Shown here piece after piece: positions 1-64,000 of a stretch of DNA of 64,000 nt. A program made the translations under genes and the position numbers. Each line of letters starts with the position of its first letter. Positions within the stretch are counted from its first letter, which is position 1. The notes below the pieces were generated by a model, which worked only from the letters and a program-made list of their open reading frames with translations, searched no databases and had not been told where the DNA came from. The DNA is from Bacteroidota bacterium (GTDB lineage Bacteria > Bacteroidota > Bacteroidia > UKL13-3): the NCBI GenBank assembly GCA_025359805.1, contig JANYDU010000030.1:22825-86824 (forward strand). Reading direction: 5' to 3'.

Positions 1-2281
1 AATTTCTTCCGGTACTTGCATTAAAAAATGTTGAATTGCTTGGCAAAAAATCTTCACGTTGTGAGTAGTCAATTTTATATTTCAATGATGTACTATCCGC
101 ATTTCGTAAATAAAATGTAGTTTGATTGTATAAAAAACTTCCATTCAATAAACTATCATTCGCTCTTCTAAAACTACTTTTTTCTGTTTCATATTTTACT
201 CCAGTAATTAAAAAAAACAGCTTCCTATTATAATCTATTTTATATCTGTTTACATCGTTACTTAATAATTGTGATACAGTTTTATCTTTGGATGAAATCC
301 ATTCTGCTTCTGTTATCAAAGAGTTTTTACCAAAGCGTAAATTGGTTCCAGCAAAACTCTGCAAACCATTAAATGCAGAAGCCCTATCATAATATCCTAT
401 TTGATAATAAACTGTTCCAATACTTGATTTATTGATTGATGTTTTGGCTAAAAAAATATTTTCTTTATATCCAGTATCAGTTTTTTGTTGATTGTTTAAT
501 TGCCTATTCCAAGTTCTATCAAACTCTACATTTCTGTATCGTTCTATATACCTAAAATTTTGATCCACATATTCGTAACTATATTCAGTTTTAACATTCC
601 AAAAATTTTGTTGTTTGCTTTCTAATGGAATCATATTGCTTCCATTAAGTTTAAAACCATAACCTACATCATTGGATTTATCTAATGAAGAAAATAAATT
701 TTTATCATAATTAGATTGAGCCAATTCAACACTTAACGTTGAGTTTTTTATAGCCAACACATCTACTCCAACCGAAAGCATTTGCATTCGTTTAGGACTG
801 ATTAATAAGGTAACAGGTTCGTAATTCCCTTGTTTTACGCCATTTTGTGGAGCCACCCATTGAAATACTCTTCCGTTTGCAGCCGATTGAGACAAAATAT
901 AATTTCCACTTCCATTGCCAACAAATGAAAAATTTAATTGATAAAAAACACTATCCGAATTTGCATTATCAGTATACACATAAATTCCTGTATAGCCTGC
1001 GGTATCAATTTTTCTGTACAAAATTCTGCTGGTAGAAAATGTATTTGTTTTGGTTTCACTTGGAGCAAGTGCTTCATCTAAATGACCTCCAACAGAAGCT
1101 AAAATTGCAATGTTACTGTCTGTTAAATTTTGCAAAAGCGGTTGGCTTTTATTATCCTGTTCCATAAAATAATTAGCACGAATGCGGTATTCATTTTTTT
1201 GTTCAAACTCCGAATTGATATGAAAAACTGAACGTCCAAAATTTCTATCTGAATATTGAAACTCAATGATAATACGGCTATATTGAGTAATGATGCGTTT
1301 TGCCATAAAAATAATTTCACCCGAATTATAATCTATCACAAAATCATTTTGCTCACCACGTGTTAGTTTTTCTCCATCCAAATACACCGCTTCAGTTCCC
1401 GAAATAATGATAATAAAGGTTTCGCCATTGGTTCCACTCAATCGGTACGGACCTTGATTTCCTTCCACTCCATTTATAATATTTCTCGCAAATCGTCCAC
1501 GAGAAATTGCAGCTTCTGCACCAAAATTCAACACTCTATTTTTGCCCATATTAATTGCAGAACCAAACTGACCACCACGAGATTTTTTATAGTAATTCAT
1601 GAAATAACTATTTGCAGGACGTTTCATTTCAAAATCGCCCACTACCAGTTTTGTTTTATTCTTACTTAACTGAATAAACACTTTATCAAAATCTTGTAAC
1701 TGCTGTGTATTTCCTTCAGGTTGAATAGGATTATTATCATCACTTATTGCAGCTAAAATATCAATATCGTTATTAATTTTTCCGGCAATTTGTAAATTTA
1801 GATTTGAATTAAGCACTACGTTTTGGTTATTACCAAATGCCAAACCACGAGATAAACTCCCATTCATTTTTAGTCCATCATTTTTAAAAACATCATTTGC
1901 ATTTGATGTTGTTGGAGTGTATAAATATGGATTTCTAATTTCTTTAAATTCCTTTTGGATAATCTCTCTATCTTTATGCTGATAAGATTTTCCAATTGGA
2001 AGCTGCATCACTTTATACTGCACTTTAAGTTTGGAATTTTTGGGAATAGTGAGAAGAATGAGTGAGGAGGAAAAATAATCAATTGCAAAATCAACATTTT
2101 CTATAAACGATTTTTGTCCATCACTTAAAAAAACAGAACCCTTAAAAATTGTTGCCGAATCAAGTTGAGTAGTGTCTTGAGAAATAAAAATGTTTTTTGA
2201 TTGAATATTGCCTAATTGCTGTGCATGCAAAGCTGCAACACACGAAAAAAAAGCAATAACACACAAAAAAAAATTCCTCAT
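1..2281 (-). CDS. Large secreted, outer-membrane-type hypothetical protein; N-terminal ~760 aa only (3' end runs off the left edge)
   Basis: Absent from the ORF track because no stop lies inside the window. The ATG at 2281-2279 overlaps the TAA of the upstream kinase by 1 nt (TAATG). Hand translation starts MRNFFLCVIAFFSCVAALHAQQLGNIQSKNIFISQDTTQL, a signal peptide. I checked the frame as stop-free at 1-60, 601-660, 1201-1260 and 2161-2281. The sequence is rich in Asn/Ser/Tyr/Gly, as in beta-barrel or surface proteins. No family recognised. Confidence 0.75.
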   Translation of the reverse strand, partial: MRNFFLCVIAFFSCVAALHAQQLGNIQSKNIFISQDTTQLDSATIFKGSVFLSDGQKSFIENVDFAIDYFSSSLILLTIPKNSKLKVQYKVMQLPIGKSYQHKDREIIQKEFKEIRNPYLYTPTTSNANDVFKNDGLKMNGSLSRGLAFGNNQNVVLNSNLNLQIAGKINNDIDILAAISDDNNPIQPEGNTQQLQDFDKVFIQLSKNKTKLVVGDFEMKRPANSYFMNYYKKSRGGQFGSAINMGKNRVLNFGAEAAISRGRFARNIINGVEGNQGPYRLSGTNGETFIIIISGTEAVYLDGEKLTRGEQNDFVIDYNSGEIIFMAKRIITQYSRIIIEFQYSDRNFGRSVFHINSEFEQKNEYRIRANYFMEQDNKSQPLLQNLTDSNIAILASVGGHLDEALAPSETKTNTFSTSRILYRKIDTAGYTGIYVYTDNANSDSVFYQLNFSFVGNGSGNYILSQSAANGRVFQWVAPQNGVKQGNYEPVTLLISPKRMQMLSVGVDVLAIKNSTLSVELAQSNYDKNLFSSLDKSNDVGYGFKLNGSNMIPLESKQQNFWNVKTEYSYEYVDQNFRYIERYRNVEFDRTWNRQLNNQQKTDTGYKENIFLAKTSINKSSIGTVYYQIGYYDRASAFNGLQSFAGTNLRFGKNSLITEAEWISSKDKTVSQLLSNDVNRYKIDYNRKLFFLITGVKYETEKSSFRRANDSLLNGSFLYNQTTFYLRNADSTSLKYKIDYSQREDFLPSNSTFFNASTGRN

Positions 2282-5200
2282 TAAGTACTATTCTTAGGAA
2301 GTGTAATGGTAAACTCCGTTCCAATATCAACAACAGTTTTAAAACTAATATGCCCTCCCCCACTTTCAATCATATTTTTTACAATTGGAAGTCCTAATCC
2401 CATTCCACTTATTTTGGTACTAAAATAGGGCATAAAAATTTTCTCTGCTTGTTCAGAATTTATTCCACTTCCATTGTCATTAACGATGATGATAATGTTT
2501 TCATTGCTATCAATAACCGAAATGCCTACCCTTCCATTTTTATCTTCAGGAATTGCTTGAATGGCATTTTTAACTATATTTCCAATGCTTCGGCTTAAGT
2601 AGGAACGGTCAAATTCTATTTCAATATTTTCATTGCAAGCCAGTACAATTTTTGTTTCTGTATTCGCACTATATAATTCAACAACCTGACTTAATACATT
2701 ACCAACATTTAAATGCTCATAATTTGGAACAGGCATTTTTGCAAAGGATGAAAACTCAGTTGCCAATTCACTTAAACTATCAATTTGATTGACTAATAAA
2801 TTGGTAGTGCGTTCAATTTTATCCTCCAAATTTGCATCGTTATTTTTAAACGCACGATGCAAATGTTGAATGCTCAATTTCATGGGTGTTAATGGATTTT
2901 TTATTTCATGAGCTATTTGTCTTGCAATTTCTCTCCATGCACCTTCACGTTCAGTTTCAGCGAGTTTTTTTGCGCTTTCTTCTAATTGGGCAATCATCGA
3001 ATTATACTGCTTTACCAATTCGCCAATTTCATCATCCCGTTGCCAACTAATGGGTTCATTTTTACTTCCTAATACGGTATGAGAAAGTTTTTGTTGAATG
3101 AGCGTTAATGGATAAGAAATATTTCGAGAAACTAAATATGCTATAACGCCAATGATGATAAAAAGCAAAACATACAAATTAATAAAGCCAACAATTACCG
3201 ATGAAATTTCGGCAAGCAAATCTGCTTTTTGACTAAAATAAGGAAGTTGTAAATACCCCAATACCTCTTGTTTATTTTTAAAAACAGGCGCATAAGCCGC
3301 TTGAAAATCTAAAGAAGCAATATATTCATCCTGACTAAACTGTGATTCCTTTAAAAAGTTAAGATGAAAAAATGCATTAGGATTCATTAATCCAGCAACA
3401 ATCCCTTCATCATAAATTTTCCCAATGCTCGATGCCATTACCTTTCCATCTGCCGCATACAAAGTTACATCCGTATCGTATACATCAGCAATTTGATTAA
3501 TAAATGCTTCCAACTCACTGGCAGTTCCCTGATTCATTTCAGTTATATTTTCATTTTCGATGGTGATAACCACATTGCGCAATTTTTTCATCAAGCGCTC
3601 CGTTTGGCGGTTATTATATTTTTGTGTAATAAATGAAATGGTAAAATAAGAAGTAAAGGCAAGCGTGATGAAAACAATAAAAATAATAGACGTTTGAATG
3701 CGTGTTCTAATGTATAAAATATCAGGGTTATCAATTAACATAAACCTGTTAAACACATTACGAATTTTAGTAATAATGTCATTATTAAACAATTTATATT
3801 GCCTAAAAAAGTGTGCATTTATTCCTATATAAACAAACAAAATTAAAATAAGAATAACTGTGCAAAACGTAAAAATAAAAGAGAATAAAGCAACTCCTTG
3901 CACAATAGAGTTAGAAGGTTTGCTCACTGCAATTGTTAAAGGTTGCTTATCAGTATAAAGTAAATGATCAAAATTATCTTGAGTAAAAAACCGGAAAGTA
4001 TCTTGTCCATCACCCCAAGTATTTGTAATTCGATAAGGATAATTTCCGCTCTGAAAAATCAAGTGTTTATCTTTATAAACAGCATAGGAATAATCATATG
4101 CTTTCTTTTTATTTTGACGAAACCCTTCAATCAATAATTCATCAAAACGATTTTCATCTTGTATTAGTTTAGGTTGAAGTAAGATAAATAAATAGCCTAC
4201 TTTTTTACCCGCTTTTTGAACAATAAATTTTGCTAAATATCCTTTAAAATTTGAACTGCTTTTTACAAATCTAAAATAGGTATCAATAGTTTCGAGAGTT
4301 TGTTTTTCATAGACATTATTTATTTGAGAAAAACTAAATGAGTTACGTTGTTTAAAGTGATATCCAAGCGTATCATAATCAAAAATACTCACATCAAACT
4401 TATTGAGGTAGCCTGTAAAATATAATTGTTTGATACGTTTTTCAAATTGAGATTTAATAATAATAGGGTTTTGAAAATAGTTGAAAATATTTTTATCCTC
4501 AGCTAATTTTTTTTCTGTAGATCTTAAAAAATAATCTGTGGTAATATCATTTTGGGTAACTAATTTTTCGGCAAATAATTTTCTATTTTCTTGCTCTTTA
4601 AAATTGAGCCAATGCGTAATATTTACTGCTGAAAAAATAGAGATGATAAATACCACTACAAAATATTGCTGAAAACGATTAAGCCTCGTGATTAAAAATT
4701 TAAATAATAAAAATGAAGCTAATAAAAACATGGAAATGAAAACTTGAAAAGCTTCATCAAGATGAAAAAGATGGGCGATAAAATAATACCCACAAACAAT
4801 TACAAGTGTAACAAAAATGATAGTAAAATTTTGCTGATTGCTATTTCTCAAAATAATTCTCACAAAATTTCGGGCAATAAAATACACCGACAACAATTGA
4901 ATAATACTGATTACAATTCCAACATAGGTAAATAAATTGATGGACGAAACGTTATTGATATCGAATGAAATTTGAGAATCAATTGTTAAACTTTTAATAA
5001 AACTAAATGACGCTTGTGAAGCTATTAAACATAAAATTAATTGAAGAGAAAATTTTGTCCAAAACCATTTTCCATCATGATTTTTTCCCTTTTCTTTTCC
5101 CGTTCTGTTTTCTAATAAAATTAAATACCAAAAACCAATAAAAGAATCAATAAATAAATCTCCAAGTGATGGAAACCATAATGATGATGCATATACAGAA

Positions 5201-6003
5201 GGATCAAACAATTTTAACTCATAGATAAATGACGGGAGTTGATAATAAATATTAACCCATCTTATCAATCCAAAAAACAAGAAAAATAATGCTGAAGTAA
5301 CCCATAAATTAGTTTGAATATAATGTCTAATGATTACATGAATTATCAATAAATTACAAATCATAAAAAAGCAAATAAGCAAGACGATAATCATGCTCAA
5401 CTTTTCTGCGGATGAAAAAATTTGTAACGAAAAAAGATAATTGCCTGTTAAATCTTTTATATCAACAAAACCCTCAACTGATTTTGATAACATAAACCCT
5501 TCTTTAATAAAGGCTAATTCAGTATTAAATTTATTAGTAATATATTGGTTTTTGAAAGCATAATTTGTATTAATATTATAAAGAAGAACATAACAATAAG
5601 TACCATTAATGTTTTTATAGGCTAAATAATTTCCATTAATCCCTTGTAAATAATTAGCCCCAATTCTTAGTTCATTTAAGAATGGTTTGGCATTAATTTC
5701 ATTACTACTCCAAACAAATAAGGAATCATTATGATACACCTGAATGATAATATTTTCATTATTTGCAAGGGTTAATACACTACTCCAATTGCGTTGAAGG
5801 TTTGCCGAATCGGAAATTAGTTTTGTAGCAACTTTTACAAATGAGATTTCTTTATCAATAACAATTTGTTGCGCATCTTTATATGCTTTTGTGTGTGGCA
5901 ATTCTCTATCACCAATTTGTTTGTACTCAACGGAAACAAGTGTGGCAAAAGCAATAAAGCCAACCAATAATAATAACCAGTAATGTTTAAACTGTATTTT
6001 CAA
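2281..6003 (-). CDS. Sensor histidine kinase, 1240 aa, with a polytopic N-terminal sensor region and an NtrY-type HAMP/HisKA/HATPase_c core
   Basis: Many hydrophobic segments lie in the N-terminal ~900 aa. The H-box is AHEIKNPLTPMKLSIQHL. The C-terminus carries N, G1 and G2 ATPase motifs (NAIQA...DNGSGI...GMGLGL). No response regulator gene is adjacent. Confidence 0.85.
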   Translation of the reverse strand: MKIQFKHYWLLLLVGFIAFATLVSVEYKQIGDRELPHTKAYKDAQQIVIDKEISFVKVATKLISDSANLQRNWSSVLTLANNENIIIQVYHNDSLFVWSSNEINAKPFLNELRIGANYLQGINGNYLAYKNINGTYCYVLLYNINTNYAFKNQYITNKFNTELAFIKEGFMLSKSVEGFVDIKDLTGNYLFSLQIFSSAEKLSMIIVLLICFFMICNLLIIHVIIRHYIQTNLWVTSALFFLFFGLIRWVNIYYQLPSFIYELKLFDPSVYASSLWFPSLGDLFIDSFIGFWYLILLENRTGKEKGKNHDGKWFWTKFSLQLILCLIASQASFSFIKSLTIDSQISFDINNVSSINLFTYVGIVISIIQLLSVYFIARNFVRIILRNSNQQNFTIIFVTLVIVCGYYFIAHLFHLDEAFQVFISMFLLASFLLFKFLITRLNRFQQYFVVVFIISIFSAVNITHWLNFKEQENRKLFAEKLVTQNDITTDYFLRSTEKKLAEDKNIFNYFQNPIIIKSQFEKRIKQLYFTGYLNKFDVSIFDYDTLGYHFKQRNSFSFSQINNVYEKQTLETIDTYFRFVKSSSNFKGYLAKFIVQKAGKKVGYLFILLQPKLIQDENRFDELLIEGFRQNKKKAYDYSYAVYKDKHLIFQSGNYPYRITNTWGDGQDTFRFFTQDNFDHLLYTDKQPLTIAVSKPSNSIVQGVALFSFIFTFCTVILILILFVYIGINAHFFRQYKLFNNDIITKIRNVFNRFMLIDNPDILYIRTRIQTSIIFIVFITLAFTSYFTISFITQKYNNRQTERLMKKLRNVVITIENENITEMNQGTASELEAFINQIADVYDTDVTLYAADGKVMASSIGKIYDEGIVAGLMNPNAFFHLNFLKESQFSQDEYIASLDFQAAYAPVFKNKQEVLGYLQLPYFSQKADLLAEISSVIVGFINLYVLLFIIIGVIAYLVSRNISYPLTLIQQKLSHTVLGSKNEPISWQRDDEIGELVKQYNSMIAQLEESAKKLAETEREGAWREIARQIAHEIKNPLTPMKLSIQHLHRAFKNNDANLEDKIERTTNLLVNQIDSLSELATEFSSFAKMPVPNYEHLNVGNVLSQVVELYSANTETKIVLACNENIEIEFDRSYLSRSIGNIVKNAIQAIPEDKNGRVGISVIDSNENIIIIVNDNGSGINSEQAEKIFMPYFSTKISGMGLGLPIVKNMIESGGGHISFKTVVDIGTEFTITLPKNST

Positions 6004-6111
6004 ATGCGTTTAATTATTGATTTTACCCTCACCTTTTTAACACAAAAATCACGAATTATTTATTCGAAATTTAACTATTCAACTATTCACAGTTATGTAG
6101 CAAATAATTTT

Positions 6112-7074
6112 TTACCAACGTTTATTTGGCACTAAATAATGCTGCACATAATCCTTCACTCCGTCTTCAACTGTTGTAAACGTTTTTTTGTATCCAATGC
6201 TTTTTAGTTTATCCATTTTGGCTTCAGTAAAATATTGATATTTATCTCTTATATCTTCAGGAGTATCAACAAATAAAATATTGGAAGACTTGTTAAGAGC
6301 AACAAAGATGGCGTTTACCAAATCTTTAAAAGTACGTGCTTTACCCGATCCTAAATTATAAATGCCACTATTTTTCCTATGGTGCATCAAATAAATACAC
6401 ACATCAACTAAATCTTTTACATAAATAAAATCACGCATTTGTTCTCCATCTTTAAAATTAGTATGATGTGAACGAAACAATTTTACTTCGCCATTTTTAT
6501 TGATTTGATTAAACGCATGAAAAACAACTGAAGCCATTCTATCTTTATGAAATTCATTTGGCCCATATACATTAAAAAATTTTAAACCAGCCCAAAAATA
6601 AGGCGACTCTTTTTGTTGAAGTGCCCATTTATCAAAATCATTTTTTGAACGACCATAAGGATTCATTGGTTTTAAATTTTCTAAATTTTTACCATCGTCA
6701 TATCCAAATTCTCCGTCACCATAAGTAGCCGCAGAAGATGCATATACCAATGGCAATCCATATTGAACACATTTATTCCATAGTTTTTTTGAAAAATCAA
6801 GATTTAATAGTTTAAAAATTTCTTCATCGGGTTCAGTGGTATCAGTGCGTGCTCCAATATGAAAAATAAATTCAACTTGATTTTCATTTTTATCAAGCCA
6901 ATTAAAAAAATCAGCGCGCTCAACTTTTGCAGAAATTATCTTACCTGTAATATTTTTTGCACGTTCGCCCTCACTAAAATCATCCACTAAAATGAGGTCG
7001 TTAAATCCATCTTCATTTAATTTTGCCACCAGACAACTGCCAATAAAACCTTCTGCTCCTGTTATTACAATCAT
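6112..7074 (-). CDS. hldD: ADP-L-glycero-D-manno-heptose 6-epimerase
   Basis: GAEGFIGS Rossmann motif, then YASSAATYG, FNVYGPNE.HK..MASV and RDFIYV. The C-terminal YQYFTEA...K...GY is colinear with E. coli HldD/RfaD. Confidence 0.8.
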   Translation of the reverse strand: MIVITGAEGFIGSCLVAKLNEDGFNDLILVDDFSEGERAKNITGKIISAKVERADFFNWLDKNENQVEFIFHIGARTDTTEPDEEIFKLLNLDFSKKLWNKCVQYGLPLVYASSAATYGDGEFGYDDGKNLENLKPMNPYGRSKNDFDKWALQQKESPYFWAGLKFFNVYGPNEFHKDRMASVVFHAFNQINKNGEVKLFRSHHTNFKDGEQMRDFIYVKDLVDVCIYLMHHRKNSGIYNLGSGKARTFKDLVNAIFVALNKSSNILFVDTPEDIRDKYQYFTEAKMDKLKSIGYKKTFTTVEDGVKDYVQHYLVPNKRW

Positions 7075-7149
7075 GATTAAGTATGCTTTAATTGCTCAAA
7101 AATAAGGATTCTTATCACAAATACATACGTTCTATTTGTCCCTCAAAAA

Positions 7150-7190
7150 CAAAAAAGAGTGCTCAACATAAAGCTGAACACTCTTTTGAT
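7150..7190 (-). terminator. Imperfect hairpin downstream of the DUF4920-like gene
   Basis: AAGAGTGCTCA (7155-7165) pairs with TGAACACTCTT (7175-7185) with one mismatch. On the minus strand it is followed by CTTTTTTGTTTTTG. Confidence 0.45.
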
Positions 7191-7207
7191 AAATACTATT
7201 AATTTAA

Positions 7208-7711
7208 CTAACGAAGAATAACCCCATTGGCTTCAAACACCAATTCTTTTTTAGGTTCTTTGATGGCTGCAATTTCTTCCTTTGATTTACCAGCATCTTT
7301 TGCGTATTCTTTTAAATCAGCAACTGATGTTTCTTCAATTTTGGCAACACCTTCTATTATCGCTTCTTTTCCTGAAGCATCTTTAGGCATAAAAAAGGCG
7401 TAATCTTTAAATGTAACACGCATCTTTTCATCACCATTTGTTAAATCCATCCAACATCCTTTTTTCTGACAAACAGCTTCAATTGGGGCAATTAATTTTA
7501 CGCTCAATTCTTTTTTATCTCCCATTAATGTTTTGAGTTCGGCAATAGGTTTTGCTCCATCATCAGTAATTTTATCTCCAAAAAATAATTCTGTTTTGGC
7601 TTCCACACTTGCTGTTGAATCCACAGTTGTTTTGTTTTCTTCGTGTTTTGGAGTTTGCTGCCCGCAGGCAAATAAAAAGGCTATACTGCCTAATACAATT
7701 ATTTTTTTCAT
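7208..7711 (-). CDS. DUF4920-like lipoprotein
   Basis: The track ORF is 7208..7732. The internal ATG at 7711 gives MKKIIVLGSIAFLFAC, a lipobox Cys. The KKGCWMDL motif is typical of DUF4920. Confidence 0.6.
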   Translation of the reverse strand: MKKIIVLGSIAFLFACGQQTPKHEENKTTVDSTASVEAKTELFFGDKITDDGAKPIAELKTLMGDKKELSVKLIAPIEAVCQKKGCWMDLTNGDEKMRVTFKDYAFFMPKDASGKEAIIEGVAKIEETSVADLKEYAKDAGKSKEEIAAIKEPKKELVFEANGVILR

Positions 7712-7764
7712 GCTATTTATTTTATGAAACAAAGTAAATGAAAAAACTTATTTTATCAGAATAT

Positions 7765-7796
7765 TTTGTTGGTTGAAACAAACACGTATATATTTG
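7765..7796 (+). promoter_or_regulatory. Bacteroidota sigma-A type promoter for tRNA-Cys
   Basis: TTTG (7765-7768), a 20-nt spacer, then TATATTTG (7789-7796), which matches TAnnTTTG. The box ends 10 nt before the mature tRNA 5' end. Confidence 0.5.
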
Positions 7797-7806
7797 CCAC
7801 CGAAAT

Positions 7807-7877
7807 GGTCTCGTGGCCGAGTGGCTAGGCTGAGCTCTGCAAAAGCTCCTACAGCAGTTCGAATCTGCTCGAGACCT
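7807..7877 (+). tRNA. tRNA-Cys (GCA)
   Basis: Folded by hand. Acceptor GGTCTCG/CGAGACC. Anticodon arm GAGCT-CTGCAAA-AGCTC, giving anticodon GCA. T arm AGCAG-TTCGAAT-CTGCT. 4-nt variable loop and discriminator U73. CCA is not encoded. Confidence 0.9.
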
Positions 7878-7881
7878 CATT

Positions 7882-7909
7882 AAAAGCTCCATTCGTGGAG
7901 CTTTTTTTA
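7882..7909. terminator. Bidirectional rho-independent terminator shared by tRNA-Cys (+) and the yqgE-like gene (-)
   Basis: AAAAGCTCCA-TTCG-TGGAGCTTTT hairpin flanked by an A-run and a T-run. It sits between the tRNA 3' end (7877) and the stop codon at 7910. Confidence 0.7.
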
Positions 7910-8488
7910 TTAATTCCAACTTGGATCTTCGGGGGAGTTTGCCATGTAAGCGTAATCTTCGCCAAGAGATTTTACAACATGTTTCCACATATTTTCTAAA
8001 TCATCATCAAAAATAATTTGATCATTACCTTCTGCAACCCACCAAGTTTTATCTTCAACTTCATCTTGTAATTGATTTGTTGCCCAACCAGAATAACCAA
8101 TGAAAAAACGAAATTGATTGGGTGTTACCCTTTTATTATTGAGTAAATCATTAATCATTTCAATATTTCCTCCCCAAAAAACTCCATTCGAAATTTCCTG
8201 CGCTCCTTCAATTAATACTCCTGCTGTGTGTATAAAATGGAGGGTGTTTGGCTCCACTGGACCTCCATAAAACAATGGAAAATTAACCTCCAATAAATCG
8301 GGAACTATTTCATTTGTGGTTGTAGCTAATAATCTGTTTAAAATAAATCCAACAGTTCCTTCATCATTATGATCGCCAATTAAAACAATACTTCTCCTAA
8401 ATTGAATATCATTTAAAAAAGGTTCACTAATAAGCAATCTTCCTTTTTGAGGTTCTAAAAAATTCGGTTTAATATTTAGTAAGTCCAA
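7910..8488 (-). CDS. YqgE/AlgH family (UPF0301) protein
   Basis: LLISEPFLNDIQFRRSIVLIGDHNDEGTVGFILNR and FFIGYSGW are characteristic of this family. Confidence 0.75.
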   Translation of the reverse strand: MDLLNIKPNFLEPQKGRLLISEPFLNDIQFRRSIVLIGDHNDEGTVGFILNRLLATTTNEIVPDLLEVNFPLFYGGPVEPNTLHFIHTAGVLIEGAQEISNGVFWGGNIEMINDLLNNKRVTPNQFRFFIGYSGWATNQLQDEVEDKTWWVAEGNDQIIFDDDLENMWKHVVKSLGEDYAYMANSPEDPSWN

Positions 8489-8588
8489 TTATGTTTCGAT
8501 ATACGATGAAATAAAAAAATGGGTTTAAACTTTACACGAAATAAAACAACAATTGAGAAGGATATAAACTATTCATCCACACTCTAAA

Positions 8589-8618
8589 TTGTGTTTGATG
8601 GTTAAAGATGTAATTTTG
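8589..8618 (+). promoter_or_regulatory. Candidate promoter for pdxH
   Basis: TTG (8589-8591), a 19-nt spacer, then TAATTTTG (8611-8618). The box ends 19 nt before the ATG at 8638. Confidence 0.35.
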
Positions 8619-8637
8619 CTTCCAAAATTAATAGATT

Positions 8638-9291
8638 ATGAATGTGTTGCCTAAAAATATTGCTAATTTAAGAGTAGATTATTCATTAAAAAATTTTGAT
8701 GAAAAAGACGTGCAGAAAAATCCTTTTCAACAATTTTCGCTATGGCTTAATGAAGCCATTGAAGCAGAAGTGAATGAACCTAATGCCATGACATTAGGCA
8801 CAGTTAAGCCTGATGGAAGACCATCCGCAAGAATAGTATTATTAAAAGGATTAGATGAAAACGGGTTTATTTTTTATACCAATTACAAAAGCAATAAAGG
8901 AAATGAGATAGCGCAAAACTCAAATGTGGCTATTGTATTTTGTTGGCTTGAATTGCAAAGACAAGTGAGAATTGAAGGCATTGCAAAAAAAATATCATCC
9001 CAACAATCTGATGAATATTTTAATAGCCGACCACATAAAAGTAAAATTGGCGCACATGCTTCTCCCCAAAGTGATGTAATTATAAACAGAGAAGTTCTTG
9101 AAAAACAATTTGCTGAATTTGAAAAACTATTTAGTGAACAACCTATTATTAGACCCGAACATTGGGGAGGATATTTGGTAGAACCTACATCTATCGAATT
9201 TTGGCAAGGCAGACAAAGCCGTCTTCATGATCGATTTTTATATTCAAAACAATCCAATAATAGTTGGGAAATTAACAGACTTGCACCCTAA
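8638..9291 (+). CDS. pdxH: Pyridoxamine 5'-phosphate oxidase
   Basis: RPSARIVLLKG...FYTNY.S.KG and the C-terminal IEFWQGRQSRLHDRF motif. Confidence 0.9.
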   Translation: MNVLPKNIANLRVDYSLKNFDEKDVQKNPFQQFSLWLNEAIEAEVNEPNAMTLGTVKPDGRPSARIVLLKGLDENGFIFYTNYKSNKGNEIAQNSNVAIVFCWLELQRQVRIEGIAKKISSQQSDEYFNSRPHKSKIGAHASPQSDVIINREVLEKQFAEFEKLFSEQPIIRPEHWGGYLVEPTSIEFWQGRQSRLHDRFLYSKQSNNSWEINRLAP

Positions 9292-9375
9292 TATTTTTGA
9301 GAACAGGCTGAGATTGCAACCTTTTAATATAATTTTCTTTTCTTTGTTGTAGCGTAACCAATTTTATACACCTTT

Positions 9376-10494
9376 ATGCAAAATATTATTCTGTCGTTTT
9401 TAACAGCACTTTTAGTAGTGATATTTGGCATTCCATCTATCATCACGGTAGCTAAATTAAAAGGATTGTATGATAAACCCGATAAAAGAAAATTGCATAC
9501 TGCTAAAATTCCCCGATTAGGAGGATTAGCAATAGTGGCAGGTTTTTCAATAGCAGTAAGTATTTGGGGAATTGCAGATGGAATGAGCCGATTACAATAT
9601 TTACAAGCATCGCTTATCATTTTATTTTTCTCAGGTTTAAAAGACGATATCATTATTCTTTCTCCAATAAAAAAACTAGTAAGTCAGCTTTTGGCAACTG
9701 CAATTACCATTGTAGGTGAAGATATTAGAATTACAAGTTTTTACGGATTATTTGGCATCAATGAAATTCCGATTTGGGCAGGATTTGCACTCACTCTTTT
9801 TACGATAGTTGTTATTACAAATGCCTTCAATTTAATTGATGGTGTAGATGGTTTAGCTGGAGGTTTAGGATTTATAATTTCGGTAACTTTTGGCTTGTGG
9901 TTTAATTTTATAGATCAAACGGGTTGGGCAATTTTAGCATTTGGTTTAGCAGGAGCATTATTAGGCTTTTTAGTATTTAATTTTAATCCCGCAAAAATTT
10001 TTATGGGCGATTCAGGTTCTATCACTACAGGTTTTTTGATTGCCGTTTTTGCTATCAGGTTTATTGAGTTTAATAGTCCGGGTGTTGAAAATTCTTATAA
10101 AATATTATCAGCACCTGCCATTGCTGTAGCCATTCTTATTATTCCATTGTTTGATACATTAAGAGTTTTTATTGTTAGATTATTGAAGAAAAAATCACCG
10201 TTTTCACCAGATCAAAATCACTTACATCACTCACTTATTAAAATTGGTTTAGGGCATAAAGAAGTTTCGTTAGTCATGTATATTGTAAATGTTTTATTTG
10301 TGTTGATGGCATTTATGCTTAAAGATAGTTCTACGCTAACTATTTTATTAATTGTAGGCACCCTCGCATTTGTGTTATCTCAAATACCTGTTTATATTCT
10401 TAGTCATAGAATTGCAGATTTGGAAGCAGAGCAAAACACTCCAATTGCACAACAAATTGAGGAGCATATCAAATCGAAAGACATCAATAATTGA
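9376..10494 (+). CDS. Glycosyltransferase family 4 (MraY/WecA-like) polyprenyl-phosphate sugar-1-phosphate transferase
   Basis: Polytopic membrane protein with NAFNLIDGVDGLAGG and FMGDSGS motifs. Confidence 0.8.
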   Translation: MQNIILSFLTALLVVIFGIPSIITVAKLKGLYDKPDKRKLHTAKIPRLGGLAIVAGFSIAVSIWGIADGMSRLQYLQASLIILFFSGLKDDIIILSPIKKLVSQLLATAITIVGEDIRITSFYGLFGINEIPIWAGFALTLFTIVVITNAFNLIDGVDGLAGGLGFIISVTFGLWFNFIDQTGWAILAFGLAGALLGFLVFNFNPAKIFMGDSGSITTGFLIAVFAIRFIEFNSPGVENSYKILSAPAIAVAILIIPLFDTLRVFIVRLLKKKSPFSPDQNHLHHSLIKIGLGHKEVSLVMYIVNVLFVLMAFMLKDSSTLTILLIVGTLAFVLSQIPVYILSHRIADLEAEQNTPIAQQIEEHIKSKDINN

Positions 10495-10496
10495 TT

Positions 10497-11072
10497 TTAA
10501 TATTTCGATAAAAATTTACGAAGTTTATTAAATGCAATTGCTCTATGGCTAATTATATTTTTTTCGTGGATAGATAATTCGGCAAGTGTTTTTGTATAGT
10601 TATCAGGAACAAAAATGGGATCATAACCAAATCCATTTTCGCCTCTTTTTTCAGTAATGATTTTACCTTTCAATTCGCCCTCAAAAAAAAATTCTTCTCC
10701 ATCTATTTTTAGTGAAATAACTGTTACAAATTTTGCAGCTCTATTTTCATTCATCAACAAATTTTTGAGCACCAAATTCATATTGTCATCTGCATTTTTT
10801 CGTTCCCCCGCATACCGTGCTGAATAAACGCCAGGCGCATCATTCAGTCCATCAACCAATAAACCAGTATCATCTGCAAAACAATTTATTTTAAAATGGC
10901 TTACAACATAATTACTTTTAATGCTGGCATTTTCATGAAGCGTTTTTCCTGTTTCTTCAATGTCTTCCATACAGCCTATATCTTTTAGTGTTTTAATGGT
11001 ATAGGAATTGCCAATTAAATGTTGAATTTCTTTGGCTTTATTTTCATTATTAGTAGCGAAAATTAAATTCAT
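10497..11072 (-). CDS. rdgB: Non-canonical purine NTP pyrophosphatase (RdgB/HAM1)
   Basis: FATNNENKAKE, GFGYDPIF and SHRAIA motifs. Confidence 0.85.
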   Translation of the reverse strand: MNLIFATNNENKAKEIQHLIGNSYTIKTLKDIGCMEDIEETGKTLHENASIKSNYVVSHFKINCFADDTGLLVDGLNDAPGVYSARYAGERKNADDNMNLVLKNLLMNENRAAKFVTVISLKIDGEEFFFEGELKGKIITEKRGENGFGYDPIFVPDNYTKTLAELSIHEKNIISHRAIAFNKLRKFLSKY

Positions 11073-11572
11073 TTGATATCAAATAATTTTTGAATGGATA
11101 CCCACAATAATTTTTTTACATCTAAATTATTTTCATAGTCCGAGATTCTTTTTACGCAAAGCACCTTAAATTCTTTTCCAACTAATACTTCATAAAACTT
11201 TTGCGGAATTTTATTTGCGTTTAAAAATTCATCACAACCCCAAAAAATAACCTGCTTAGGATTAAAATATTCTTTTAGCTGTTGAAATGTTGCCCAATTA
11301 TTTTCAGATAAATTAATTAAAGCAATATCATCTACACTCCAACCAATGCCATTTTTAATAAGTGTTTCTACCATCATTAAATTTTTTTCTAACAACTTAT
11401 TTTTATCATCATAAATAAATAATGTGTTCTTTTTATTTGCCCCAATAAAATGGAATTGGTTAGTGATTTCTTTAATAATTTGTTTTTCTTTGACAGCCTG
11501 AATTGGGGGTGTTCCATCAATGAGATAAAACTCATCAAAGAGTTGAAAAATATCCTGATCTTCAGCAAGCAT
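11069..11572 (-). CDS. Hypothetical protein, 167 aa
   Basis: The ORF overlaps rdgB by 4 nt (ATGA). No motif recognised. Confidence 0.5.
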   Translation of the reverse strand: MLAEDQDIFQLFDEFYLIDGTPPIQAVKEKQIIKEITNQFHFIGANKKNTLFIYDDKNKLLEKNLMMVETLIKNGIGWSVDDIALINLSENNWATFQQLKEYFNPKQVIFWGCDEFLNANKIPQKFYEVLVGKEFKVLCVKRISDYENNLDVKKLLWVSIQKLFDIK

Positions 11573-11589
11573 TTAAAACTAAAATTAGA

Positions 11590-12648
11590 ATGGCAATATC
11601 TATAAAAATAAATAAAACTCCTCAGTCAAGAGTTCATTTAGTTGATTTTGATAATATCCAATTTGGAACTATTTTTTCTGACCACATGTTTAGGGTTGAT
11701 TATAAAGATGGCGAATGGAAAGATGCTCAAATATTACCTTACGGAGATATTTCATTAGCTCCTTCTCTGTCTGCTTTACATTATGGGCAAGCCATTTTTG
11801 AGGGTATGAAGGCATTTAAAAATCCAGAAGGTGGAGCGCAATTATTTCGTCCAACAGAAAATCTTCATCGTTTAAATATTTCTGCAAAACGTATGGCAAT
11901 GCCTGAGTTACCTGAAAATATTTTTATGGAAGGTTTAAAGCAATTGATAAAATTGGATGAAAAATGGATTCCAACAAAAATTGGAAGTGCGTTATATATT
12001 CGTCCGTTTATGTTTGCTACGGATGATTTTGTTGGAGTTCGACCTTCAAAAACTTTTAGCTTCATTATTTTTACTTGTCCTGTTAATAGTTATTATCCAA
12101 AGCCAATAAAAGTATTGGTAGAAGAAAAATATGTACGGGCATTTGATGGAGGAATTGGTTCCGTTAAAGCTGCCGGAAATTATGGTTCATCGATGTTGCC
12201 CACACAGGAAGCGCAACAAAAAGGATTTGATCAAATTATTTGGACGGATGGACGTGAGCATGAATACGTAGAAGAATCAGGCACAACAAATTTATTTTTT
12301 GTATTGGGCGATAAAGTACTTACACCAAATTTAGATGGAACTATTTTACAAGGTGTAACCCGAAACTCTTGTATAAAAATTTTAAAAGAAAAAGGTTTTA
12401 CTGTTGAAGAAAGAAAAATTTCGATGAAAGAAATTGTAGAAGCGTATGATAATGGGTTATTGAAAGATGCTTTTGGAACAGGAACTGCAGCCATTATTGC
12501 ACGTATTGCAGGATTTAATTATAAAGGAAAAGAGTATATATTACCGCCAATTGAAGAACGCGAGATTTCTAATTTATTATATGATACACTTGGAGGAATT
12601 TACACATCGCAAATGGAAGACAAGTTTAATTGGATTGTAAAAATTTAA
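11590..12648 (+). CDS. ilvE: Branched-chain amino acid aminotransferase (class IV)
   Basis: 352 aa with YGQAIFEGMKAF, IRPF.F, VKA.GNY and GTAA motifs. Confidence 0.85.
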   Translation: MAISIKINKTPQSRVHLVDFDNIQFGTIFSDHMFRVDYKDGEWKDAQILPYGDISLAPSLSALHYGQAIFEGMKAFKNPEGGAQLFRPTENLHRLNISAKRMAMPELPENIFMEGLKQLIKLDEKWIPTKIGSALYIRPFMFATDDFVGVRPSKTFSFIIFTCPVNSYYPKPIKVLVEEKYVRAFDGGIGSVKAAGNYGSSMLPTQEAQQKGFDQIIWTDGREHEYVEESGTTNLFFVLGDKVLTPNLDGTILQGVTRNSCIKILKEKGFTVEERKISMKEIVEAYDNGLLKDAFGTGTAAIIARIAGFNYKGKEYILPPIEEREISNLLYDTLGGIYTSQMEDKFNWIVKI

Positions 12649-12654
12649 TTTCGC

Positions 12655-12677
12655 TTCTCTAAAATACTTTTAGAGAA
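12655..12677. terminator. Bidirectional hairpin between convergent ilvE and the LytTR regulator gene
   Basis: Perfect 10-bp stem TTCTCTAAAA-TAC-TTTTAGAGAA. Confidence 0.55.
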
Positions 12678-12685
12678 TGTGTTTG

Positions 12686-13447
12686 TTATTTTTCCATACT
12701 CAATAATTCGAGTAATTCATTTTTTCTTCTTAAAGAAACTTCAAGTATAATTCCGTTATCCAATTCAACAGAACCATTTTTACCTTTTAGAAAACGTACA
12801 ATTTTTTTAATATTTACAAGAAAAGAATTATGAATTCGGTAGAAATGAACGGAAGTGAGAAGTTCTTCATAGTATCCAATGTTTTTTGAAGCAATTATTT
12901 TTTGATTGCCATCTAAATAAATAGTTGAATAATGGTTATCACTCTCTATGTAAATAATTTTATCGAGTGGCACAAAAATAATTTCATTGAGTGTATGCAC
13001 TGCCAATTTTTCAAATAGCTTTCTATGATTTAATGCCAATTTGAAATCCAACATTGAAGCTGGTTTCGCTCCCGATATTTTCAACTCTCTAAATTTATTA
13101 ATTGATGATTGCAGCTCATCATTATCAATGGGCTTCAGAAGATAATCCAATGCAGAAAATTTAATGGCTTGTAGGGCATATTTATCATAAGCGGTTGTAA
13201 ATATTACTTTAAAATTTATTTCTGTAATTTTTTGAAGTAATGTAAATCCATCACCACCTGGCATCTGAATATCTAAGAATAAAATATCAATTGTATTTTT
13301 ATGTTTTTCAATTAAGGATAAAGCCTCTTCAACTGATAATGCCGAACCAAGTATATTAATATTATTGTAATACTGATTAAAGAGCAGTTCTAAAGTATTA
13401 ATACATTTATGTTCATCATCAACAATAATTATGTTTATGGAATTCAT
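12686..13447 (-). CDS. LytTR-family response regulator (REC + LytTR)
   Basis: REC domain with the phospho-acceptor in ILFLDIQMPG. The C-terminal LytTR domain reads ...IESDNHYSTIYL...FYRIHNSFLVN. Confidence 0.85.
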   Translation of the reverse strand: MNSINIIIVDDEHKCINTLELLFNQYYNNINILGSALSVEEALSLIEKHKNTIDILFLDIQMPGGDGFTLLQKITEINFKVIFTTAYDKYALQAIKFSALDYLLKPIDNDELQSSINKFRELKISGAKPASMLDFKLALNHRKLFEKLAVHTLNEIIFVPLDKIIYIESDNHYSTIYLDGNQKIIASKNIGYYEELLTSVHFYRIHNSFLVNIKKIVRFLKGKNGSVELDNGIILEVSLRRKNELLELLSMEK

Positions 13448-16395
13448 TTTAATATTGGAATAATAAGTTCAACTTTAGTACCAACAGGCATATTACCTTC
13501 ATAAAGATCTGTAATGATTACTGGATGCTTTATTTTATTATCATCAAGCAATAATCGTATTCTTTCTTCGGTATATTTGATTCCGGTTGATTCTGTTTTT
13601 CTGGGTGATTCATCTTGAATTCTTTTTACTTCATCTCTGCCTGGTCCATTATCTTGTATGGTAACAAGAATACTATCATTTGCTTTTATATATGAGATAG
13701 TTAAAACTCCCTTTTCTTTTCTTTCGGAGATACCATATTTAATAGCATTTTCAATAAAAGGTTGTATAAGGAAAGGCGGTATGTGAATATCTTGAGGATC
13801 GAGATTGGGATCAATTTCAACAGTTAAAACAAATGATTCTTCAAAACGTAATTGTTCGAGTTGAATATATGTATTTAAAAAATCAAACTCTTCTTGTAAA
13901 GTAATTTCCTGCTTATCGGAATAACTCATTACCCAACGCATCAGTTTGGAAAACTTTGAAATATAATTGTTGGCTTCAAGGGGTTTGTTCATAAATACAA
14001 AACTCTGAAGAGAATTGAGTGTATTAAAAATAAAATGCGGATTCATATGCAAACGCAAAGCTTTTAACTCACTATCGGTAATACGTTGCCTCAATTCATT
14101 TTTTCTTTTTACTAATGCAAATCTGTAACTGATACCTCCGTAAATAAGCAGAATAGATACGATTATTTCTACTATAATAAACCACAAAGTTCTCCAAAAT
14201 GGTGGACTAATAACGAAATTGATAGTTGCAGGAATAGTACTCCATTTGCCATAATTATTCTGAGCAAATACAATAAATTTATATATTCCTGGAGCAAGTG
14301 AGGCAAATTGAATATTATTTTCTGTGGTGATATGAAACTCATCATCTATTCCTTCGAGCTTGTATTTATATCGGTTTGAACTGTTGAATGAAATAGAAGA
14401 AAAAGTTAAGCTGATATTATTTTGATTGAAGGGCAAAGAGAAATAGTTGTTTACAAATGTATCGTGATTATTAATTGCAAGCGACTTAATATAAATACCA
14501 GGAGCTACTGAACTTTCTTTTGCTTTAGCTTCATTAAAAATACTTACACCTTGATCTGTTGCTACATAAATATCGCCTTTATATTCTAATACATCTCTTA
14601 CTTCATTGGAGATTAATAAATTATTGGAGTTGAAATTTTCAATATTAATTACACTATCCTCGTTATTTAAAACAACTTTACTCAATCCGTTATTTGTACA
14701 TACCCAAATTTTATGATCCTTATAATAAATTTTGTTGCAATAATTGCTAATAAGGCCGGAGGATTCGTTGATGAAATTGTGTTGTTTACCTTTAATGATT
14801 ATAATTCCTCCATTCTTCGTACTTAAAATCACGTTTCCGTTTTGAGTTAAATCTATACCAGATGTGTTGTATGGGCAGGTGGTGTCAGCTTTAAAATAAA
14901 TACCACTATTTCTTTCAATAATTTTTAAGTATCCATTTCTTATCAAGTAATAAATCACTGTATCACCTAAGTTTATATAAGGTCTAAAATGCCCTAGTTT
15001 TAATTGTTCACCAATATTAAAGTACCATGCTGAGAAGTAAGGTTTATTAAATATAAACTTGGGTGGATATTGACGATAAATAATTCCATTCCAATTATAT
15101 TGATATAGAGATGACTTATTTTCGAAATATGCATAAGTAGCAGAATCCGAATGTTGAAGCATATAAAAATTTCTTTCTTTTATTTGAAATAGTTTTTTGT
15201 AATTATTGGTATGTATATATAATATATTATCATTTGTTTTAATTACAGAGTGTATTAGTAAAAGTTCTTTTTGTGGAATTTTTTGGTGCATTTTTTTTAA
15301 TCTTTTTTTGTTTATTAAATCAATAACTCCTTTTCTATAGAAAAAATAAATATCATCAGAAGCATTTTTAACAATATGTAAATCATCTGACTTTAGACCA
15401 TCGCTTTTACTAAAATGTTGTGAGTTATAGCTACAGTAATATGTGCCGAACCCTAAGGTTGAATAAAAATAAATGCCAGCTTTATTTTTTTTTATGGATA
15501 ATACTATTTTATCTCTAAAATATTCTTTGCATGATATTATTTTTGACCCATTTATTTTGAAACAAAAAGCTCCATTACTTGTACCAACCCAAATGAGGTT
15601 GTTTTCATCATCCTCGTAAAAACAGAATATTTCATTTTTGTTAAGTGAATATATAAATTTCAGAATTTTTTTAGATGGAGAATAGTTATATAATCCCTGA
15701 TGACTGGAAATAAGAATGTTACCATTACGCATTTGAAACAATCTTACTGTTAAAGAATAATCTGATTTGTAAGGAATTCCCAACTGTTGAATGTCATTAA
15801 ATTTAGTAATGATGCACCTTTTTTTGTAAGAACTAACTATTATTTCATTTTGTTCTGTTACAATAAAATTGTATAAAATATTATAGTTTATCTCACTCTT
15901 AATAATTGTAACACTATCAATAATTTTAGTTTGTTCCACCTTATAAAATGTACAGTTTCTTGTTCCAATCCAAAAATATCCCGATGAGTCCTCAGTAACC
16001 CAGCAAGGTCTTGCAGCAATTCCTGTAAACTCATGAAACCTTATCCCATCAAACCTAAATAGTTTAAAATTAAAACTGATAAACCATAATGTGTTTTTTC
16101 GATCTTTATAAATATGATAAGCTCCACTTTCGGTATAGCCTTCTTCTTGCCCAAATGCTTTCATATTATGCCCATCATATCGGCAAATGGCTTTATCGGT
16201 TGCAAACCACATAAAACCTTTTTCATCTTCAACAGAACAATAAACGTTTGAGCCTATCAAGCCATTTTTACTGTTTAAATTCTTAAATTCATAGTGTTGT
16301 GCCGATACAAAAGAGGGTAGGGAAAATAGAAAAAAGAAAATGCAAACCCGTTTACAGTTTATCAATTGGATTATTATTATTTGCTGCACTTTCAT
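13444..16395 (-). CDS. Sensor histidine kinase: beta-propeller repeats + Y_Y_Y + TM + LytS-type His_kinase/HATPase
   Basis: Signal peptide, then propeller-type repeats (GFMWFATDKAICRYDG). The Y_Y_Y motif is YKYKLEGIDDEF, followed by one TM segment and LKALRLHMNPHFIFNTLNS (PF06580-type). It overlaps the regulator gene by 4 nt. Confidence 0.85.
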   Translation of the reverse strand: MKVQQIIIIQLINCKRVCIFFFLFSLPSFVSAQHYEFKNLNSKNGLIGSNVYCSVEDEKGFMWFATDKAICRYDGHNMKAFGQEEGYTESGAYHIYKDRKNTLWFISFNFKLFRFDGIRFHEFTGIAARPCWVTEDSSGYFWIGTRNCTFYKVEQTKIIDSVTIIKSEINYNILYNFIVTEQNEIIVSSYKKRCIITKFNDIQQLGIPYKSDYSLTVRLFQMRNGNILISSHQGLYNYSPSKKILKFIYSLNKNEIFCFYEDDENNLIWVGTSNGAFCFKINGSKIISCKEYFRDKIVLSIKKNKAGIYFYSTLGFGTYYCSYNSQHFSKSDGLKSDDLHIVKNASDDIYFFYRKGVIDLINKKRLKKMHQKIPQKELLLIHSVIKTNDNILYIHTNNYKKLFQIKERNFYMLQHSDSATYAYFENKSSLYQYNWNGIIYRQYPPKFIFNKPYFSAWYFNIGEQLKLGHFRPYINLGDTVIYYLIRNGYLKIIERNSGIYFKADTTCPYNTSGIDLTQNGNVILSTKNGGIIIIKGKQHNFINESSGLISNYCNKIYYKDHKIWVCTNNGLSKVVLNNEDSVINIENFNSNNLLISNEVRDVLEYKGDIYVATDQGVSIFNEAKAKESSVAPGIYIKSLAINNHDTFVNNYFSLPFNQNNISLTFSSISFNSSNRYKYKLEGIDDEFHITTENNIQFASLAPGIYKFIVFAQNNYGKWSTIPATINFVISPPFWRTLWFIIVEIIVSILLIYGGISYRFALVKRKNELRQRITDSELKALRLHMNPHFIFNTLNSLQSFVFMNKPLEANNYISKFSKLMRWVMSYSDKQEITLQEEFDFLNTYIQLEQLRFEESFVLTVEIDPNLDPQDIHIPPFLIQPFIENAIKYGISERKEKGVLTISYIKANDSILVTIQDNGPGRDEVKRIQDESPRKTESTGIKYTEERIRLLLDDNKIKHPVIITDLYEGNMPVGTKVELIIPILK

Positions 16396-16608
16396 TCAAT
16401 AAAGATATTTTTCCATTGTTATAGAAGCGGAAAGGTAAAAAGATTCCGTAATTCTTTTTAAAGATTTGAATGAGCTGTGTGAGTTTTTTACTGAAATTAA
16501 AGTGGTCACACAATTAGTTTAAATCATGTGACCCGATAATTACGCGAGGGCAACGTGTTTCATAGCGAAAACGAAAGTGCGTATAAATCTGATGTGAATA
16601 AAGCTCCA

Positions 16609-16658
16609 ATGAGAATTTGTAAAGTTTGAATGAGAATTCGCAGGATTTGATGAGAATT
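16609..16658 (-). promoter_or_regulatory. Three 9-bp direct repeats (ATGAGAATT on +, AATTCTCAT on -); candidate LytTR boxes
   Basis: Exact 9-mers at 16609-16617, 16630-16638 and 16650-16658, with offsets of 21 and 20 bp. They lie in the 275-bp region upstream of the kinase/LytTR operon. Confidence 0.45.
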
Positions 16659-16670
16659 TGATTTTTGCAA

Positions 16671-17129
16671 TTAGGGTTGTGGTCTATAAAATTGCATTTT
16701 TCCACTTTTCACATCATTCAAATTCCATTCATTAATTTGAACTTTTCTAACCCTATTTACATTTTGTTCGGCAATCATTACAATACCATTTTCTTTTACC
16801 TCAAATAATATAGCTGTGTGCACAACCATTTTCCATTTAGTAATAGCCGTTTCTGTTTTTGACTCCATCATCACATTATTTATTTGAATAATATCACCTG
16901 GAATAATTTGCTCTTTTTTATAATCAATAGGTTTACCAAATTTAGTTGGAAATTCCCATTTTGCATGAGCATAAATTAATGCCTCATTGGCTAAATCCCA
17001 GCACTCGCCACCATCTACTTTTTTACCAATTACTGTTTTTACGTACTCAATAATTTTTGCATTAGTAGGAGGCAAATCATAAGTTACATTCACAAATAAA
17101 AAAGAAATAATAAGCAGTAAAATTTTCAT
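16671..17129 (-). CDS. Small secreted protein, possibly a papain-fold (CHAP/NlpC-P60-like) amidase
   Basis: Signal peptide MKILLLIISFLFVN. The order GGECWDLANEAL (Cys) ... HTAILFEV (His) resembles the Cys-His arrangement of CHAP-type enzymes. This assignment is weak. Confidence 0.35.
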   Translation of the reverse strand: MKILLLIISFLFVNVTYDLPPTNAKIIEYVKTVIGKKVDGGECWDLANEALIYAHAKWEFPTKFGKPIDYKKEQIIPGDIIQINNVMMESKTETAITKWKMVVHTAILFEVKENGIVMIAEQNVNRVRKVQINEWNLNDVKSGKMQFYRPQP

Positions 17130-17140
17130 GAGTAGGGGAA

Positions 17141-18415
17141 TTAATTAATCATGTCAAATCCAACATAAGGAACTAATGCTTTTGGTATTTTTATTCCCTC
17201 TGGTGTTTGATGATTTTCCAGAAGTGTGGCAACTATTCGAGGTAATGCCAATGCACTTCCATTTAGTGTATGCACCAAATGATTTTTTCCATCTTTTCCT
17301 TTAAATCTACATTTTAATCTATTGGATTGAAAGTTTTCAAAGTTGGAAGTTGAACTCACTTCTAACCAACGTTCTTGTGCTGCACTATAAGTTTCAAAAT
17401 CGTAAGTTAAAGCAGATGCAAAACTCATATCACCTCCACATAAACGTAAAATGCGGTAAGGCAATTCTAATTTTTCTAATAAGCCCTTTACATGGTTAAC
17501 CATTTCATCCAATAACTCATAAGATTTTTCTGGATGTGCTATCTGAACAATTTCAACTTTATCAAATTGATGTAGGCGATTTAATCCTCGAACGTGTGCT
17601 CCATAACTTCCTGCTTCACGTCTAAAGCAAGGTGTATATCCAGTATTTTTTATAGGAAGATCTTCTTCTTTTACAATTACATCGCGATACAAATTAGTGA
17701 TAGGAACTTCGGCAGTTGGAATCAAATACAAATCATCCACACCCACATGATACATTTGTCCTTCTTTATCGGGCAACTGCCCAGTGCCAAAACCCGAATC
17801 AGCATTTACTAAAAGCGGAGGCATAATTTCTGTATAACCAGCTTTCATGGCTTCATCTAAAAAGAAATTAATCATGCCACGTTGTAATCTTGCACCTTTG
17901 CCCTTATAAACTGGAAAACCAGCACCAGTAATTTTATTTCCCAATTCAAAATCAATCAAATTGTATTTTGAAGCCAGTTCCCAATGAGGTAATGCCCCTT
18001 CATATAATTTAGGAATTTCACCCTGTTGAAATACATTCAAATTTTCTTCAGGAGTTTTTCCTTCGGGCACAATTTCATTTGGCAAATTGGGAAGCGTAAC
18101 CAATACACTGAACAATTCATCTTCAAGGTTTTTCACTTTTTCTTCTACTGATTTTGAAGATTCTTTCAATTCAACAGTTCGAGCTTTGATAGATTCTGCT
18201 TCTTCTTTCTTGCCTGTTTTCATCAACTCACCAATTTGTTTAGCCAATTGATTTCCTTCAGCTAAATTTTTCTCTAACTGAAGTTGTGCTGCACGTTTTT
18301 GCTCATCTAAACTAATAATGGAATCAATGATTTGATCAACATCTTTGACATGTTTTTTTGCCAAACGTTTTTTTACGTCAGCAGTGTTTTCGCGTATATA
18401 ATTTATTTGAAGCAT
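17141..18415 (-). CDS. serS: Seryl-tRNA synthetase
   Basis: 424 aa with an N-terminal coiled-coil arm. Class II motifs are present (FRRE.GS...GL.R.HQF.KVE; GSALA.PR). Confidence 0.92.
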   Translation of the reverse strand: MLQINYIRENTADVKKRLAKKHVKDVDQIIDSIISLDEQKRAAQLQLEKNLAEGNQLAKQIGELMKTGKKEEAESIKARTVELKESSKSVEEKVKNLEDELFSVLVTLPNLPNEIVPEGKTPEENLNVFQQGEIPKLYEGALPHWELASKYNLIDFELGNKITGAGFPVYKGKGARLQRGMINFFLDEAMKAGYTEIMPPLLVNADSGFGTGQLPDKEGQMYHVGVDDLYLIPTAEVPITNLYRDVIVKEEDLPIKNTGYTPCFRREAGSYGAHVRGLNRLHQFDKVEIVQIAHPEKSYELLDEMVNHVKGLLEKLELPYRILRLCGGDMSFASALTYDFETYSAAQERWLEVSSTSNFENFQSNRLKCRFKGKDGKNHLVHTLNGSALALPRIVATLLENHQTPEGIKIPKALVPYVGFDMIN

Positions 18416-18433
18416 CTTTTAAAATAGTTCTCT

Positions 18434-18458
18434 GTTCACAGTTTATAGTTCACAGTTT
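18434..18458 (-). repeat. Tandem 11-bp direct repeat in the serS leader
   Basis: GTTCACAGTTT occurs at 18434-18444 and 18448-18458 (period 14), 19-43 nt upstream of the serS ATG. Confidence 0.6.
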
Positions 18459-18481
18459 TTGTATTATAAATTGTAGAAAAA

Positions 18482-18919
18482 TTAATTTTCGTTGATGATA
18501 ATTTTGTTAATCACATCACCTTCTCTAATGGTATCAATCACTTCTAATCCTTCAACCACTTTACCAAAACAAGTATGATTGCGATCTAAATGTGCTGTGT
18601 TGTTACGGCTATGACAAACAAAAAATTGTGAACCACCCGTATTTCGTCCGGCATGTGCCATTGATAAAACACCTCTATCATGATATTGGTTTTCGCCCGT
18701 TAACTCGCAATCAATATGGTAACCTGGACCACCGCTACCAGTCCCTTTTGGGCATCCACCTTGAATTACAAAATCAGGAATTACTCTATGAAAAGTTAAT
18801 CCATCATAAAATCCACTTTTGGCAAGTTTAACAAAATTGGCTACTGTGTTTGGGGCATCATTGTCGTAAAAGTTAACTTTCATCGTTCCTTTTACTGTTT
18901 GAATTTCAGCTGTTGTCAT
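18482..18919 (-). CDS. ppiB: Cyclophilin-type peptidyl-prolyl cis-trans isomerase
   Basis: [19 protein letters not shown] and other cyclophilin motifs. No signal peptide. Confidence 0.85.
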
Positions 18920-19042
18920 TTTATATAGGTTTAATTTTTAAAGTCTAACAAAGGGATGCAAAAGTATGTTTTTCAAGTAACCTTTACATCAATTTTTCTG
19001 AATTCAATTATTCGTTTAAATTGCCAACAAAATTATAGCAAT

Positions 19043-20431
19043 ATGAATTACGATTTAATAGTTATAGGGAGTGGTCCCGGTGGATATGTAGCCGCAATAC
19101 GGGCAAGTCAATTAGGACTAAAAACTGCCATTATTGAGAAATCTGAATTGGGTGGAGTATGTTTAAATTGGGGTTGTATTCCCACAAAAGCATTATTAAA
19201 ATCAGCTCAAGTGTTTGAATATATTAAACATGCAAGTTATTATGGAATCAATGTAAAAGACTCAAGTCATGATTTTTCAGGAGTTGTTAAACGTAGTCGT
19301 GTTGTAGCAGATAATATGAGTAAAGGGATTGCTTTTTTGATGAAAAAAAATAAAATAGATGTGATTGCAGGTGCCGGAAAATTATTGAGTGGAAATAAAG
19401 TGGAAGTTACAGATGCTGCAGGAGCTAAAAAAATAGTTGATTCAAAAAATATTATTTTAGCAACAGGTGCCCGTAGCAGAGAATTGCCAAACATAAAAAT
19501 TGATGGTAAAAAAGTTATTGGTTATCGTGAAGCAATGACTTTAGCCGAACAACCAAAATCAATGATTGTGATGGGAAGTGGAGCCATTGGATGTGAATTC
19601 GCCTACTTCTATAATTCAATGGGAACCAAGGTTACAATTGTAGAATATTTACCAACTATACTTCCAATTGAAGATGAAGATGTAAGTAAAGAAGTAACCA
19701 AAGCATTTAAAAAATCAGGTATTGCCATTATGAGTGGAGCATCTGTTGAATCAGTTGATACGAGTGGAAAAGGATGTAAAGTAAAAATAAAAACAGGAAC
19801 TATTGTTGAGGAAATGGAATGTGATGTAGTGCTTTCAGCAGTAGGAATTCAAACCAATTTAGAAAACTTAGGATTAGAAACTGTTGGTGTAAAAACAGAT
19901 AAAGGAAAAGTATTGGTTGATGATTTTTATGCAACAAATATTAAAGGAGTATATGCAATTGGCGATATTGTAAAAGGTCAGGCATTAGCACACGTGGCAA
20001 GTGCCGAAGGAATTATTTGTGTAGAGAAAATTGCTGGTCATCATCCAGAACCCTTAAATTATAATAATATTCCGGGTTGTACTTATTGCCTGCCAGAAGT
20101 AGCTTCCGTTGGCTATACCGAAAAGGCTGCGAAAGAAGCAGGATACGAATTAAAGATTGGAAAATTTCCTTTTAGCGCAAGCGGAAAAGCAAGTGCAGCA
20201 GGAGCAAAAGAAGGTTTTGTAAAAGTTATTTTTGATGCCAAATATGGAGAATTTTTAGGAGCACACATGGTAGGAATGAATGTTACCGAAATGATTGCAG
20301 AAATTGTAGTAGCTCGTAAATTAGAAACTACCGGAATGGAAATTATTAAATCAGTTCATCCACATCCAACTATGAGCGAAGCTATTATGGAAGCCGCTGC
20401 ACAAGCCTATGGAGAGTGTATTCACTTGTAA
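19043..20431 (+). CDS. lpdA: Dihydrolipoyl dehydrogenase (E3)
   Basis: The track ORF starts at 18956. The ATG at 19043 gives the canonical MNYDLIVIGSGPGGY FAD motif. The redox disulfide is GGVCLNWGCIPTK and the C-terminus has HPHPT.SE. Confidence 0.9.
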   Translation: MNYDLIVIGSGPGGYVAAIRASQLGLKTAIIEKSELGGVCLNWGCIPTKALLKSAQVFEYIKHASYYGINVKDSSHDFSGVVKRSRVVADNMSKGIAFLMKKNKIDVIAGAGKLLSGNKVEVTDAAGAKKIVDSKNIILATGARSRELPNIKIDGKKVIGYREAMTLAEQPKSMIVMGSGAIGCEFAYFYNSMGTKVTIVEYLPTILPIEDEDVSKEVTKAFKKSGIAIMSGASVESVDTSGKGCKVKIKTGTIVEEMECDVVLSAVGIQTNLENLGLETVGVKTDKGKVLVDDFYATNIKGVYAIGDIVKGQALAHVASAEGIICVEKIAGHHPEPLNYNNIPGCTYCLPEVASVGYTEKAAKEAGYELKIGKFPFSASGKASAAGAKEGFVKVIFDAKYGEFLGAHMVGMNVTEMIAEIVVARKLETTGMEIIKSVHPHPTMSEAIMEAAAQAYGECIHL

Positions 20432-20458
20432 GTTTAAGTTGTTATAAAAATTTGAAAT

Positions 20459-20482
20459 AGCTCCATTGGGGCTTTTTCTTTT
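20459..20482 (+). terminator. Weak hairpin plus T-tract after lpdA
   Basis: AGCTCC-ATT-GGGGCT (one G-U pair) followed by TTTTCTTTTT. Confidence 0.35.
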
Positions 20483-20515
20483 TAATAGGAATTCTATCTT
20501 GCAAAAAGATTTTTG

Positions 20516-21559
20516 ATGAAAAAAATAATTTCCTTTTTTATTCTTTTTTTATTTTTTGCTGTGGCATTTGCACAACAAAAAACTTTTATCCAAAAAGTAT
20601 TTTCTCGTGCACCTTATGATACTAATTATGTTGATAGTTATTACAATTATTTTTTGCATGTAACAGCAGTTAGTGTTCAACAAAATCATGATTTAATTAT
20701 TTCCAATTCATCAAACAATACATCATTTAATTACAAACCAAATAGTGTTTTTAGATTTGGAGTGGGATTAGATTTTAGGTACTTTTCTATTGAGTTTACA
20801 AAATCAATTGATGCGATTGATAAGCCAAATGCCTCAAAAGGAAACTCGGATGTGTTTAGTTTACGATTGGGTATTACAGGTAGGCGATTATTGGGAAGCA
20901 TGCTTGCTCAATCCTATAAAGGAATGTATTTAAACAACCCCGAACAAGTAATTCCGAATTGGAATGCAAGCTATGGCTATCCTTTAAGAAATGATATTAC
21001 CAGTGAAATTTTATTGGGCAGTTTAAATTATTTTTTTAACCATAAACGTTATTCTACAATGGCATCACTATGGCAAATTGATAGACAAAAAAAATCTGCT
21101 GGATCTTTTACAACAGGAGTTACATTTTCTGTAACTCATCTCAAAGGCGATTCATCATTTATTCCTAATTCTTCAAACAATTCTTTTTCTCAAAGTGATA
21201 GAATAGTGGAAGGCTATAATTATTTAGCAGGAATTAATGCTGGCTATGCTTACAACTTTATTTTTGCGAAAAAATTCTTTTTTAATGCCCTGTTTATTCC
21301 TGGAATTAATTTACAGTATGGAAAGTTTGAATTAGAAAATAAAGAAATAAAAACATACAGTTCAACATTAGGCTACCATGGAGATGTGAGATTAATTGCA
21401 GGATACAATGGTGTGCAATATTATAGTGGCGTGCATTACTCAAATTATTTTTTGAGTAATAGATTAGAATCAAATTTTGATGTAAATATATACAACGGAT
21501 ACTTTAGAATTTTTGTTGGAAGACGATTTGATTTAACTCCTAAGCACAAAAAAAAGTAA
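20516..21559 (+). CDS. Signal-peptide outer-membrane-type hypothetical protein (DUF4421-like?)
   Basis: MKKIISFFILFLFFAVAFAQQ signal peptide. The body is rich in Tyr/Asn/Gly with alternating beta-strand character. The family name is a recollection, not verified. Confidence 0.5.
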   Translation: MKKIISFFILFLFFAVAFAQQKTFIQKVFSRAPYDTNYVDSYYNYFLHVTAVSVQQNHDLIISNSSNNTSFNYKPNSVFRFGVGLDFRYFSIEFTKSIDAIDKPNASKGNSDVFSLRLGITGRRLLGSMLAQSYKGMYLNNPEQVIPNWNASYGYPLRNDITSEILLGSLNYFFNHKRYSTMASLWQIDRQKKSAGSFTTGVTFSVTHLKGDSSFIPNSSNNSFSQSDRIVEGYNYLAGINAGYAYNFIFAKKFFFNALFIPGINLQYGKFELENKEIKTYSSTLGYHGDVRLIAGYNGVQYYSGVHYSNYFLSNRLESNFDVNIYNGYFRIFVGRRFDLTPKHKKK

Positions 21560-21581
21560 CCTATTTTCAACAAATAATTTT

Positions 21582-22745
21582 ATGCCGCGTTGGTTCAATA
21601 AAAATAAATTTCACAATGGCAATGCTGTAAAATTATTGCAAAGTGGAAGTGTGTTTTTTCCTGAACTTGAATCTCTTATTAAGCAAGCAAAGTATTTCAT
21701 CCATATTCAATTATATATTTTTGATGATGATGAAACAGGAAGACGAATTATTAATTTACTAAAAAAAACTGCTCAAAAAGGAATTCTAATTTACATTGTT
21801 GTGGATGGATATGGGTCAGAAAATTTCCCGAAATCAACAATAAGTGAAATGACTCAAGCAGGAATATTTTTCAAAATATTTTCACCCATTCATAAAACAT
21901 TAAAATTTAGAATTGGTAGGCGATTGCATCATAAAATTATTTTGGTTGATGGAACTGCCGCACTAATTGGCGGAATTAATATTGCCGAAAAATACGAAGG
22001 CTCAAAAACAGAAACTCCTTGGTTGGATTTTGCAGTAAAAATTTCAGGTCCAATTTGTAATGATATATTACGTATTTGTGAATCTGTTTTTAAGAAAAAA
22101 GAAAGACAAAAATTTAAAAAACTCTATCATCATCATATTCAAATAAAAACAGAAGAGCCAAACGTATCCATGCGGTTGTTACAAAATGATTGGGTGCGCA
22201 AGAATATAGAAATATCAACATTTTACAGGCATACAATCAAACATTCAACACAATCTTTAGTAATAGTTGCCAGTTATTTTTTGCCAGGAAACAGAATGCG
22301 TTTTTTGTTGAGGAAAGCTGCTGAACGTGGTGTAAAAATCACTCTTTTATTAAGTGGTAAAAGTGATGTTGGATTGATGAAACATGCAGCAAATTATTTG
22401 TATCCGTTTTTGTTACGGAATAATATTGAAGTATATGAATGGACAACTTCTGTACTTCATGGAAAAATAATGTTGGTTGATGATAGACTTACAACTGTTG
22501 GTTCTTATAACATAAATGCTTTAAGTGATTATGGAAGTTTAGAGTTAAATGTATTGATTGATGATATTGGTTTTAATGATGATACGAAAAAGAATATAGC
22601 AAAATTATTAAATGAGGATTGTCAAAAAATAAATATATCTGACTACAAAAAACAGCAACATGTTTACAACCAAATAATCAATTGGTTTAGCTACCAATTA
22701 GCTCGAACATCTTTCAAATTGCTTTTCTTTTTTATGCGTAAATAA
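21582..22745 (+). CDS. Phospholipase D / cardiolipin synthase-like protein (two HKD motifs, ClsB-like, no TM)
   Basis: HHKIILVDG....GG.N and HGKIMLVDD....GS.N. Confidence 0.8.
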   Translation: MPRWFNKNKFHNGNAVKLLQSGSVFFPELESLIKQAKYFIHIQLYIFDDDETGRRIINLLKKTAQKGILIYIVVDGYGSENFPKSTISEMTQAGIFFKIFSPIHKTLKFRIGRRLHHKIILVDGTAALIGGINIAEKYEGSKTETPWLDFAVKISGPICNDILRICESVFKKKERQKFKKLYHHHIQIKTEEPNVSMRLLQNDWVRKNIEISTFYRHTIKHSTQSLVIVASYFLPGNRMRFLLRKAAERGVKITLLLSGKSDVGLMKHAANYLYPFLLRNNIEVYEWTTSVLHGKIMLVDDRLTTVGSYNINALSDYGSLELNVLIDDIGFNDDTKKNIAKLLNEDCQKINISDYKKQQHVYNQIINWFSYQLARTSFKLLFFFMRK

Positions 22746-22750
22746 TGCTG

Positions 22751-23041
22751 TTAAAAAGTTCCGTCTTTAATTCTTTTATCCAATACAAAAGTGCCAAACG
22801 GAATAAATGAAACGATAAATGCAATACCCGATTTTAACAACGACCATTTTAGTTTTATCATCACAAGCATTAAGGTGATGCAATAGGAAATAAATAAAAT
22901 TCCATGCAGCCAACCTACAATTTTAATCACAATTTGAATATGCGCTAAATATTTTAAAGGCATTGCAATAAATAATAAAATAAGGTAACTCCAACCTTCG
23001 GCAACAGCAATTTTTCTAAAACGAGTTAATGATTTATCCAT
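22751..23041 (-). CDS. DUF3817-like small membrane protein
   Basis: 96 aa with three hydrophobic helices and an N-terminal FRKIAVAEGWSYLILLF.AMPLKY. Confidence 0.6.
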   Translation of the reverse strand: MDKSLTRFRKIAVAEGWSYLILLFIAMPLKYLAHIQIVIKIVGWLHGILFISYCITLMLVMIKLKWSLLKSGIAFIVSFIPFGTFVLDKRIKDGTF

Positions 23042-23121
23042 TTTTTATGATTAAGTGTAAATCGCAAATATAACCAACGCCTTATGCTTCTTTTATTATA
23101 TTTGAAATAGAATAATAAACT

Positions 23122-23289
23122 ATGACAGGCTTTATTTTAGGTTATATTGATCCAGGTGGCAGTAGCTATATCGTTCAAATTATTATAGGCGCAATTGTTG
23201 GATTTGGGTTCTTCTTCAAATCAATTTGGTGGCGAATAAAATCTTTTTTTACAACTCCGAAAAAAGAAGACAAAACACAAAATTTATAA
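23122..23289 (+). CDS. Unannotated 55-aa membrane ORF
   Basis: Below the ORF-track size cutoff. Hand translation is MTGFILGYIDPGGSSYIVQIIIGAIVGFGFFFKSIWWRIKSFFTTPKKEDKTQNL. Its TAA (23287-23289) abuts the ATG of the next gene (23290). It has one TM helix and a basic tail. Confidence 0.55.
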   Translation: MTGFILGYIDPGGSSYIVQIIIGAIVGFGFFFKSIWWRIKSFFTTPKKEDKTQNL

Positions 23290-24660
23290 ATGGAATATAC
23301 TATCCATCCTTCTTCATTTAAAGATGCTCACGCATGTGTGTTTACAGACGAACAAAATATAGTGTATCGTCAACTCAATAAAAGTTATCGAATACATTAT
23401 GAGCAGTTAATGAATTCGAGATTGTATCAAAAGTTGGTTGATAAAAAATTACTTGTTCCTCACAGCGAAATTGATGCTATAAAATTTGATATTTCAACAC
23501 ATTATAAAACGATAAAGCCTCAACATATTCCAATTATATCTTATCCTTATGAATGGTGTTTCAATCAGCTGAAAGATGCAGCATTATTAACGCTTACAAT
23601 TTTAAAAGATAGTTTACGCAACGATATGATATTAAAAGATGCCACACCTTTTAATATTCAGTTTGTAGATGGTAAAAGTATTTTTATTGATACCTCATCA
23701 TTTGAAAAATATGAAGAGGGAAAACCGTGGATTGCATACAAGCAATTTTGCGAAAATTTTCTCTCGCCATTATTGTTAATGAGTTATACCAGCACATCAT
23801 TAAACAAATTATTAATTGCTTTTCCTGATGGAATTCCGCTTTCAATTGTATCTAAATTATTACCATTAAAATCGAGATTTAATTTATGGATTTTATTACA
23901 TATCCATTTTCAAGCGAGATATAAAAGTGTAAAGGCAAATGTAAAAAATGATGCAAGAAAAATGTCTAAGCAACGATTACTTGGGCTGATTCAAAATTTA
24001 TATTCTTTAATAGATTCTTTAAGTCTAAAAAATGAAATTTCTGCTTGGAGTAACTATTACGAAAACAATATTTTGAGTGATGAATACTTGAGAAGTAAAG
24101 ATCTTATTGTATCAAACTTATTATCCAAAATTTCTTTAAAAAGTGCTCTCGATTTTGGAACAAATACCGGACGATACGCTCAACTTCTTTCATCAAAAAA
24201 CATACCCGTTGTCGCAACCGATTTTGACCACAATTGTATCGACAATCTCTATTGTGAAATAAAAAAAAATCAGACAAAAAATATTTTACCTCTTGTTATT
24301 GATCTTGCCAACCCAACACCTGCATTAGGTTTTGCCAATAATGAAAGAGATTCTTTTTTAAATCGGAGTCATTCTGATTTAATTTTAGCTTTAGCATTGG
24401 TTCATCATTTAGCCATTGGAAAAAATATTCCGTTAAATAAAATTGCCGAACAATTTTCATCCATTGGAAATTATTTGATCATAGAATTTGTTCCAAAATC
24501 AGATGAAAAAGTAAAGCTACTTTTACAAAATAGAGAAGATGTTTTTTTATCTTATACGCTTGAAAATTTTGAACTTACTTTTAGTAAATTCTATTCTATT
24601 ATAGAGAAACAAATTGTTAATTCCACTAACCGTGTTATTTATTTGATGCAAAAAAAATGA
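23290..24660 (+). CDS. Two-domain protein with a C-terminal class I SAM-dependent methyltransferase fold
   Basis: Motif I-like ALDFGTNTGRYAQLL, an acidic-loop VVATDFD, and an N-terminal YPYEWCFNQLKDAALL region. It overlaps the next gene by 4 nt. Confidence 0.6.
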   Translation: MEYTIHPSSFKDAHACVFTDEQNIVYRQLNKSYRIHYEQLMNSRLYQKLVDKKLLVPHSEIDAIKFDISTHYKTIKPQHIPIISYPYEWCFNQLKDAALLTLTILKDSLRNDMILKDATPFNIQFVDGKSIFIDTSSFEKYEEGKPWIAYKQFCENFLSPLLLMSYTSTSLNKLLIAFPDGIPLSIVSKLLPLKSRFNLWILLHIHFQARYKSVKANVKNDARKMSKQRLLGLIQNLYSLIDSLSLKNEISAWSNYYENNILSDEYLRSKDLIVSNLLSKISLKSALDFGTNTGRYAQLLSSKNIPVVATDFDHNCIDNLYCEIKKNQTKNILPLVIDLANPTPALGFANNERDSFLNRSHSDLILALALVHHLAIGKNIPLNKIAEQFSSIGNYLIIEFVPKSDEKVKLLLQNREDVFLSYTLENFELTFSKFYSIIEKQIVNSTNRVIYLMQKK

Positions 24661-26129
24661 GAACAGATTGGCTTAAAAAATATCCTTTCAGTACATTTTT
24701 AATTCCCGTATTTGTTTTTTTGCATGGAATAAATTACGCTTATGATTGGGTGAAAATAAATGATGTAATTTTGTTTTTTGGATACATCATATTAGCAACA
24801 ATCGGATTATTTTTACTCTCATTCATTTTATTCAAAGACACCATTAAAGCATCATTTTTCACTTCATTTTTGCTACTCATATTTTTTTATTTCGGGTATA
24901 TTCAAGATATGATTAGTGTTGCATCAGCAGTGTTTTTTCAATTAAAATATTATATACCATTTTTAGTATTAATTGCTGTAATTACATTTTATTTTATCAG
25001 AAAAATAAGGCGCGAACAATTAAGTAAACCGTTCTATTTTTTCAATATACTTTTCTGTATTTATGTATGTGTTGAAATTGTATTTTTAACTTTTACTATT
25101 TTTTCTGTACGTCAAGAACCATTAAAATTTTATGCTGATGAGAGTATAAATTTTACAGAAAAAATATCCCCGAAATCAAAACCAGATATTTATTTTTTGG
25201 TTTTTGATGAATATGCAAGTTCTCTATCACTCAAGCAAAATTTTGGCTTCGACAATAGTGATTTAGACACTTTTTTATTAAACAAAGGTTTTTTTATTGC
25301 TACACATTCAATGAGTAATTATGCAACAACTCCATTCTCTATTTCATCTACTCTAAACATTAATTATTTCAAAAATTTGCATAGAACAAAATATCCTGAA
25401 GATTTTCCAGCAGCAGAAAAATCAATGTACACCAATAAATTATTTTCATTTTTAAAAGATGAAGGATATAGCATTCATAATTTTTCGGTATTTGATTTTG
25501 AAGATGCCCCCTCACATCAAAAAAGCTTTGGAAGTGATTTGAGTATTAAAGTTATTACCCATAAATCGATGTTGCATGCTTTGGAAGTTGTTTATGAACA
25601 AATAAATAAAGATTATCCTAAAAAACAATTGGAGAAAACACTTCACGATTTTTCAACAACAATTAACAATAAAACTATTCAACCAAAGTTTATTTATCTA
25701 CATTTATTATTACCACATAATCCTTATGTTTTTAATGCTGATGGAAGTTTAAGAAGTGCATCTCAATACAATAAAAAAGCCGATGCTTACTCTATAAAAA
25801 GTTATCTCAATCAATTACAATTTTCAACCACAATTGTTAAACAAGTCGTCAATATCGTTTTATCATCACCCCAAAATAAATTAATTATTTTAGAAGGGGA
25901 TCATGGCTACAGATTAGTACCTATTGGAGTTGACTCTACATTTTACAAAAATTATGTGAGCACTAAAGAACATTTTAAAAACTTGAATGCTTATTATTTT
26001 TATGATAAAAACTATGTTTCTTTATCTGACTCTATTAGTCCTGTTAACTCATTTCGTGTTGTTTTAAATACCTATTTCAAAAAAGATATTCTATTGCTAA
26101 AAAACTCAGATAATAAAAATAAATATTGA
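24657..26129 (+). CDS. Polytopic membrane protein with an extracytoplasmic alkaline-phosphatase-superfamily (LtaS/EptA/sulfatase-like) domain
   Basis: About 5 N-terminal TM helices, then DIYFLVFDEYAS, SNYATTPFS, LLLPHNPY and EGDHGYR motifs. Confidence 0.65.
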   Translation: MRTDWLKKYPFSTFLIPVFVFLHGINYAYDWVKINDVILFFGYIILATIGLFLLSFILFKDTIKASFFTSFLLLIFFYFGYIQDMISVASAVFFQLKYYIPFLVLIAVITFYFIRKIRREQLSKPFYFFNILFCIYVCVEIVFLTFTIFSVRQEPLKFYADESINFTEKISPKSKPDIYFLVFDEYASSLSLKQNFGFDNSDLDTFLLNKGFFIATHSMSNYATTPFSISSTLNINYFKNLHRTKYPEDFPAAEKSMYTNKLFSFLKDEGYSIHNFSVFDFEDAPSHQKSFGSDLSIKVITHKSMLHALEVVYEQINKDYPKKQLEKTLHDFSTTINNKTIQPKFIYLHLLLPHNPYVFNADGSLRSASQYNKKADAYSIKSYLNQLQFSTTIVKQVVNIVLSSPQNKLIILEGDHGYRLVPIGVDSTFYKNYVSTKEHFKNLNAYYFYDKNYVSLSDSISPVNSFRVVLNTYFKKDILLLKNSDNKNKY

Positions 26130-26137
26130 GTGTAAAA

Positions 26138-28039
26138 TTAAAAAACAACTACTCCAGCCTTAATTTTATCCACCACTGATGGATCTAATAAAGTTGACGT
26201 ATCACCAATAGATGAAATATCACCTTCAGCAATTTTGCGTAAAATTCTACGCATAATTTTTCCTGATCGAGTTTTGGGTAGCGCTTTTACTAATTGAATT
26301 TTATCCAATTTTGAGAAGGCTCCAATACGTTCGCTCACTATTTTATTTACTTCTATTTTAAATTGGTTTACATCGTCAACTAATTTATCACAAATAATAA
26401 ATGCATAAATTCCTTGTCCTTTTATATCATGCGGATAAGCCACAACTGCACTTTCCACCACACATTCGTGATCGTTTATGGCATCCTCAACTTCGCCAGT
26501 TCCAATTCGATGACCGGAAACATTTATCACATCATCTACCCGACCCGTTATTCTATAAAAACCTTCTTCATCTCTTTTACAACCATCACCCGTAAAATAT
26601 AAATTTGGATACGCACTAAAATAGGTTTGTTGAAAACGGTTGTGATCTCCATAAACTGAGCGCGACATACTTGGCCAAGGAAACTTAATACAAAGATTTC
26701 CTTCTACCCCATTTCCTAAAATTTCTTCCCCTTTTTCATTTACCAAAATAGGCTGAATTCCAGGCATTGGATACATTGCATATCCGGGTTTTGCAATACC
26801 TAACTTTGCAATGGGTGTCATCATGGTTGCACCCGTTTCTGTTTGCCACCACGTATCAACTATTGGGCATTTTTCTTTTCCAACCTTATCATGAAACCAA
26901 TACCATGCTTCTTCATTTATGGGTTCGCCAACAGAGCCTAAAACTTGAAGTGATGACAAATTTTTTTCTTCTAAAAATTCATCTCCCATTGCCATTAAAC
27001 TTCTTATTGCGGTGGGTGCTGTATAAAAAATATTGACTTGATGTTTATCAATCACATCCCAAAATCTACCTGCATCTGGAAATGTTGGAATGCCTTCAAA
27101 AACGATGGATGTGGCCGCATTTAGTAAAGGACCATAAACAATATATGAATGCCCGGTAACCCAACCCACATCAGCTGTACACCAAAATATTTGCTGTGGT
27201 TCAAAATTAAAAACTGTTTGAAATGAATATCCAACCATTACCATATAACCACCACAAGTATGCAAAACACCTTTAGGTTTTCCAGTTGAACCAGAAGTAT
27301 ATAAAATAAATAATGGATCTTCGGCATCCATCCATTCGGGTTCATTTAATTCATCAACTTTTGCAAACTCGCTATGCCAAAACACATCACGACCGCTAAG
27401 CATATTAATATCAAAATTTCGATTATTAAAAACTATACATTTTTTTATACTTGGGCATGATGGTAATGCTTCATCCACAATCTTTTTTAACTCTACTTTT
27501 TTATCGCCCCTAAAAGAACCATCCGCAGTTATCACTAATGAACATTGGCTATCATTTATTCTATCGGAAATAGATTGTGAGGAGAAGCCTGCAAATACAA
27601 CCGAATGTATTGCTCCAACACGTGCACAAGCAAGCATAGCTATCAACGCTTCGGGTATCATGGGCAAATAAATACAAACTCTATCACCCTTTTTTATCCC
27701 ATTTGCTTTAAGTACATTGGCAAATTTACAAACCTGAAAATGGAGTTGATTATACGTTAATTTTCTAACTTCTTCGGATGGATTATTTGGCTCCCAGATG
27801 TAAGCTATTTTATCTCCATTTTCTGATAAATGTCTGTCCAAACAATTATAGGTGATATTGAATTTTGCATTTTTAAACCACTCAATTTTAGGTTCTTTAA
27901 AATTCCATTCTAATACGTTGCTCCATTTTTGTTTCCACGAAAAAGTATCAGCAACATCGGCCCAAAAATTTTCAGGTTCTTGTGTACTGTATTTGTAAAC
28001 TGATAAATAATCTTGATAGGTTTTGATAGCTAAATTCAT
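26138..28039 (-). CDS. acs: Acetyl-CoA synthetase
   Basis: 633 aa with the YTSGSTGKPKG AMP-binding motif, WWQTETG and a C-terminal SGKIMRR. Confidence 0.93.
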   Translation of the reverse strand: MNLAIKTYQDYLSVYKYSTQEPENFWADVADTFSWKQKWSNVLEWNFKEPKIEWFKNAKFNITYNCLDRHLSENGDKIAYIWEPNNPSEEVRKLTYNQLHFQVCKFANVLKANGIKKGDRVCIYLPMIPEALIAMLACARVGAIHSVVFAGFSSQSISDRINDSQCSLVITADGSFRGDKKVELKKIVDEALPSCPSIKKCIVFNNRNFDINMLSGRDVFWHSEFAKVDELNEPEWMDAEDPLFILYTSGSTGKPKGVLHTCGGYMVMVGYSFQTVFNFEPQQIFWCTADVGWVTGHSYIVYGPLLNAATSIVFEGIPTFPDAGRFWDVIDKHQVNIFYTAPTAIRSLMAMGDEFLEEKNLSSLQVLGSVGEPINEEAWYWFHDKVGKEKCPIVDTWWQTETGATMMTPIAKLGIAKPGYAMYPMPGIQPILVNEKGEEILGNGVEGNLCIKFPWPSMSRSVYGDHNRFQQTYFSAYPNLYFTGDGCKRDEEGFYRITGRVDDVINVSGHRIGTGEVEDAINDHECVVESAVVAYPHDIKGQGIYAFIICDKLVDDVNQFKIEVNKIVSERIGAFSKLDKIQLVKALPKTRSGKIMRRILRKIAEGDISSIGDTSTLLDPSVVDKIKAGVVVF

Positions 28040-28098
28040 GATTCAAAATGTTTGAATCAAAGATGACATTTTTTTAAGGAATTAGTTTTGATATTTTT

Positions 28099-29127
28099 TT
28101 AACGCAAACTGATATCAGCTGAATCTCTAAGCGTAGTAGGTGTATTTTTGGTGGATGCCAAATAGCCTTCGTTTGGCAAATTTCTTCCATAACTTTTCAC
28201 AATTACTTTATCATTTTTGAAAATATTTACAACAGTAAAACCAAAGAATTTTTCTTTTTCATCAGTAATCTTTTCAGTAAGTAAACTTCCTCCATTACCT
28301 GCAATAATTTGCCATGTTTTATTGGTGTGTGGTTGATGACGAAAATAAACATGATTATGCGCAGCAAGCATAGCTTCACAATTTGATTGTTCTAAAATAT
28401 TCCAAAACGAATCTCTATCCGAAATAAAATTATTCAACCCATCTTCATTTTGATATGGGAAAGCCGCTTTATGTCCGATAGCAAAAATATGTTTAGTATT
28501 TTTAGGCAATGCCATCAAATCTTTTTTAATCCATTTGTATGGAACCCTCCATTCTTTTCCAACCGGATCAGTATTTAAAATAATAAAATGCGTATTCAAA
28601 TAATCAAATGAATAGGTAAGCTTTTGCTGATTGGTTTGCAACTCGTCAGCTTCATTTATTTTAGGTCCATTTTTACCTGCAATATATTTTTGCATCACTC
28701 TAATCCAGGTTCTTTCGGCAGGTTCAGTTGAAGGTTTATTTTTCCCTCCCATCATTTCATGATTACCTGGAATTGTTACCAATTTTATTTTTGTGGTTGA
28801 TAATGTTGATTGCTCAAAAATAATTTTCCATGCGGTTAATTCTTTTGCTAATTGAATCGTATCAGTATAACCCATTACCAAATCCCCTGCAAAAAAAAGA
28901 TAGTGTGGTAGCGGTTTCATCAACGAAATATCTTCAAAGGTTTTTTTAAGTTGTTCTAAATTCGCTGTACTCGGATTGCTTTCATTTACATCGTGTTTAT
29001 CCACTCTATTACATCCAATCACTACAAATGAAAACAGTATTGTTTCCTCCTGCTTTTTTGTTGAAGAAATAATAAATGATGATGATAAAATTGAAATCAA
29101 ACAGAAAATTACAATGAGATTTTTCAT
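28099..29127 (-). CDS. Secreted calcineurin-like metallophosphoesterase with an atypical motif I
   Basis: Signal peptide, then GDLVMG, GNHEMM, GHKAAF and AHNHVY motifs. The position of motif I (GDxH) reads VVIGCNRVD. Confidence 0.7.
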   Translation of the reverse strand: MKNLIVIFCLISILSSSFIISSTKKQEETILFSFVVIGCNRVDKHDVNESNPSTANLEQLKKTFEDISLMKPLPHYLFFAGDLVMGYTDTIQLAKELTAWKIIFEQSTLSTTKIKLVTIPGNHEMMGGKNKPSTEPAERTWIRVMQKYIAGKNGPKINEADELQTNQQKLTYSFDYLNTHFIILNTDPVGKEWRVPYKWIKKDLMALPKNTKHIFAIGHKAAFPYQNEDGLNNFISDRDSFWNILEQSNCEAMLAAHNHVYFRHQPHTNKTWQIIAGNGGSLLTEKITDEKEKFFGFTVVNIFKNDKVIVKSYGRNLPNEGYLASTKNTPTTLRDSADISLR

Positions 29128-29151
29128 ACCAAAAAAACTTGAGTTGCTATA

Positions 29152-29189
29152 AACAAATACGGACTGCCAAATAGCAATCCGTATTTGTT
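29152..29189 (-). other. Perfect 12-bp stem-loop between the lipoprotein gene and the phosphoesterase gene
   Basis: AACAAATACGGA (29152-29163) pairs with TCCGTATTTGTT (29178-29189) over a 14-nt loop. There is no immediately adjacent T-run on the minus strand. Confidence 0.45.
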
Positions 29190-29204
29190 AGTTTAATTTT
29201 AAAA

Positions 29205-30599
29205 TTAGTGTTGATTTCCTTTTCCGTTTGATTGATAACAACCAATATCAATTCCAGGTTGAGTAATTTCTGTTGCGCCATAAATTGCATTAACAGGTAT
29301 TGGAGCAATTGCCGTAAAGCCTGTAAAGCCTTTTCCTATTGCAGGTGATGATGATTGTAAATGAAAATTAAAACCTGTTGCATAATTAATATCATTTAAA
29401 TGCGCAGTAGTTGAAGGCAAAGAGAAAGTAACAAACTTTGGATTATTTGCGCCTCTTAATGAAGCTGGCGGAGTATACACATCTCCTAACAAATATCCTG
29501 TTGGCAGAAATGATGGATTTGGAATATCAGTAGATTTGGGAATGGTAATATATCCTGTTGGATAAAATTGTGATGTTACATTATCAGAATCTCCATAGCG
29601 ATAATTATTTCCGTATTGCATATTAATAGTATCAGCCGCAGGGCTTCCAACAATTCTAAAAGAGAATTTACAGTTAACCATTAAATTATTATATGCAGTT
29701 CCTTTCGCTCCTTCTTCATAATTTAAACATCCACCACGCCCTGTTTGAACTTGTCTGTAACCACCATTAATATAAGTATTGTTAAACATATTTACATTGG
29801 TTTGAATTGGATTACCTCCTTTGTTGGAAGCCTTAGTTCCGTTAGTAGCTGTTCCCACAAAAAGATTATACGCCATGTCCCCAACTGTTCCACTTTTCGC
29901 ATTTAAACAATCACCACCAATATAACCTGCCTTTTCAAAAGTATTTCTCATGATATGAATTTTACCAGACTGAATACGAACAGCATCATCAATTGAGCCA
30001 TACAACCATGAATCTTCCATCACAAAGGAGCCGTTTGCATTTTGAAATAAGATGGTGTATGATTTGCTTCCTGCTTTGTTTCCATAAACAAGATACCCGT
30101 TATTGGTTCCAAAAGTAGCTCCTCCAAATTCAATATGTGTCCATTTTAAAACTAATAATGTACATGAAGTATCACAATTAATACCGCACCATTTTCCAGA
30201 GAATGCAGGGTCAACACTTGGATCTATTCCTGGCATATCAGTTTTAGTTATACCAGAAACGGAGATTTTATTTGGTTTATCTTTTGTACCTACAGAAATA
30301 AAAATTCCATACACAGCAATACTTGCCGATGCTGTTAAATTAACCGTAACACCTTCTTGTATTAAAACGGTATCACCTTTATTAATCACAACATCGCCAT
30401 CAATGGTGTATGTTTTGCCTGCCAACATGGTACCTTTAATACCACCATGTAATGGAGCGGCATCGCTAATTGGATTTGAAATTACTGGAGGAGGAACGGA
30501 AACTGTTGTAGTCTCATCTGAAGATGATTTTTTACAAGAGTTTAAGAATAGGAGGCCTGCAGATACTGCTACCAACCCTGTAATCATGATTTTGTTCAT
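29205..30599 (-). CDS. Lipoprotein, probably with a right-handed parallel beta-helix fold; partner of the upstream TonB-dependent receptor
   Basis: LFLNSCKKSSSDE lipobox with acidic residues after the Cys. Gly/Asn-rich turns recur (NNTYINGG, YNNLMVNC, MRNTFEKAG). The gene starts 29 nt after the receptor gene ends. Confidence 0.5.
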   Translation of the reverse strand: MNKIMITGLVAVSAGLLFLNSCKKSSSDETTTVSVPPPVISNPISDAAPLHGGIKGTMLAGKTYTIDGDVVINKGDTVLIQEGVTVNLTASASIAVYGIFISVGTKDKPNKISVSGITKTDMPGIDPSVDPAFSGKWCGINCDTSCTLLVLKWTHIEFGGATFGTNNGYLVYGNKAGSKSYTILFQNANGSFVMEDSWLYGSIDDAVRIQSGKIHIMRNTFEKAGYIGGDCLNAKSGTVGDMAYNLFVGTATNGTKASNKGGNPIQTNVNMFNNTYINGGYRQVQTGRGGCLNYEEGAKGTAYNNLMVNCKFSFRIVGSPAADTINMQYGNNYRYGDSDNVTSQFYPTGYITIPKSTDIPNPSFLPTGYLLGDVYTPPASLRGANNPKFVTFSLPSTTAHLNDINYATGFNFHLQSSSPAIGKGFTGFTAIAPIPVNAIYGATEITQPGIDIGCYQSNGKGNQH

Positions 30600-30628
30600 T
30601 TTGTTTAGTGTTTAATTTATGGTTTTTT

Positions 30629-33466
30629 TTATAATTTAAATCGTAATCCTAATAAATAAGTTTGTCCGTAATAATCTTTTTGAACAATAATACTATCATC
30701 ACTATCTTGATTTGGAAGTGCTGAAATTCCTGTTCTATAAATATTGTGTTGACGAATTTCAAGTATGTATGGAGTATTAAGAATATTACCAATTTTACAG
30801 TAAATAGAAATTCTTTTATAGAGTCGTTTCTCCATCGAAAAATCCATCGTTGTCATCGCTCTTTGCCAATAATCTTGGCCCGCATATTGTGAAATTAAAT
30901 TGATACGGCTTCCTGTGTAAACCAATGCCAACTGAACATCAAGCCCAAGTTTTGAATTCTTATATAGTAACGATGCATTTCCAATATGAGCTGATTGACC
31001 TTGCAATGGGCGGGTTTCCGAAACTTGATAATTTGTTATAGAACCCGATGGGTATGAATTACGTGTTACAAAAGTTCTATTAACTGTGATAGAAGAATTG
31101 GTATAAGTATAATTTACAGATGCTCCAAAATATCCAATGTATTTTGTAACCACAGCTTCAAAACCAAAGTTTACTGCATTGCCATAATTAGTTGGTTTAA
31201 GAATAGTGTTTGAAATTCCATTCTGAAAATAGGCATACTCTACAGGATTTATAATGTCTTTATAAAACACACCAAATAAAATTTGATCCAATCCTTTACC
31301 TAAAAACTCATATCTAATATCATAATTATTTGCCTGTGTATGCTTTAAAAGTGGATTACCTGATTCATCAAAATATTCTCCTGTTATGGTAAAAGGAATA
31401 ATCTCATAATAACTTGGTCGGCTAATCGAAGCATAGTATGATGCTCTGATATTTTGATTTTTAGTTAATGAATATTTTAAATGAAAGCTAGGTAAAATAT
31501 CCATGTATGTTTTACTTCCAGTTTTGCCTGCTTGAGTTATGGGAATTGCTGTTTCAAAACTTTGAGAAGTATTTTCTACCCTCACTCCGCCAATTAATTG
31601 AAGTTTAGTAATTGGGGTAAATTTTAATTGCCCGTAGTAGGCTGAAATATCTTCATTAAAAGTGTAATTATTGGCATCATTGGCAGAAGTATTAGAATAT
31701 AATTTCCACGTAATTTGATCTATACTATTATTATAATCATTGTTATTAAATTTAGTAGAGGCCACTGCTGAATTTAAAACTGTTTCGTCATAAAAATTAT
31801 CACGCGTTTTATGCCTATACATACCTCCTACTTTTATTTCAATATCCGTTTTAAAAATATGAGGAGTGTATGTTACATTAACATATCCCGATAAATCTTT
31901 ATCCGTATTATGCATCCAATAATGATGCGCTTTATTTATAGTTGCTGATGCCGCCCCTGTACTATCAGGTTTATATGATTGATATTGATTATCCCATTGA
32001 GTCCAATCAGGAGTTTGGCTACTTGCCACAGAGTATGCACCAATCCAATCTACTTTTAAATTAGATGAAATATCGTGATCGCCATGCAAGGTTCCATTAT
32101 AAATTGTTTGATTGGTTTGTTTAAATCTGTAATACCTTGTTACAATTGTTTGTGCCGGACCTGTTCTATGAATTTGCCAATCCGAATCAATAATAGTTCT
32201 CACAGAAGCTTCATTTAATTGAACCAATAAATTATAGAAACTTATTTTATTTTTTTTGTTGATTTGGTAATCAATTTTAGCATTTAAACCAATACGTGTT
32301 TGTTGTGTTGAATAATTTCTGCTTTGCACAAAATTCATTGCAGGGGCATTACCCGGAGCCGGATCAGCTTGCGTAGATGCATTTGGTAACACTACAAAAG
32401 AGTTAGTTGCTCTATAATTATTGGCATAAGAACCTGCAACTAAAACGCCCAATTTTTTATTAAAAAATCTGTTCCCTAATGTTACTCCAAACATTGAATT
32501 AGTAGGTGCAGTAATATCGGTATATTTCATACTCGAATTTGGAAAATCAGAACCTACAGGTTTATAATTTGGTCCGTTTATTTCAATAGGTGATTTAGGA
32601 TTGGACGATTTAAAATCATAACTATTATATCCTCTATCAAAAAGTAATTGACTATAACCTATTGCAACATTTGCATTCACTAATAATTTATCAGGTGCAT
32701 TTTTCATTACCATATTCATTGCACCACCAATTGCATCACCTTCCATACTTGGAGTTAAAGCTTTTATTACTTCTAAACGTTCTAATAAATCAGATGGGAA
32801 AATATCCATTGGAACATATCTGTTTTTAGGGTCAGGACTTGGAATTTTTATCCCATTTACTAAGGTATAATTATACCGTTTGTCCATTCCTCTAATAATG
32901 GCATATTGCCCATCACCTGTACTACTGCGCTCAATTGACACACCTGAAACACGTTGTAATACATTGGCAACAGTGAGATCTGGAGAGATTTGAATAGCTT
33001 TTGCTGAAACAGAATTAATAATGCTTGGCGCATTCATTTCAGTTTTTCGAGAAAATAAATCTGACTCTTTATTTATGGAAGAATCTCTAACACTTATTTC
33101 ATCTATTTCTGTTGAAGTTGATTCCATCAAAAATTTAATTTCAACTTCCTTATCACCCTGTTTTATTTCAACTTCCTTTTCTTGATTTTTATATCCAACA
33201 TAATTACAACCAACAATATATTTACCAGGAGTAATTCCTCTAATTTTAAATTCTCCTTCGAGATTCGTAGCTGTATTTAATTTTGTATTTTTTACATAAA
33301 TACTTGCACCTATAAGAATTTCTTTTGTTTTAGAATCACGTACTTTACCCTCCAATTTAACACCATTTGGAGTTCCGTCATTTGTGGATGCGAGAGCCAA
33401 TAATGAAAATGAAAAGAAGAATAAAAACAAACCGTAATGAATATGCTTAGTAAAATTTGATTGCAT
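30629..33466 (-). CDS. TonB-dependent receptor (CarboxypepD_reg-like + plug + 22-strand barrel), not SusC-type
   Basis: 945 aa. The N-terminus has GKVRDSKTKEILIGASIYV. Plug motifs are GVSIERSS...IRGMD. The C-terminal strand ends in LGLRFKL. Confidence 0.85.
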   Translation of the reverse strand: MQSNFTKHIHYGLFLFFFSFSLLALASTNDGTPNGVKLEGKVRDSKTKEILIGASIYVKNTKLNTATNLEGEFKIRGITPGKYIVGCNYVGYKNQEKEVEIKQGDKEVEIKFLMESTSTEIDEISVRDSSINKESDLFSRKTEMNAPSIINSVSAKAIQISPDLTVANVLQRVSGVSIERSSTGDGQYAIIRGMDKRYNYTLVNGIKIPSPDPKNRYVPMDIFPSDLLERLEVIKALTPSMEGDAIGGAMNMVMKNAPDKLLVNANVAIGYSQLLFDRGYNSYDFKSSNPKSPIEINGPNYKPVGSDFPNSSMKYTDITAPTNSMFGVTLGNRFFNKKLGVLVAGSYANNYRATNSFVVLPNASTQADPAPGNAPAMNFVQSRNYSTQQTRIGLNAKIDYQINKKNKISFYNLLVQLNEASVRTIIDSDWQIHRTGPAQTIVTRYYRFKQTNQTIYNGTLHGDHDISSNLKVDWIGAYSVASSQTPDWTQWDNQYQSYKPDSTGAASATINKAHHYWMHNTDKDLSGYVNVTYTPHIFKTDIEIKVGGMYRHKTRDNFYDETVLNSAVASTKFNNNDYNNSIDQITWKLYSNTSANDANNYTFNEDISAYYGQLKFTPITKLQLIGGVRVENTSQSFETAIPITQAGKTGSKTYMDILPSFHLKYSLTKNQNIRASYYASISRPSYYEIIPFTITGEYFDESGNPLLKHTQANNYDIRYEFLGKGLDQILFGVFYKDIINPVEYAYFQNGISNTILKPTNYGNAVNFGFEAVVTKYIGYFGASVNYTYTNSSITVNRTFVTRNSYPSGSITNYQVSETRPLQGQSAHIGNASLLYKNSKLGLDVQLALVYTGSRINLISQYAGQDYWQRAMTTMDFSMEKRLYKRISIYCKIGNILNTPYILEIRQHNIYRTGISALPNQDSDDSIIVQKDYYGQTYLLGLRFKL

Positions 33467-33671
33467 GTGTTACAAATAATTTTGGCGCAATTAGAGGTAT
33501 ATTTTTGAAGTAAATTTTATCTCCAAATGATTTAATCAAATGATAACTGCACGTTAAGAATTAAGTAATTTAAAAATGCCATTTACTTAACCTTTCATTC
33601 ACATTGAAATTCGTACATATTATTTTTATGTTAATTTAACCACAACCTATAAATAGCATAATTATAGACTG

Positions 33672-33679
33672 TAGGTTTG
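33672..33679 (+). promoter_or_regulatory. Candidate -7 box for the EEP gene
   Basis: TAGGTTTG matches TAnnTTTG and ends 21 nt before the ATG at 33701. No clear -33 TTG is present. Confidence 0.3.
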
Positions 33680-33700
33680 TTGATTAATTATTATTGAATA

Positions 33701-35086
33701 ATGAAAAAAATAAGCCTTATAGTGCTATTTGCTTTTACAATTTCTATTCATACAAAAGCTCAAAACGATACCTTAAAAGTAATGACCTATAATGTGTTGA
33801 ATTATGGAGATGAATGTCAGGGGAAAAATAAAGTGATGCGAAATTATCTTACAAAAATTATCAGTTTCACTCAACCTGATATTTTAGGATTGGTAAAAAT
33901 GCTTCCCATAAAAAGAACGCCTACAGATATTAATGGTTATTTACCAACAGATTTTTGTGATTCGATGGTTCAATACGTACTTAACCCGGCAGGAAATATT
34001 TCATACGGTTATTGCCAATATACCAATGAGGCCAGAGGTGGAGATATGAATGTTTTATTTTATAACAAAGAGAAATTAGCCAATATTTACACCAGAGTTT
34101 TAACGGTAAATGTAACTGATTTTGATTTGTATAAATTTTATTATAAAGATATAAATTTAGCTACAACACATGATACCACATTTTTATATATAGTATTATT
34201 TCATACACAATCTGGCTCTGATGCAACGGTAAGAAATATACAACTTACATCTACATATAATGCTATTAAAAATCGCTTTACATCATTACCCAATATGATT
34301 ATGATGGGCGATTTTAACTTACGTAGCAGCAGTGAAATTTGTTATAACCAATTAGTAAATTCAACGGACACTTCTTTTAAATTTAGCGACCCACCATTTG
34401 CCATTGACGGTACTTTTACTTATCCCGCAAATTGGCAAGGAAGTCCTGCTTACAGTTCATATATGACTACATCAACACGTATAGATTTAGTTCACCCTAA
34501 TGCTTGCGGAACAGATGGTGGAGGAAAAGATTGGTACGATCATATTTTGTTTTCGCCATGGATGGTAAAAGGAAATAATTACATGAGTTATGTTCCACAC
34601 TCATATCAAACAATTGGTAATGATGGAAAAAGATTTGGTGTTTCTGTAAACGACAGTTCAACAAATGGAAAAAACACTTCTGCACCAGCTGATATAATTA
34701 ATGCCCTATTTCAGCTATCAAATAAATATCCTGTAGTTTCAAAAATTTTAGTACGAAGTAACACTAATGGACTAAGCCCTGTCGATCCTCATGAAACTAC
34801 AACTGGTATTGCCGAATTATTAGTTGATGAAAGAAAAATTTCTATCTCAAATCCTACAGAAAATTTGTTGCATATTTTTACAAATGAACATCTCATCAAC
34901 AAAAATATTACCTTATTAATTACTGATTTAAGTGGAAAAGAAATTTTCAAAACATCAGTAAAAATTGAATCGCTAAATCAAACCGTTGATATTTCTAAAA
35001 TACATTCTGGATTTTTTATTGCGTCATTTATTTTTGATGATAACCAAACTTCAATCAGTAAAAAATTAATTAAAACTGAAGACTAA
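33701..35086 (+). CDS. Endonuclease/exonuclease/phosphatase (EEP) family protein with a T9SS type-A C-terminal sorting domain
   Basis: Signal peptide, then EEP motifs (VMTYNVLNYG, MMGDFN, YDHILFSP). The ~80-aa tail is ISNPTENLLHIF...ITDLSGKEIF...GFFIASF. Confidence 0.75.
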   Translation: MKKISLIVLFAFTISIHTKAQNDTLKVMTYNVLNYGDECQGKNKVMRNYLTKIISFTQPDILGLVKMLPIKRTPTDINGYLPTDFCDSMVQYVLNPAGNISYGYCQYTNEARGGDMNVLFYNKEKLANIYTRVLTVNVTDFDLYKFYYKDINLATTHDTTFLYIVLFHTQSGSDATVRNIQLTSTYNAIKNRFTSLPNMIMMGDFNLRSSSEICYNQLVNSTDTSFKFSDPPFAIDGTFTYPANWQGSPAYSSYMTTSTRIDLVHPNACGTDGGGKDWYDHILFSPWMVKGNNYMSYVPHSYQTIGNDGKRFGVSVNDSSTNGKNTSAPADIINALFQLSNKYPVVSKILVRSNTNGLSPVDPHETTTGIAELLVDERKISISNPTENLLHIFTNEHLINKNITLLITDLSGKEIFKTSVKIESLNQTVDISKIHSGFFIASFIFDDNQTSISKKLIKTED

Positions 35087-35212
35087 TTTTTGATGAAGCG
35101 TCTATCTTTATATTATCAAAAGTATTGATATTAAAATTTATAATTTAACACCTCAATAACATAATCATAATGTTACAATATTCATTTTGCTTGATAAAAA
35201 AATCAAACTAAA

Positions 35213-38194
35213 ATGAAAAAAATTCTATTCAACTTATTATCATTATCACTTGTTATACTTTCGGCAAATGAAAGTAAAGCACAACAAACTTTAATTCATT
35301 ATTGGCATTTTAATAATCTCGTTAATCCTATTCCTACAGGTGCTGTTAGTCCATCTACCTTACCTAGTATTAAAGCTGATTTTTCAACAATTGATACAAA
35401 TAAAGCAGTTGTTTCTTATCAGATTCTTGCAGGAACGGTTGGAAATGCAAAAACCTATTGGGATTTCGTTTCACCTGGTGATACAATTAACTCACGTTTA
35501 GGTGTTGTTGCTGGTTTAGGTTTTAGACCACGTAACCCAAGTGATAGTATGCAATTGGTATTTTATATTCCTTCTACAGGCTTTCAAAATTTAAATCTCA
35601 AATGGGAGGTGCAACGTTCAAGTGTTGGTGGTGGTGCTCCTCAGTTGATTTATGATTATAGTATTGATAGTGGTGCAACTTGGAAAAACTCAGGTCTATC
35701 CATAACAATTGATTCTACAGGATATGCCACTTGGAAAGCCATGTCAGTATCAATTAATAATGATGCGTTAGCATATGGAAACAGTAAACTGATTTTTAGA
35801 ATGCGATTTGCTGGACCAACCAATATAGGTACATCAGGTAACGTGCGATTTGATAATTTTACTGTAGAAGGAGATCCAATACCAACTGGTCCTAAATTTT
35901 ATAATATTGGTCAAATCAACACAACAAATCCAACAACTGGAGTTGCCGATTCATTAAACGGACATTATACCATTAGAGGTTTAGTGTATGGATTTAATCA
36001 AAGAACACCAAGTGCTGGTGCTACTTTTTTATTAAGAGATAATACTGGTGGTGTTACCGTATTTAATGTATCAAAAACTTTTGGTTACACGGTTACTGAA
36101 GGTGATAGTATTGTTGTTCCTGGAGTTGTTCAATCATTTAGAGGACTTATTGAATTTGCTCCTGATACCATTATTAAAATTGCATCGGGCAAAACCATTA
36201 AAACGCCAACTATTATAACTACATTAGGAGAAGCCAACGAAAATGATTTAGTTAAAATGAATAACTTAGTATTTTACACCACTCCATCTGGAGCAAATTG
36301 GCCAACAGCATCTACCAATATTTTATGTCATACTCAAAATTTAACGGATACAATTATTGTTCGTGTTTTGGCTGGAAGTGCTTTAGCAGGAACCGCATTA
36401 CCTTCATCAAGTTTATTTAATGTAACAGGGATGGTTCAACAATTTAGCACAAGCAGTGCTGCACCTTTTGCATTTAATGGATATGAAATTTTACCACGAA
36501 CAGCATCAGACATTTTATCGGGATTAGCTCCTCCTGATGCAGTAACAAATATTACTTCAACATCAAATTTAACAACACAAACTTTTAGTTGGACAAAACC
36601 TTCAACTTACATTGATGCAAGTATGACTACACTTGTTTTTATAAAATCAGGAAATGCAATTACACAAGGAACACCAAATAAAAATGCAATTTCATATACT
36701 GCAAATTCTGTTTTCGGATCGGGCACTTCATATCAAAATGATGTTGCTGCAAAATGTGTATTAAACTCCGATAACAGTTCAATTACAGTTACAGGTTTAA
36801 CTCAAGGAACTGCCTATTATGCTTTAGTATATGTAGCGAGAAATACCGATTCTGTTTATTCAACTGCGGCAATTGCTAATGCAACTACAACAGATAATTT
36901 ACCAATTTCGGTAACCGCTATTTCTGTTACTGGAACAACTGCAACATCAGCAACAATTAAATGGACTAAACCTGTAGGATATGATAATGCTGCACATTCA
37001 ACAATTGTTTTTGTAAAAGCTGATAATGTTATCACAGCAGGAACACCAACTAATACAGTTGCAAGCTATACTGCAAATACAACTTTTGGTTCGGGAGCTA
37101 TTTATCAAAATGATGCTGCTGCATTTTGTGTATTTAATAATGATACCAATACTGTTACCGTTTCAAATCTTATTCAAGGAAAAACATATAATGTAATTGT
37201 TTGGGTGGTGAGAGATGCCGATTCAAAATATGCAACTACACCAACAATAGGAAGCGGATCACCATTACCTCCTCCTCCACCTCCATCAAGCATTAAACTT
37301 ATTCACTACTGGAACTTCAATAATATAAATACAGGAACTGCGGGTGCTACCGTTGCAAACTCTTTCAAAGATTGGGCTGTTGAAGCAGACTACTCTTCAT
37401 TAGATACTGCAAAAGCAAAAATATACTACAGAACATATCCTGGAACTTCAGATGCATATATGACTTATTGGGATGCAGTAACTGGCGATACAACAAACCA
37501 ACGCATGAATGCAATTGCAGGAAACGGAATGAGAACACGTAACCCAAGCGATAGCATGCAAGTACTTTTTTATATTCCAACATCACATTACAAGAATATT
37601 AAAATCAGTTATGCTTGTCAAAAATCAAGTGTTGCTTCTGGTGCTTATCAACAAAATTATTCTTATAGTATTGATGGCGGGCAAAATTGGAAAACAACAG
37701 GTTTATCAAAAACTTCTGACTCAACTGCAGGTATTGCATATACACGTATGGGTGTTAATTTTACCACTGCCGATACCATGGCTTATAACAATCCAAACTT
37801 AGTTTTTAGAATTAGATTTGCTGTTGACCCAACAGGTACTATTGGTAATCCAGCGGGTTCATCAGGTAATAATCGTTTTGATAATTTTGCTGTGGAAGGA
37901 GATACTACAACTGTTTCTCCACTAACCGATCATACAGGAATTTTTGAAACTACGAATTCAATTTCTGAAGTTTATTTGTATCCTAATCCATCTACAAATA
38001 ATATTACCATTAGCACCAATTCAAGTGAAATAAAAACAATTGTGATTATGAATATTGCAGGACAAGAATTATACAATTTAAAACAAGAAGGTAAAGATAT
38101 TACTGTTGATGTTTCGAATTTTAGAAGCGGTATTTATTTTGTAAATGTGATTGAAGGAAATAAAAATTACAGAACTAAATTCATTAAAAATTAA
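35213..38194 (+). CDS. Modular T9SS cargo/surface protein, 993 aa: HYW-domain, OB-fold-like module, 2 FN3-like repeats, poly-Pro, HYW-domain, T9SS CTD
   Basis: Signal peptide. Internal duplication: residues ~27-221 resemble ~696-897. The P7 linker is at 37270-37290. The tail is LYPNPSTNNITI...IMNIAGQELY...GIYFVNV. Confidence 0.8.
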   Translation: MKKILFNLLSLSLVILSANESKAQQTLIHYWHFNNLVNPIPTGAVSPSTLPSIKADFSTIDTNKAVVSYQILAGTVGNAKTYWDFVSPGDTINSRLGVVAGLGFRPRNPSDSMQLVFYIPSTGFQNLNLKWEVQRSSVGGGAPQLIYDYSIDSGATWKNSGLSITIDSTGYATWKAMSVSINNDALAYGNSKLIFRMRFAGPTNIGTSGNVRFDNFTVEGDPIPTGPKFYNIGQINTTNPTTGVADSLNGHYTIRGLVYGFNQRTPSAGATFLLRDNTGGVTVFNVSKTFGYTVTEGDSIVVPGVVQSFRGLIEFAPDTIIKIASGKTIKTPTIITTLGEANENDLVKMNNLVFYTTPSGANWPTASTNILCHTQNLTDTIIVRVLAGSALAGTALPSSSLFNVTGMVQQFSTSSAAPFAFNGYEILPRTASDILSGLAPPDAVTNITSTSNLTTQTFSWTKPSTYIDASMTTLVFIKSGNAITQGTPNKNAISYTANSVFGSGTSYQNDVAAKCVLNSDNSSITVTGLTQGTAYYALVYVARNTDSVYSTAAIANATTTDNLPISVTAISVTGTTATSATIKWTKPVGYDNAAHSTIVFVKADNVITAGTPTNTVASYTANTTFGSGAIYQNDAAAFCVFNNDTNTVTVSNLIQGKTYNVIVWVVRDADSKYATTPTIGSGSPLPPPPPPSSIKLIHYWNFNNINTGTAGATVANSFKDWAVEADYSSLDTAKAKIYYRTYPGTSDAYMTYWDAVTGDTTNQRMNAIAGNGMRTRNPSDSMQVLFYIPTSHYKNIKISYACQKSSVASGAYQQNYSYSIDGGQNWKTTGLSKTSDSTAGIAYTRMGVNFTTADTMAYNNPNLVFRIRFAVDPTGTIGNPAGSSGNNRFDNFAVEGDTTTVSPLTDHTGIFETTNSISEVYLYPNPSTNNITISTNSSEIKTIVIMNIAGQELYNLKQEGKDITVDVSNFRSGIYFVNVIEGNKNYRTKFIKN
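35291..35875 (+). repeat. HYW-domain copy 1 (LIHYWHFNN ... RPRNPSDSMQ ... RFDNFTVEGD)
   Basis: Roughly two-thirds aa identity (by eye) to copy 3. It shares the exact 24-nt string cgtaacccaagtgatagtatgcaa with copy 3. Confidence 0.8.
36530..37260 (+). repeat. Two FN3-like coding repeats (period 372 nt) of the family expanded at 60836-63876
   Basis: The W codons of the WTKP motif are at 36590 and 36962. Both copies carry YQNDxxAxC. Confidence 0.8.
37298..37903 (+). repeat. HYW-domain copy 2 (LIHYWNFNN ... RTRNPSDSMQ ... RFDNFAVEGD)
   Basis: More diverged than copies 1 and 3, but colinear with them. Confidence 0.75.
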
Positions 38195-38216
38195 TTTTAG
38201 TTTTATCATAAAACAG

Positions 38217-38250
38217 AAGCAGGTTATCCAAATGGATAGCCTGCTTTTTT
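38217..38250 (+). terminator. Rho-independent terminator after the 993-aa gene
   Basis: AGCAGGTTATCC-AAAT-GGATAGCCTGCT (one wobble pair) followed by TTTTTT. Confidence 0.7.
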
Positions 38251-38349
38251 GTGATTAGACTTTTAAATAACACGAATTGATTTATATTATTTACTTAATA
38301 TGAAAATAACATTTACCTAACAGCACAAATTTAGTTTCGCAAAAAAAAT

Positions 38350-39588
38350 ATGAAAAAATTTCTTCAAATAGCATTCTTAAGTTTTTGCTTTAGCTTATCA
38401 ATTAATCAATCAAATGCACAACAAAAACTTATTCATTATTGGCACTTTAATAATTTAGTAAATTACACAACAGTAGCTGTTAATCCATCAACACTACCAG
38501 CTATAAAAGCAAATTACTCCACATTGGATACAAATAAAGCAGTTGTTGCTTATAAAATTTTAGCAGGAACTGCTGGTAACGTATTAACGTATTGGGACAA
38601 TGTGACCCCTGGCGACACTGTAAATGTACGATTAGGACAGCCTGCTGGCTTAGGCTACAGACCTCGTAACCCAAGTGATAGTATGCAACTGATGTTTTAT
38701 ATTCCAACAACAGGGTATCAAAATATCACCATCAAATTCGAAACACAAAAATCAAGTGCAAGTGCTGGTGGAGCAATTGACTCATTTGATTACAGCATAG
38801 ATAGTGGCATCACGTGGAGAAATTCTGGCGTATCCTTATTGTATGCCTCGAACGTTACAACTTGGACAGCTACTCCGGGTATTTCAGTAAATATAAATAG
38901 CGATCCCTTGGCCAATAATAATAATAAATTAGTTTTCAGAATTAGATTTGGTGGTGGCGGAACAACTGGAACTACAGGCAATGTTAGGTTTGATAATATT
39001 ACTATTGAAGGCGATACTCTTATAGCAACTCCTGTTACATTATTAAACTTCAGTGCAAAAATTATTGCCCATTCAAAAGTTAATTTAACGTGGCAAACTA
39101 CTTCCGAAATAAACAATGATTATTTTATAATTGAAAAAAGTATTGATGAGCAAAATTGGATCGAAACAGAAAAAATAAAAGGTGCGGGAAATAGCAATTC
39201 AGTTAAAACATATCAAACAAATGATGAAGTTGAGAATGGAATTGGAGTAATTTATTACCGACTAAAACAAGTTGATTTTAATGGCGAGGTAACCACTTTT
39301 AACCCAATAGTGATTAACCTAAACAATAATAATTTACCAACTATTATTTCAGTAGAAAATCCTATCCAAAATAATACTTGTAACATTAAACTATTTTCCG
39401 AAAATCAAACTCAATTAACTGTTACAATTAGAAATGTTTTAGGAAATGTTATTCAGCAAACATCCTACGTTACCAAAGGAAATACACTACTTAATTTAGA
39501 TGTTGCCTCTATAAATAATGGAATTTATTTTTTAGAAATAAAAGATGGGAACAATATTGTATCGAGCAAAAAAATCCTTAAACAATAA
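38350..39588 (+). CDS. T9SS cargo protein, 412 aa: HYW-domain, Ig/FN3-like domain, T9SS CTD
   Basis: Signal peptide, then HYW-domain copy 3. A LLNFSAK...LTWQT...YRLKQVDFNG beta-sandwich follows. The tail is NPIQNNTCNIKL...GIYFLEI. Confidence 0.8.
   Translation: MKKFLQIAFLSFCFSLSINQSNAQQKLIHYWHFNNLVNYTTVAVNPSTLPAIKANYSTLDTNKAVVAYKILAGTAGNVLTYWDNVTPGDTVNVRLGQPAGLGYRPRNPSDSMQLMFYIPTTGYQNITIKFETQKSSASAGGAIDSFDYSIDSGITWRNSGVSLLYASNVTTWTATPGISVNINSDPLANNNNKLVFRIRFGGGGTTGTTGNVRFDNITIEGDTLIATPVTLLNFSAKIIAHSKVNLTWQTTSEINNDYFIIEKSIDEQNWIETEKIKGAGNSNSVKTYQTNDEVENGIGVIYYRLKQVDFNGEVTTFNPIVINLNNNNLPTIISVENPIQNNTCNIKLFSENQTQLTVTIRNVLGNVIQQTSYVTKGNTLLNLDVASINNGIYFLEIKDGNNIVSSKKILKQ
38428..39015 (+). repeat. 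HYW-domain copy 3 (LIHYWHFNN ... RPRNPSDSMQ ... RFDNITIEGD)
   Basis: See copy 1. Confidence 0.8.
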
Positions 39589-39607
39589 GTACTAGAATTA
39601 AAAAACA

Positions 39608-39640
39608 GAAAGGCTTTGGCAAATTGTGAAGGCCTTTTTT
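39608..39640. terminator. Weak hairpin between convergent genes
   Basis: AAAGGC (39609-39614) pairs with GCCTTT (39632-39637), followed by a T-run. The loop is long (17 nt). Confidence 0.3.
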
Positions 39641-40400
39641 ATTTGCCTGAAATACTTTTTAGTTTCTCTATAAACACTTCTTTTTTTCTTCTTGAAACTT
39701 CAACAGAACTATCATCAGCCATAATAATTACACCACCTTCTCCTTTTATATAACGTTTAATATGTGCAAGGTTGATAAGATGAGAATGGTGTACCCGAAT
39801 AAAATTATGCGCGTTTAATAACTCTTCAAAATCTTTTAAAGTTTTAGAAACTAAAATGGGTTTACTATTGATTAAATAAAATTTAGTGTAATTATCATCC
39901 GACTCACAACGAATAATATCCTCTGTGTTAACAAAAATTAAACCATCAAGCGTTGGCAATGCCAATTTGCTTTTAGTGGTTTGAATGTTTCTAATATTTT
40001 GAAGTAAAATATCGAGTTGTGAATTATCTTTTCCTTTACTTCTTAATTTAATAATTACCTTCTCAATGGCAGATTCTAAATCATCTGCATCAATTGGTTT
40101 CAATAAATAATCCACTGCACTAAACTTAAAAGCTTTAATAGCATATTGATCGTAGGCTGTTGTAAATATTACTTCAAAATCTTTTTCCTTGATGGATGCC
40201 AGCATATCAAAACCATTTCTATGTGGCATTTCAATATCTAAAAAAACTAAATCTGGTTTCAAATTTTTGATAAGTAATTCTCCTGACTCTGCATCTTCAG
40301 CAAGTCCTATTAGTTCGATTTTATCATCAAACTCTTCTAACATTTTTTTGAGGGCATTTCGTCCTCTCAATTCATCTTCAATAATTATTGTACGTATCAT
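39639..40400 (-). CDS. LytTR-family response regulator (REC + LytTR), paralog of 12686..13447
   Basis: DLVFLDIEMP REC motif and a CESDDNYTKFYL...FIRVHHSHLINL LytTR domain. Same length (253 aa) as the other copy. Confidence 0.85.
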   Translation of the reverse strand: MIRTIIIEDELRGRNALKKMLEEFDDKIELIGLAEDAESGELLIKNLKPDLVFLDIEMPHRNGFDMLASIKEKDFEVIFTTAYDQYAIKAFKFSAVDYLLKPIDADDLESAIEKVIIKLRSKGKDNSQLDILLQNIRNIQTTKSKLALPTLDGLIFVNTEDIIRCESDDNYTKFYLINSKPILVSKTLKDFEELLNAHNFIRVHHSHLINLAHIKRYIKGEGGVIIMADDSSVEVSRRKKEVFIEKLKSISGK

Positions 40401-43400
40401 ATAGTAAGTTGAAATGGAATGGTGATAATAACTTTTGTACCAGCACTATTGCCTTCATCATCATACAAATCTATTATTTCTGCTGATGCCTGTGCTTTAT
40501 TTAATTGATTTAAAATAGCTAATCTTTCATTAGTTACTTTTAATCCTTTTGAAATATGTGAATGCGCTTGTTTGTTTCTAATTTCTCTTGATTTTTTTCT
40601 GCCTATTCCATTATCAATTACCTCACAAACCAATAATTCTTTATTTTGTAAATGAAATTTCACAGTGAGTTCTCTATCATTTTCTTTATGCATTAAGCCA
40701 TGCCAAATAGCATTTTCAATAAATGGTTGAATGAGCATAGTTGGAATTTCTATCTTATAAATATTTACATCCGGAAAAATATTTAATGAATAATTAAACC
40801 CATTATTAAATCTTAATGATTCAATTTCGATATAGAGTTTTAAGAAATCAATTTTTTTGGCAAGTGTAATGGTTGACGTTTCAGAATTATCTAAAATTTG
40901 CCTGATGAGTTTAGCAAACTTGCTCAAATATTTTGACGCTTCTTTAATATTATTATTTAAAATAAAGTCTTGAATAGAGTTTAAAGCATTAAAAATAAAG
41001 TGAGGATTCATCTGCGCGCGCAAAGCTTTTAACTCTAATTCGCTCAATTGTTTATTAATTGATGTTCGATGTTGTTCTTGTTTTCTGATAAATGAAATAC
41101 GCAAATAAACAGCAACCCAAACCACACAAACAATGATTAAAAAAATGATTAAAACAAACCACCATCTCTGCCAAAAAGGGGGAGTAATAATAATTTGAAT
41201 AGCGTTTATTTCATCACTCCAAATACCATCATTATTGGTTCCTTTAATTTTTAAAACATAATTACCAGGGCGCAAACTATTATAGCGAGCAATATTTGAT
41301 GTACCTGAATACACCCAATTATAATCATACCCTTCGAGCTTATATGCATATATATTTTTTTCTGGTGCGGTGTATTCAAGAGCCGAAAAATTAAAGGTTA
41401 AGTAATTTTGGAAATAAGAAAGTGTAATGAGTTTGATAGCAAGTAATGAATCAATATTTAATTCGTTATCAAACACTTTAAATGAAGTAAGTCTTATTAA
41501 TGGCTTTGTTTTATTCTCTTTAATATCAATCGGATTAAAAAAATTAAACCCCTCAACACCTCCAAATAATAAATATCCATTTGAGGTTATATAATTAGCC
41601 CCTCCATTAAATTCATTACTTTGTAAACCATCCAATACAGAATAATTTTTAAATGTTTGTGCCTCTATGGAATACTTTGAAATACCAAAATTTGTGCTTA
41701 TCCAAAGGTTGTTTTGATTATCTTTTTCGATACCATAAACCAAATCATTTGCCAAGCCATTTGATATATTAAAATTTTTATAGGTTTCATTATGCGTATC
41801 AAACCTAATAAAACCATTGCCCATTGTGCCTATCCAAAGTATTCCTGTACTGTCTAAAATCATTGTACTCATGGTATAATCATTCTCTCCATTATTCTCA
41901 GTACGAAAAAAAACTTTTGTATGATGCCCATCCCATTTAATAATTTGGCTTGAAAAAGCAATCCAAATATTTCCATTTTTATCCTCCACCAACGACCTAA
42001 TATTTTTTATTTTATCAACTGAAATAGATAAAGGAACAACTCTGTTTTTTTTCTCATCAAACTCAAACAAACCATTTCCTCCTCCTAATAAAACTTTTCC
42101 ATTATGGCAAATTAAAATGGTTTTAATAAAGGTCTCAGAGTTGATATTTGAATAGGGTATTTCAGTAAATTTATTTGTTGAGGTATTAAATAATTCTAAG
42201 CCTAATGCAGTTCCTAATAATAAATTTTCACCCAATTGATCAATACAAAATATCACATCCGATGATCTATTTTTATTGTTATTAGGATATCGTATAAATT
42301 TATTTTCAGCAGTAATCCATTTATTTAATCCTTCGCCATCAGTTCCTATCCAGATATTTTTTTCTGAATCTTCAAAAAATGAAAGTATAAAATTACTGCT
42401 TACCGAATTTTTATTAAACGGATTATTTTTATACGTATTAAAACTTGATTTATTAAAATTTACTTTGTTAAGCCCTCCTCCATAAGTTCCTATCCAAATA
42501 ATTCCAGAATGATCCTCACAAAAAGCTATCACATAATTTTTGCTAATAGAATTGGGAACTATGGGATTCAATTCATAAAATTCGGGAGTGGCATTTTCGT
42601 TTTCAAAAAACAATAACCCATTGTTAGTTCCCACCCAAATTCTTTTTGTTTTATCAACCAATATTGCAGTTACTATATTTAAAGTATGATGAATTTTTGA
42701 TGATACTAATTTGCTATAGTCTTTTATTATTTTAGTTTTACTGTTGATAGAAATAAGTTCATTTGATTCGGATGCTGCCCAAATTGATTTTGAATTTTCA
42801 TCATATTGAACAAAAGAAAATTTGTATGCAGAATTTAAATAAGCAGCTAATTTATTTGTTAAAACATCAATTTTTTTTAACTCATAATTTGATGCAAAAA
42901 CTACTTCTTGCGCATTTATTTCAGTAATATCCGAGATGTTGGAAATGGGAATAGAACTAAAGTTTTTATATGTTGTATTAAACTTCCAAATTTCTTTTTG
43001 AGTGCATAACCAAATTTCTTTTCGACACCTGCTTTTAAAAAAACATGTAATACGACATTCTTTAAAATCAGGAATTTTAAACTCTTCAAACTGTTCTGTT
43101 ATTTTATTAAAACAACTAATGGATTTGGAATGAACAATCCATAAATTTTTCTGTTCATCTTCAAGAATTCCTTTTACAAAATTATAGGGCAATGATGTTT
43201 TTATAGCACTTGAATGCCTGTAAATTTTAAAACTTTTACCATCATATTTATTCAAACCATCTTCTGTACCTACCCAAATAAATCCATCTGCATCTTGCAA
43301 AATACATTTTGCCGAATTTTGAGAAAGCCCATTCTTAATATCTAAATGTTCAAAGTCAATTTGTGAATTGGCTTGAGCACATAAATAAAAAAATATGAAA

Positions 43401-43459
43401 ACAAAAAATGTAATAAACGCCCTCATGTAGCAAATATAATAGGATTTGACGCTGCGCAA
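40397..43459 (-). CDS. Sensor histidine kinase: beta-propeller repeats + Y_Y_Y + TM + LytS-type His_kinase/HATPase
   Basis: DGFIWVGTEDGLNKYDG-type repeats, then YAYKLEGYDYNW, a TM segment and LKALRAQMNPHFIFNALNS. The alternative start at 43426 (MRAFITFF...) gives a cleaner signal peptide. Confidence 0.85.
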   Translation of the reverse strand: MRSVKSYYICYMRAFITFFVFIFFYLCAQANSQIDFEHLDIKNGLSQNSAKCILQDADGFIWVGTEDGLNKYDGKSFKIYRHSSAIKTSLPYNFVKGILEDEQKNLWIVHSKSISCFNKITEQFEEFKIPDFKECRITCFFKSRCRKEIWLCTQKEIWKFNTTYKNFSSIPISNISDITEINAQEVVFASNYELKKIDVLTNKLAAYLNSAYKFSFVQYDENSKSIWAASESNELISINSKTKIIKDYSKLVSSKIHHTLNIVTAILVDKTKRIWVGTNNGLLFFENENATPEFYELNPIVPNSISKNYVIAFCEDHSGIIWIGTYGGGLNKVNFNKSSFNTYKNNPFNKNSVSSNFILSFFEDSEKNIWIGTDGEGLNKWITAENKFIRYPNNNKNRSSDVIFCIDQLGENLLLGTALGLELFNTSTNKFTEIPYSNINSETFIKTILICHNGKVLLGGGNGLFEFDEKKNRVVPLSISVDKIKNIRSLVEDKNGNIWIAFSSQIIKWDGHHTKVFFRTENNGENDYTMSTMILDSTGILWIGTMGNGFIRFDTHNETYKNFNISNGLANDLVYGIEKDNQNNLWISTNFGISKYSIEAQTFKNYSVLDGLQSNEFNGGANYITSNGYLLFGGVEGFNFFNPIDIKENKTKPLIRLTSFKVFDNELNIDSLLAIKLITLSYFQNYLTFNFSALEYTAPEKNIYAYKLEGYDYNWVYSGTSNIARYNSLRPGNYVLKIKGTNNDGIWSDEINAIQIIITPPFWQRWWFVLIIFLIIVCVVWVAVYLRISFIRKQEQHRTSINKQLSELELKALRAQMNPHFIFNALNSIQDFILNNNIKEASKYLSKFAKLIRQILDNSETSTITLAKKIDFLKLYIEIESLRFNNGFNYSLNIFPDVNIYKIEIPTMLIQPFIENAIWHGLMHKENDRELTVKFHLQNKELLVCEVIDNGIGRKKSREIRNKQAHSHISKGLKVTNERLAILNQLNKAQASAEIIDLYDDEGNSAGTKVIITIPFQLTI

Positions 43460-43482
43460 TTAATCACACTAATTTAATCTTT

Positions 43483-44091
43483 TCAATACACACATTTACT
43501 AAAGCCCAAATAAAAATTATACGTATTAATACCACCGTTAGGCATCATTAAATTGGCATTTGAAATATGTCTGATGCGAAAACCTAAATTTACTGCCGAT
43601 TTTTTTGTGATAAAGTAATATAACCCTGTTCCCATATTATCAGAAAAAATAAAACCACTTGCTTGATTTATACTTTGCACATTTATAACATGTGGCCCTG
43701 ATGAAATCATAGCGTAAACAGAAAGTTTTTTATACAGTGGAAACAGATGTTGTAAACCAACATTTAAACCCATTTCTAAATACATTTTATGTGACTCGTT
43801 TTTTATAAATACGGGATTAATTTGTGGCTCAAAAAACAGGCTAAATATTCCTGGTAAGCTCTGATGATTTGATTTGAAAGGCGTAATTCCAAAATGCCCC
43901 ATCAATAATATGGGCTGATAATTTCCTTCCGGAATATTGGAATTATATAATCCAAATCCATATCCCAATAGGAAACCTTTTTCAGAAAAAAATGGTTTTG
44001 TTTTTTTTAATGAATCGGATTGAGCATGCACAGTTTTCAAAAAAAACAACACACAAATAAGTATAAATATATTTCTAAAAATAAATCCCAT
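43483..44091 (-). CDS. Acyloxyacyl hydrolase / PagL-like lipid A deacylase-family outer-membrane protein
   Basis: Signal peptide, ~200 aa small beta-barrel size, and a conserved H-x-S-N catalytic-type motif (RIRHISNAN) near the C-terminus. Confidence 0.6.
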   Translation of the reverse strand: MGFIFRNIFILICVLFFLKTVHAQSDSLKKTKPFFSEKGFLLGYGFGLYNSNIPEGNYQPILLMGHFGITPFKSNHQSLPGIFSLFFEPQINPVFIKNESHKMYLEMGLNVGLQHLFPLYKKLSVYAMISSGPHVINVQSINQASGFIFSDNMGTGLYYFITKKSAVNLGFRIRHISNANLMMPNGGINTYNFYLGFSKCVY

Positions 44092-44788
44092 AAAAAAATC
44101 TTATTGAGGTTATATTATTAAAATATTCTGTTCCTTCAGTAAGTTTATTTGGGAACCATTCTGCACGTATACCTACATTTTTTTTTTCATTAATTAAATA
44201 CCTAAAGTTTGTCATTAACTGCATTGGATTATTTTCTGGGATAGCAGTAATCCAACCAAAAACTCTTCCTCTACGTGCTGCCAATCCTGTTTCAAGTATA
44301 CATTTTGAACGCCTGTATCGAAGTAAAATATTTGACCCTGAAATATTTGGACTCACATCATCTCTGGCAAATTCAAGCAACATAATATTTAATCCAAAAT
44401 CATTTATGGCATTAAATCTATAAATCATTCCAACACCAAATTGAAAACGATAACTTAACCATAAAGATGAATGTGCATTTGAATAATTGGACGATATCAT
44501 TCCTTGAGCAAGTTCTGCTGATAGTAAATCTCCAATTAAAAACTTTTTATCTTTCTTTAAATGCCCTAAAAAAGAACTCTGCAATCTTTCAGAAACACCT
44601 CCGGCCATATTATTTTTAAGAGTAGGATTTGAATTGTTATTGTATTGACTATACTTAAAATCAATTCCTAAATTCATATCATAAAATCCCATTCTATAAT
44701 TTGAAGCAGGCACTTTGGAATCATCAGGAATAAAACCAAACAAAAAAGTTGGCATTAGGAATACAACAAACAAAAATCTTATCCGCAT
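44075..44788 (-). CDS. Outer-membrane beta-barrel-type hypothetical protein, 237 aa
   Basis: Signal peptide and a C-terminus ending in ...FFYGIYF (terminal aromatic). It overlaps the PagL-like gene by 17 nt. Confidence 0.5.
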   Translation of the reverse strand: MRIRFLFVVFLMPTFLFGFIPDDSKVPASNYRMGFYDMNLGIDFKYSQYNNNSNPTLKNNMAGGVSERLQSSFLGHLKKDKKFLIGDLLSAELAQGMISSNYSNAHSSLWLSYRFQFGVGMIYRFNAINDFGLNIMLLEFARDDVSPNISGSNILLRYRRSKCILETGLAARRGRVFGWITAIPENNPMQLMTNFRYLINEKKNVGIRAEWFPNKLTEGTEYFNNITSIRFFYGIYF

Positions 44789-44989
44789 TATAAATTTATG
44801 ATGAAGTAATCATGAGAAACCAAAAGTAACCCTATGCATGGTGAATTACAAGTTAGTGCCTTGTCCTAAAATAGGTTTATCGATAGTATAATTATTAATG
44901 GATATAGATATGATAGTGTATATGTATTAAAAGTATACCACGAGAACATGCTTGAATGCGACAACTTTTTTTACGAACAAAGTGAACAT

Positions 44990-45018
44990 AAAAAAGCCTT
45001 CACAGATCGTGAAGGCTT
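44990..45018 (-). terminator. Rho-independent terminator of the CAU tRNA
   Basis: AAGCCTTCAC (44994-45003) pairs with GTGAAGGCTT (45009-45018), with a T-run on the minus strand (44991-44995). Confidence 0.7.
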
Positions 45019-45031
45019 GATTTTACTAGTG

Positions 45032-45105
45032 TAGCGGGGAGCAGGATCGAACTGCCCACCTTAGGGTTATGAATCCTACGCTCTAACCAACTGAGCTACC
45101 CCGCC
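45032..45105 (-). tRNA. tRNA with CAU anticodon (elongator Met or lysidine-modified Ile2; not initiator-like)
   Basis: The reverse complement is GGCGGGGTAGCTCAGTTGGTTAGAGCGTAGGATTCATAACCCTAAGGTGGGCAGTTCGATCCTGCTCCCCGCTA. It folds as a cloverleaf with a G1-U72 pair. It lacks the initiator 1:72 mismatch and the GGG/CCC anticodon stem. Confidence 0.85.
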
Positions 45106-45123
45106 ATTTTATCAAGTGGGCTG

Positions 45124-45131
45124 CAAATTTA
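45124..45131 (-). promoter_or_regulatory. Candidate -7 box for the CAU tRNA
   Basis: The minus strand reads TAAATTTG (TAnnTTTG), 18 nt upstream of the tRNA 5' end. The -33 element is unclear. Confidence 0.35.
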
Positions 45132-45295
45132 AAAATATTTTTACTTTAACCTAACCAACCCTACTTTTTCTTTGCATGTACAAATACGTTGTTCAATTTG
45201 TTGGGTTTTACACAGCATGATAGCATGCATTATGCACAACTTACAAATAAATGCTATTTTAAAAAGTCGTACTTTTGGACAAACATTTTTATCGC

Positions 45296-46075
45296 ATGAA
45301 AATAAAAACTTTTATTTCAGGTTCACTTTCTGTTATTACTTGCGGTGTATTGTTCTTTTCTGCCAATTCACCAAAAACAGTAACTGGGGGTTCGCCCAAG
45401 GTTCATATATCTTCATCACCATCATACCCAAATTTTGGAATTAGCTTACCAGGTGATTATATACTGCATGGTATTGATGTTTCTCGCCACCAACGTAATA
45501 TTGATTGGGAAGCAGTAAGTAAAATGAATCATAATGATATTGGAATTTCATTCGCTTTTATAAAAGCCTCTGAAGGAAGAACCGTGGTTGATGAATATTT
45601 TGATGATAATTGGGATAAGGCTAAAGAAAATGGAATTATGCGTGGAGCCTATCATTTTTATCGCCCGCACTTAACCGCAGATGAACAAGCCTCTTTATTT
45701 TTTCGCCAAGTTCCTAAATTATCAAAAGGAGATTTACCTCCAGTTTTGGATATTGAGATGAGAGGAAGTTGTCCTCCGGCTCGTTTAAAAAAGAATTTGA
45801 AAAGATGGCTTGTTTTGGTTGAAAAACGTTACGGAATGACTCCGATTCTTTACACCAATTATGGATTTTACAAAAGTTATTTAACTGGAAAAGAATTTAA
45901 AAAATATCCATTATGGGTTGCTCATTATAGAACACCTGATATCAATTATAAAGTAAGTGAATGGCATTTTTGGCAACATAGCGACCACGGACATGTGAAT
46001 GGAATTAGAGGGGGAGTTGATTTTAATGTATTTAATGGAGATGTTGAAGATCTCAAAAAATTATGTAAGAAATAA
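45296..46075 (+). CDS. Glycoside hydrolase family 25 lysozyme (muramidase), secreted
   Basis: The ATG at 45296 gives MKIKTFISGSLSVITCGVLFFS. Motifs are GIDVSRHQ..IDW, FAFIKASEG, YHFY, LDIE and WQHS. Confidence 0.8.
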   Translation: MKIKTFISGSLSVITCGVLFFSANSPKTVTGGSPKVHISSSPSYPNFGISLPGDYILHGIDVSRHQRNIDWEAVSKMNHNDIGISFAFIKASEGRTVVDEYFDDNWDKAKENGIMRGAYHFYRPHLTADEQASLFFRQVPKLSKGDLPPVLDIEMRGSCPPARLKKNLKRWLVLVEKRYGMTPILYTNYGFYKSYLTGKEFKKYPLWVAHYRTPDINYKVSEWHFWQHSDHGHVNGIRGGVDFNVFNGDVEDLKKLCKK

Positions 46076-46097
46076 TTTTGATTGATCACAAATAAGT

Positions 46098-46129
46098 TAA
46101 AAAGTCCTGAATATTATCAGGACTTTTTT
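46098..46129. terminator. Bidirectional terminator between convergent genes
   Basis: AGTCCTGA-ATATTA-TCAGGACT flanked by A-runs and T-runs. Confidence 0.65.
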
Positions 46130-46130
46130 A

Positions 46131-46376
46131 TTACCTCTTTTTGCTGTTTATAAGCATATAAATAAATCCAACAGTACCCAATGCTAAAATAATGATGTAA
46201 GCATATTTTTCTTTTATAAAAAAATCATAACTCAAATACAACATCATACTAAAAAAAAGTATTCCTCTAATAATATTTGAACGATAACTGATGAGTTTTA
46301 ATTTGGGAGCAATGAAATAGAAGAAAACAACAATGGTTAAAACTCCAATCAACACATAAATAAAAGTATAGTTCAT
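46131..46376 (-). CDS. Small membrane protein, 81 aa (3 TM)
   Basis: Hydrophobic ORF whose start lies 1 nt after the stop of the alkaline phosphatase gene. Confidence 0.5.
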   Translation of the reverse strand: MNYTFIYVLIGVLTIVVFFYFIAPKLKLISYRSNIIRGILFFSMMLYLSYDFFIKEKYAYIIILALGTVGFIYMLINSKKR

Positions 46377-46377
46377 C

Positions 46378-47466
46378 TTATTTTAAATCAAGAAGCTTGC
46401 AGAATTTGTAAAAAATTTCTGTATTTTGATAGATACCCGAGAACTCTTCAGCACCCGGTCCATAAGCAAAAACGGGAACCATTATTCCTGAATGCCCACC
46501 CGATGAATAATTTACTTTAAAGGTCTTTTTATTTTCTTTGTTTTCGATGAGAGATAACCCTCCTGTTTCGTGATCGGCAGTAACAACAACTAAAGTGTTG
46601 CCATCTTTTTGTGCTTCATCTAATACGGCATTTATTACTTCATTAAAATCTCTCAACTCGGCTTTCATGTATTCAAAATCATTTGCATGTCCGCCCCAAT
46701 CAATTTGCGAACCTTCAATCATCAACATATAACCATTATCATTTTTGTTTAAATTTTTGATGGCTAATTGCGATGCGTTTTTTAAATAATTACCTCTTCC
46801 CTGCTGCATCGTTTTCATTCCATCCCACGATAAAGTATATACCAATTTTTGAGCTTCAATTTCTTTAACAGGGTTGATGGTATCTGACAAAGTTGTATAT
46901 CCTTTTGCCGCTAATTCGTTATTTAAATTTCTACCATCTTTGCGAGAAGTGAAAAATTTCATTCCACCTCCAATAGCAATATCACAATTTCCTTTCAATA
47001 AAAATTCTGCAATATCTTCTTCGCTTTTTCGGCTGCTTACATGTGCATAAAAGCAAGCAGGTGTGGCATGCGTTACGGATGATGTAACCACAACTCCTGT
47101 AGCACAATTTTTCTTCTTTAGTTTTTCAAATAAATTTTCGTGAGATGAAGAATCGGCTGCAACACCAATAGCTCCATTGTATGTTTTTTTACCTATTGAA
47201 AAAACAGTTGCTCCAGCTCCACTATCAGTTACATAATTATCATCCGATGAAGTTTTACTGAATCCAATTACTTTAAATCTCTCAAAAGCATTTACTCCAT
47301 CATAAAACGACATCGCTCCTGATATTTGAGCAAGCCCCATTCCATCTCCAATTAAAAAAATTACTTTTTTAGGTTTCTTAGCTTTATCTGCTTTTTTAAA
47401 ATTGAGAGAAGCAAAAGTTACTGCTGCAATGGCAGTAAAAAACAAAATTGATTTTAAGCGATTCAT
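46378..47466 (-). CDS. phoA: Alkaline phosphatase (PhoA family), secreted
   Basis: IGDGMG, VTDSGAGAT (nucleophile Ser), DWGGH, ADHETGG and GGHSG motifs. Confidence 0.85.
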   Translation of the reverse strand: MNRLKSILFFTAIAAVTFASLNFKKADKAKKPKKVIFLIGDGMGLAQISGAMSFYDGVNAFERFKVIGFSKTSSDDNYVTDSGAGATVFSIGKKTYNGAIGVAADSSSHENLFEKLKKKNCATGVVVTSSVTHATPACFYAHVSSRKSEEDIAEFLLKGNCDIAIGGGMKFFTSRKDGRNLNNELAAKGYTTLSDTINPVKEIEAQKLVYTLSWDGMKTMQQGRGNYLKNASQLAIKNLNKNDNGYMLMIEGSQIDWGGHANDFEYMKAELRDFNEVINAVLDEAQKDGNTLVVVTADHETGGLSLIENKENKKTFKVNYSSGGHSGIMVPVFAYGPGAEEFSGIYQNTEIFYKFCKLLDLK

Positions 47467-47468
47467 GG

Positions 47469-48584
47469 TTATGCCAATTCAAAAATTTTACCTGGCAAAG
47501 AACGAATAACTCCATTAAATTCCAAGTCGAGCAAGGTTAAGGAAAGGTTACCCGAATCCATTTGTAGATGAAAGGCAATATCATCTATTCCAACTTTATT
47601 TTTTTCTCGCAAAAAACTGATAATTGACAGCTCATCATCCGATAAATTTAGAGGAAGTGTAGCTTGATTATTTTTTATTGGTTTAGCTAAATCCCAATTC
47701 ATCAACTCAAATAAATCTTGTGTATTGGTAATAATAGCAGCTTTGTTTTTTTTGATAAGATGATTGCATCCTCCCGAAAATTCATCATTCACTTTTCCCG
47801 GCAATGCCATCACATCTTTATTGTATGAATTGGCAATTTCGGCAGTAATCATTGCTCCGCCCTTTATAGCTGTTTCAACAACAATAAGCACATCACATAA
47901 GCCGGCAACAATTCTATTTCGTTTAGGAAAATTTTCTCTATCGGGATTTGTATTGCTTGGAAACTCGGTAAGCAAACCTCCGTGTTCAATCATTTTTTTT
48001 GCTACGTTGCTATGCGCAATCGGATACATTCTATCGAGCCCGTGAGCCATTACTCCAACGGTTGGTAAATTATATTTTAGTGCATCCTTGTGGGCCTTCA
48101 CATCAATTCCATAAGCAAGCCCGCTAAGTATTAAACAGCCTGTTTCACTTAATTCACTAATTAATTGTTCGGTAAATGCCTTACCATATTCACTTGCTTT
48201 TCGGGTTCCAATAACACCAACAATTTTCGGATTATTTAAATCGGCATTTCCTAAATAATATAATAAAGAAGGCGCATCTTGAAAATGTTTTAATCGAGAT
48301 GGATAGTTGGTATCTAAATAAAAAAGTGTTTGAATTTTATGTTTGTGGATGAAGTTAATTTCGGCCTCAGCTTTATCAAAATTTTTATAACTGATAATAG
48401 CATTTGCTATTTTATCACCAATACCTGGAATGCGTAATAATTTGTGTTTTTTCTGTTGAAACACTTCTTCAACACCTCCACAATAACTGATAAGATTTTT
48501 GGCTAATACATCGCCAATACCAGCAATTTGCGTAATCGCAATTTGATAAATTAAGTTTTTATTGTTGTTCATAAGCTGGCTCAA
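47469..48584 (-). CDS. dprA: DNA-processing protein DprA/Smf
   Basis: GTRKASEYG, SGLA.GID, GGA..TA motifs and a C-terminal winged-helix region. Confidence 0.85.
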   Translation of the reverse strand: MSQLMNNNKNLIYQIAITQIAGIGDVLAKNLISYCGGVEEVFQQKKHKLLRIPGIGDKIANAIISYKNFDKAEAEINFIHKHKIQTLFYLDTNYPSRLKHFQDAPSLLYYLGNADLNNPKIVGVIGTRKASEYGKAFTEQLISELSETGCLILSGLAYGIDVKAHKDALKYNLPTVGVMAHGLDRMYPIAHSNVAKKMIEHGGLLTEFPSNTNPDRENFPKRNRIVAGLCDVLIVVETAIKGGAMITAEIANSYNKDVMALPGKVNDEFSGGCNHLIKKNKAAIITNTQDLFELMNWDLAKPIKNNQATLPLNLSDDELSIISFLREKNKVGIDDIAFHLQMDSGNLSLTLLDLEFNGVIRSLPGKIFELA

Positions 48585-48621
48585 TTTATAAATATTAAAT
48601 CAAACAGCAACAAAAAAAAAC

Positions 48622-50322
<1,701 letters not shown>

Positions 50323-50469
50323 CTATGTTTAATTAAGAAGGCTATTAAAAGAATAATCTACGATACCTGAAGAAAAATTTAACAATTATTTATTTTTTAG
50401 TTTCATAAGTATTTTTGTAACCTTCGTGTAGTAGGTTATATTTATTGATTTTGTAAACTAATTATTATC

Positions 50470-51360
50470 ATGATAAAAAAAATATTTTTACTATTATTAT
50501 ACTTTACGTTGGTCCAACACATAAATGCTCAAAAACCATGGAGAGCAAAATTATATGTACATTTTATAGATGACAACACTCAACAGATTAAAACAGATAG
50601 CATTTGGTTTGGATTAGATACAGCAGGTAATGACGGAATACAAACGGGGCTTGATATATTTGATACGGTTGGTGCTAACTTTAAAACACTTAGCCACGAT
50701 AGCATTGTGCAGCAACAATTTAATACAGATTGTGGTAATTTAAAATACAACATAAAAAAAATGAAATATGGTTTATCTACATTTGATTTTTATGCTTTAG
50801 GACATATTATTTCGATGAGTTGGGATTCTTCAGATTTTTTATACAATGATTCCATAAATCAATACTATAATGATAGAGTATATTTAAATTCATATAATGG
50901 CTACATCGGGGGATGGGACATTACCACTTTATATATCTTATCAAGATTTGTAAATAAAAATTATATCCACAGAGATTCCGTACAAGTAATGTCAGAGTCT
51001 CCATTGTTTTACTGCAATAGAAATCAAAAAGTTTTTAGATTTTCACTTACCATAAACTTTATAACTAAACTACTTAATGAAAGTGTAAATGAATTAAAAA
51101 ATAAATCCTTGTTAATAACACCCAATCCATGTAAGGATTTTTTATATATAACATTAAATGATTTAGTTGCTCCTTCCCTCCTCAATATAAAGCTTTACTC
51201 ATTATCGGGAAAATTATTAAAAGAAGTTCCATTTGAAGAATCTATAAAAACCATTAAGATTGATTTAAGTGATATGCAAGAAGGATTATATATTCTTAAA
51301 ATTAACGACCCAGTAAATAGCTATTCTTTATATTCTAAAATTATTAAAACAAATTATTAA
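50470..51360 (+). CDS. Hypothetical T9SS cargo protein, 296 aa
   Basis: Signal peptide and a type-A CTD (ITPNPCKDFLYI...LYSLSGKLL...GLYILKI). Confidence 0.65.
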   Translation: MIKKIFLLLLYFTLVQHINAQKPWRAKLYVHFIDDNTQQIKTDSIWFGLDTAGNDGIQTGLDIFDTVGANFKTLSHDSIVQQQFNTDCGNLKYNIKKMKYGLSTFDFYALGHIISMSWDSSDFLYNDSINQYYNDRVYLNSYNGYIGGWDITTLYILSRFVNKNYIHRDSVQVMSESPLFYCNRNQKVFRFSLTINFITKLLNESVNELKNKSLLITPNPCKDFLYITLNDLVAPSLLNIKLYSLSGKLLKEVPFEESIKTIKIDLSDMQEGLYILKINDPVNSYSLYSKIIKTNY

Positions 51361-51367
51361 TTTCAAT

Positions 51368-51398
51368 AAAAAGCGATTCAAGTTGAATCGCTTTTTTT
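51368..51398. terminator. Bidirectional terminator
   Basis: GCGATTCA-AGT-TGAATCGC flanked by A5 and T7. Confidence 0.65.
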
Positions 51399-51429
51399 AA
51401 ATTTCTTATACTTTATTATTGCCAATATT

Positions 51430-52170
51430 TTACTCATTGAAATCAATCAGAGATGCTTCTTCTGTTTTGCTTGAAGTAGCGATGGATTCGTTAATGGCTT
51501 TCATTTCTGTTGGAGTGAGGTAACGCCATTCGCCTAATTTAATTCCATCTAATTTCACATTCATGATACGCACACGTTTTAGCTTTTGCACTTTGTAATC
51601 TAACACTTCGCACATCCTGCGTATTTGCCTATTTAAGCCTTGTGTTAAAACAATTCGAAACCGATAATCGGCTTCTTTCTTGATAAAGCACTTTTGAGTA
51701 ATGGTATCCAAAATTGGAACTCCGTTTCTCATTTTTTTGATAAACTCTTCGGTAATTATTTTATCAACGGTTACGATGTATTCTTTTTCGTGATGGTTTC
51801 CTGCACGCAAAATTTTATTGACAATATCGCCATCGTTTGTTAAAAAAATGAGTCCTTCGGATGGTTTGTCTAATCTTCCAATTGGAAATATTCTTGAAGG
51901 ATAGTTTATATAATCAATAATATTATCTCGGTCTTTTAAATCAGTTGTTGAAGTAACGCCAATAGGTTTATTAAAAGCAATGTAAACGGTTTTTTCTTTT
52001 TCTTTTAAAGGTTTTCCATCAATACTCACGTCATCTTCATCAGAAACTTTTGTACCTAATTCAGGAATATTTCCATTTACTTTTACACGCCCTTGTTCAA
52101 TTAATTTATCAGCTTCTCTGCGTGAGCAAAATCCAGTTTCGCTAATAAATTTATTTAAACGTGTTTCCAT
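51430..52170 (-). CDS. rluF: RsuA/RluF-family pseudouridine synthase (S4 + catalytic domain)
   Basis: The internal ATG at 52170 gives [21 protein letters not shown] (S4 domain). The catalytic motif is [10 protein letters not shown]. This start overlaps the upstream stop by 1 nt (TAATG). Confidence 0.7.
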
Positions 52171-52553
52171 TAATCTTCTTCGTAAAACTCTTGTAAGTCG
52201 CCAAAATATTGGTTGTTCCACCCATCTATTATATCTTCATATTCTTCATCTGGGATATTGGTATGAATTAATTCTGCTGATGTGCCTTGTTTGTTTGGAT
52301 GCAATTTTATAGTAACAATAGATGGCGTTTCTTGCTCACCAAAATACCATTGCTGAACTATTTTTTTCCCTTCTTCAAATTCTAAATTTTTTCCGATAAT
52401 ACTTCCGTCCCATAACGAAAATTCAGAACCAATTTCTTTACTCATTTGTACTTTATCGCCTGTCCATAATTGAATGGTGGCTTCATTGGTGAGTGCCTGA
52501 TAAACCTCTTCAGGTGTTGCTGAAATGATATAATATTTTTTAAAGTCTTTCAT
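52170..52553 (-). CDS. SRPBCC/AHSA1-like domain protein
   Basis: 127 aa; the [21 protein letters not shown] start is typical of the Aha1/BPI-like fold family. Confidence 0.6.
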
Positions 52554-52783
52554 ACTTGTGGTCTTTTTTTATTCATCACCCATCCATACAGCACTTCTAC
52601 TTTTTGGCGAGCCCAAGGTGTTTTTCGTAAAAATGTTAAGCTTGATTTGATGCTGGGATTTTCATTAAAACAGCGAATGTTTATTCGTGAACCTAAATTT
52701 TCCCAGCCATAATATTCTACCAAATGAGTGAGCATCATTTCCAATGTTTTTCCGTGAAGTGGATTATTTGATTGTTCGGTCAT
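52550..52783 (-). CDS. DUF2132 (VF530-like) small protein
   Basis: The ATG at 52783 gives [23 protein letters not shown]...I.I.CF..NPS..SSL.FLRKT.WAR.KVE.LY. Confidence 0.65.
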
Positions 52784-52791
52784 AATAAATT

Positions 52792-53565
52792 TTAGTTTGC
52801 TTTTCGTTGATAAAAAAATTCGCCCAACCACTTTAATGGTTTTAGTCTGCTACTTTTTTTCAAACCAAATTCTTCGATTGCATTTTTACGAATATGTTTT
52901 ACCATTTCTTCTACTGAATCTGTTATCAACAGTAAATTTAAATCGGGAGCTGAAATAGTTCCTTCAGCCACCATATCATTTAATAGCTCAGCAAGATTTT
53001 GCCAATATTCTTTACCAATAAGAATAACAGGAAAATTTTCAATTTTGCCCGTTTGAATAAGTGTAAGTGCTTCAAACATTTCGTCCATAGTTCCCATACC
53101 ACCGGGCATACATACAAATGCGTAGGAGTATTTTATGAGTAATGTTTTGCGCACAAAAAAGTAACGGAACTCCACAGATTTTTGCACATAAGGATTTTCC
53201 TTTTGTTCGTGAGGCAAAACAATATTGCAACCCACAGATTTGCCTCCAGCTTCAAATGCACCTCTATTTGCGGCTTCCATAATACCAGGACCACCGCCTG
53301 TTAAAACAGTAAATCCTAAATTACTAACCGCTCTTCCAACTTCCATTGCTTTAATGTAAAAAGGATGATCTTCTTTAAATCGGGCACTTCCAAAAACAGT
53401 TACGCAAGGACCAATAAAATGTAATCGTTGAAAGCCTTTTACAAATTCTATCATCACTTTAAAAACAAACAGCAGTTCTCTTTTTCTGGTTCGTGGTCCT
53501 TCTAAAAACCTACGTTCTGAATGAAGATACTGTTCACGTAATTGTTTGATATTTTTTTTTGTCAT
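52792..53565 (-). CDS. LOG-family (TIGR00730) nucleotide phosphoribohydrolase
   Basis: The ATG at 53565 gives MTKKNIKQL. Motifs are [14 protein letters not shown] and [12 protein letters not shown]. Confidence 0.8.
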
Positions 53566-53603
53566 GATGAAGTTTTCGAGAAGAATTATTTTAACAAATG
53601 TAT

Positions 53604-53636
53604 ATAAAAAATAAAGACGCAATGAATCGCGTCTTT
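53604..53636 (-). terminator. Rho-independent terminator after hppD
   Basis: AAAGACGC (53613-53620) pairs with GCGTCTTT (53629-53636). The minus strand continues ATTTTTTATATA. Confidence 0.65.
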
Positions 53637-53658
53637 ACCATTAACATGAATTTATATT

Positions 53659-54783
53659 TTACAAATTCCCCCTTGCATCTTGTTCTCTTTCTAACGCTTC
53701 AAATAAGGCTTTAAAATTTCCTTTACCAAATGATTTTGCTCCTTTGCGTTGTATAATTTCGAAGAACATGGTTGGTCTATCTTCAACAGGTTTGCTAAAC
53801 AATTGTAATAAATATCCCTCATCATCACTATCAACCAAAATACCTAATTCTTTTAGTGGTTCAATATCCTCTTCAATTTTTCCAACTCTTTCAAATAAGT
53901 CTTCATAATAACTCGAAGGCACTTTTAAAAACTCCACCCCACGAGCCATTAATTGTTTTACTGTTGATACAATATCCTTAGTGGCAATGGCAATATGTTG
54001 CACTCCTTCGCCTTCATAAAACTCTAAATATTCTTCCACCTGACTTTTCTTTTTTCCTTCGGCAGGTTCGTTAATCGGAAACTTTACATATCCATTTCCA
54101 TTACTCATTACCTTGCTCATTAAAGCAGAGTATTCAGTAGAAATATCATTATCATCAAACGATAAAATATTTTTAAATCCCATTACGTCTTCATAAAATT
54201 TTACCCAAGGATTCATTTGATTCCATCCAACATTTCCAACACAATGATCTACGTATAATAAGCCTGTTGGTTCGGGATTGTATGCACTTTTCCACTCCAC
54301 ATAACCCGGCATAAAAACTCCATTATAGTTTTTACGTTCAATAAAATAATGCTCTACTTCACCATATGTTTTTATTCCACTTAGTTTAACTTCACCATTC
54401 GCATCTGTTAAAGTTTTGGGTTGAAGACTTGAGGTTGCTCCACGTTTTGTAGTTTGTTCAAACGCATCATAGGCATCTTCTACCATTAATGCCAAAACCT
54501 TAACACCATCACCATGTTTGCGATGATGATCTGCAATAGGGCTATTACTGTGCAAAGGAGAAGTTAATACCAAACGCATTTTGTTTTGTATCAATACATA
54601 ACTCGAACGATCTTTAACACCTGTTTCGGGCCCTGCATAAGCAAGCGATTGAAATCCGAAAGCCGTTTTATAATAATGTGCAGCTTGTTTGGCATTGCCT
54701 ACATATAGTTCGATATAATCTGTTCCGTGTAAAGGAAGAAAGTCTGTTTTGGTTTCTTTTTTTTCTAGTGTTGAGGTTTCCAT
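53659..54783 (-). CDS. hppD: 4-hydroxyphenylpyruvate dioxygenase
   Basis: The ATG at 54783 gives METSTLEKK. The sequence has GVQHIA and the C-terminal FFEIIQRKGAKSFGKGNFKALFEALEREQ..RGNL. Confidence 0.88.
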   Translation of the reverse strand: METSTLEKKETKTDFLPLHGTDYIELYVGNAKQAAHYYKTAFGFQSLAYAGPETGVKDRSSYVLIQNKMRLVLTSPLHSNSPIADHHRKHGDGVKVLALMVEDAYDAFEQTTKRGATSSLQPKTLTDANGEVKLSGIKTYGEVEHYFIERKNYNGVFMPGYVEWKSAYNPEPTGLLYVDHCVGNVGWNQMNPWVKFYEDVMGFKNILSFDDNDISTEYSALMSKVMSNGNGYVKFPINEPAEGKKKSQVEEYLEFYEGEGVQHIAIATKDIVSTVKQLMARGVEFLKVPSSYYEDLFERVGKIEEDIEPLKELGILVDSDDEGYLLQLFSKPVEDRPTMFFEIIQRKGAKSFGKGNFKALFEALEREQDARGNL

Positions 54784-54884
54784 TATAAAAAATTTCAACG
54801 AATATCAGATTTTTTTTTGTGGTGGCAAGATGATAAAAGTCAGATTTGAAAAACAAAAAATATCGGTTTTAGCCCGACATTTTT

Positions 54885-56402
54885 TTAATAGATTTCTTTG
54901 TTTTGATTAATTACCGATTGACTGATATGCTCACATGTTTTGTGCATTTGGAATATCATTACTGAATAAAACAATGCTTTGTCTGCATACTTAGTATTGT
55001 TTTTAATTGCCCAACCTATCAATTTCCAGAAATACTTTCGATGCTTATATTTGATACCCATCAAGTATATAACTCTGAGTAGTATCCACAGATCTTTTAG
55101 TTCGTATTTTTCGGGAATTTTAATACCCGTTTTTGGAAATTGATAATTGCTAAGAAAATGAATGATGCGCTCATAAGACTTTTGAGGGCTATATATATTA
55201 TTTATTAATTCTATAAATCCATCAAACAGCATTTTTTCATCCATCACTGGAACAATGTTTGTGTCTCCTTCCGAAAAAGCAAAGGGTTTACTGAGGCGGC
55301 CTTCTCTTTTCATTCTATCATATAGATCGGTTCCAGGAGGAGCTTTTAAAATATTAACTATTGGTAATGGAATACCACTTTCTTGAATAAAATCAATTTG
55401 CTTTTTAAAAATGGAACTTGTATCAGTATCAAATCCCACAATGAATCCTGCCGAAATAGTAAATCCGGCATTGTGAAGTTTGTTAATGTTTAACAACTGA
55501 TCGCGTTTCAAATTTTGATTTTTGTTTGACCCTTTTAACCCTTCTTCATCTGGTGTTTCTATGCCAATAAAAATTTGGCGAAATCCCGCCTTTAGCAATA
55601 AATCCATCAATTCATCATCATCAGCCAAATTAATAGTTAGTTGAGTTGCAAAAAAGAAACCTGAATTGTTTTTCTTTCTCCATTCAATAAGTGCAGGAAG
55701 CAAATCTTTCTTCAGTTCTTTTTTATTTCCTATCAAATTATCATCAGCAAATAGTACCAACTTGATATTTCCATTTCGTTCTAACGCTTCCAGTTCTTTA
55801 ATAATCTGCTCGCTGGTTTTGATTCGTGGACGTCTTCCGAAAAGTGCGGTTACATCGCAAAAGTCGCACATATAGGGGCAACCACGTGAGTATTGAACAA
55901 TGGAATAAGTGTAATTTTCCATATCAGCAATCTCAAATGCGGGCAACGGAGAGGATGTGATATCAGCAAATTCTTTTGTTTTATAAATTGGTTGTGGTCG
56001 ATTATTCTTTATATCTTCAAGAAAAAGTGGTAGTGTGATTTCTGCTTCGTTCAGAACAAAATGATCTATATCCGGAAAACGTTCGTATTCATGAGTAAAC
56101 AATGGACCTCCTGCTACAATCTTCACACCCGCCTGTTTGCATATTTCAATAATTTCTCTCACCGAATTTTCTTGTACATTCATTGCTGACAGAAAAACAA
56201 AATCAGCCCATGCGAGGTCTTTTTCATTTAATGGAGCTACATTCAAATCAATCAGTTTTTTATTCCATTCAGCCGGTAACATTGGAGCAATAGTTAACAA
56301 ACCCAATGGAGGATATACTGCTTTTTTACCAATAACTTTAATAAAATGCGTCATCGCATAAAAGGTATCAGGCATTTCAGGATATACAAGAAGAATGTTC
56401 AT
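54885..56402 (-). CDS. B12-binding-domain radical SAM protein (DUF4070-type C-terminus)
   Basis: The N-terminal B12-binding fold is ILLVYPE...PPLGL. The radical-SAM cluster motif is SRGCPYMCDFC. Confidence 0.8.
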   Translation of the reverse strand: MNILLVYPEMPDTFYAMTHFIKVIGKKAVYPPLGLLTIAPMLPAEWNKKLIDLNVAPLNEKDLAWADFVFLSAMNVQENSVREIIEICKQAGVKIVAGGPLFTHEYERFPDIDHFVLNEAEITLPLFLEDIKNNRPQPIYKTKEFADITSSPLPAFEIADMENYTYSIVQYSRGCPYMCDFCDVTALFGRRPRIKTSEQIIKELEALERNGNIKLVLFADDNLIGNKKELKKDLLPALIEWRKKNNSGFFFATQLTINLADDDELMDLLLKAGFRQIFIGIETPDEEGLKGSNKNQNLKRDQLLNINKLHNAGFTISAGFIVGFDTDTSSIFKKQIDFIQESGIPLPIVNILKAPPGTDLYDRMKREGRLSKPFAFSEGDTNIVPVMDEKMLFDGFIELINNIYSPQKSYERIIHFLSNYQFPKTGIKIPEKYELKDLWILLRVIYLMGIKYKHRKYFWKLIGWAIKNNTKYADKALFYSVMIFQMHKTCEHISQSVINQNKEIY

Positions 56403-56658
56403 ATATAATTATTTTATTCACTTAAAAACCTGACTTCAAATATTTATTGAATTGACTAAACAGGTGTTTTCCCTTTTCTCATAGCGGTATAAAAAGTGAA
56501 AGATCAAAAATGCAGATTTATTCTTAACAAAAAAAGAAATGCATTTTGTGTGGTTTAAAAGTTAATAGCTTTATTCGTTTAATAGTTCAATTGTAAAAAC
56601 AAAAAAAGTTGATTCGTTAATAACCGCACAAACTAACTCACAAACTTACCAATCACTT

Positions 56659-58005
56659 ATGACAAAAAAACTCACTCTTCTCGATTGTACAATGCTCATT
56701 ATGGGCAGCATGATTGGCTCAGGAATATTTATCGTTCCTGCAGTAATGAGTCGTGATTTAGGTTCGCCATTGATGTTGCTTGCAGCATGGGGAATTACTG
56801 CCGTGCTTACCATTTTTGCAGCGTTAAGTTATGGTGAATTAGCTGCCATGATGCCCAAAGCGGGCGGACAATATGTGTATTTGCGCGAAGCCTACAATCC
56901 CATGTTTGGTTTTTTATATGGATGGACATTGTTTACAGTTATTCAAACTGGAACCATCGCAGCAGTTGCAGTTGCATTTGCAAAATTTAGTGGCGTATTT
57001 TTTCCATTCATTTCGGATAAAAATATATTGTTTGAAACAGGAACAATTAAAATTCAAACGCAACAAATTTTAGCTGTTGTAATTGTTTGGTTGCTTACAT
57101 TCTCAAATTTTAGAAATGTAAAAACGGGAGCCTTCATTCAAAATATTTTTACGTTTACAAAAATTGGGGCTATTGTTTTTATGATTTTGGCTGGATTATA
57201 TTTTGCATTTACCCAACACGCTCAACTACCCGATTTTTCAATACCAAAAAATATTTTCAGTTTTAATTATTGGGGAATATTTTCAGTAGCTTTAGTAGGC
57301 TCTATTTTTTCTGCTGATGCTTGGAATAATATTACGTTTACCGGAAGCGAAATTGATAAACCTGAACGCAACCTTCCTTTATCATTGATAATTGGAACAG
57401 GGATAGTATTGGCTATTTATTTTTTTATCAATTGGGTATATTTAAAAACACTTCCTTTTGATGCCATACAACATGCCGAAAATGATAGAATTGGCACCTT
57501 AATGCTACAAACAGTTTTGGGAAATGCAGGAATGTATTTAATGGCGCTATTAATTATGATCTCTACTTTTGGTTGTATAAATGGGCTCACACTTTCAGGT
57601 TCGCGTGTGTATTATGCAATGGCAAAAGATGGATTGTTTTTTAAACGAGCAGCTACACTAAATAAAAATGATTCCCCACAATTTGCCCTCATTATACAAG
57701 CTATATGGACAAGCATGTTAACACTTTCAGGTTCGTATGGAGATTTGTTAGATTATGTAGTTTTTGCAGTATTGATATTTTACATTTTAACCATTGCCGG
57801 AATTTTTATTTTAAGAAAAAAGCAGCCCAACGCAAATCGCCCGTATAAAGTTTTTGCATATCCCATATTACCTATTATTTATATTCTGATGGCCACTTTT
57901 ATATGTATCAATTTATTAATTTATAAGCCTCAATATACTTACCCGGGTTTAGGAATTGTATTTGCCGGAATTCCCGTTTATTTTTTTATTCGAAAAAAAG
58001 TTTAA
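56659..58005 (+). CDS. APC-superfamily amino acid permease
   Basis: 448 aa with about 12 TM helices and GSMIGSGIF near the N-terminus. Confidence 0.75.
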   Translation: MTKKLTLLDCTMLIMGSMIGSGIFIVPAVMSRDLGSPLMLLAAWGITAVLTIFAALSYGELAAMMPKAGGQYVYLREAYNPMFGFLYGWTLFTVIQTGTIAAVAVAFAKFSGVFFPFISDKNILFETGTIKIQTQQILAVVIVWLLTFSNFRNVKTGAFIQNIFTFTKIGAIVFMILAGLYFAFTQHAQLPDFSIPKNIFSFNYWGIFSVALVGSIFSADAWNNITFTGSEIDKPERNLPLSLIIGTGIVLAIYFFINWVYLKTLPFDAIQHAENDRIGTLMLQTVLGNAGMYLMALLIMISTFGCINGLTLSGSRVYYAMAKDGLFFKRAATLNKNDSPQFALIIQAIWTSMLTLSGSYGDLLDYVVFAVLIFYILTIAGIFILRKKQPNANRPYKVFAYPILPIIYILMATFICINLLIYKPQYTYPGLGIVFAGIPVYFFIRKKV

Positions 58006-58065
58006 TCAACTTTACCCAAATTGAAGCACGTTTCAACACCTTCTAAAAATAAGATAATTTATTGG

Positions 58066-58095
58066 TTTGATTTTATGGTATAAAAGTTATTTTTG
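58066..58095 (+). promoter_or_regulatory. Candidate promoter for atpDC
   Basis: TTTG (58066-58069), an 18-nt spacer, then TATTTTTG (58088-58095). The ATG is at 58131. Confidence 0.4.
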
Positions 58096-58121
58096 CGCCT
58101 CAATTCACATTAAAATAATAA

Positions 58122-59639
<1,518 letters not shown>

Positions 59640-59691
59640 AAATTAATGAACCAGTTATTTAGTTTAACAAACTAAAACTAAAACTAACAAC

Positions 59692-59922
59692 ATGCAATTA
59701 GAAATATTAACACCCGATAAAACTGTTTTTTCAGGAGACGTTGATTCTGTTACACTACCAGGAAGTGGAGGTCAGTTTCAAGTTTTAAAAAACCATGCAG
59801 CTTTAGTTTCAAGTTTAGAAAAAGGAAATATAAAACTGATGGTAAACAAAATTGAACAACAATTTGAGATTAGTGGTGGAGTTGTGGAAGTGCTCAATAA
59901 TAAAATTGTAGTTTTGGTTTAA
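59692..59922 (+). CDS. atpC: F1 ATP synthase epsilon subunit, short form (beta-sandwich only)
   Basis: 76 aa, MQLEILTPDK.VF.G....V.LPG..G.F.VL..HA. It lies immediately after atpD. Confidence 0.8.
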   Translation: MQLEILTPDKTVFSGDVDSVTLPGSGGQFQVLKNHAALVSSLEKGNIKLMVNKIEQQFEISGGVVEVLNNKIVVLV

Positions 59923-59946
59923 TTATTCAAAAAAACGAAACACATT

Positions 59947-59980
59947 AAAAGGCTGTCTTGTAGTATAGACAGCCTTTTTA
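59947..59980 (+). terminator. Rho-independent terminator after atpC
   Basis: AAAAGGCTGTCT-TGTAGTAT-AGACAGCCTTTT followed by T. Confidence 0.75.
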
Positions 59981-60097
59981 GTTTAATTTATTGCGGATTT
60001 AAAATGCTTTGTTTGCGTTCTGTCATTTCATATTAATAATTGTAGTTTTTTCATGAAAAGAAGTTTTATTTGTTAGAGAAAAATAATACCAAATATT

Positions 60098-63000
60098 ATG
60101 AAAATGAAAACTCTACCTTTAATTTTTGCAATTTTATTTACTCAAATATTTGCATCCGCTCAACAATTATTTACCGAAAACTTTAGTTACACAAACTCAC
60201 AAGCACTTAGTTCAAACAATTGGACAATTGCAAGTGGAAGTACTTCTCCAATTGTTACAAGCTCGGGCTTAACTTATAGCGGTTATGTGTTATCGAATAT
60301 TGGAAATGCCGCTGCTCTAAACACAAGTGGACAAGGTGTGGTTAGAGATGGAGTGACAAATATAAATAGCGGAAATATTTACACTTCGTTTATGATAAAT
60401 GTTTCTGCAGCTTCCACAAGTGGCGATTATTTTTTCTCTTTGCTACCTCAAGGAGCGGCTGGTTTAAACACTTCTTTTGGACGCGTATATGCAAAATTAT
60501 CAAGCACAGGGTACTATAAATTAGGCATTCAAAAATTTAATGAAACTGTTGCGTATGGCAACGATAGTTTTGCGATTGGCGCCACCATTTTGGTAGTTGC
60601 AAAATATAAATTTGCAGCAAGTTCTGGTAATGATTCATGTATGATATATGGATTTTCAAGTGGCGTTCCATCAACAGAACCAACTACTCCAAGTGCTGTA
60701 ACAACCAGTTCTATTGCATCTCCTTCATCAGGTTTTGGAAGATATGCTTTACGTTTTGGAACAAGTTCTCCCACACTTATTATTGATGGAATTAGGTCAG
60801 GACAAACATGGGCGGATGTGAATTCTCCAACTACTAATCCTGTACAAGCAGTTTCATCTCCAACATTCACAAGCAACTCAGGAACCATTGCTACAATTAC
60901 TTGGAACAAACCTGCAAGTTTTATTGGCACCACAATGACTACTTTGGTATTTGTAAAATCGGCATCAGCAATTACAACCGGAACTCCAACCAATAGTTTG
61001 AACTCATACACTGCCAATCCAAATTTCTCAACTGCAACATCATCTTTTCAAAATGATGCCAATGCAAAATGTGTGTTTAAAGATACTACAAACACAATTA
61101 CCGTTTCTGGTTTAACACAGGGAACAACTTATTATGCTTCGATTTATATTGTTAGAAATTCTGATACCGTTTACTCTCTCCCAATTACTGTTAATGGAAC
61201 AATGCCAGTTACATCACCAAATCCAATTACCAATATTACTTATACTTCAACCGGACAAACAACTGCAACTATTAATTTTACAAAACCTACTGGATATAAT
61301 AATGCAACAAATACGATGGTACTTTTTATTAAACCATCCTCATCTATCATTCAGGGAAATCCAATAGCAGATCCTAATAATTTTATTGCCAATACAAACT
61401 ATACAGGCATAAGTACAAAATTTGAAAACGACACAACTGCTCATTGTATTTTTGTAGGTGATACAAATTTTGTTTCGATAACAGGATTAAGCCCAGCTAC
61501 AAATTATTATATATTGGGCTATGCCATTAATAACCCCGACTCGAGCTACTCAACCCCCACAACAGGAACAGGAAGAACCAATAGCCCAAATCCTCAAGCA
61601 GTAACAACATTAACATTTACTGCAACGGGAACCACTAATGCAAACATTACTTGGAACAAGGGATCAAATTATTATAATTCTTTATTTACCACTTTAGTTT
61701 TTGTAAAACAAAGTCCTCCAAATATTACAGCAGGAACTCCAAACAGAAACCCCAATACCATTGCGGATAATATCATTTTTGCAAGTGGATCATCATACCA
61801 AAATGATGCAAATGCTTATTGCGTTTTTAAAGGTGATACAAATACGGTTTCTATTTCGGGATTAACTGCAGGCACAAATTATTCTATTTTAGTTTATGTG
61901 GTTAGGGATATAGATTCATTGTATTCATCATCAACAACAGGAATAGGAGCCACACAAGCTGCACCCCCTGCTGATGTTACAGGTGTAACTTTCTCTGCAC
62001 TCACTTCAACATCAGCTCGTGTTGCATGGACACTTCCAACAGGATTTAACCCAGGAACTTCAAGGGTATTGGTTTTAGTAAAACAAGGTTCATCTATTGT
62101 TGCGGGTACTCCAACTCATGCAATAAATTTTTATACAGCAAATACTGTTTTTGGAAATGGTACTTCTTATCAAAACGACCCATCAGCTTTTTGTGTATAT
62201 CGAGGAACACTATCTAATGTTACCATTACTAACTTAAATACAAGTGGTACTTATTATGTATTGGTTTATATTGTTCGTCAGGCAGATTCTGTATACTCAG
62301 CCGGAGCAACAGCTTCGGGCACTACTCAATCTCCACTGGATGTAACTAATGTTGCTGTTACAGGTATTTCAACCACAGCTGCTGCAATTACTTGGACACG
62401 TCCAACAAACTATTCAAATGCAGGATATACCACATTGGTGTTTTTTAAACAAGCATCGGCAGTATTAGCAGGAACACCATCCAGTGGAGTAAACTCATAT
62501 ACAGCAAATGCATCTTTCGCAACGGGTTCTTTTTATCAAAATGATGCATCAGCTTGGTGTGTTTATAAAGGTGATAGCAGTTCTGTAAATGTTTCTAATA
62601 TTAACAATAGCACTCCTTATTATGTGTTGATTTATGTTGTTCGTGATGCAGATTCCGCATACTCGATAAATGGAGCAACCGCAAGTGGAAGTGCTTTAGC
62701 CACTCCTCCACCCGCACCTACAGATGTAAACGGAGTTGGCTTTACTGGCACATCAACCATATCAGCAAAAATAACTTGGATTAAACCTTCTGGATATACC
62801 AATCCAACTTTTACCACTTTGGTTTTTGTAAAACAAGGAGCAACTATTTTAAGTGGAACTCCAACAAAAACCGTAACTTATTATACTGCCAATTCAAGTT
62901 TTGGATTAGGAAATGGTTTTCAGAATGATCCATCGGCAAGATGTGTGTATAAAGGGGATACTGATTTTGTGAATATTTCCAACATCAATAATTCTGCACC

Positions 63001-64000
63001 TTATTATGTGCTTATATATATAGTGAGAGATTATGATTCAGTGTATTCATCTCCGGGCGCTACAACAACAGGAAGTGCATTAGCCACTCCTCCACCTCCA
63101 ACAGATGCAAGTGCAATTACCTTTACAGGAATATCAACCACAGCTGCAAAAGTATCGTGGACACGACCAACAGCTTATAGTATTTCATCATACACTACAT
63201 TGGTATTTGTTAAACAATCATCAATCATAAATAGTGGAACACCATCCAAATCAGTAACTTTTTATAATGCCAATTCAAGTTTTGGTTTAGGAAATAGTTT
63301 CCAAAATGATGCTTCTGCAAGATGTGTATTTAAGGGCGACAGTGATTTTGTAAACATCACCAATATCAATAATTCTGCACCTTATTATGTACTTGTTTAT
63401 ATAGTTAGGGATGCAGATTCTGTATACTCATCAACAACGGGAGCAACAGGAAGTGGAAGTGCTTTAGCTTCTCCCCCTCCTCCTCCAACAGATGTAAATG
63501 GCGTAACATTTACAGGTTTAAGTACAACAGCTGCAAAAATATCGTGGACTAAACCTTCGAGTTATGATAATAATATTTTAACCACATTGGTATTTGTTAA
63601 AAAATTAGCGACAATTAATTCTGGAACACCATCACGTTCAGTAAATACAATTACTGCGAACCCATTTTTTGGATTGGGATCAACTTATCAAAATGATGCT
63701 TCAGCAAAATGTGTTTTTAAGGGCGATACTAATTTCATAAATATTGGAAATATTACTAATGATGCTTCATACTATTTACTTATTTATGTAGTAAGAGATT
63801 TTGATTCAACCTATTCAATAAATGGAGCAATTGGAAATGGAAATGCGCTCCCTACTCCACCCATTCCTCCATACTACAATATAGGTCAAATAAATACTTC
63901 AAATGCCTTAACAGGAAATGCAGATTCATTAAATGTGAGAGTTGGATTAAGAGGAATTGTTTATGGATTTAATGAACGTAATTTAGGGGTGGAATTTTTA
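60098..64000 (+). CDS. Giant modular surface protein; first 1301 aa only (runs off the right edge)
   Basis: Absent from the ORF track. The ATG at 60098 gives MKMKTLPLIFAILFTQIFASAQQ. I translated the whole frame by hand and it is stop-free to position 64000. It has a ~245-aa N-terminal domain and 8 FN3-like repeats. An OB-fold-like module then starts (YYNIGQINTSN...GIVYGFNER) at 63871. Confidence 0.85.
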   Translation, partial: MKMKTLPLIFAILFTQIFASAQQLFTENFSYTNSQALSSNNWTIASGSTSPIVTSSGLTYSGYVLSNIGNAAALNTSGQGVVRDGVTNINSGNIYTSFMINVSAASTSGDYFFSLLPQGAAGLNTSFGRVYAKLSSTGYYKLGIQKFNETVAYGNDSFAIGATILVVAKYKFAASSGNDSCMIYGFSSGVPSTEPTTPSAVTTSSIASPSSGFGRYALRFGTSSPTLIIDGIRSGQTWADVNSPTTNPVQAVSSPTFTSNSGTIATITWNKPASFIGTTMTTLVFVKSASAITTGTPTNSLNSYTANPNFSTATSSFQNDANAKCVFKDTTNTITVSGLTQGTTYYASIYIVRNSDTVYSLPITVNGTMPVTSPNPITNITYTSTGQTTATINFTKPTGYNNATNTMVLFIKPSSSIIQGNPIADPNNFIANTNYTGISTKFENDTTAHCIFVGDTNFVSITGLSPATNYYILGYAINNPDSSYSTPTTGTGRTNSPNPQAVTTLTFTATGTTNANITWNKGSNYYNSLFTTLVFVKQSPPNITAGTPNRNPNTIADNIIFASGSSYQNDANAYCVFKGDTNTVSISGLTAGTNYSILVYVVRDIDSLYSSSTTGIGATQAAPPADVTGVTFSALTSTSARVAWTLPTGFNPGTSRVLVLVKQGSSIVAGTPTHAINFYTANTVFGNGTSYQNDPSAFCVYRGTLSNVTITNLNTSGTYYVLVYIVRQADSVYSAGATASGTTQSPLDVTNVAVTGISTTAAAITWTRPTNYSNAGYTTLVFFKQASAVLAGTPSSGVNSYTANASFATGSFYQNDASAWCVYKGDSSSVNVSNINNSTPYYVLIYVVRDADSAYSINGATASGSALATPPPAPTDVNGVGFTGTSTISAKITWIKPSGYTNPTFTTLVFVKQGATILSGTPTKTVTYYTANSSFGLGNGFQNDPSARCVYKGDTDFVNISNINNSAPYYVLIYIVRDYDSVYSSPGATTTGSALATPPPPTDASAITFTGISTTAAKVSWTRPTAYSISSYTTLVFVKQSSIINSGTPSKSVTFYNANSSFGLGNSFQNDASARCVFKGDSDFVNITNINNSAPYYVLVYIVRDADSVYSSTTGATGSGSALASPPPPPTDVNGVTFTGLSTTAAKISWTKPSSYDNNILTTLVFVKKLATINSGTPSRSVNTITANPFFGLGSTYQNDASAKCVFKGDTNFINIGNITNDASYYLLIYVVRDFDSTYSINGAIGNGNALPTPPIPPYYNIGQINTSNALTGNADSLNVRVGLRGIVYGFNERNLGVEFL
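60836..63876 (+). repeat. Eight tandem FN3-like coding repeats, period 366-387 nt
   Basis: The W/F codon of the (I/V)xW(T/N)KP motif falls at 60902, 61277, 61652, 62027, 62393, 62777, 63158 and 63545. From repeat 5 on, Pro-rich linkers separate the units. Confidence 0.85.

Follow-up and report, generated by a model that had tools for sequence, protein, structure and literature searches.

Three phased direct repeats upstream of a propeller-kinase/LytTR operon in a Bacteroidota genome are very probably docking sites of a LytTR-type regulator

The stretch of DNA that was analysed, here called the window, is 64 kb long and carries a two-gene signalling operon on the minus strand. The first gene (13444-16395) encodes a sensor kinase of 983 aa with a signal peptide, Reg_prop propeller repeats, a Y_Y_Y domain and a LytS-type His_kinase domain (PF06580, 8.6e-23; HATPase_c was matched weakly). 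Its stop overlaps by 4 nt the start of the second gene (12686-13447), which encodes a response regulator of 253 aa, RR1, with a receiver domain (Response_reg, 2.5e-21) and a LytTR DNA-binding domain (3.7e-18); a PDB sequence search with RR1 gave receiver-domain matches only. The LytTR domain of RR1 spans about residues 150-253, and in an alignment the conserved aspartate of its receiver is D59. This pairing of a PF06580 kinase with a receiver-LytTR regulator is that of a LytS/LytTR two-component system. Upstream and on the same strand lie serS (17141-18415) and a gene of 152 aa (16671-17129), which is the last of the serS unit and whose product has an AIM3/BBC1 cysteine-proteinase-fold match. 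Besides the LytTR pair there is no regulator gene in the neighbourhood of the repeats described below, and no peptide pheromone gene is present at the locus. The genome assembly, a metagenome bin (2.47 Mb in 62 contigs, 84.5% complete, 33% G+C), encodes four LytTR regulators, namely RR1, the partner of a second propeller kinase in the window (39639-40400), and two partners of small kinases on other contigs. The upstream regions of these other three systems contain none of the repeats.

The stop codon of the 16671-17129 gene is separated from the kinase ATG at 16395 by a gap of 275 bp, and it is in this non-coding DNA ahead of the operon, as an earlier sequence-only reading had described, that the repeats are found. 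The 9-mer ATGAGAATT occupies positions 16609-16617, 16630-16638 and 16650-16658 of the plus strand, reading AATTCTCAT on the coding (minus) strand, with start-to-start spacings of 21 and 20 bp. A search of both strands showed that these three exact copies are the only ones in the window. Identity extends to 11 nt in two units and to 10 of 11 in the third, giving ATGAGAATT(T/C)G or, on the minus strand, C(A/G)AATTCTCAT. The distal box, CAAATTCTCAT (16650-16660, core 16650-16658), begins 10 nt past the stop codon of the 152-aa gene and matches the cross-genome consensus given below, including C at -2 and A at -1. The middle box, CGAATTCTCAT (16630-16640), lies 20 bp from it, and the promoter-proximal box, again CAAATTCTCAT (16609-16619), lies 21 bp from the middle one, all three being read on the minus strand; the boxes end 214 bp before the kinase ATG. 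The full minus-strand units are CAAATTCTCATC (distal), CGAATTCTCATT (middle) and CAAATTCTCATT (proximal). When the three are compared, all 9 core columns are invariant and 8 of the 12 other columns vary, a contrast between core and spacer that is marginal within the array itself (p ~0.05 after correction). TRF describes the array as a 21-bp unit present in 2.6 copies with 78% matches.

The earlier claim that such an array is unlikely to arise by chance was borne out. The assembly holds 37 copies of ATGAGAATT (~64 are expected from base composition), and the chance expectation for a same-strand triple within 50 bp is ~5e-6 over the whole assembly. Any 9-mer occurring three times at 19-23-bp spacing was found at two places genome-wide, the present array and a 23-bp tandem repeat on a different contig. 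The three boxes at 16609-16660 are the only intergenic extended boxes in the genome; ten further single CRAATTCTCA matches are all inside ORFs and partnerless. The genome search that had been proposed for the repeat pair found no CRAATTC pair in the rest of the genome. A relaxed pair search allowing up to 3 mismatches gave 27 matches (shuffled motifs gave 6-152), and the two near-exact matches among them were rejected as regulon members, being coding microsatellite-like repeats. The fourth, partial copy that had been proposed at 16465-16474, TTTGAATGAG on the plus strand and CTCATTCAAA on the minus strand, does exist and corresponds to the 3' half of a box plus spacer; we do not count it as a site because it lacks the conserved CRAATT half, which is present in 30 of 30 boxes elsewhere, and it is probably not functional.

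We searched for the same pair, AATTCTCAT-N11-12-AATTCTCAT, in a collection of one genome per species (185,579 species), which gave at least 120 loci; 38 Bacteroidota loci are among the matches listed. At no fewer than 8 of them (L049, L095, L056, L053, L083, L103, L135 and L115), the pair is followed, after 50-90 bp, by a gene for a TPR kinase with a PF06580 domain (633-663 aa) and then by one for a LytTR regulator of 251-253 aa. At a ninth locus (L047), the same kind of kinase follows the pair and the block ends before the regulator. The nine kinase loci span three diverged Flavobacterium promoters, Dokdonia and one unclassified Bacteroidota MAG, and at least 5 lineages carry the pair directly upstream of kinase/LytTR operons of another clade than that of RR1; the chance expectation for such loci is ~0.01. 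Cultured strains with the box include Dokdonia pacifica DSM 25597, Flavobacterium filum DSM 17961 and Flavobacterium coralii. Intergenic pairs also precede T9SS cargo genes (L066, L154 and L147, the last with a LytTR regulator 2.8 kb upstream), a DUF285 lipoprotein gene (L149) and genes for small membrane OB-fold proteins (L062, L156 and L088), and an ECF sigma factor is among the genes with the box in other genomes. The exact pair is rare in unbiased samples: 119 genomes of the family yielded the present site and one low-complexity match, and 401 genomes of the class yielded the present site and one other genome of 400 (G037, the L033 case below), where the pair adjoins a kinase/LytTR operon. 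As a negative control, the reversed pattern gave 0 matches in both the family and the class scans.

Two groups of matches were set aside as different site families. Those in Haemophilus parainfluenzae are sites of the Fur type, because they are dyad-symmetric and located upstream of fldA-fur. A Fur box is a 19-bp inverted repeat or an overlapping hexamer array with dyad symmetry, and the array in the window, which consists of direct copies only with no inverted partner of the core, is not one. Those in Paenibacillus have the opposite orientation and belong to a sugar-sensor locus, where the pair is located between a sugar-binding lipoprotein gene and a Peripla_BP_4 plus dCache/HAMP/PF06580 kinase operon.

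The boxes of the other genomes define a longer site than the 9-bp motif first proposed. Since the scan demanded exact 9-mers, the core of the consensus (9 positions) was set in advance, and the informative positions are those that the search left free. Among 30 boxes from 15 non-redundant promoters, taken from the matches listed, C is present at -2 in 29 and A or G at -1 in all 30; T is found at +9 in 21 of 30, and an A-rich stretch runs from +11 to +13. All three boxes of the window have C at -2 and A/G at -1. From these conserved flanks, the original core stands and the real box reads as 11-12 nt, C-R-AATTCTCAT-Y (CRAATTCTCAT-Y).

Loci were also collected from the side of the genes, as 31 loci (160 kb) fetched solely as propeller-kinase homologues. 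CRAATTC pairs at 20-22 bp were found in four independent loci of this set (L011, L033, L040 and G020), all with 21-bp spacing, all on the operon strand and all starting 6-35 nt past the stop codon of a regulator gene. The Poisson probability of four such pairs is 7e-7 to 5e-5, and the reversed control pattern occurred 0 times in the 31 loci. The G020 pair, CGAATTCACA-N11-CGAATTCTAA, separates the first regulator gene from a second kinase gene, and this second kinase, directly behind the pair, is 39% identical to the kinase of the window; in both, the mature protein starts ...AQHYEFK. A variant, CAAATTCACAT / CGTATTCTAAA at 21 bp, is present after the second G020 regulator and in L039; it precedes a 693-aa exported protein, and GATATTTG lies 29 nt further on. 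L022 carries three CGAAT(T/C)CA boxes at 21/21 bp. Across the RR1 and TPR clades, the 3' half of the box takes the forms TCAT, ACAA, TAAA and AAGC.

In a maximum-likelihood (ML) tree of 42 regulators, RR1 forms a clade (support 100/100) with L040, L011, L038, both G020 regulators and L039; all of these except L038, which has no clear pair, carry such pairs or near variants. The TPR-associated regulators form a separate clade (99/99) and are 34-37% identical to RR1, and the second regulator of the window falls outside both clades. As a negative control, 80 metagenomic loci (540 kb) of other LytTR clades were fetched by regulator homology, comprising among others 37 closest to L014, 18 closest to the second regulator of the window and 7 closest to the C14 regulator; the number of CRAATTC pairs in all 80 was 0. 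The box thus recurs beside homologous regulators of the RR1 and TPR clades and is absent from these 80 loci of other clades.

The geometry of the array, three repeats with a 9-nt core and spacers of 11 and 12 nt, agrees with the published rule for LytTR regulators, in which the repeats are 9-11 nt long and the spacers 11-13 nt (PMC4847170). The sequence-only reading had likewise likened it to LytTR sites with 9-bp repeats and spacers of ~12 bp, and the site has the sequence-level features of the LytTR direct-repeat operator class. The proposal of a LytTR site also held in a broader conservation test, with pairs beside the nearest relatives of RR1 and upstream of operons of another clade, conserved flanks, a fixed distance to the -7 element (see below) and no pair in the other-clade control loci. 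Taken together, these results suggest that the three copies very probably serve as docking sites for the LytTR-type regulator of the adjacent pair, since both word and layout return next to related regulator genes in many other Bacteroidota.

In Flavobacterium, the sigma-A -7 element is TAnnTTTG at -12 to -5 (PMC9723704). A match to this element at 5 or more of its 6 defined positions is expected at ~1% of positions; such a match lies 27-30 nt past the proximal box in 15 of 20 box promoters, and 49-50 nt past it, one period more, in another 4 of the 20. In the window, the candidate -7 element is CACTTTCG (16572-16579, minus strand), located 29 nt past the proximal box, and it fits TAnnTTTG at 4 of 6 positions, a match that is fairly frequent by chance. 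The Dokdonia elements TACATTCG/TACTTTCG stand at the same 29-nt offset, and CACTTTCG followed by TTTTCG closely resembles Dokdonia TACTTTCGTTTTG, again at the same offset. Since no TTTG occurs on the coding strand of the 275-bp gap, the gap has no canonical Bacteroidota -33 or -7 element; a sigma-70-type promoter scan of the region was uninformative for this phylum. With this spacing, transcription would start near 16567 on the minus strand, and the box cores would lie at about -50/-42, -71/-63 and -91/-83 relative to the predicted start.

A start near 16567 predicts a leader of ~172 nt up to the kinase ATG, which would be unusual. At about +35 to +64 of this leader lies a hairpin, GGTCACAUGAUU-6 nt-AAUUGUGUGACC followed by ACUUUAAUUU (16504-16533, minus strand), with a 12-13-bp stem and a fold z of ~-2.7. 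No other terminator-like site was found in the region, and the hairpin could act as an attenuator or a terminator. With so long and structured a leader, the product of the operator may be an attenuated leader or a short RNA. L040 and L011 have an ORF-free stretch of 110-130 nt behind the same box-promoter, and this stretch closes with a strong terminator hairpin; the three putative transcripts (window, L040 and L011) share no similarity in sequence or structure, and an Rfam search of the 275-bp gap gave no match.

The array was also compared with the corresponding regions of relatives. When DNA of the gap region was searched against 40 relatives, the matches were confined to coding sequence of the 152-aa gene. 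In these relatives, a different and convergent gene follows the 152-aa homologue each time, the shared gene order stops at the stop codon of 16671-17129, and homologues of the relatives' neighbour genes are on other contigs in this genome. The kinase is absent from three congeneric genomes; its best relatives among the 40 are 40% and 39% identical and are the two tandem copies in G020, and the best among 5.8 billion proteins is 42% identical. As the kinase has no close relative and is absent from congeners, there is no orthologous intergenic region for strict footprinting. Generic periodic repeats upstream of the first-fetched homologues were at noise level.

We consider it reasonably likely, on the strength of the layout and its recurrence, that RR1 binds the boxes, which would serve as operator of a sigma-A promoter dependent on an activator, and thereby autoregulates the kinase/LytTR operon. 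The two-turn spacing would align three LytTR domains along the same side of the helix, directly upstream of RNA polymerase. Phosphorylated RR1, encoded 3 kb downstream, would fill the three in-phase boxes and recruit the polymerase, compensating as a presumed activator for the weak -7 element CACTTTCG and the absent -33 element in a class-II-like promoter. The minus-strand transcript would then comprise the ~172-nt hairpin leader and, given read-through of the hairpin, the propeller-kinase/LytTR operon. A stimulus at the periplasmic sensor would be expected to make the system amplify itself, because the box-promoter transcript would run into the operon that encodes it, and the predicted circuit is one of simple positive feedback. 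Autoregulation had been predicted from the array; a LytTR-type array does lie upstream of the operon, but we infer its output into the operon, because the long leader with its stable hairpin intervenes.

Several observations do not sit easily with an RR1-driven operon promoter. The -7-like element is matched at 4 of 6 positions only, without a TTTG-type -33 or a canonical -7 in the gap; a distance of 214 bp, with the terminator-like hairpin in it, separates the proximal box from the ATG, whereas the TPR-type operons have short leaders; most relatives of RR1 have their boxes downstream of the regulator gene rather than upstream of the kinase; and the clade member L038 has no clear pair. Moreover, the exact box is common to a different regulator clade only 34-37% identical to RR1, and for this reason the box alone cannot name its binder. 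In one alternative, the array is a real LytTR operator whose main product is an RNA of ~65-75 nt, or an attenuated leader, ending at 16533-16504, with the operon transcribed mainly from elsewhere (serS read-through or a weak promoter nearer the ATG). The T-rich tail behind the stable hairpin, the ORF-less stretches that lead to strong hairpins in L040 and L011, and TATCTTTA, which fits 5 of 6 positions of TAnnTTTG 5 nt before the annotated ATG, all point this way. Nevertheless, we regard such a main product as rather unlikely: the three putative transcripts are unalike and have no Rfam match, the T-tail (ACUUUAAUUU) is poor, and in G020 and all TPR-type loci the boxes lie directly before the kinase gene. 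The shared box also raises the question of a different LytTR regulator, either that at 39639-40400 or one of the two small-kinase partners, which would make the operon a cascade target. With four LytTR regulators encoded in the genome, candidates exist; the box-using Dokdonia regulators are 47% identical to the second regulator versus 34% to RR1, and the G020 boxes between two tandem kinase/regulator pairs would allow a cascade. Yet the 18 metagenomic loci closest to the second regulator hold 0 CRAATTC pairs, no such repeats lie upstream of its own operon or of the two small-kinase systems, and the clade of RR1 itself has boxes beside its operons, which makes service by another LytTR regulator improbable.

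A binder outside the LytTR family, with the LytTR neighbourhood incidental, is the least probable of the explanations that we weighed. Direct repeats at 21 bp are not unique to LytTR proteins; the I1-I2 half-sites of AraC are direct repeats 21 bp apart, so that an AraC/XylS-type activator would be an example, and the same 9-mer pair adjoins a PF06580 kinase operon in Paenibacillus. Against this, the LytTR association is clade-specific and holds whether loci are collected by motif or by gene, and the neighbourhood has no other regulator gene. Only marginally better is the view that the array is a functionless relic, either a tandem duplication of 21 bp or a promoter left behind at a rearrangement breakpoint when its gene was lost, and we think this very unlikely. 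To TRF the array is simply a 21-bp tandem repeat, it marks the exact point where gene order with all relatives is lost, the downstream promoter element is weak, and a 7-codon ORF (MKHVALA) is present where the first gene begins in Dokdonia-type promoters. A relic is nevertheless hard to reconcile with three identical 9-nt cores among diverged spacers, with a consensus kept in all three boxes at positions that drift would not preserve, and with a distance to the -7-like element that is kept to the nucleotide.

That LytTR proteins use phased direct repeats is well known in principle, and full-text literature searches gave no paper that describes this box or a binding site for any LytTR regulator of Bacteroidota. 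Among the systems closest to that of the window are the uncharacterised TPR-kinase/LytTR operons of Flavobacterium and Dokdonia, which share the extended box CAAATTCTCAT(T), the 21-bp phasing and the 27-30 nt to the -7 element but have two boxes, a short leader, a 633-663-aa TPR sensor and a regulator of a separate clade. Direct repeats with ~21-bp phasing upstream of autoregulated kinase/regulator operons also form the operators of ComE, PlnC/PlnD and BlpR. Those operons open with a pheromone peptide gene, whereas the window has a non-coding leader only, and phylum, promoter type and box are all different. In Staphylococcus aureus, AgrA binds direct repeats just upstream of the weak promoters P2 and P3, switching on a second transcript besides its own operon; the promoter-proximal repeats are near -60 and the core promoters are suboptimal (PMC4227749). 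The 9-nt repeat and the spacer of ~12 nt are alike in agr P2/P3 and in the window, but the AgrA operators have another box sequence and two boxes, compared with three boxes and a -7 element of the Bacteroidota type (TAnnTTTG) here, and the partner of AgrA is a peptide-sensing membrane kinase, compared with a periplasmic propeller/Y_Y_Y sensor of ~1000 aa. The YpdA/YpdB and BtsS/BtsR systems of Escherichia coli have kinases of the same LytS-type phosphoacceptor family, but the YpdA and BtsS sensors are multi-pass membrane domains. The operator of YpdB consists of two direct repeats of GGCATTTCAT, which the protein fills cooperatively and one after the other (PMC4847170). YpdB acts on a transporter gene and not on its own operon; its repeat has the 3' TCAT in common with the box of the window and agrees at 5 of 9 positions, a likeness of sequence only.

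Bacteroidota genomes contain up to dozens of LytTR-type systems. A more speculative reading, which we think less likely than not, is that CRAATTC(T)CAT boxes at 21 bp are the common operator of at least two large uncharacterised Bacteroidota clades of LytS-type kinase/LytTR systems, those with propeller and with TPR sensors, and that the three-box version in the window would drive a structured leader or small RNA gating the kinase operon, as a counterpart of AgrA-P3/RNAIII. If the boxes are such a common operator, the regulons of these systems could be read from sequence; besides the operons themselves, they would then include genes for T9SS cargo, small membrane OB-fold proteins and an ECF sigma factor, and possibly for short non-coding RNAs. 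In the present genome, the only target of the propeller-kinase system that the box predicts within the assembled 84% is its own promoter. The defined consensus, phasing and -7 distance provide a concrete probe for binding assays and for target prediction from sequence.

The kinase/regulator pair, which comprises the propeller-sensor kinase at window 13444-16395 (- strand) and its LytTR partner regulator at 12686-13447, lies 3' of a 275-bp gap with three copies of the CRAATTCTCAT-type repeat (box) at 16609, 16630 and 16650. The pair and this upstream region (together, window 12649-16670) are missing in all three congeneric genomes (3/3; loci L004, L005 and L007), and synteny with all relatives ends precisely where the 152-aa gene just upstream of the gap (16671-17129) has its stop codon. 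This absence and the synteny break are consistent with the whole module, upstream region included, having been gained or lost as one unit. At the other end of the gap, a six-codon uORF (MEKYLY, then TGA; window 16396-16416, - strand) abuts the kinase ATG at 16395 and contains TATCTTTA, a 5/6 match to the consensus of the Bacteroidota -7 promoter element (TAnnTTTG). This region may act as another weak promoter or as a uORF for coupling, or may simply have arisen by chance in AT-rich DNA.

Box pairs were also found beside regulators of relatives. The closest homologue (L009/L027; genome G020, contig C17, ~49.9-56.6 kb) is a tandem kinase-regulator-kinase-regulator array, with one box pair after the first regulator and ahead of the second kinase, and a variant pair 3' of the second regulator, before a 693-aa exported protein that has no Pfam match. 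Because of how the box pairs are laid out in this array, a two-step cascade is suggested. In L033 (genome G037, contig C1, ~1,133,600), an exact pair, CAAATTCTCAT-N12-CAAATTCTCAT, begins 6 nt past the stop codon of a propeller-kinase partner regulator and lies ~200 bp 5' of an ECF sigma-factor gene (Sigma70_r2/r4_2). In two further relatives (L040:5409-5600 and L011:3611-3800), a pair of the same boxes as in the window and a -7 element precede 110-130 nt free of ORFs, beyond which comes a strong terminator hairpin, and these stretches are candidate LytTR-dependent small RNAs; no sequence similarity was found among the L040 stretch, the L011 stretch and the window leader.

Long 21-bp tandem arrays (5 to >10 copies) with AATTCTCAT, all without the C-R flank, occur in Chitinophagaceae, Dysgonamonadaceae, Marinilabiliaceae and Prevotellaceae (L055, L118, L150 and L042), the Marinilabiliaceae array sitting 5' of a DUF1573 gene. 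These arrays may be either operators of other regulators or minisatellites. Outside Bacteroidota, Haemophilus parainfluenzae (L051, L063, L074 and L085) carries AATTCTCAT/AATTCTTAT three times, 20 bp apart, 5' of fldA-fur. These copies look like overlapping Fur boxes, which shows that the 9-mer pair by itself is unspecific for LytTR systems outside Bacteroidota. Many Paenibacillus species (L044, L068, L110, L121, L131, L133 and L141, among others) have a conserved AAAATTCTCAT-N11-AAAATTCTCAT pair between a Peripla_BP_4 lipoprotein gene and an operon for Peripla_BP_4 and a dCache/HAMP/PF06580 kinase; this pair is probably the operator of this sugar-sensing system.

Within the own genome, the sole triple 9-mer array besides the three boxes is at C56:26875-26945, on a contig outside the window, where three tandem copies of a 23-bp repeat (TTCTTTTGTCATTCTG...) directly follow a terminator hairpin between convergent genes. 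The region 5' of the window's second kinase/regulator unit (regulator at 39639-40400), at 44789-45171 (- strand), has no phased repeats; present there are a terminator hairpin and a sequence resembling a tRNA (GGCGGGGTAGCTCAGTTGG...).

Follow-up and report, generated by a model that had tools for sequence, protein, structure and literature searches.

The window, a 64,000-nucleotide stretch of Bacteroidota DNA, contains a locus in which minus-strand genes for a metallophosphoesterase, a lipoprotein and a TonB-dependent transporter are separated by a 234-bp intergenic region from three divergent plus-strand genes. An ORF check of the window agreed throughout with the layout, spacings and divergent gap given in a first-pass annotation.

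28099–29127, minus strand: metallophosphoesterase with signal peptide, 342 aa (PF00149)
29152–29189, minus strand: 17-bp perfect hairpin between the lipoprotein and phosphoesterase genes
29205–30599, minus strand: putative surface lipoprotein, 464 aa (lipobox LNSC)
30629–33466, minus strand: non-SusC TonB-dependent transporter, 945 aa (Pfam, NCBIfam)
33526–33591, minus strand: direct repeats phased at 11 bp, within the divergent promoter region (phased view)
33701–35086, plus strand: T9SS-exported EEP-fold protein, 461 aa (predicted structure and Foldseek; sorting-domain match)
35213–38194, plus strand: T9SS-exported multidomain protein, 993 aa (Pfam, NCBIfam)
38215–38248, plus strand: terminator-like hairpin 3′ of the 993-aa gene, with a T run after its 15-bp stem
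38350–39588, plus strand: T9SS-exported HYWHFNN protein, 412 aa (Pfam/NCBIfam sorting-domain matches)
39639–43459, downstream of the 412-aa gene: LytTR response regulator and Y_Y_Y/Reg_prop histidine kinase

The proposed T9SS export of the three divergent proteins is borne out by type-A C-terminal domains scoring above threshold in each of them (Pfam/NCBIfam). A PhoA-type alkaline phosphatase is encoded 7 kb from the locus, within the window.

Transporter, lipoprotein and metallophosphoesterase

The transporter carries CarbopepD_reg_2 at its N-terminus, together with a Plug and a barrel (Pfam). Its earlier classification as non-SusC holds, the SusC/RagA model giving 59 bits against a cutoff of 368, while the best NCBIfam match is TIGR01782 (TonB-Xanth-Caul, 260 bits). 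In related loci, transporter orthologs (41–75% identity) adjoin the lipoprotein. In the window the lipoprotein gene follows the transporter gene after 29 nt, as annotated; no Pfam or PDB sequence match was found for its product, and searches with Pfam and NCBIfam agreed with the annotation that the locus has no SusD-family protein. The lipoprotein family is very large and conserved: homologs number at least 1436, of which the top 120 are each at least 53% identical, and there are 5209 representatives at E ≤ 1e-3. In 17 loci, window included, the gene lies next to, and in the same direction as, that of a transporter of more than 900 aa. The beta-helix-like character ascribed to the lipoprotein is weakly supported, by PF13229 in 1 of 30 homologs, by precomputed PF28492/PF13229 matches in a few homologs and by an hhalign match of 67% probability. 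The protein may serve the transporter as a lid or as a substrate-binding partner.

Assignment of the 342-aa protein as a secreted metallophosphoesterase is confirmed by its signal peptide and by PF00149 (35.5 bits, E = 1.8e-8). It is purple-acid-phosphatase-like, with weak similarity to these enzymes in the PDB, and in a motif alignment its first metal-ligand motif reads GCN as against GDD in relatives, an Asp to Cys change. Homologs of the window type (37–48% identity) are present in loci L020, L028 and L037, the last of which has the window's transporter–lipoprotein–phosphoesterase gene order. The strong stem-loop noted upstream of this gene lies in the 77-nt gap 3′ of the lipoprotein gene; the 17-bp hairpin folds at −24.8 kcal/mol versus a shuffle mean of −9.8 (z = −6.1) and is likely to be a terminator or attenuator, or an mRNA-stabilising element.

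The exported proteins

The extracellular nucleases ExeM of Shewanella and Xds of Vibrio carry LTD, OB and EEP domains in one chain, and the first-pass annotation proposed that these functions are split here between neighbouring genes. In the 461-aa protein, the EEP domain spans ~33761–34765 and the sorting domain ~34850–35074. The score is under the Pfam cutoff (20.2 vs 24.5 bits), and the EEP fold is assigned from structure prediction and Foldseek only: an AF2 model (pLDDT 87) matched Tdp2, Nocturnin and DNase I with E values of 1e-10 to 1e-14 and TMt of ~0.7. The EEP family assignment stands, but that of an ExeM/Xds-type nuclease is not supported. K66 (33896–33898) occupies the place of the Mg-binding Glu, K342 (34724–34726) that of the catalytic His and K276 that of an Asp. 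Residue counts from the alignment place E66K and H342K together in 162 of 170 relatives, 158 of these 162 also having D276K. More distant relatives keep E...SDH; canonical relatives pass the PF03372 cutoff and the Lys-substituted clade mostly fails it. With Lys in place of both the canonical Mg-binding Glu and the catalytic His, the protein is unlikely to be a classical nuclease. The three substitutions would create a strongly cationic pocket, for which reason binding of phosphate-rich ligands, or their metal-free cleavage, is the most likely role of the protein, rather than that of a classical Mg-dependent nuclease. Of these roles, we infer binding rather than catalysis.

The 993-aa protein consists of a first HYWHFNN beta-sandwich (35279–35890), a tandem OB/DUF5689 module (~35888–36532), two FN3-like repeats, a second HYWHFNN domain (37298–37948) and a C-terminal sorting domain (~37967–38191). 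What had been described as an OB-fold-like module is a genuine OB/DUF5689 domain. Residues ~226–440 match DUF5689 above the Pfam cutoff (29.8 bits, E = 6.7e-7), with a weak match to PF01336, and DUF5689 matches were obtained in 10 of 11 orthologous segments. Foldseek matches of the segment, from a low-confidence model of the protein (pLDDT 63.5), are the OB folds of STN1 and YgiW, and matches from PDB profiles and Foldseek include the ssDNA-binding OB folds of STN1 and RPA. Syntenic orthologs of the 993-aa protein are 49–64% identical; the protein is confined to the window's close clade and absent from most loci that bear the conserved module described below.

The 412-aa protein has a HYWHFNN domain (38416–39027), 63% identical to the first such domain of the 993-aa protein, with an Ig/FN3-like domain between it and the C-terminal sorting domain. 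The HYWHFNN beta-sandwich is a previously undescribed domain. Its local Foldseek matches are to CBM22/CBM15/reelin-type jelly rolls and a porphyran-binding CBM (E ~5e-3 for the CBM-like matches, from a low-confidence model). Distant HYWHFNN homologs combine LTD, OB and Calx-beta domains; Pfam searches of the window locus proteins found no LTD domain, and the proposed division of LTD, OB and EEP functions among neighbours fails on this point.

Conservation of the module and its promoter

The transporter, the ~460-aa lipoprotein, the secreted EEP-fold protein and secreted or lipidated HYWHFNN proteins form a conserved module, in keeping with the extracellular capture and outer-membrane uptake that had been proposed. 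Four-gene synteny is seen in metagenomic relatives, Taibaiella soli, Chitinophaga niastensis, Mucilaginibacter, Puia, Parasediminibacterium and others, and by clustering the lipoprotein and the HYWHFNN proteins are each present in 21 loci. The EEP-fold gene adjoins the transporter–lipoprotein pair in 18 other loci from several families, mostly co-directional and directly downstream, and HYWHFNN-domain proteins adjoin the EEP-fold gene in 21 loci. This association is limited to the Lys-substituted EEP clade and was not seen for canonical relatives. Of the four genes put forward earlier for a co-occurrence check, the receptor, lipoprotein and EEP genes belong to this module; the metallophosphoesterase is an accessory gene that varies between loci, the window's own family accompanying the module in only 4. 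The acetyl-CoA synthetase and the phosphoesterase differ between related loci or are missing from them, as is the LytTR two-component system, which is present downstream as annotated but occurs in 0 of 48 related loci; its membership of the system is not supported.

Metallophos genes of two families were found in 11 of 21 lipoprotein-bearing loci. An alternative operon in 8 loci encodes an SdiA-regulated/Phytase-like protein, a Porin_O_P-like (OprO/P-like) porin, a HYWHFNN lipoprotein and an EEP-fold protein, and in locus L011 this operon and the transporter module are fused. Two loci encode a Phytase-like protein (133 bits), and L003 encodes PHO4. Because its neighbours comprise the two Metallophos families, Phytase-like/SdiA-regulated propellers, the Porin_O_P-like porin and PHO4, the genomic company of the module points to phosphorus or phosphoester acquisition. 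Of the two substrates first suggested, eDNA or organophosphate, the specific argument for eDNA comes only from the clade-restricted DUF5689/OB module.

In the divergent promoter region, units at 11-bp phase read GTTAAG, (GGCATT), ATTACT, CTTAAC, GTTATC and ATTAAA. Four TTA[AC] units (33532–33590) are the sole match in the window to the array pattern, with 0.06 expected for a pattern that was written after the array was seen. Upstream of 17 transporter genes, 18 TTA[AC] pairs are spaced at 11 bp and 22 pairs at 22 bp, with at most 8 at any other spacing; porin operons show the same 11- and 22-bp phasing upstream, whereas in control intergenic regions the peak at 11 is weak and at 22 there is no peak. 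Reverse-complemented, the repeat core gives TTTAACA, a motif reported for Riemerella PhoP (PMC9603813). The repeats may be where a winged-helix (OmpR/PhoB-family) regulator binds, and a response regulator of this kind bound to them probably drives expression from the shared divergent promoter. We infer that the locus is regulated by phosphate, although the repeats may belong to a regulator without a phosphate response, since two-component systems adjoining the module in three loci pair a PorY-family kinase with a generic OmpR-type regulator and are not PhoBR.

Related systems and function

The first-pass annotation could match the locus to no described type, a view that is not supported: several published systems are similar by description. 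PUSIII (Fjoh_3851–3859) and PUSIV (the phoBR operon, Fjoh_0541–0549) of F. johnsoniae combine a transporter, a pectin-lyase-like lipoprotein and T9SS proteins, and phosphate depletion induces them strongly (Lidbury et al., 2021; PMC8115612). They share with the window a non-SusC transporter with Plug and CarbopepD_reg_2, directly followed by a ~45–50-kDa hypothetical lipoprotein with weak pectin-lyase/polygalacturonase resemblance, as well as nearby phosphoesterases; PUSIII has adjoining T9SS-domain proteins without Pfam assignment, and the PUSIV cluster an OprP-type porin, as do loci related to the window. In contrast, PUSIII has a larger transporter, of 121.5 kDa, which is coupled to FecR and an ECF sigma factor, and PUSIV is coupled to phoBR, couplings that the window does not have. 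That publication is silent on an EEP-fold partner, Lys substitutions, a HYWHFNN domain or a DUF5689 module. ElpS of Caulobacter crescentus, paired with Cc0171, is induced by phosphate starvation (PMC2996285), and BT4055/BT4056 is a widespread transporter–lid pair (bioRxiv 10.1101/2023.03.17.533168). Here too a ~50-kDa surface lipoprotein without a Pfam family lies next to a TonB-dependent receptor, and the link of the ElpS family to phosphate starvation parallels that proposed for the window. The transporter–lid family is reported from 621 genera, the window lipoprotein being likewise widespread, and the Xanthomonas/Caulobacter subfamily of the window transporter recalls ElpS/Cc0171. Unlike the window proteins, ElpS is exported by a type II system, beside gsp genes, and the descriptions of both pairs mention neither EEP-fold nor HYWHFNN proteins as secreted partners. 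ElpS and FI/FII are putative homologs of the window proteins, and Fjoh_0546, Fjoh_3856 and BT4056 are likened to the window lipoprotein and transporter by description.

Harvesting of eDNA, by an active secreted EEP nuclease and a DNA-holding OB protein as in a split ExeM/Xds, with oligonucleotide import and final degradation by the metallophosphoesterase, is an unlikely alternative. DUF5689 includes DdbD, which acts as DNA-binding lid in DNA-utilisation loci, as well as a Riemerella competence protein (PMC12478041), and the window shares both this tandem OB module and a PUL-like logic without SusD (an outer-membrane transporter, extracellular binding or degrading proteins and a periplasmic enzyme) with Bacteroides ddbABCDEF and the Riemerella natural-transformation transporter pair (PMC12478041, PMC8459023). 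The STN1 and RPA matches, the Tdp2 and DNase I matches of the confirmed EEP fold, the export of both OB and EEP domains and the LTD plus OB combination in HYWHFNN homologs fit the same idea. However, DUF5689 forms the lipoprotein lid beside the transporter in ddb and Riemerella but an internal module of the secreted 993-aa protein here, the lid position being held by an unrelated lipoprotein, and most module-bearing loci have no DUF5689 protein. In the ddb loci there are three nucleases whose activity has been shown by experiment, whereas the only nuclease-like protein of the window has Lys for Glu and His, as in essentially its whole clade, while related proteins keep E...SDH. The window also differs from ExeM/Xds in its missing LTD, in OB and EEP lying on separate proteins and in T9SS export, and what recurs beside the module is a phosphate porin and phytase-like proteins rather than nucleases.

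Glycan or plant-cell-wall uptake is less probable still. Here the lipoprotein would bind or cleave a pectin-like polymer, the HYWHFNN domains would be CBMs and the Y_Y_Y/Reg_prop kinase would sense an oligosaccharide, as in PUL hybrid two-component systems. The weak beta-helix/pectin-lyase-like signals, the CBM22, CBM15 and porphyran-binding CBM matches, the adjoining kinase and the glycan-binding role raised for FI/FII by Lidbury et al. (PMC8115612) agree with this, but the CBM-like matches are weak and from a low-confidence model, the Y_Y_Y/LytTR system accompanies the module in none of the related loci, the recurrent neighbours are phosphorus genes, and no glycoside hydrolase, lyase or SusD was found in the locus or among recurrent neighbour families. 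Surface capture, TonB-dependent import and periplasmic processing are common to SusCD PULs and PusCD; the window departs from these in its non-SusC transporter and missing SusD-family protein. It is very improbable that the transporter–lipoprotein pair is the sole functional unit, with secreted proteins, phosphoesterase and regulators adjoining by chance: the inconstant flanking genes, the hairpin before the phosphoesterase gene and the divergent strand of the secreted-protein genes would suit it, but the recurrence of the EEP-fold gene beside the pair in 18 other loci, its restriction to the Lys-substituted clade and the co-occurrence of HYWHFNN proteins in 21 loci argue against it.

On balance we somewhat favour a phosphorus-scavenging outer-membrane uptake cluster that resembles PUSIII/PUSIV and the ElpS/TonB-receptor type. 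In such a cluster the three T9SS-exported proteins would serve as extracellular capture factors for a polyanionic phosphorus compound, the non-SusC transporter and its ~50-kDa surface lipoprotein would form the import gate, and the purple-acid-phosphatase-like metallophosphoesterase would dephosphorylate the imported material in the periplasm. Because of the tandem OB/DUF5689 module in this clade, nucleic acid would be the best single guess for the ligand at the window locus.

Gene layout and the transporter–lipoprotein pair

An ORF map of the window (~31% G+C) agreed exactly, in coordinates and in spacing, with the gene layout proposed in the first-pass annotation. The genes concerned are as follows.

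28099–29127, minus strand: metallophosphoesterase of 342 aa, 77-nt gap from the lipoprotein gene
29205–30599, minus strand: lipoprotein of 464 aa, lipobox LNSC, 29-nt gap from the transporter gene
30629–33466, minus strand: TonB-dependent transporter of 945 aa with CarbopepD_reg_2, Plug and barrel domains
Plus strand, starting 234 bp from the transporter start: ORFs of 461 aa (33701–35086), 993 aa (35213–38194) and 412 aa, all with T9SS type-A C-terminal domains
39639–43459: LytTR response regulator and Reg_prop/Y_Y_Y histidine kinase, by Pfam domains

The proposed T9SS export of the three plus-strand proteins was borne out by sorting domains above both model cutoffs (PF18962 at 29.3, 49.4 and 37.9 bits, cutoff 27; TIGR04183 at 24.3, 52.5 and 35.5 bits, cutoff 23). 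Where a strong stem-loop had been expected after the lipoprotein gene, we found a 17-bp perfect hairpin in the gap before the phosphoesterase gene (−24.8 kcal/mol, z = −6.1). The best NCBIfam match of the transporter was TIGR01782 (TonB-Xanth-Caul) at 260 bits, the model cutoff being 310, and the SusC/RagA model TIGR04056 reached 58.8 bits against a cutoff of 368.25. No SusD-family Pfam match was obtained in the window locus, and the description of the receptor as non-SusC and lacking SusD therefore holds; SusCD and PusCD systems, in contrast, possess both a SusC transporter and a SusD lipoprotein.

The lipoprotein matched neither Pfam nor DUF5689, and with its family profile it found no match among PDB sequences. 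Its family is large (at least 1436 homologs; 5209 representatives at 50% clustering), with distant representatives that are unnamed and whose cluster names are uninformative. Weak signs of a beta-helix came from PF13229 in one of 30 homologs (1.2e-5), from precomputed PF28492/PF13229 matches in a few homologs, from one UniRef name ('Right handed beta helix region') and from hhalign against a Beta_helix_4 protein (67%). Residues ~40–170, an N-terminal segment of ~130 residues, gave 5–14 tandem matches in giant proteins of 1,400–7,700 aa from the representative library, and also aligned with the N-terminal part of a 1341-aa T9SS Beta_helix_4 protein in locus L001; judged by these alignments, the segment behaves like a mobile repeat module.

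Two phosphate-depletion-induced clusters, PUSIII and PUSIV, have been described in F. johnsoniae (Lidbury et al., PMC8115612). PUSIII comprises the transporter Fjoh_3857, the 45-kDa lipoprotein FI (Fjoh_3856), which is the top exoprotein by abundance, and two T9SS-domain proteins without Pfam assignment; PUSIV lies in the phoBR operon and comprises an OprP porin, a transporter and the lipoprotein FII (Fjoh_0546), which has a pectin-lyase fold. Both lipoproteins are relatives of Caulobacter ElpS (PMC8115612), a ~50-kDa phosphate-starvation lipoprotein encoded beside the receptor Cc0171 (PMC2996285). Price et al. identified BT4055/BT4056 as a transporter–lid pair in which BT4056 is 40% identical to Fjoh_0546, and homologous pairs occur in 621 genera (10.1101/2023.03.17.533168). 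The window shares with these clusters a non-SusC transporter gene and a gene for a ~45–50-kDa lipoprotein, adjacent on the same strand (in the window, with a 29-nt gap). We infer from architecture that it holds a cluster of the ElpS/FI–FII/BT4056 type; a plasmid tblastn search aimed at linking the lipoprotein to the ElpS, Fjoh or BT proteins gave no match. The earlier statement that the locus fits no described type is incorrect, since its layout fits that of PUSIII/IV, ElpS and BT4056.

The EEP-fold protein and the HYWHFNN proteins

The 461-aa protein scored 20.2 bits against PF03372, under the gathering cutoff of 24.5, and just eight of 38 members of its Lys-substituted clade reached E < 0.01. 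Canonical EEP relatives scored 26.7–41.9 bits, and four of five distant relatives scanned were above the cutoff. Searches of PDB sequences with the protein and its family profile (at least 502 homologs) found no EEP structure, the matches being confined to the secretion tail. An AlphaFold (AF2) model built on 38 homologs was confident, with a pLDDT of 87, and in Foldseek it gave clear EEP matches (E 1e-10 to 1e-14; target-normalised TM 0.65–0.75), namely 4ruw, Tdp2, Nocturnin and DNase I. By structure prediction, then, the protein has the four-layer alpha/beta EEP fold.

Canonical EEP enzymes carry a catalytic pair, E39/H252 in DNase I, E96/H309 in APE1 and E34/H259 in ExoIII. In the family alignment the Mg-binding Glu column (LQE motif) is occupied by an invariant Lys, K66, and in place of SDH the family has S-[N/D]-K, K342 standing at the His column; both lysines are present in the window protein and in 162 of the 170 relatives aligned. 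Further changes that mark the Lys clade are D276K, R278W, L343Y and Q257T, and the phosphate-contacting residues N31, H168, D204, N206 and D280 are retained. E...SDH is kept in six more distant relatives (L044–L049) of the same architecture, 28–31% identical. Two intermediates (L041, 1450–2766; L043, 9986–11047) have K66 yet keep the His of S-E-H, with Asn at 276 and Arg at 278, which suggests that the change from E to K came first. With Glu and His both replaced by Lys, and read against the known EEP enzymes, the alignment indicates that the canonical Mg-dependent mechanism is not available to the protein. A pocket of distinctly higher positive charge is to be expected, and a ligand-binding or metal-independent role seems probable. 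Of the EEP-family enzyme originally proposed, then, the fold stands, and catalytic competence of the ExeM/Xds type does not.

The 993-aa and 412-aa proteins carry a new extracellular beta-sandwich domain that we name HYWHFNN, of which the window holds three copies, 46–63% identical to one another. Small HYWHFNN proteins fall into two kinds, lipoproteins in which Cys-Val-Lys-Asp-Arg follows the lipobox and proteins with a T9SS tail, so that the domain is always extracellular. A 296-aa T9SS-tailed protein at 50470–51360 (plus strand) has no other Pfam domain and, by tblastn, no HYWHFNN.

An OB-like module had also been proposed in one of the exported proteins. Residues ~226–440 of the 993-aa protein, scanned alone, matched DUF5689 at 29.8 bits (cutoff 28.6; E = 6.7e-7) and PF01336 weakly; among 11 orthologous segments, DUF5689 was found in 10 (best E = 2.9e-12) and PF01336 in five. 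On these profile scores, DUF5689 is the most specific family for the module. Comparison of a family profile with PDB sequences gave sub-threshold matches only, headed by the ssDNA-binding OB folds of STN1, archaeal RPA and RPA32. An AlphaFold model of residues 1–445 was of low confidence (pLDDT 63.5), and its Foldseek matches therefore lend weak support: jelly-roll/CBM-like folds for the N-terminal domain (CBM22, CBM15, reelin subrepeat, botulinum Hc) and OB folds, namely STN1 (6w6w_C, 4joi_B) and YgiW (1nnx), for the segment that follows. The proposed module is upheld by the DUF5689 score and by these profile and structural matches. Members of DUF5689 include DdbD, which has been proposed as the DNA-binding transporter lid in Bacteroides DNA-utilisation loci, and a Riemerella natural-transformation protein (PMC12478041). 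ExeM/Xds nucleases likewise contain an OB-fold module, but they also possess a lamin-tail domain (LTD) and catalytic EEP residues, and the locus has neither. PF00932, the lamin-tail model, had no match in any of the six locus proteins, also when segments were scanned in isolation at E ≤ 10, and was present only in distant homologs outside the window, contrary to the idea that an LTD function is split among the neighbouring genes.

Conservation, neighbours and promoter repeats

Orthologs of the 993-aa protein (49–64% identical) sit in syntenic five-gene loci, in which the transporter and lipoprotein genes are divergent from those of the EEP-fold, 993-aa and ~615-aa proteins. In Taibaiella soli and Chitinophaga niastensis the transporter, lipoprotein and EEP-fold genes follow in that order on one strand, and in T. 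soli a 309-aa T9SS protein with the HYWHFNN domain at its N-terminus comes next. A genome scan recovered 52 loci, mainly from Chitinophagaceae, Mucilaginibacter, Puia, Pedobacter, Parasediminibacterium and unclassified Bacteroidota; the lipoprotein was found in 21 loci and HYWHFNN proteins likewise in 21 (tblastn and clustering), and 17 loci, the window included, had a transporter gene with an adjacent co-directional lipoprotein gene. The transporter, lipoprotein, EEP-fold and HYWHFNN genes make up a conserved module. Only the Lys-substituted EEP clade accompanies the transporter pair; canonical EEP relatives are not found beside it.

The LytTR two-component system, which had been joined to the locus, and the acetyl-CoA synthetase gene never occur with the module in related loci. 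Since no related locus contains them, we did not count these or the other flanking genes as parts of the system. The architecture of the LytTR pair is repeated at 12686–16395 (minus strand), where a second Reg_prop/Y_Y_Y/His_kinase sensor (983 aa) lies with a LytTR regulator (253 aa); the presence of two such pairs within 30 kb suggests that they arose by paralogous expansion and have no relation to uptake. Upstream of the locus, 20513–26129 (plus strand) encodes a DUF4421 protein, a PLD-like protein (PF13091, 129 bits; phospholipase-D family), a 456-aa ORF without Pfam match and a sulfatase-family protein. Two of these products, the PLD-like and the sulfatase-family enzyme, are members of phosphoester/sulfoester hydrolase families, and no gene of this stretch had a homolog among related-locus ORFs (blastp E < 1e-8).

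The genes that do recur beside the module point to phosphorus acquisition. A ~390-aa Metallophos family is present in eight loci and the PAP-like family of the window in four; of the 21 loci with the lipoprotein, 11 have at least one of the two. Eight loci have an alternative operon, which combines an SdiA-regulated/Phytase-like propeller, a Porin_O_P-like barrel (PF07396 at 35.7 bits in one of two members scanned), a HYWHFNN lipoprotein and an EEP-fold protein, and which in L011 directly precedes, and is fused to, the transporter module. Two loci have a 448-aa Phytase-like protein (133 bits), five have a YncE-like propeller and L003 has a PHO4 transporter; an NCBIfam scan of the recurrent neighbours gave nothing further.

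The periplasmic Metallophos protein of the window is a candidate phosphodiesterase, and against PDB sequences it gave weak PAP matches only. Its first metal-ligand motif (residues ~36–40) reads G-C-N in the window and L020 and G-D-D in the L028 and L037 homologs, a Cys thus replacing the usual Asp ligand. The slot downstream of the lipoprotein gene is variable. In the closest relatives (L001, 3095–3808; L003, 3180–3920) it is filled by a ~237-aa protein with two CxxCH-like motifs and weak cytochrome-c matches (PSCyt1, E = 0.0035), followed by a 316–405-aa protein, whose cluster has a T9SS-tailed member in L010. The window also contains, 7 kb away at 46378–48584 (minus strand), a gene for a PhoA-type alkaline phosphatase (PF00245, 235 bits) that follows dprA after 2 nt on the same strand. 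The product of dprA is the DNA-processing protein of natural transformation, and this pairing of a DNA-uptake gene with a phosphatase is curious in view of the DUF5689 module 8 kb off.

GTTACC and GTTAAG are enriched upstream of the 17 transporter genes (z about 4.9 and 4.6). Pairs of TTA[AC] in these regions number 18 at 11 bp (11 loci) and 22 at 22 bp (13 loci), compared with 1–8 at other spacings, and both peaks recur upstream of the phytase-like/porin operons; 81 control intergenic regions (18.8 kb) gave 18 pairs at 11 bp, 6 at 22 bp and 3–17 at other spacings. Strict three- and four-unit repeat patterns had no match in the window. The pattern that does match was composed after viewing the window sequence, so that the statistical case is carried by the comparison of spacings across loci, with its control. 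The array of the window, and the two-component systems that adjoin the module in three related loci, are as follows.

33526–33591, minus strand: repeat array, −125 to −60 from the transporter start
L005, 13673–15603: PorY-family kinase and OmpR-type regulator, flanking the uptake module
L026, 14851–16787: the same
L036, 2215–4170: the same

Direct repeats phased at 11 bp are a known site architecture of the OmpR/PhoB family. The three kinases belong to the PorY family (NF052314, 406–450 bits, cutoff 350), PorY being a regulator of type IX secretion genes, and their partner regulators are generic OmpR-type proteins below the PhoB cutoffs, which rules out PhoBR identity. We therefore term the repeats 'winged-helix-type' rather than 'Pho boxes', and control of the module by phosphate, to which the phosphorus-related neighbours and the phased repeats point indirectly, is something we infer rather than observe. 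We regard the OmpR-type partner of the PorY-family kinase as a candidate for binding the repeats, whose core is the reverse complement of TTTAACA, the Riemerella PhoP motif from DAP-seq (PMC9603813).

Proposed role of the uptake module

Our best reading, which we hold with slightly more belief than doubt, is that of a phosphorus-scavenging uptake module. The T9SS-exported cationic EEP-fold protein and the HYWHFNN proteins would act as capture factors at the cell surface, the OB/DUF5689 module on one of the latter suggesting nucleic acid as the ligand in the window's clade. The transporter–lipoprotein gate would then take the ligand in, and the periplasmic PAP-like phosphoesterase would release phosphate.

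Three alternatives are less well supported than phosphorus scavenging. The first is a pure eDNA-nuclease system. The locus shares with the ddb DNA-utilisation loci a transporter and a DUF5689 module; in those loci, however, the DUF5689 protein is the lipoprotein lid adjoining the transporter, whereas the adjacent lipoprotein of the window lacks DUF5689 and the module lies inside the T9SS protein at 35213–38194. The ddb loci also have secreted and periplasmic nucleases, whereas the EEP-fold protein of the window lacks canonical catalytic residues; its periplasmic Metallophos protein may be a phosphodiesterase. We consider the eDNA-nuclease model unlikely. Uptake of a glycan would sit with the CBM-like matches of the N-terminal domain, but neither a glycoside hydrolase nor SusD is found in the window locus or recurs among the neighbour families; this absence, together with the phosphorus-related neighbours, argues for phosphorus acquisition and makes a glycan decidedly improbable. 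Chance adjacency, to which the variable downstream slot and the unshared flanking genes might be referred, is the least credible of all given the syntenic loci, and we give it very little weight.

A more specific form of the phosphorus-scavenging reading is rather doubtful. The Lys EEP clade (E66K, D276K, H342K, R278W; at least 500 homologs) might be a new functional class of EEP protein. Once secreted, such a protein would bind phosphate-rich ligands independently of metal, or hydrolyse them without it, and as a 'phosphophore' would pass its cargo, with HYWHFNN help, to an ElpS-type transporter–lid gate or an OprO/P-like porin. We found no earlier description of the Lys EEP clade, of HYWHFNN or of the phased repeats.

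Pairs of a transporter with an ElpS/FI-type lipoprotein are known from hundreds of genera (10.1101/2023.03.17.533168), and among those of Flavobacterium are the exoproteins that are highest in abundance and most strongly induced by phosphate starvation (PMC8115612). To these pairs our analysis adds three conserved partners, namely the Lys-substituted EEP-fold protein, the extracellular beta-sandwich domain and, in one clade, a DUF5689 DNA-binding-type module, as well as a phased-repeat promoter element common to the related loci. These additions give testable hypotheses on what the phosphorus-starvation transporters import and how it is captured. If the phosphophore reading were true, it would provide the first mechanistic role for a cluster type whose lipoprotein is the top exoprotein of phosphate-starved Flavobacterium. 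The findings bear on phosphorus cycling by soil and freshwater Bacteroidota and offer handles on a widespread family of phosphorus-starvation transporters.

Follow-up and report, generated by a model that had tools for sequence, protein, structure and literature searches.

Most likely, the domain described here serves as a distal surface binding module in nutrient-uptake clusters of Bacteroidota, where the nutrient taken up, and with it the ligand, is probably organic phosphate or phosphate-related. We give a probability of about 0.5 to the reading that it is a surface substrate-binding module in phosphate-scavenging outer-membrane uptake systems. We report the domain, the fold class to which it belongs, where it occurs among genomes and within proteins, the conserved gene clusters around it and an upstream element common to them. 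It was found in three copies in the window, a 64,000-nucleotide stretch of DNA from a Bacteroidota bacterium. Judged from a structural model, it is an uncharacterised ~195-aa beta-jelly-roll family within the CenC/CBM4-like, MAM-like and reelin-subrepeat-like fold class, neither a new kind of fold nor a new kind of system.

Three copies of one domain in two adjacent T9SS cargo genes

The three copies, of ~195-202 aa each, lie in two neighbouring genes encoding T9SS-CTD proteins (Table 1). Their end-to-end alignment has 207 columns, 79 of which are invariant, including the motifs HYWxFNN, RxRNPSDSMQ, the Asp-box YSIDxGxxW and RFDNxxxEGD. Envelopes from an independent domain HMM coincide with the boundaries given in an earlier note on this DNA, which confirms its observation of three copies in two adjacent T9SS cargo genes; the CTD matches agree as well (cut-offs 27 bits for PF18962 and 23 bits for TIGR04183). 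Each copy scores above 240 bits against the family HMM, and the similarity at the protein level is far above chance. Copies 1 and 3 share about 65-66% of their amino acids, close to the two-thirds judged by eye in the note, and 68% of their nucleotides, while copies 1 and 2 are 49% identical in amino acids. The exact 24-mer CGTAACCCAAGTGATAGTATGCAA reported for copies 1 and 3 is indeed present in both (at 35531 and 38665), as is an exact 21-mer (at 35393 and 38527).

Both copies 1 and 3 start right at the end of the signal peptide, where ..SKAQQT and ..SNAQQK, respectively, are followed by LIHYW. By analogy with known Bacteroidota signal-peptidase I substrates, the mature N-terminus of the 993-aa protein is probably Gln. 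In this protein the signal peptide and copy 1 are followed by a middle module, two Fn3-like modules, a poly-Pro linker, copy 2 and the CTD. The middle module has no match in Pfam or PDB and was modelled by AlphaFold with a pLDDT of only 36; it is a separate repeatable unit, of which local phmmer searches found four tandem copies in P0088 and L030. Sub-threshold matches in the Fn3-like region are to fn3 (aa 567-669, E 3.6e-4) and NDNF-Fn3 (aa 500-552). The 412-aa protein consists of signal peptide, copy 3, an unannotated beta-rich module of ~114 aa and the CTD.

Table 1. Features in and around the two T9SS cargo genes (positions in the window).
Feature	Position	Strand	Evidence
Calcineurin-like metallophosphoesterase	28099..29127	-	PF00149 E 1.8e-8
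464-aa lipoprotein	29205..30599	-	No Pfam or NCBIfam match
TonB-dependent receptor	30629..33466	-	CarboxypepD_reg + Plug + barrel; not SusC-type
GTTAYCA-N4-ATTAA, exact copy	33532..33547	-	In the divergent TonB-receptor/EEP promoter region
461-aa EEP-like T9SS cargo	33701..35086	+	PF03372 E 5.5e-4, below cut-off; CTD 29.3 bits
993-aa T9SS cargo gene	35213..38194	+	ORF; Pfam/NCBIfam; orthologues in L004, L008, L019, L009
Signal peptide, 993-aa protein	35213..35290	+	aa 1-26, ..ANESKAQQT, read from sequence
Domain copy 1	35291..35875	+	HMM envelope aa 27-221, 242 bits; alignment
Middle module, ~215 aa, unannotated	35876..36547	+	aa 222-445; local phmmer
Two Fn3-like modules	36548..37282	+	aa ~446-690; sub-threshold Pfam matches; internal repeat visible
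Domain copy 2	37298..37903	+	HMM envelope aa 696-897, 241 bits; alignment; PPPPPP linker before
T9SS type A CTD, 993-aa protein	37976..38191	+	aa 922-993; PF18962 49.4 bits; TIGR04183 52.5 bits
Intrinsic-terminator-like hairpin between the cargo genes	38215..38248	+	15-bp stem + T run
412-aa T9SS cargo gene	38350..39588	+	ORF; Pfam/NCBIfam; L004 orthologue 78% over domain
Domain copy 3	38428..39015	+	HMM envelope aa 27-222; copy used for AlphaFold2 model
T9SS type A CTD, 412-aa protein	39358..39585	+	aa 337-412; PF18962 37.9 bits; TIGR04183 35.5 bits

The domain is an unrecognised family with a jelly-roll fold

Searches of Pfam-A (2025), NCBIfam (2026) and PDB sequences gave no match to the domain that reached threshold, in line with the earlier note, and no clean mapping to a described Pfam or CBM family was found. 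Neither CBM_4_9 nor any other CBM Pfam model matched any of 145 copies, even at E 0.1. The only sub-threshold matches were to Reelin-subrepeat-B/BNR models and are located on the Asp-box of the domain. Public annotation describes the family members merely as 'hypothetical' or 'T9SS sorting domain-containing'.

The AlphaFold2 model of copy 3 (pLDDT 85.2, pTM 0.86) is an 11-strand all-beta jelly-roll. Foldseek places it, with TM ~0.4-0.5, beside CBM4, CBM22 and CBM16, MAM domains, the gingipain K2/K3 adhesin and reelin repeats. The jelly-roll or lectin-like beta-sandwich that had been guessed from the terminal strand thus holds. When the model was compared with a viral structure library, CenC-like and CBM6 tail-fibre modules matched. 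The domain has a single Asp-box hairpin and, in addition, four polar/aromatic motifs that are nearly invariant; across the 145 copies the nearly invariant polar residues are R78, R80, N81, D84, N66, D57, R187, D189 and N190. Such invariance of R78, R80, N81, D84, R187, D189 and N190 is odd for a plain CBM and could reflect a metal or active site.

The best Foldseek matches are CenC-type CBMs (1k42, CBM4-2, with E 1e-5 and TM 0.51; 3p6b, 4xup, 2zey), which are likewise non-catalytic, modular and often repeated beta-jelly-rolls of similar size. However, they are only ~8-14% identical to the domain, lack its Asp-box and its RxRNPSD and GNxRFDN motifs, and differ in context, since no glycoside hydrolase is among the fusion partners listed for the domain or its conserved neighbours. 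The only signal at the sequence level comes from reelin subrepeat B (PF21471), also an Asp-box jelly-roll and also found by Foldseek (2ddu, E 4.8e-3; 5b4x). Weak matches in 52 of the 145 copies span profile positions ~40-98, the Asp-box hairpin, which leaves more than half of the profile uncovered. Taken singly, all copies score below the 27-bit cut-off, the best in the window being 22.5 bits and the best per-copy E in the family 2e-4. Reelin, unlike the domain proteins, is a eukaryotic extracellular signalling protein from an unrelated context. The K2 and K3 domains of gingipain/HagA (3km5, 3m1h) resemble the domain in being ~175-aa jelly-roll adhesin modules repeated in Bacteroidota T9SS cargo (Foldseek E ~2e-3, TM ~0.42), but identity is ~10%, with no match at the sequence level. 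Their ligands are host proteins and haem, and they come from an oral pathogen, whereas the present family is environmental and encoded in transporter/phosphoesterase clusters.

Distribution and domain architecture

Clustering at 50% identity divides the family into at least 450 clusters, and its members occur in at least 549 genomic stretches from Bacteroidota, Ignavibacteriota and Gemmatimonadota. Among the cultured carriers are Parasediminibacterium paludis, Flavipsychrobacter stenotrophus, Nonlabens xylanidelens and Epilithonimonas hominis. Member proteins carry one to five near-full copies, mostly directly after the signal peptide: in 128 of 149 representatives the first copy begins at most 45 aa from the N-terminus, and in 105 a copy lies immediately N-terminal of the CTD. 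Anchoring is by a T9SS CTD, as in the window, or as a lipoprotein (Flavobacteriia). Fusion partners are Ig-like adhesin modules (Big_2, SprB, Flg_new_2), CotH, LTD and CHB_HEX_C; among the families listed, none is a catalytic partner that recurs. Lamin-tail domain (LTD, PF00932) modules of secreted bacterial hydrolases are comparable in being N-terminal or repeated non-catalytic parts of secreted proteins with EEP nucleases/phosphatases and CotH, and in several members LTD and CotH are fused to the domain or encoded beside it. LTD has, however, a smaller Ig-like fold, and neither its sequence nor its structure matches the domain.

Conserved gene clusters and a common upstream element

The gene upstream of the 993-aa cargo gene encodes a protein that appears endonuclease/exonuclease/phosphatase-like (EEP-like) on the basis of sub-threshold Pfam matches and the invariant motifs YNV, GDFN and WYDH. 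It is a conserved partner of the domain gene in 17-18 loci. A TonB-dependent receptor is conserved in 15-16 loci, and the lipoprotein gene (15 loci) is always found beside it; the metallophosphoesterase gene has the same operon direction as these two and recurs in 4-5 loci.

Three arrangements were observed. In arrangement A, a phytase-like/SdiA-regulated gene is followed by Porin_O_P, the domain gene and EEP. Arrangement B runs from TonB receptor and lipoprotein via EEP, metallophosphatase or a T9SS protein to the domain gene, and arrangement C from TonB receptor via a 217-aa protein, the domain gene and a 634-aa protein to an HD phosphohydrolase. Marker genes of A or B were present in at least 21 of 48 well-flanked loci. 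In Gemmatimonadota, the domain gene lies between Porin_O_P and CYTH, with phosphonate-binding, phytase-like and phosphodiesterase genes near. Overall, about half of the loci contain cluster partners (TonB receptor or OprP-type porin, phytase-like, EEP-like, metallo- or HD-phosphoesterase); the remaining half have heterogeneous neighbours, none of them phosphate-related within 10 kb.

In related loci, the 22.3 kb upstream of cluster genes contain 19 occurrences of the element GTTAYCA-N4-ATTAA, and 67.7 kb of other intergenic DNA contain 4, a ~14-fold enrichment. The pattern owes part of its definition to 4 of its own matching sites. Its 11-bp direct-repeat geometry is typical of OmpR/PhoB-type regulators, and we infer that the cluster genes are co-regulated through it.

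A proposed role in phosphate acquisition and its alternatives

In PULs, a non-catalytic surface binding protein is encoded beside an outer-membrane TonB transporter and hydrolases. The logic proposed here is the same as that of their surface glycan-binding/SusD-like proteins. The domain, non-catalytic, displayed at the surface and often in multiple copies, usually sits at the mature N-terminus, as distant as possible from the membrane anchor, and most likely captures substrate for an outer-membrane nutrient-acquisition system. This system would consist of the TonB receptor with its partner lipoprotein, or of an OprP-type porin, and of secreted or periplasmic phosphoesterases (EEP-like, phytase-like beta-propeller, metallo- or HD-phosphohydrolase), and would probably use organic or polymeric phosphorus compounds as sources of phosphate to be scavenged. 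Unlike PULs, the clusters have no SusC/SusD pair, their partner enzymes are phosphoesterases instead of CAZymes, and the domain proteins have a T9SS CTD anchor instead of, or besides, a lipid anchor. The binding of a glycan or nucleic acid, as proposed in the earlier note, is plausible; judged by the neighbouring genes, substrates that contain phosphate are favoured over classical glycan degradation.

By gene content alone, the cluster has the same make-up as PUSIII/PUSIV of Flavobacterium johnsoniae (Lidbury et al. 2020, PMC8115612): a CarboxypepD_reg_2 + Plug TonB transporter, an adjacent hypothetical lipoprotein, Pfam-less T9SS-CTD proteins, OprP porin and phoBR nearby, and phosphoesterases. 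PUSIII, which encodes a TonB transporter (PF07715 + PF13715), a hypothetical lipoprotein and two Pfam-less T9SS-CTD proteins, is strongly induced by Pi starvation (PMC8115612). Since no F. johnsoniae sequence is among the matches listed for the domain, homology to the Pi-induced Fjoh_3854/3855 is not established. Unlike its PUSIII/PUSIV counterpart, the lipoprotein in the window gave no significant signal for a pectin-lyase fold or a beta-helix, so that it corresponds to FI/FII by position only.

The top structural neighbours (CBM4, CBM22, CBM16, CBM6, CBM35 and other glycan-binding modules) would also suit a classical CBM acting on plant or algal cell-wall polysaccharide or on the cell's own surface glycan, in clusters devoted to glycan utilisation. 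In addition, the FI/FII lipoproteins of analogous clusters may, according to modelling by Lidbury et al. (PMC8115612), bind or hydrolyse plant glycans. We consider this rather doubtful, as glycoside hydrolase, polysaccharide lyase and esterase domains are missing both from the fusion partners listed (94 multidomain members) and from the conserved neighbours, there is no SusC/SusD pair and the TonB receptor is not SusC-type, CBM models fail to match, and the genes that recur nearby encode phosphoesterases and a porin of phosphate-selective type. The frequent fusions to Big_2, SprB, Flg_new_2, Ig_3 and PKD in proteins of up to 3600 aa, the likeness to gingipain/HagA adhesin domains, themselves T9SS cargo, and the half of loci with other neighbours fit a generic T9SS adhesin or spacer, for cell-cell or surface adhesion or as a structural cap, found near phosphate genes by lineage-specific coincidence. 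This is unlikely, because the combination of outer-membrane channel and phosphoesterases is repeated in three arrangements across Flavobacteriia, Chitinophagia, Ignavibacteriota and Gemmatimonadota, domain genes and these partners have the upstream element in common, and the very strong conservation of the polar motifs favours a specific site over a spacer.

The unusually numerous, nearly invariant polar residues could belong to an enzyme, for example a phosphodiesterase, lyase or transferase whose substrate is a polymer of the surface or the environment, and jelly-roll enzymes do exist (GH16, PL7). Yet two to five tandem copies per protein are typical of binding modules and not of catalytic domains, every top structural match is a non-catalytic module, and dedicated hydrolases are encoded next door, which makes catalysis by the domain very improbable.

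History of copies 1 and 3

The earlier note had taken the similarity of copies 1 and 3 as a sign of recent duplication or gene conversion. The shared 24-mer and 21-mer seem to speak for such an event, ongoing between adjacent genes, and in the phylogeny copy 1 falls in the copy-3 clade, apart from its positional orthologues, the N-terminal copies of L004 and L008. However, dS between copies 1 and 3 is ~1.56, which is saturated and equal to that of pairs with copy 2. The same codon is used at the same residue 71 times compared to 63 expected from codon usage, and a shared run of at least 24 nt arose in 12% of simulations that kept the protein sequences and codon bias (P=0.12). The identity of copy 1 is 66% with copy 3 from the same genome and 67% with copy 3 from L004, a related genome; this equidistance indicates that no homogenisation has taken place within the genome. 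As the two copies 3 are 78% identical to each other, the split of copies 1 and 3 predates that of the two genomes, and we regard a recent event as extremely unlikely. What the phylogeny supports is an old domain swap at the N-terminal position. The orthologues of copy 2 are the C-terminal copies in L004, L008 and L019, with identities of 62-71%.

Two adjacent T9SS cargo genes share a repeated domain

The 993-aa and 412-aa proteins are encoded by neighbouring genes on the same strand, and a strong terminator lies between them. Signal peptides are visible in the sequence of both proteins. Both also end in the sorting domain (CTD) of T9SS type A cargo (Por_Secre_tail, PF18962; TIGR04183), with scores of 49.4 and 52.5 bits in the 993-aa protein and 37.9 and 35.5 bits in the 412-aa protein (cut-offs 27 and 23 bits, respectively). 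The same tail was found in the adjacent endonuclease/exonuclease/phosphatase-like (EEP-like) protein (29.3 bits for PF18962, 24.3 bits for TIGR04183). An earlier note had placed two copies of a domain in the 993-aa protein and a third in the 412-aa protein, and an independently built family HMM returned identical envelopes. The three copies could be aligned end to end, with 79 invariant columns. Between copies 1 and 3, identity is 65% at the protein level and 68% at the DNA level; between copies 1 and 2, protein identity is 49%. The 24-mer spanning the RNPSDSMQ motif was indeed present in copies 1 and 3, as was a 21-mer.

Positions of the domain copies, neighbouring genes and other features in the window
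Feature	Position	Strand	Remark
LytTR response regulator and histidine kinase pair	12686-16395	-	one of two paralogous pairs
ClsB-type cardiolipin synthase and sulfatase-superfamily protein	21582-22745, 24657-26129	+, +	two genes
Metallophosphoesterase (Metallophos)	28099-29127		arrangement B
~470-aa lipoprotein	29205-30599	-	arrangement B
TonB-dependent receptor	30629-33466		arrangement B
GTTAYCA-N4-ATTAA, exact copy	33532-33547	-	divergent TonB-receptor/EEP promoter region
EEP-like T9SS protein	33701-35086	+	arrangement B
993-aa protein gene	35213-38194	same as 412-aa gene	ORF
Domain copy 1	35291-35875		993-aa protein
Middle module	35876-36547		993-aa protein, aa 222-445
Domain copy 2	37298-37903		993-aa protein
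Terminator	38215-38248		strong
412-aa protein gene	38350-39588	same as 993-aa gene	ORF
Domain copy 3	38428-39015		412-aa protein
Antisense ORF, 108 aa	38790-39116	-	wholly within domain copy 3
Beta-rich module, ~114 aa	39016-39357		412-aa protein, aa 223-336
LytTR response regulator and histidine kinase pair	39639-43459	-	one of two paralogous pairs

Besides the domain, the two proteins hold further modules. The middle module of the 993-aa protein is a second unannotated unit of ~215 aa and has no Pfam or PDB match. It occurs in tandem, four times in the related protein P0088 and in locus L030 and twice in the related protein P0195. A word-index homologue search gave no match to it, whereas P0077, another related protein, and P0195 are 82-83% identical to it in the representative library; this looks like a sensitivity gap rather than a true absence. 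AlphaFold modelling of the middle module on a 4-sequence alignment failed, giving a pLDDT of 36, and we dropped an early idea of an OB-fold such as that of ExeM/NucH nucleases. Between copy 3 and the CTD of the 412-aa protein lies a beta-rich module of ~114 aa (..LLNFSAK..LTWQT..YFIIEKS..YYRLKQVDFNG..), whose sole family match is a weak one to DUF3244 that overlaps the CTD, and which shows no relation to the part of the EEP-like neighbour that precedes its CTD. Rather than a gene, the 108-aa antisense ORF is in all likelihood a shadow cast by the coding strand.

The domain is an unannotated family within the jelly-roll fold class

Pfam, NCBIfam and PDB were searched with individual copies and with profiles built from 64 and from 145 sequences; in PDB, the two profiles matched by sequence only CTDs and sialidase-type Asp-boxes at E > 0.04. 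No Pfam-A or NCBIfam model attained its cut-off on the domain, which had been described as unrecognised. The domain is unannotated, because sequence models fail on it and the public names of family members ('hypothetical protein', 'T9SS type A sorting domain-containing protein', 'Ig domain-containing protein') stem from other parts of the proteins. The sole sub-threshold signals, Reelin_subrepeat-B and BNR, were both located at the Asp-box YSIDxGxxW. Reelin subrepeat B (PF21471; 127 profile positions, gathering cut-off 27 bits) scored 22.5 bits with copy 1, at profile positions 61-98 only, and 13.1 bits with copy 3, and the domain did not reach 27 bits across most of this profile. Multi-copy proteins pass 27 bits only by summing weak stretches. 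When 145 separate copies from many genomes were scanned against Pfam, Reelin_subrepeat-B gave weak matches to 52 copies (best E 2e-4), Tli3 matched 20, BNR 14 and the MAM domain (PF00629) a single copy (E 0.042).

An AlphaFold2 model of copy 3 built on 64 sequences showed 11 beta-strands (pLDDT 85.2, pTM 0.86). Together with Foldseek searches, it bore out the suggestion of a jelly-roll or lectin-like beta-sandwich at the level of the fold class. Against PDB, the model matched CBM4-2 (1k42; E 1.1e-5, TM 0.51/0.58) and the CBM4 structures 3p6b and 3k4z (TM 0.47-0.48), as well as CBM22, CBM16, CBM35, MAM domains, the K2/K3 cleaved-adhesin domains of Lys-gingipain and the reelin repeats 2ddu and 5b4x (E ~5e-3 to 7e-3), with 8-15% identity across all these matches. 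Against BFVD, CenC-like and CBM6 modules of phage tail fibres were found. As TM values were only 0.4-0.57 and every sequence model failed, the predicted structure places the domain in a separate family inside the jelly-roll fold class. The likeness to MAM domains (2c9a, 5l73) exists at the fold level only. Reelin subrepeat B is likewise a jelly-roll, and its Asp-box hairpin (S-x-D-x-G-x-T-W) is also present in the domain, as YSIDSGATW, YSIDGGQNW and YSIDSGITW in the three copies.

Among the 145 copies, the residues Y4, W5, F7, N8, D57, N66, R78, R80, N81, P82, D84, P93, S109, G114, Y122, S123, D125, N165, G184, N185, R187, D189 and N190 (copy-3 numbering) are nearly invariant. In the AlphaFold2 model they map to the first strand, a hairpin loop, the Asp-box and the last strand.

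No support for a recent origin of copies 1 and 3

The exact nucleotide runs shared by copies 1 and 3 had been taken as a sign of recent duplication or gene conversion, a reading that the data do not support. The Nei-Gojobori dS between copies 1 and 3 (1.56) is as high as that of the pairs with copy 2 (1.55-1.58). The same codon is used at 71 of the 126 identical residues, compared to 63 expected from the codon usage of the window. In simulations in which both protein sequences were fixed and codons were drawn from the window's usage, an in-register run of at least 24 nt arose in 12% of cases. The copy tree, which took in the orthologous loci L004, L008, L009 and L019, gave no support to recent conversion either, and we consider such an event between copies 1 and 3 highly improbable.

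In this tree, copies 2 and 3 each cluster with their own positional orthologues (62-78%). Copy 1 is the exception. The N-terminal copies of the L004 and L008 orthologues share 71% identity with one another and 47% with copy 1, compared to 66% between copy 1 and copy 3 of its own genome and 67% between copy 1 and copy 3 of L004. Elsewhere in the 993-aa protein, identity to these two orthologues is 55-84% (middle module, Fn3-like modules and copy 2), whereas copy 1 reaches 48-50%. Because copy 1 diverges from its orthologues while the rest of the protein stays close, the N-terminal position was swapped in one lineage. The N-terminal copy of L009 is also near the clade of copies 1 and 3, so the swap may have run in either direction. 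By these comparisons, the split between copies 1 and 3 is older than that between this genome and L004, with no homogenisation afterwards.

The domain is widespread and usually lies at the distal end of surface proteins

A search with copy 3 retrieved proteins of ~300 aa that consist of a signal peptide, the domain and a CTD. An exhaustive profile search of 1.84 billion representatives yielded 450 clusters at E ≤ 1e-30; the profile contained CTD columns, so we used this count only, the one at E ≤ 0.001 (226,618) being inflated by CTD-only proteins. In a scan of one genome per species, at least 549 stretches were confirmed to carry the domain. Carriers were found in Chitinophagaceae/Flavipsychrobacter, Bacteroidales, Flavobacterium, Ignavibacteriota, Kapaibacterium and Gemmatimonadota, and the closest relative (77%) was the freshwater Bacteroidetes MAG of locus L004.

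Across 149 representatives, proteins contain one to five copies. In 128 of them the first copy begins within 45 aa of the N-terminus, and 105 have a copy whose end is no more than 130 aa from the C-terminus. T9SS cargo is anchored through its C-terminus, and an N-terminal copy is therefore the part farthest from the cell. Flavobacteriia (Flavobacterium, Nonlabens, Epilithonimonas) have lipoprotein versions with two or three copies and no CTD. We saw such versions in loci L078 (5068-6318), L080, L081 and L082. The Flavobacteriia genes form a tight operon with the domain lipoprotein first, followed by an SdiA-regulated/phytase-like gene, Porin_O_P and small T9SS proteins; in L078, a small T9SS protein of 293 aa is a divergent domain copy without the RNPSDSM motif.

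Many domain genes lie in conserved clusters with transporters and phosphoesterases

Clustering and annotation of the ORFs of 79 related loci revealed three conserved arrangements. Arrangement A (11 loci) comprises, in this order, an SdiA-regulated/Phytase-like beta-propeller (PF06977/PF13449 matched in 8/8 members), a porin, a domain protein, one or two EEP-like T9SS proteins and a second domain protein. One member here has Porin_O_P as its porin, as do cultured Nonlabens and Epilithonimonas according to precomputed annotations. Arrangement B, found in 14-15 loci and in the window, has a TonB-dependent receptor followed by a ~470-aa lipoprotein; next comes a metallophosphoesterase, an EEP-like protein or a T9SS protein of 400 aa, and then a domain protein. 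In arrangement C (L020, L023, L071), a TonB receptor, a 217-aa protein, a domain protein, a 634-aa protein and an HD phosphohydrolase follow one another. Markers of A or B were present in at least 21 of the 48 loci having at least 15 kb; the remainder are heterogeneous, with CotH, LTD and CYTH recurring. In addition, a metallophosphoesterase adjoins the domain gene in Parasediminibacterium paludis, and a PhoB/PhoR-like pair flanks the TonB receptor of locus L001. In a Gemmatimonadota MAG, the domain gene has Porin_O_P on one side and CYTH on the other, and the neighbourhood includes phosphonate-binding, phytase-like and phosphodiesterase genes.

The ~470-aa lipoprotein has an invariant Cys21 and always directly follows a non-SusC TonB receptor (15 loci). 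It has no Pfam, NCBIfam or PDB relative. A Pfam scan at E ≤ 1 gave nothing meaningful, and we do not take the Beta_helix match of one of ten members (E 0.81) as evidence. The EEP-like T9SS family matched PF03372 only below threshold and its profile matched nothing in PDB; the YNV, GDFN and WYDH motifs are kept. Aligned by eye, the family has an invariant Lys where the canonical metal-binding Glu of 'LQE' would fall, and PDILGLVKM is the corresponding stretch of the window's protein, possibly an atypical or inactive family member.

In Flavobacterium johnsoniae, several clusters are strongly induced by phosphate depletion (Lidbury et al., PMC8115612). PUSIII contains a TonB transporter (PF07715, PF13715), the hypothetical lipoprotein FI, which is the most abundant exoprotein, the T9SS-CTD proteins Fjoh_3854 and Fjoh_3855, which lack a Pfam domain, and an S41 peptidase, while PUSIV contains phoBR, OprP, a TonB transporter and the lipoprotein FII (PMC8115612). 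The make-up of PUSIII and PUSIV agrees with arrangements B and A, respectively, a likeness of gene content. As in such clusters, a transporter or porin is co-localised with phosphoesterases and surface proteins: the window has the TonB-dependent receptor, lipoprotein, Metallophos, EEP-like and domain proteins, and cultured Flavobacteriia have Porin_O_P and a phytase-like protein. By analogy, the ~470-aa lipoprotein is possibly a counterpart of the phosphate-induced FI/FII, or a 'lid' of the transporter. A Flavobacterium query retrieved many Flavobacteriia lipoprotein homologues, with no F. johnsoniae entry among the best 120 matches listed.

A candidate operator lies upstream of the cluster genes

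The upstream regions of the TonB-receptor genes have the element GTTAYCA-N4-ATTAA in common, which reads as a direct repeat TTAYC/TTAAG with an 11-bp period. Allowing one mismatch, we found 19 sites in the 22.3 kb of intergenic sequence that precede cluster genes, 3 of them used to derive the pattern, compared to 4 in 67.7 kb of other intergenic DNA of the same loci. This is an enrichment of ~14-fold upstream of domain and partner genes, and 12 of the 19 sites immediately precede domain genes. OmpR/PhoB-type regulators have this 11-bp geometry, and the element is a candidate operator of such a regulator. Like the PhoB/PhoR-like pair of L001, it hints indirectly at PhoBR control. A scan for sigma-70 promoters gave 39 sites where 35 were expected; Bacteroidota use another promoter consensus. 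We found no usable literature on a Bacteroidota Pho box or on the SdiA-regulated/porin operon. The element was also seen in L008, L018, L023, L024, L028, L029, L033, L039, L057, L069, L071, L075 and L078.

A possible role in phosphate scavenging

The likeliest reading, to which we give a probability of about 0.5, is a non-catalytic binding module at the far end of surface-anchored proteins, where substrate would be captured for the neighbouring phosphoesterases and the outer-membrane channel; this capture system would belong to a phosphate-scavenging regulon. The analysis shows the fold class, the modular build, the place of the domain in its proteins, the conserved clusters and the common upstream element; binding, the kind of ligand and regulation are inferred. 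A fuller version, rather doubtful as a whole, would make the domain the founding member of a family of binding modules specific for substrates that contain phosphorus, be it phytate, extracellular nucleic acid, polyphosphate or phosphorylated polymers. In that case the domain would be the capture part of a Pho-type-regulated outer-membrane phosphate-scavenging system, widespread in Bacteroidota, Ignavibacteriota and Gemmatimonadota, for which there is as yet no molecular description. The anion- or metal-mediated binding site would be made up of the invariant Arg/Asn/Asp motifs, with GTTAYCA-N4-ATTAA serving as the operator of the regulon.

Other functions were considered. A classical CBM that binds a glycan would have the fold of the CBM_4_9/CenC-like modules, as the domain does, but neither their sequence signature nor their carbohydrate-active-enzyme context was found. 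CBM family models were absent from the matches of the 145 copies at E ≤ 0.1 and from those of the whole 993-aa and 412-aa proteins at E ≤ 1, and no GH, PL or CE domain was among the listed fusion-partner families of 94 multidomain members or the conserved neighbours. We regard this explanation as unlikely. The fusion partners in these 94 members are mostly Ig-like adhesin modules, with CotH (4), LTD (3), CHB_HEX_C (4), choice-of-anchor I (1) and DUF5689 (1) being rarer. A generic adhesin or spacer would fit such company; given the conserved clusters as well, we think it quite improbable. That the domain is itself an enzyme is very unlikely.

A real, widespread and unannotated domain family of known fold class is unsurprising in kind. 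What makes the family of moderate interest, and open to direct tests, is that it is conserved alongside genes for phosphate-type uptake and hydrolysis and has a candidate operator. In soils and waters, Bacteroidota play a major part in recycling organic phosphorus, and most surface components of their phosphate-starvation clusters are proteins annotated as 'hypothetical'. For one such component, the domain and its fold would now be defined and conserved partners and a candidate operator named, and the distribution of the domain is defined over hundreds of species in three phyla. The capture of phosphorus substrates could be tested directly with the ~195-aa recombinant domain and cultured carriers. 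The family is also a clear candidate for a new Pfam/NCBIfam model, with which thousands of T9SS and lipoprotein genes now called 'hypothetical' would be annotated. Should the phosphate link fail, an ordinary new family of CBM-like surface modules would be left.

Other genes around the cluster

At two places in the window, a LytTR response regulator is paired with a Y_Y_Y/beta-propeller histidine kinase. The two pairs are paralogous, their kinases are 31% identical, and one pair directly flanks the 412-aa gene. We dropped the pair as a part of the system, as it adjoins a domain gene in 2-3 loci only. A few kb upstream of the cluster lie genes for a ClsB-type cardiolipin synthase (NF008427, 285 bits; cut-off 281) and a sulfatase-superfamily protein.
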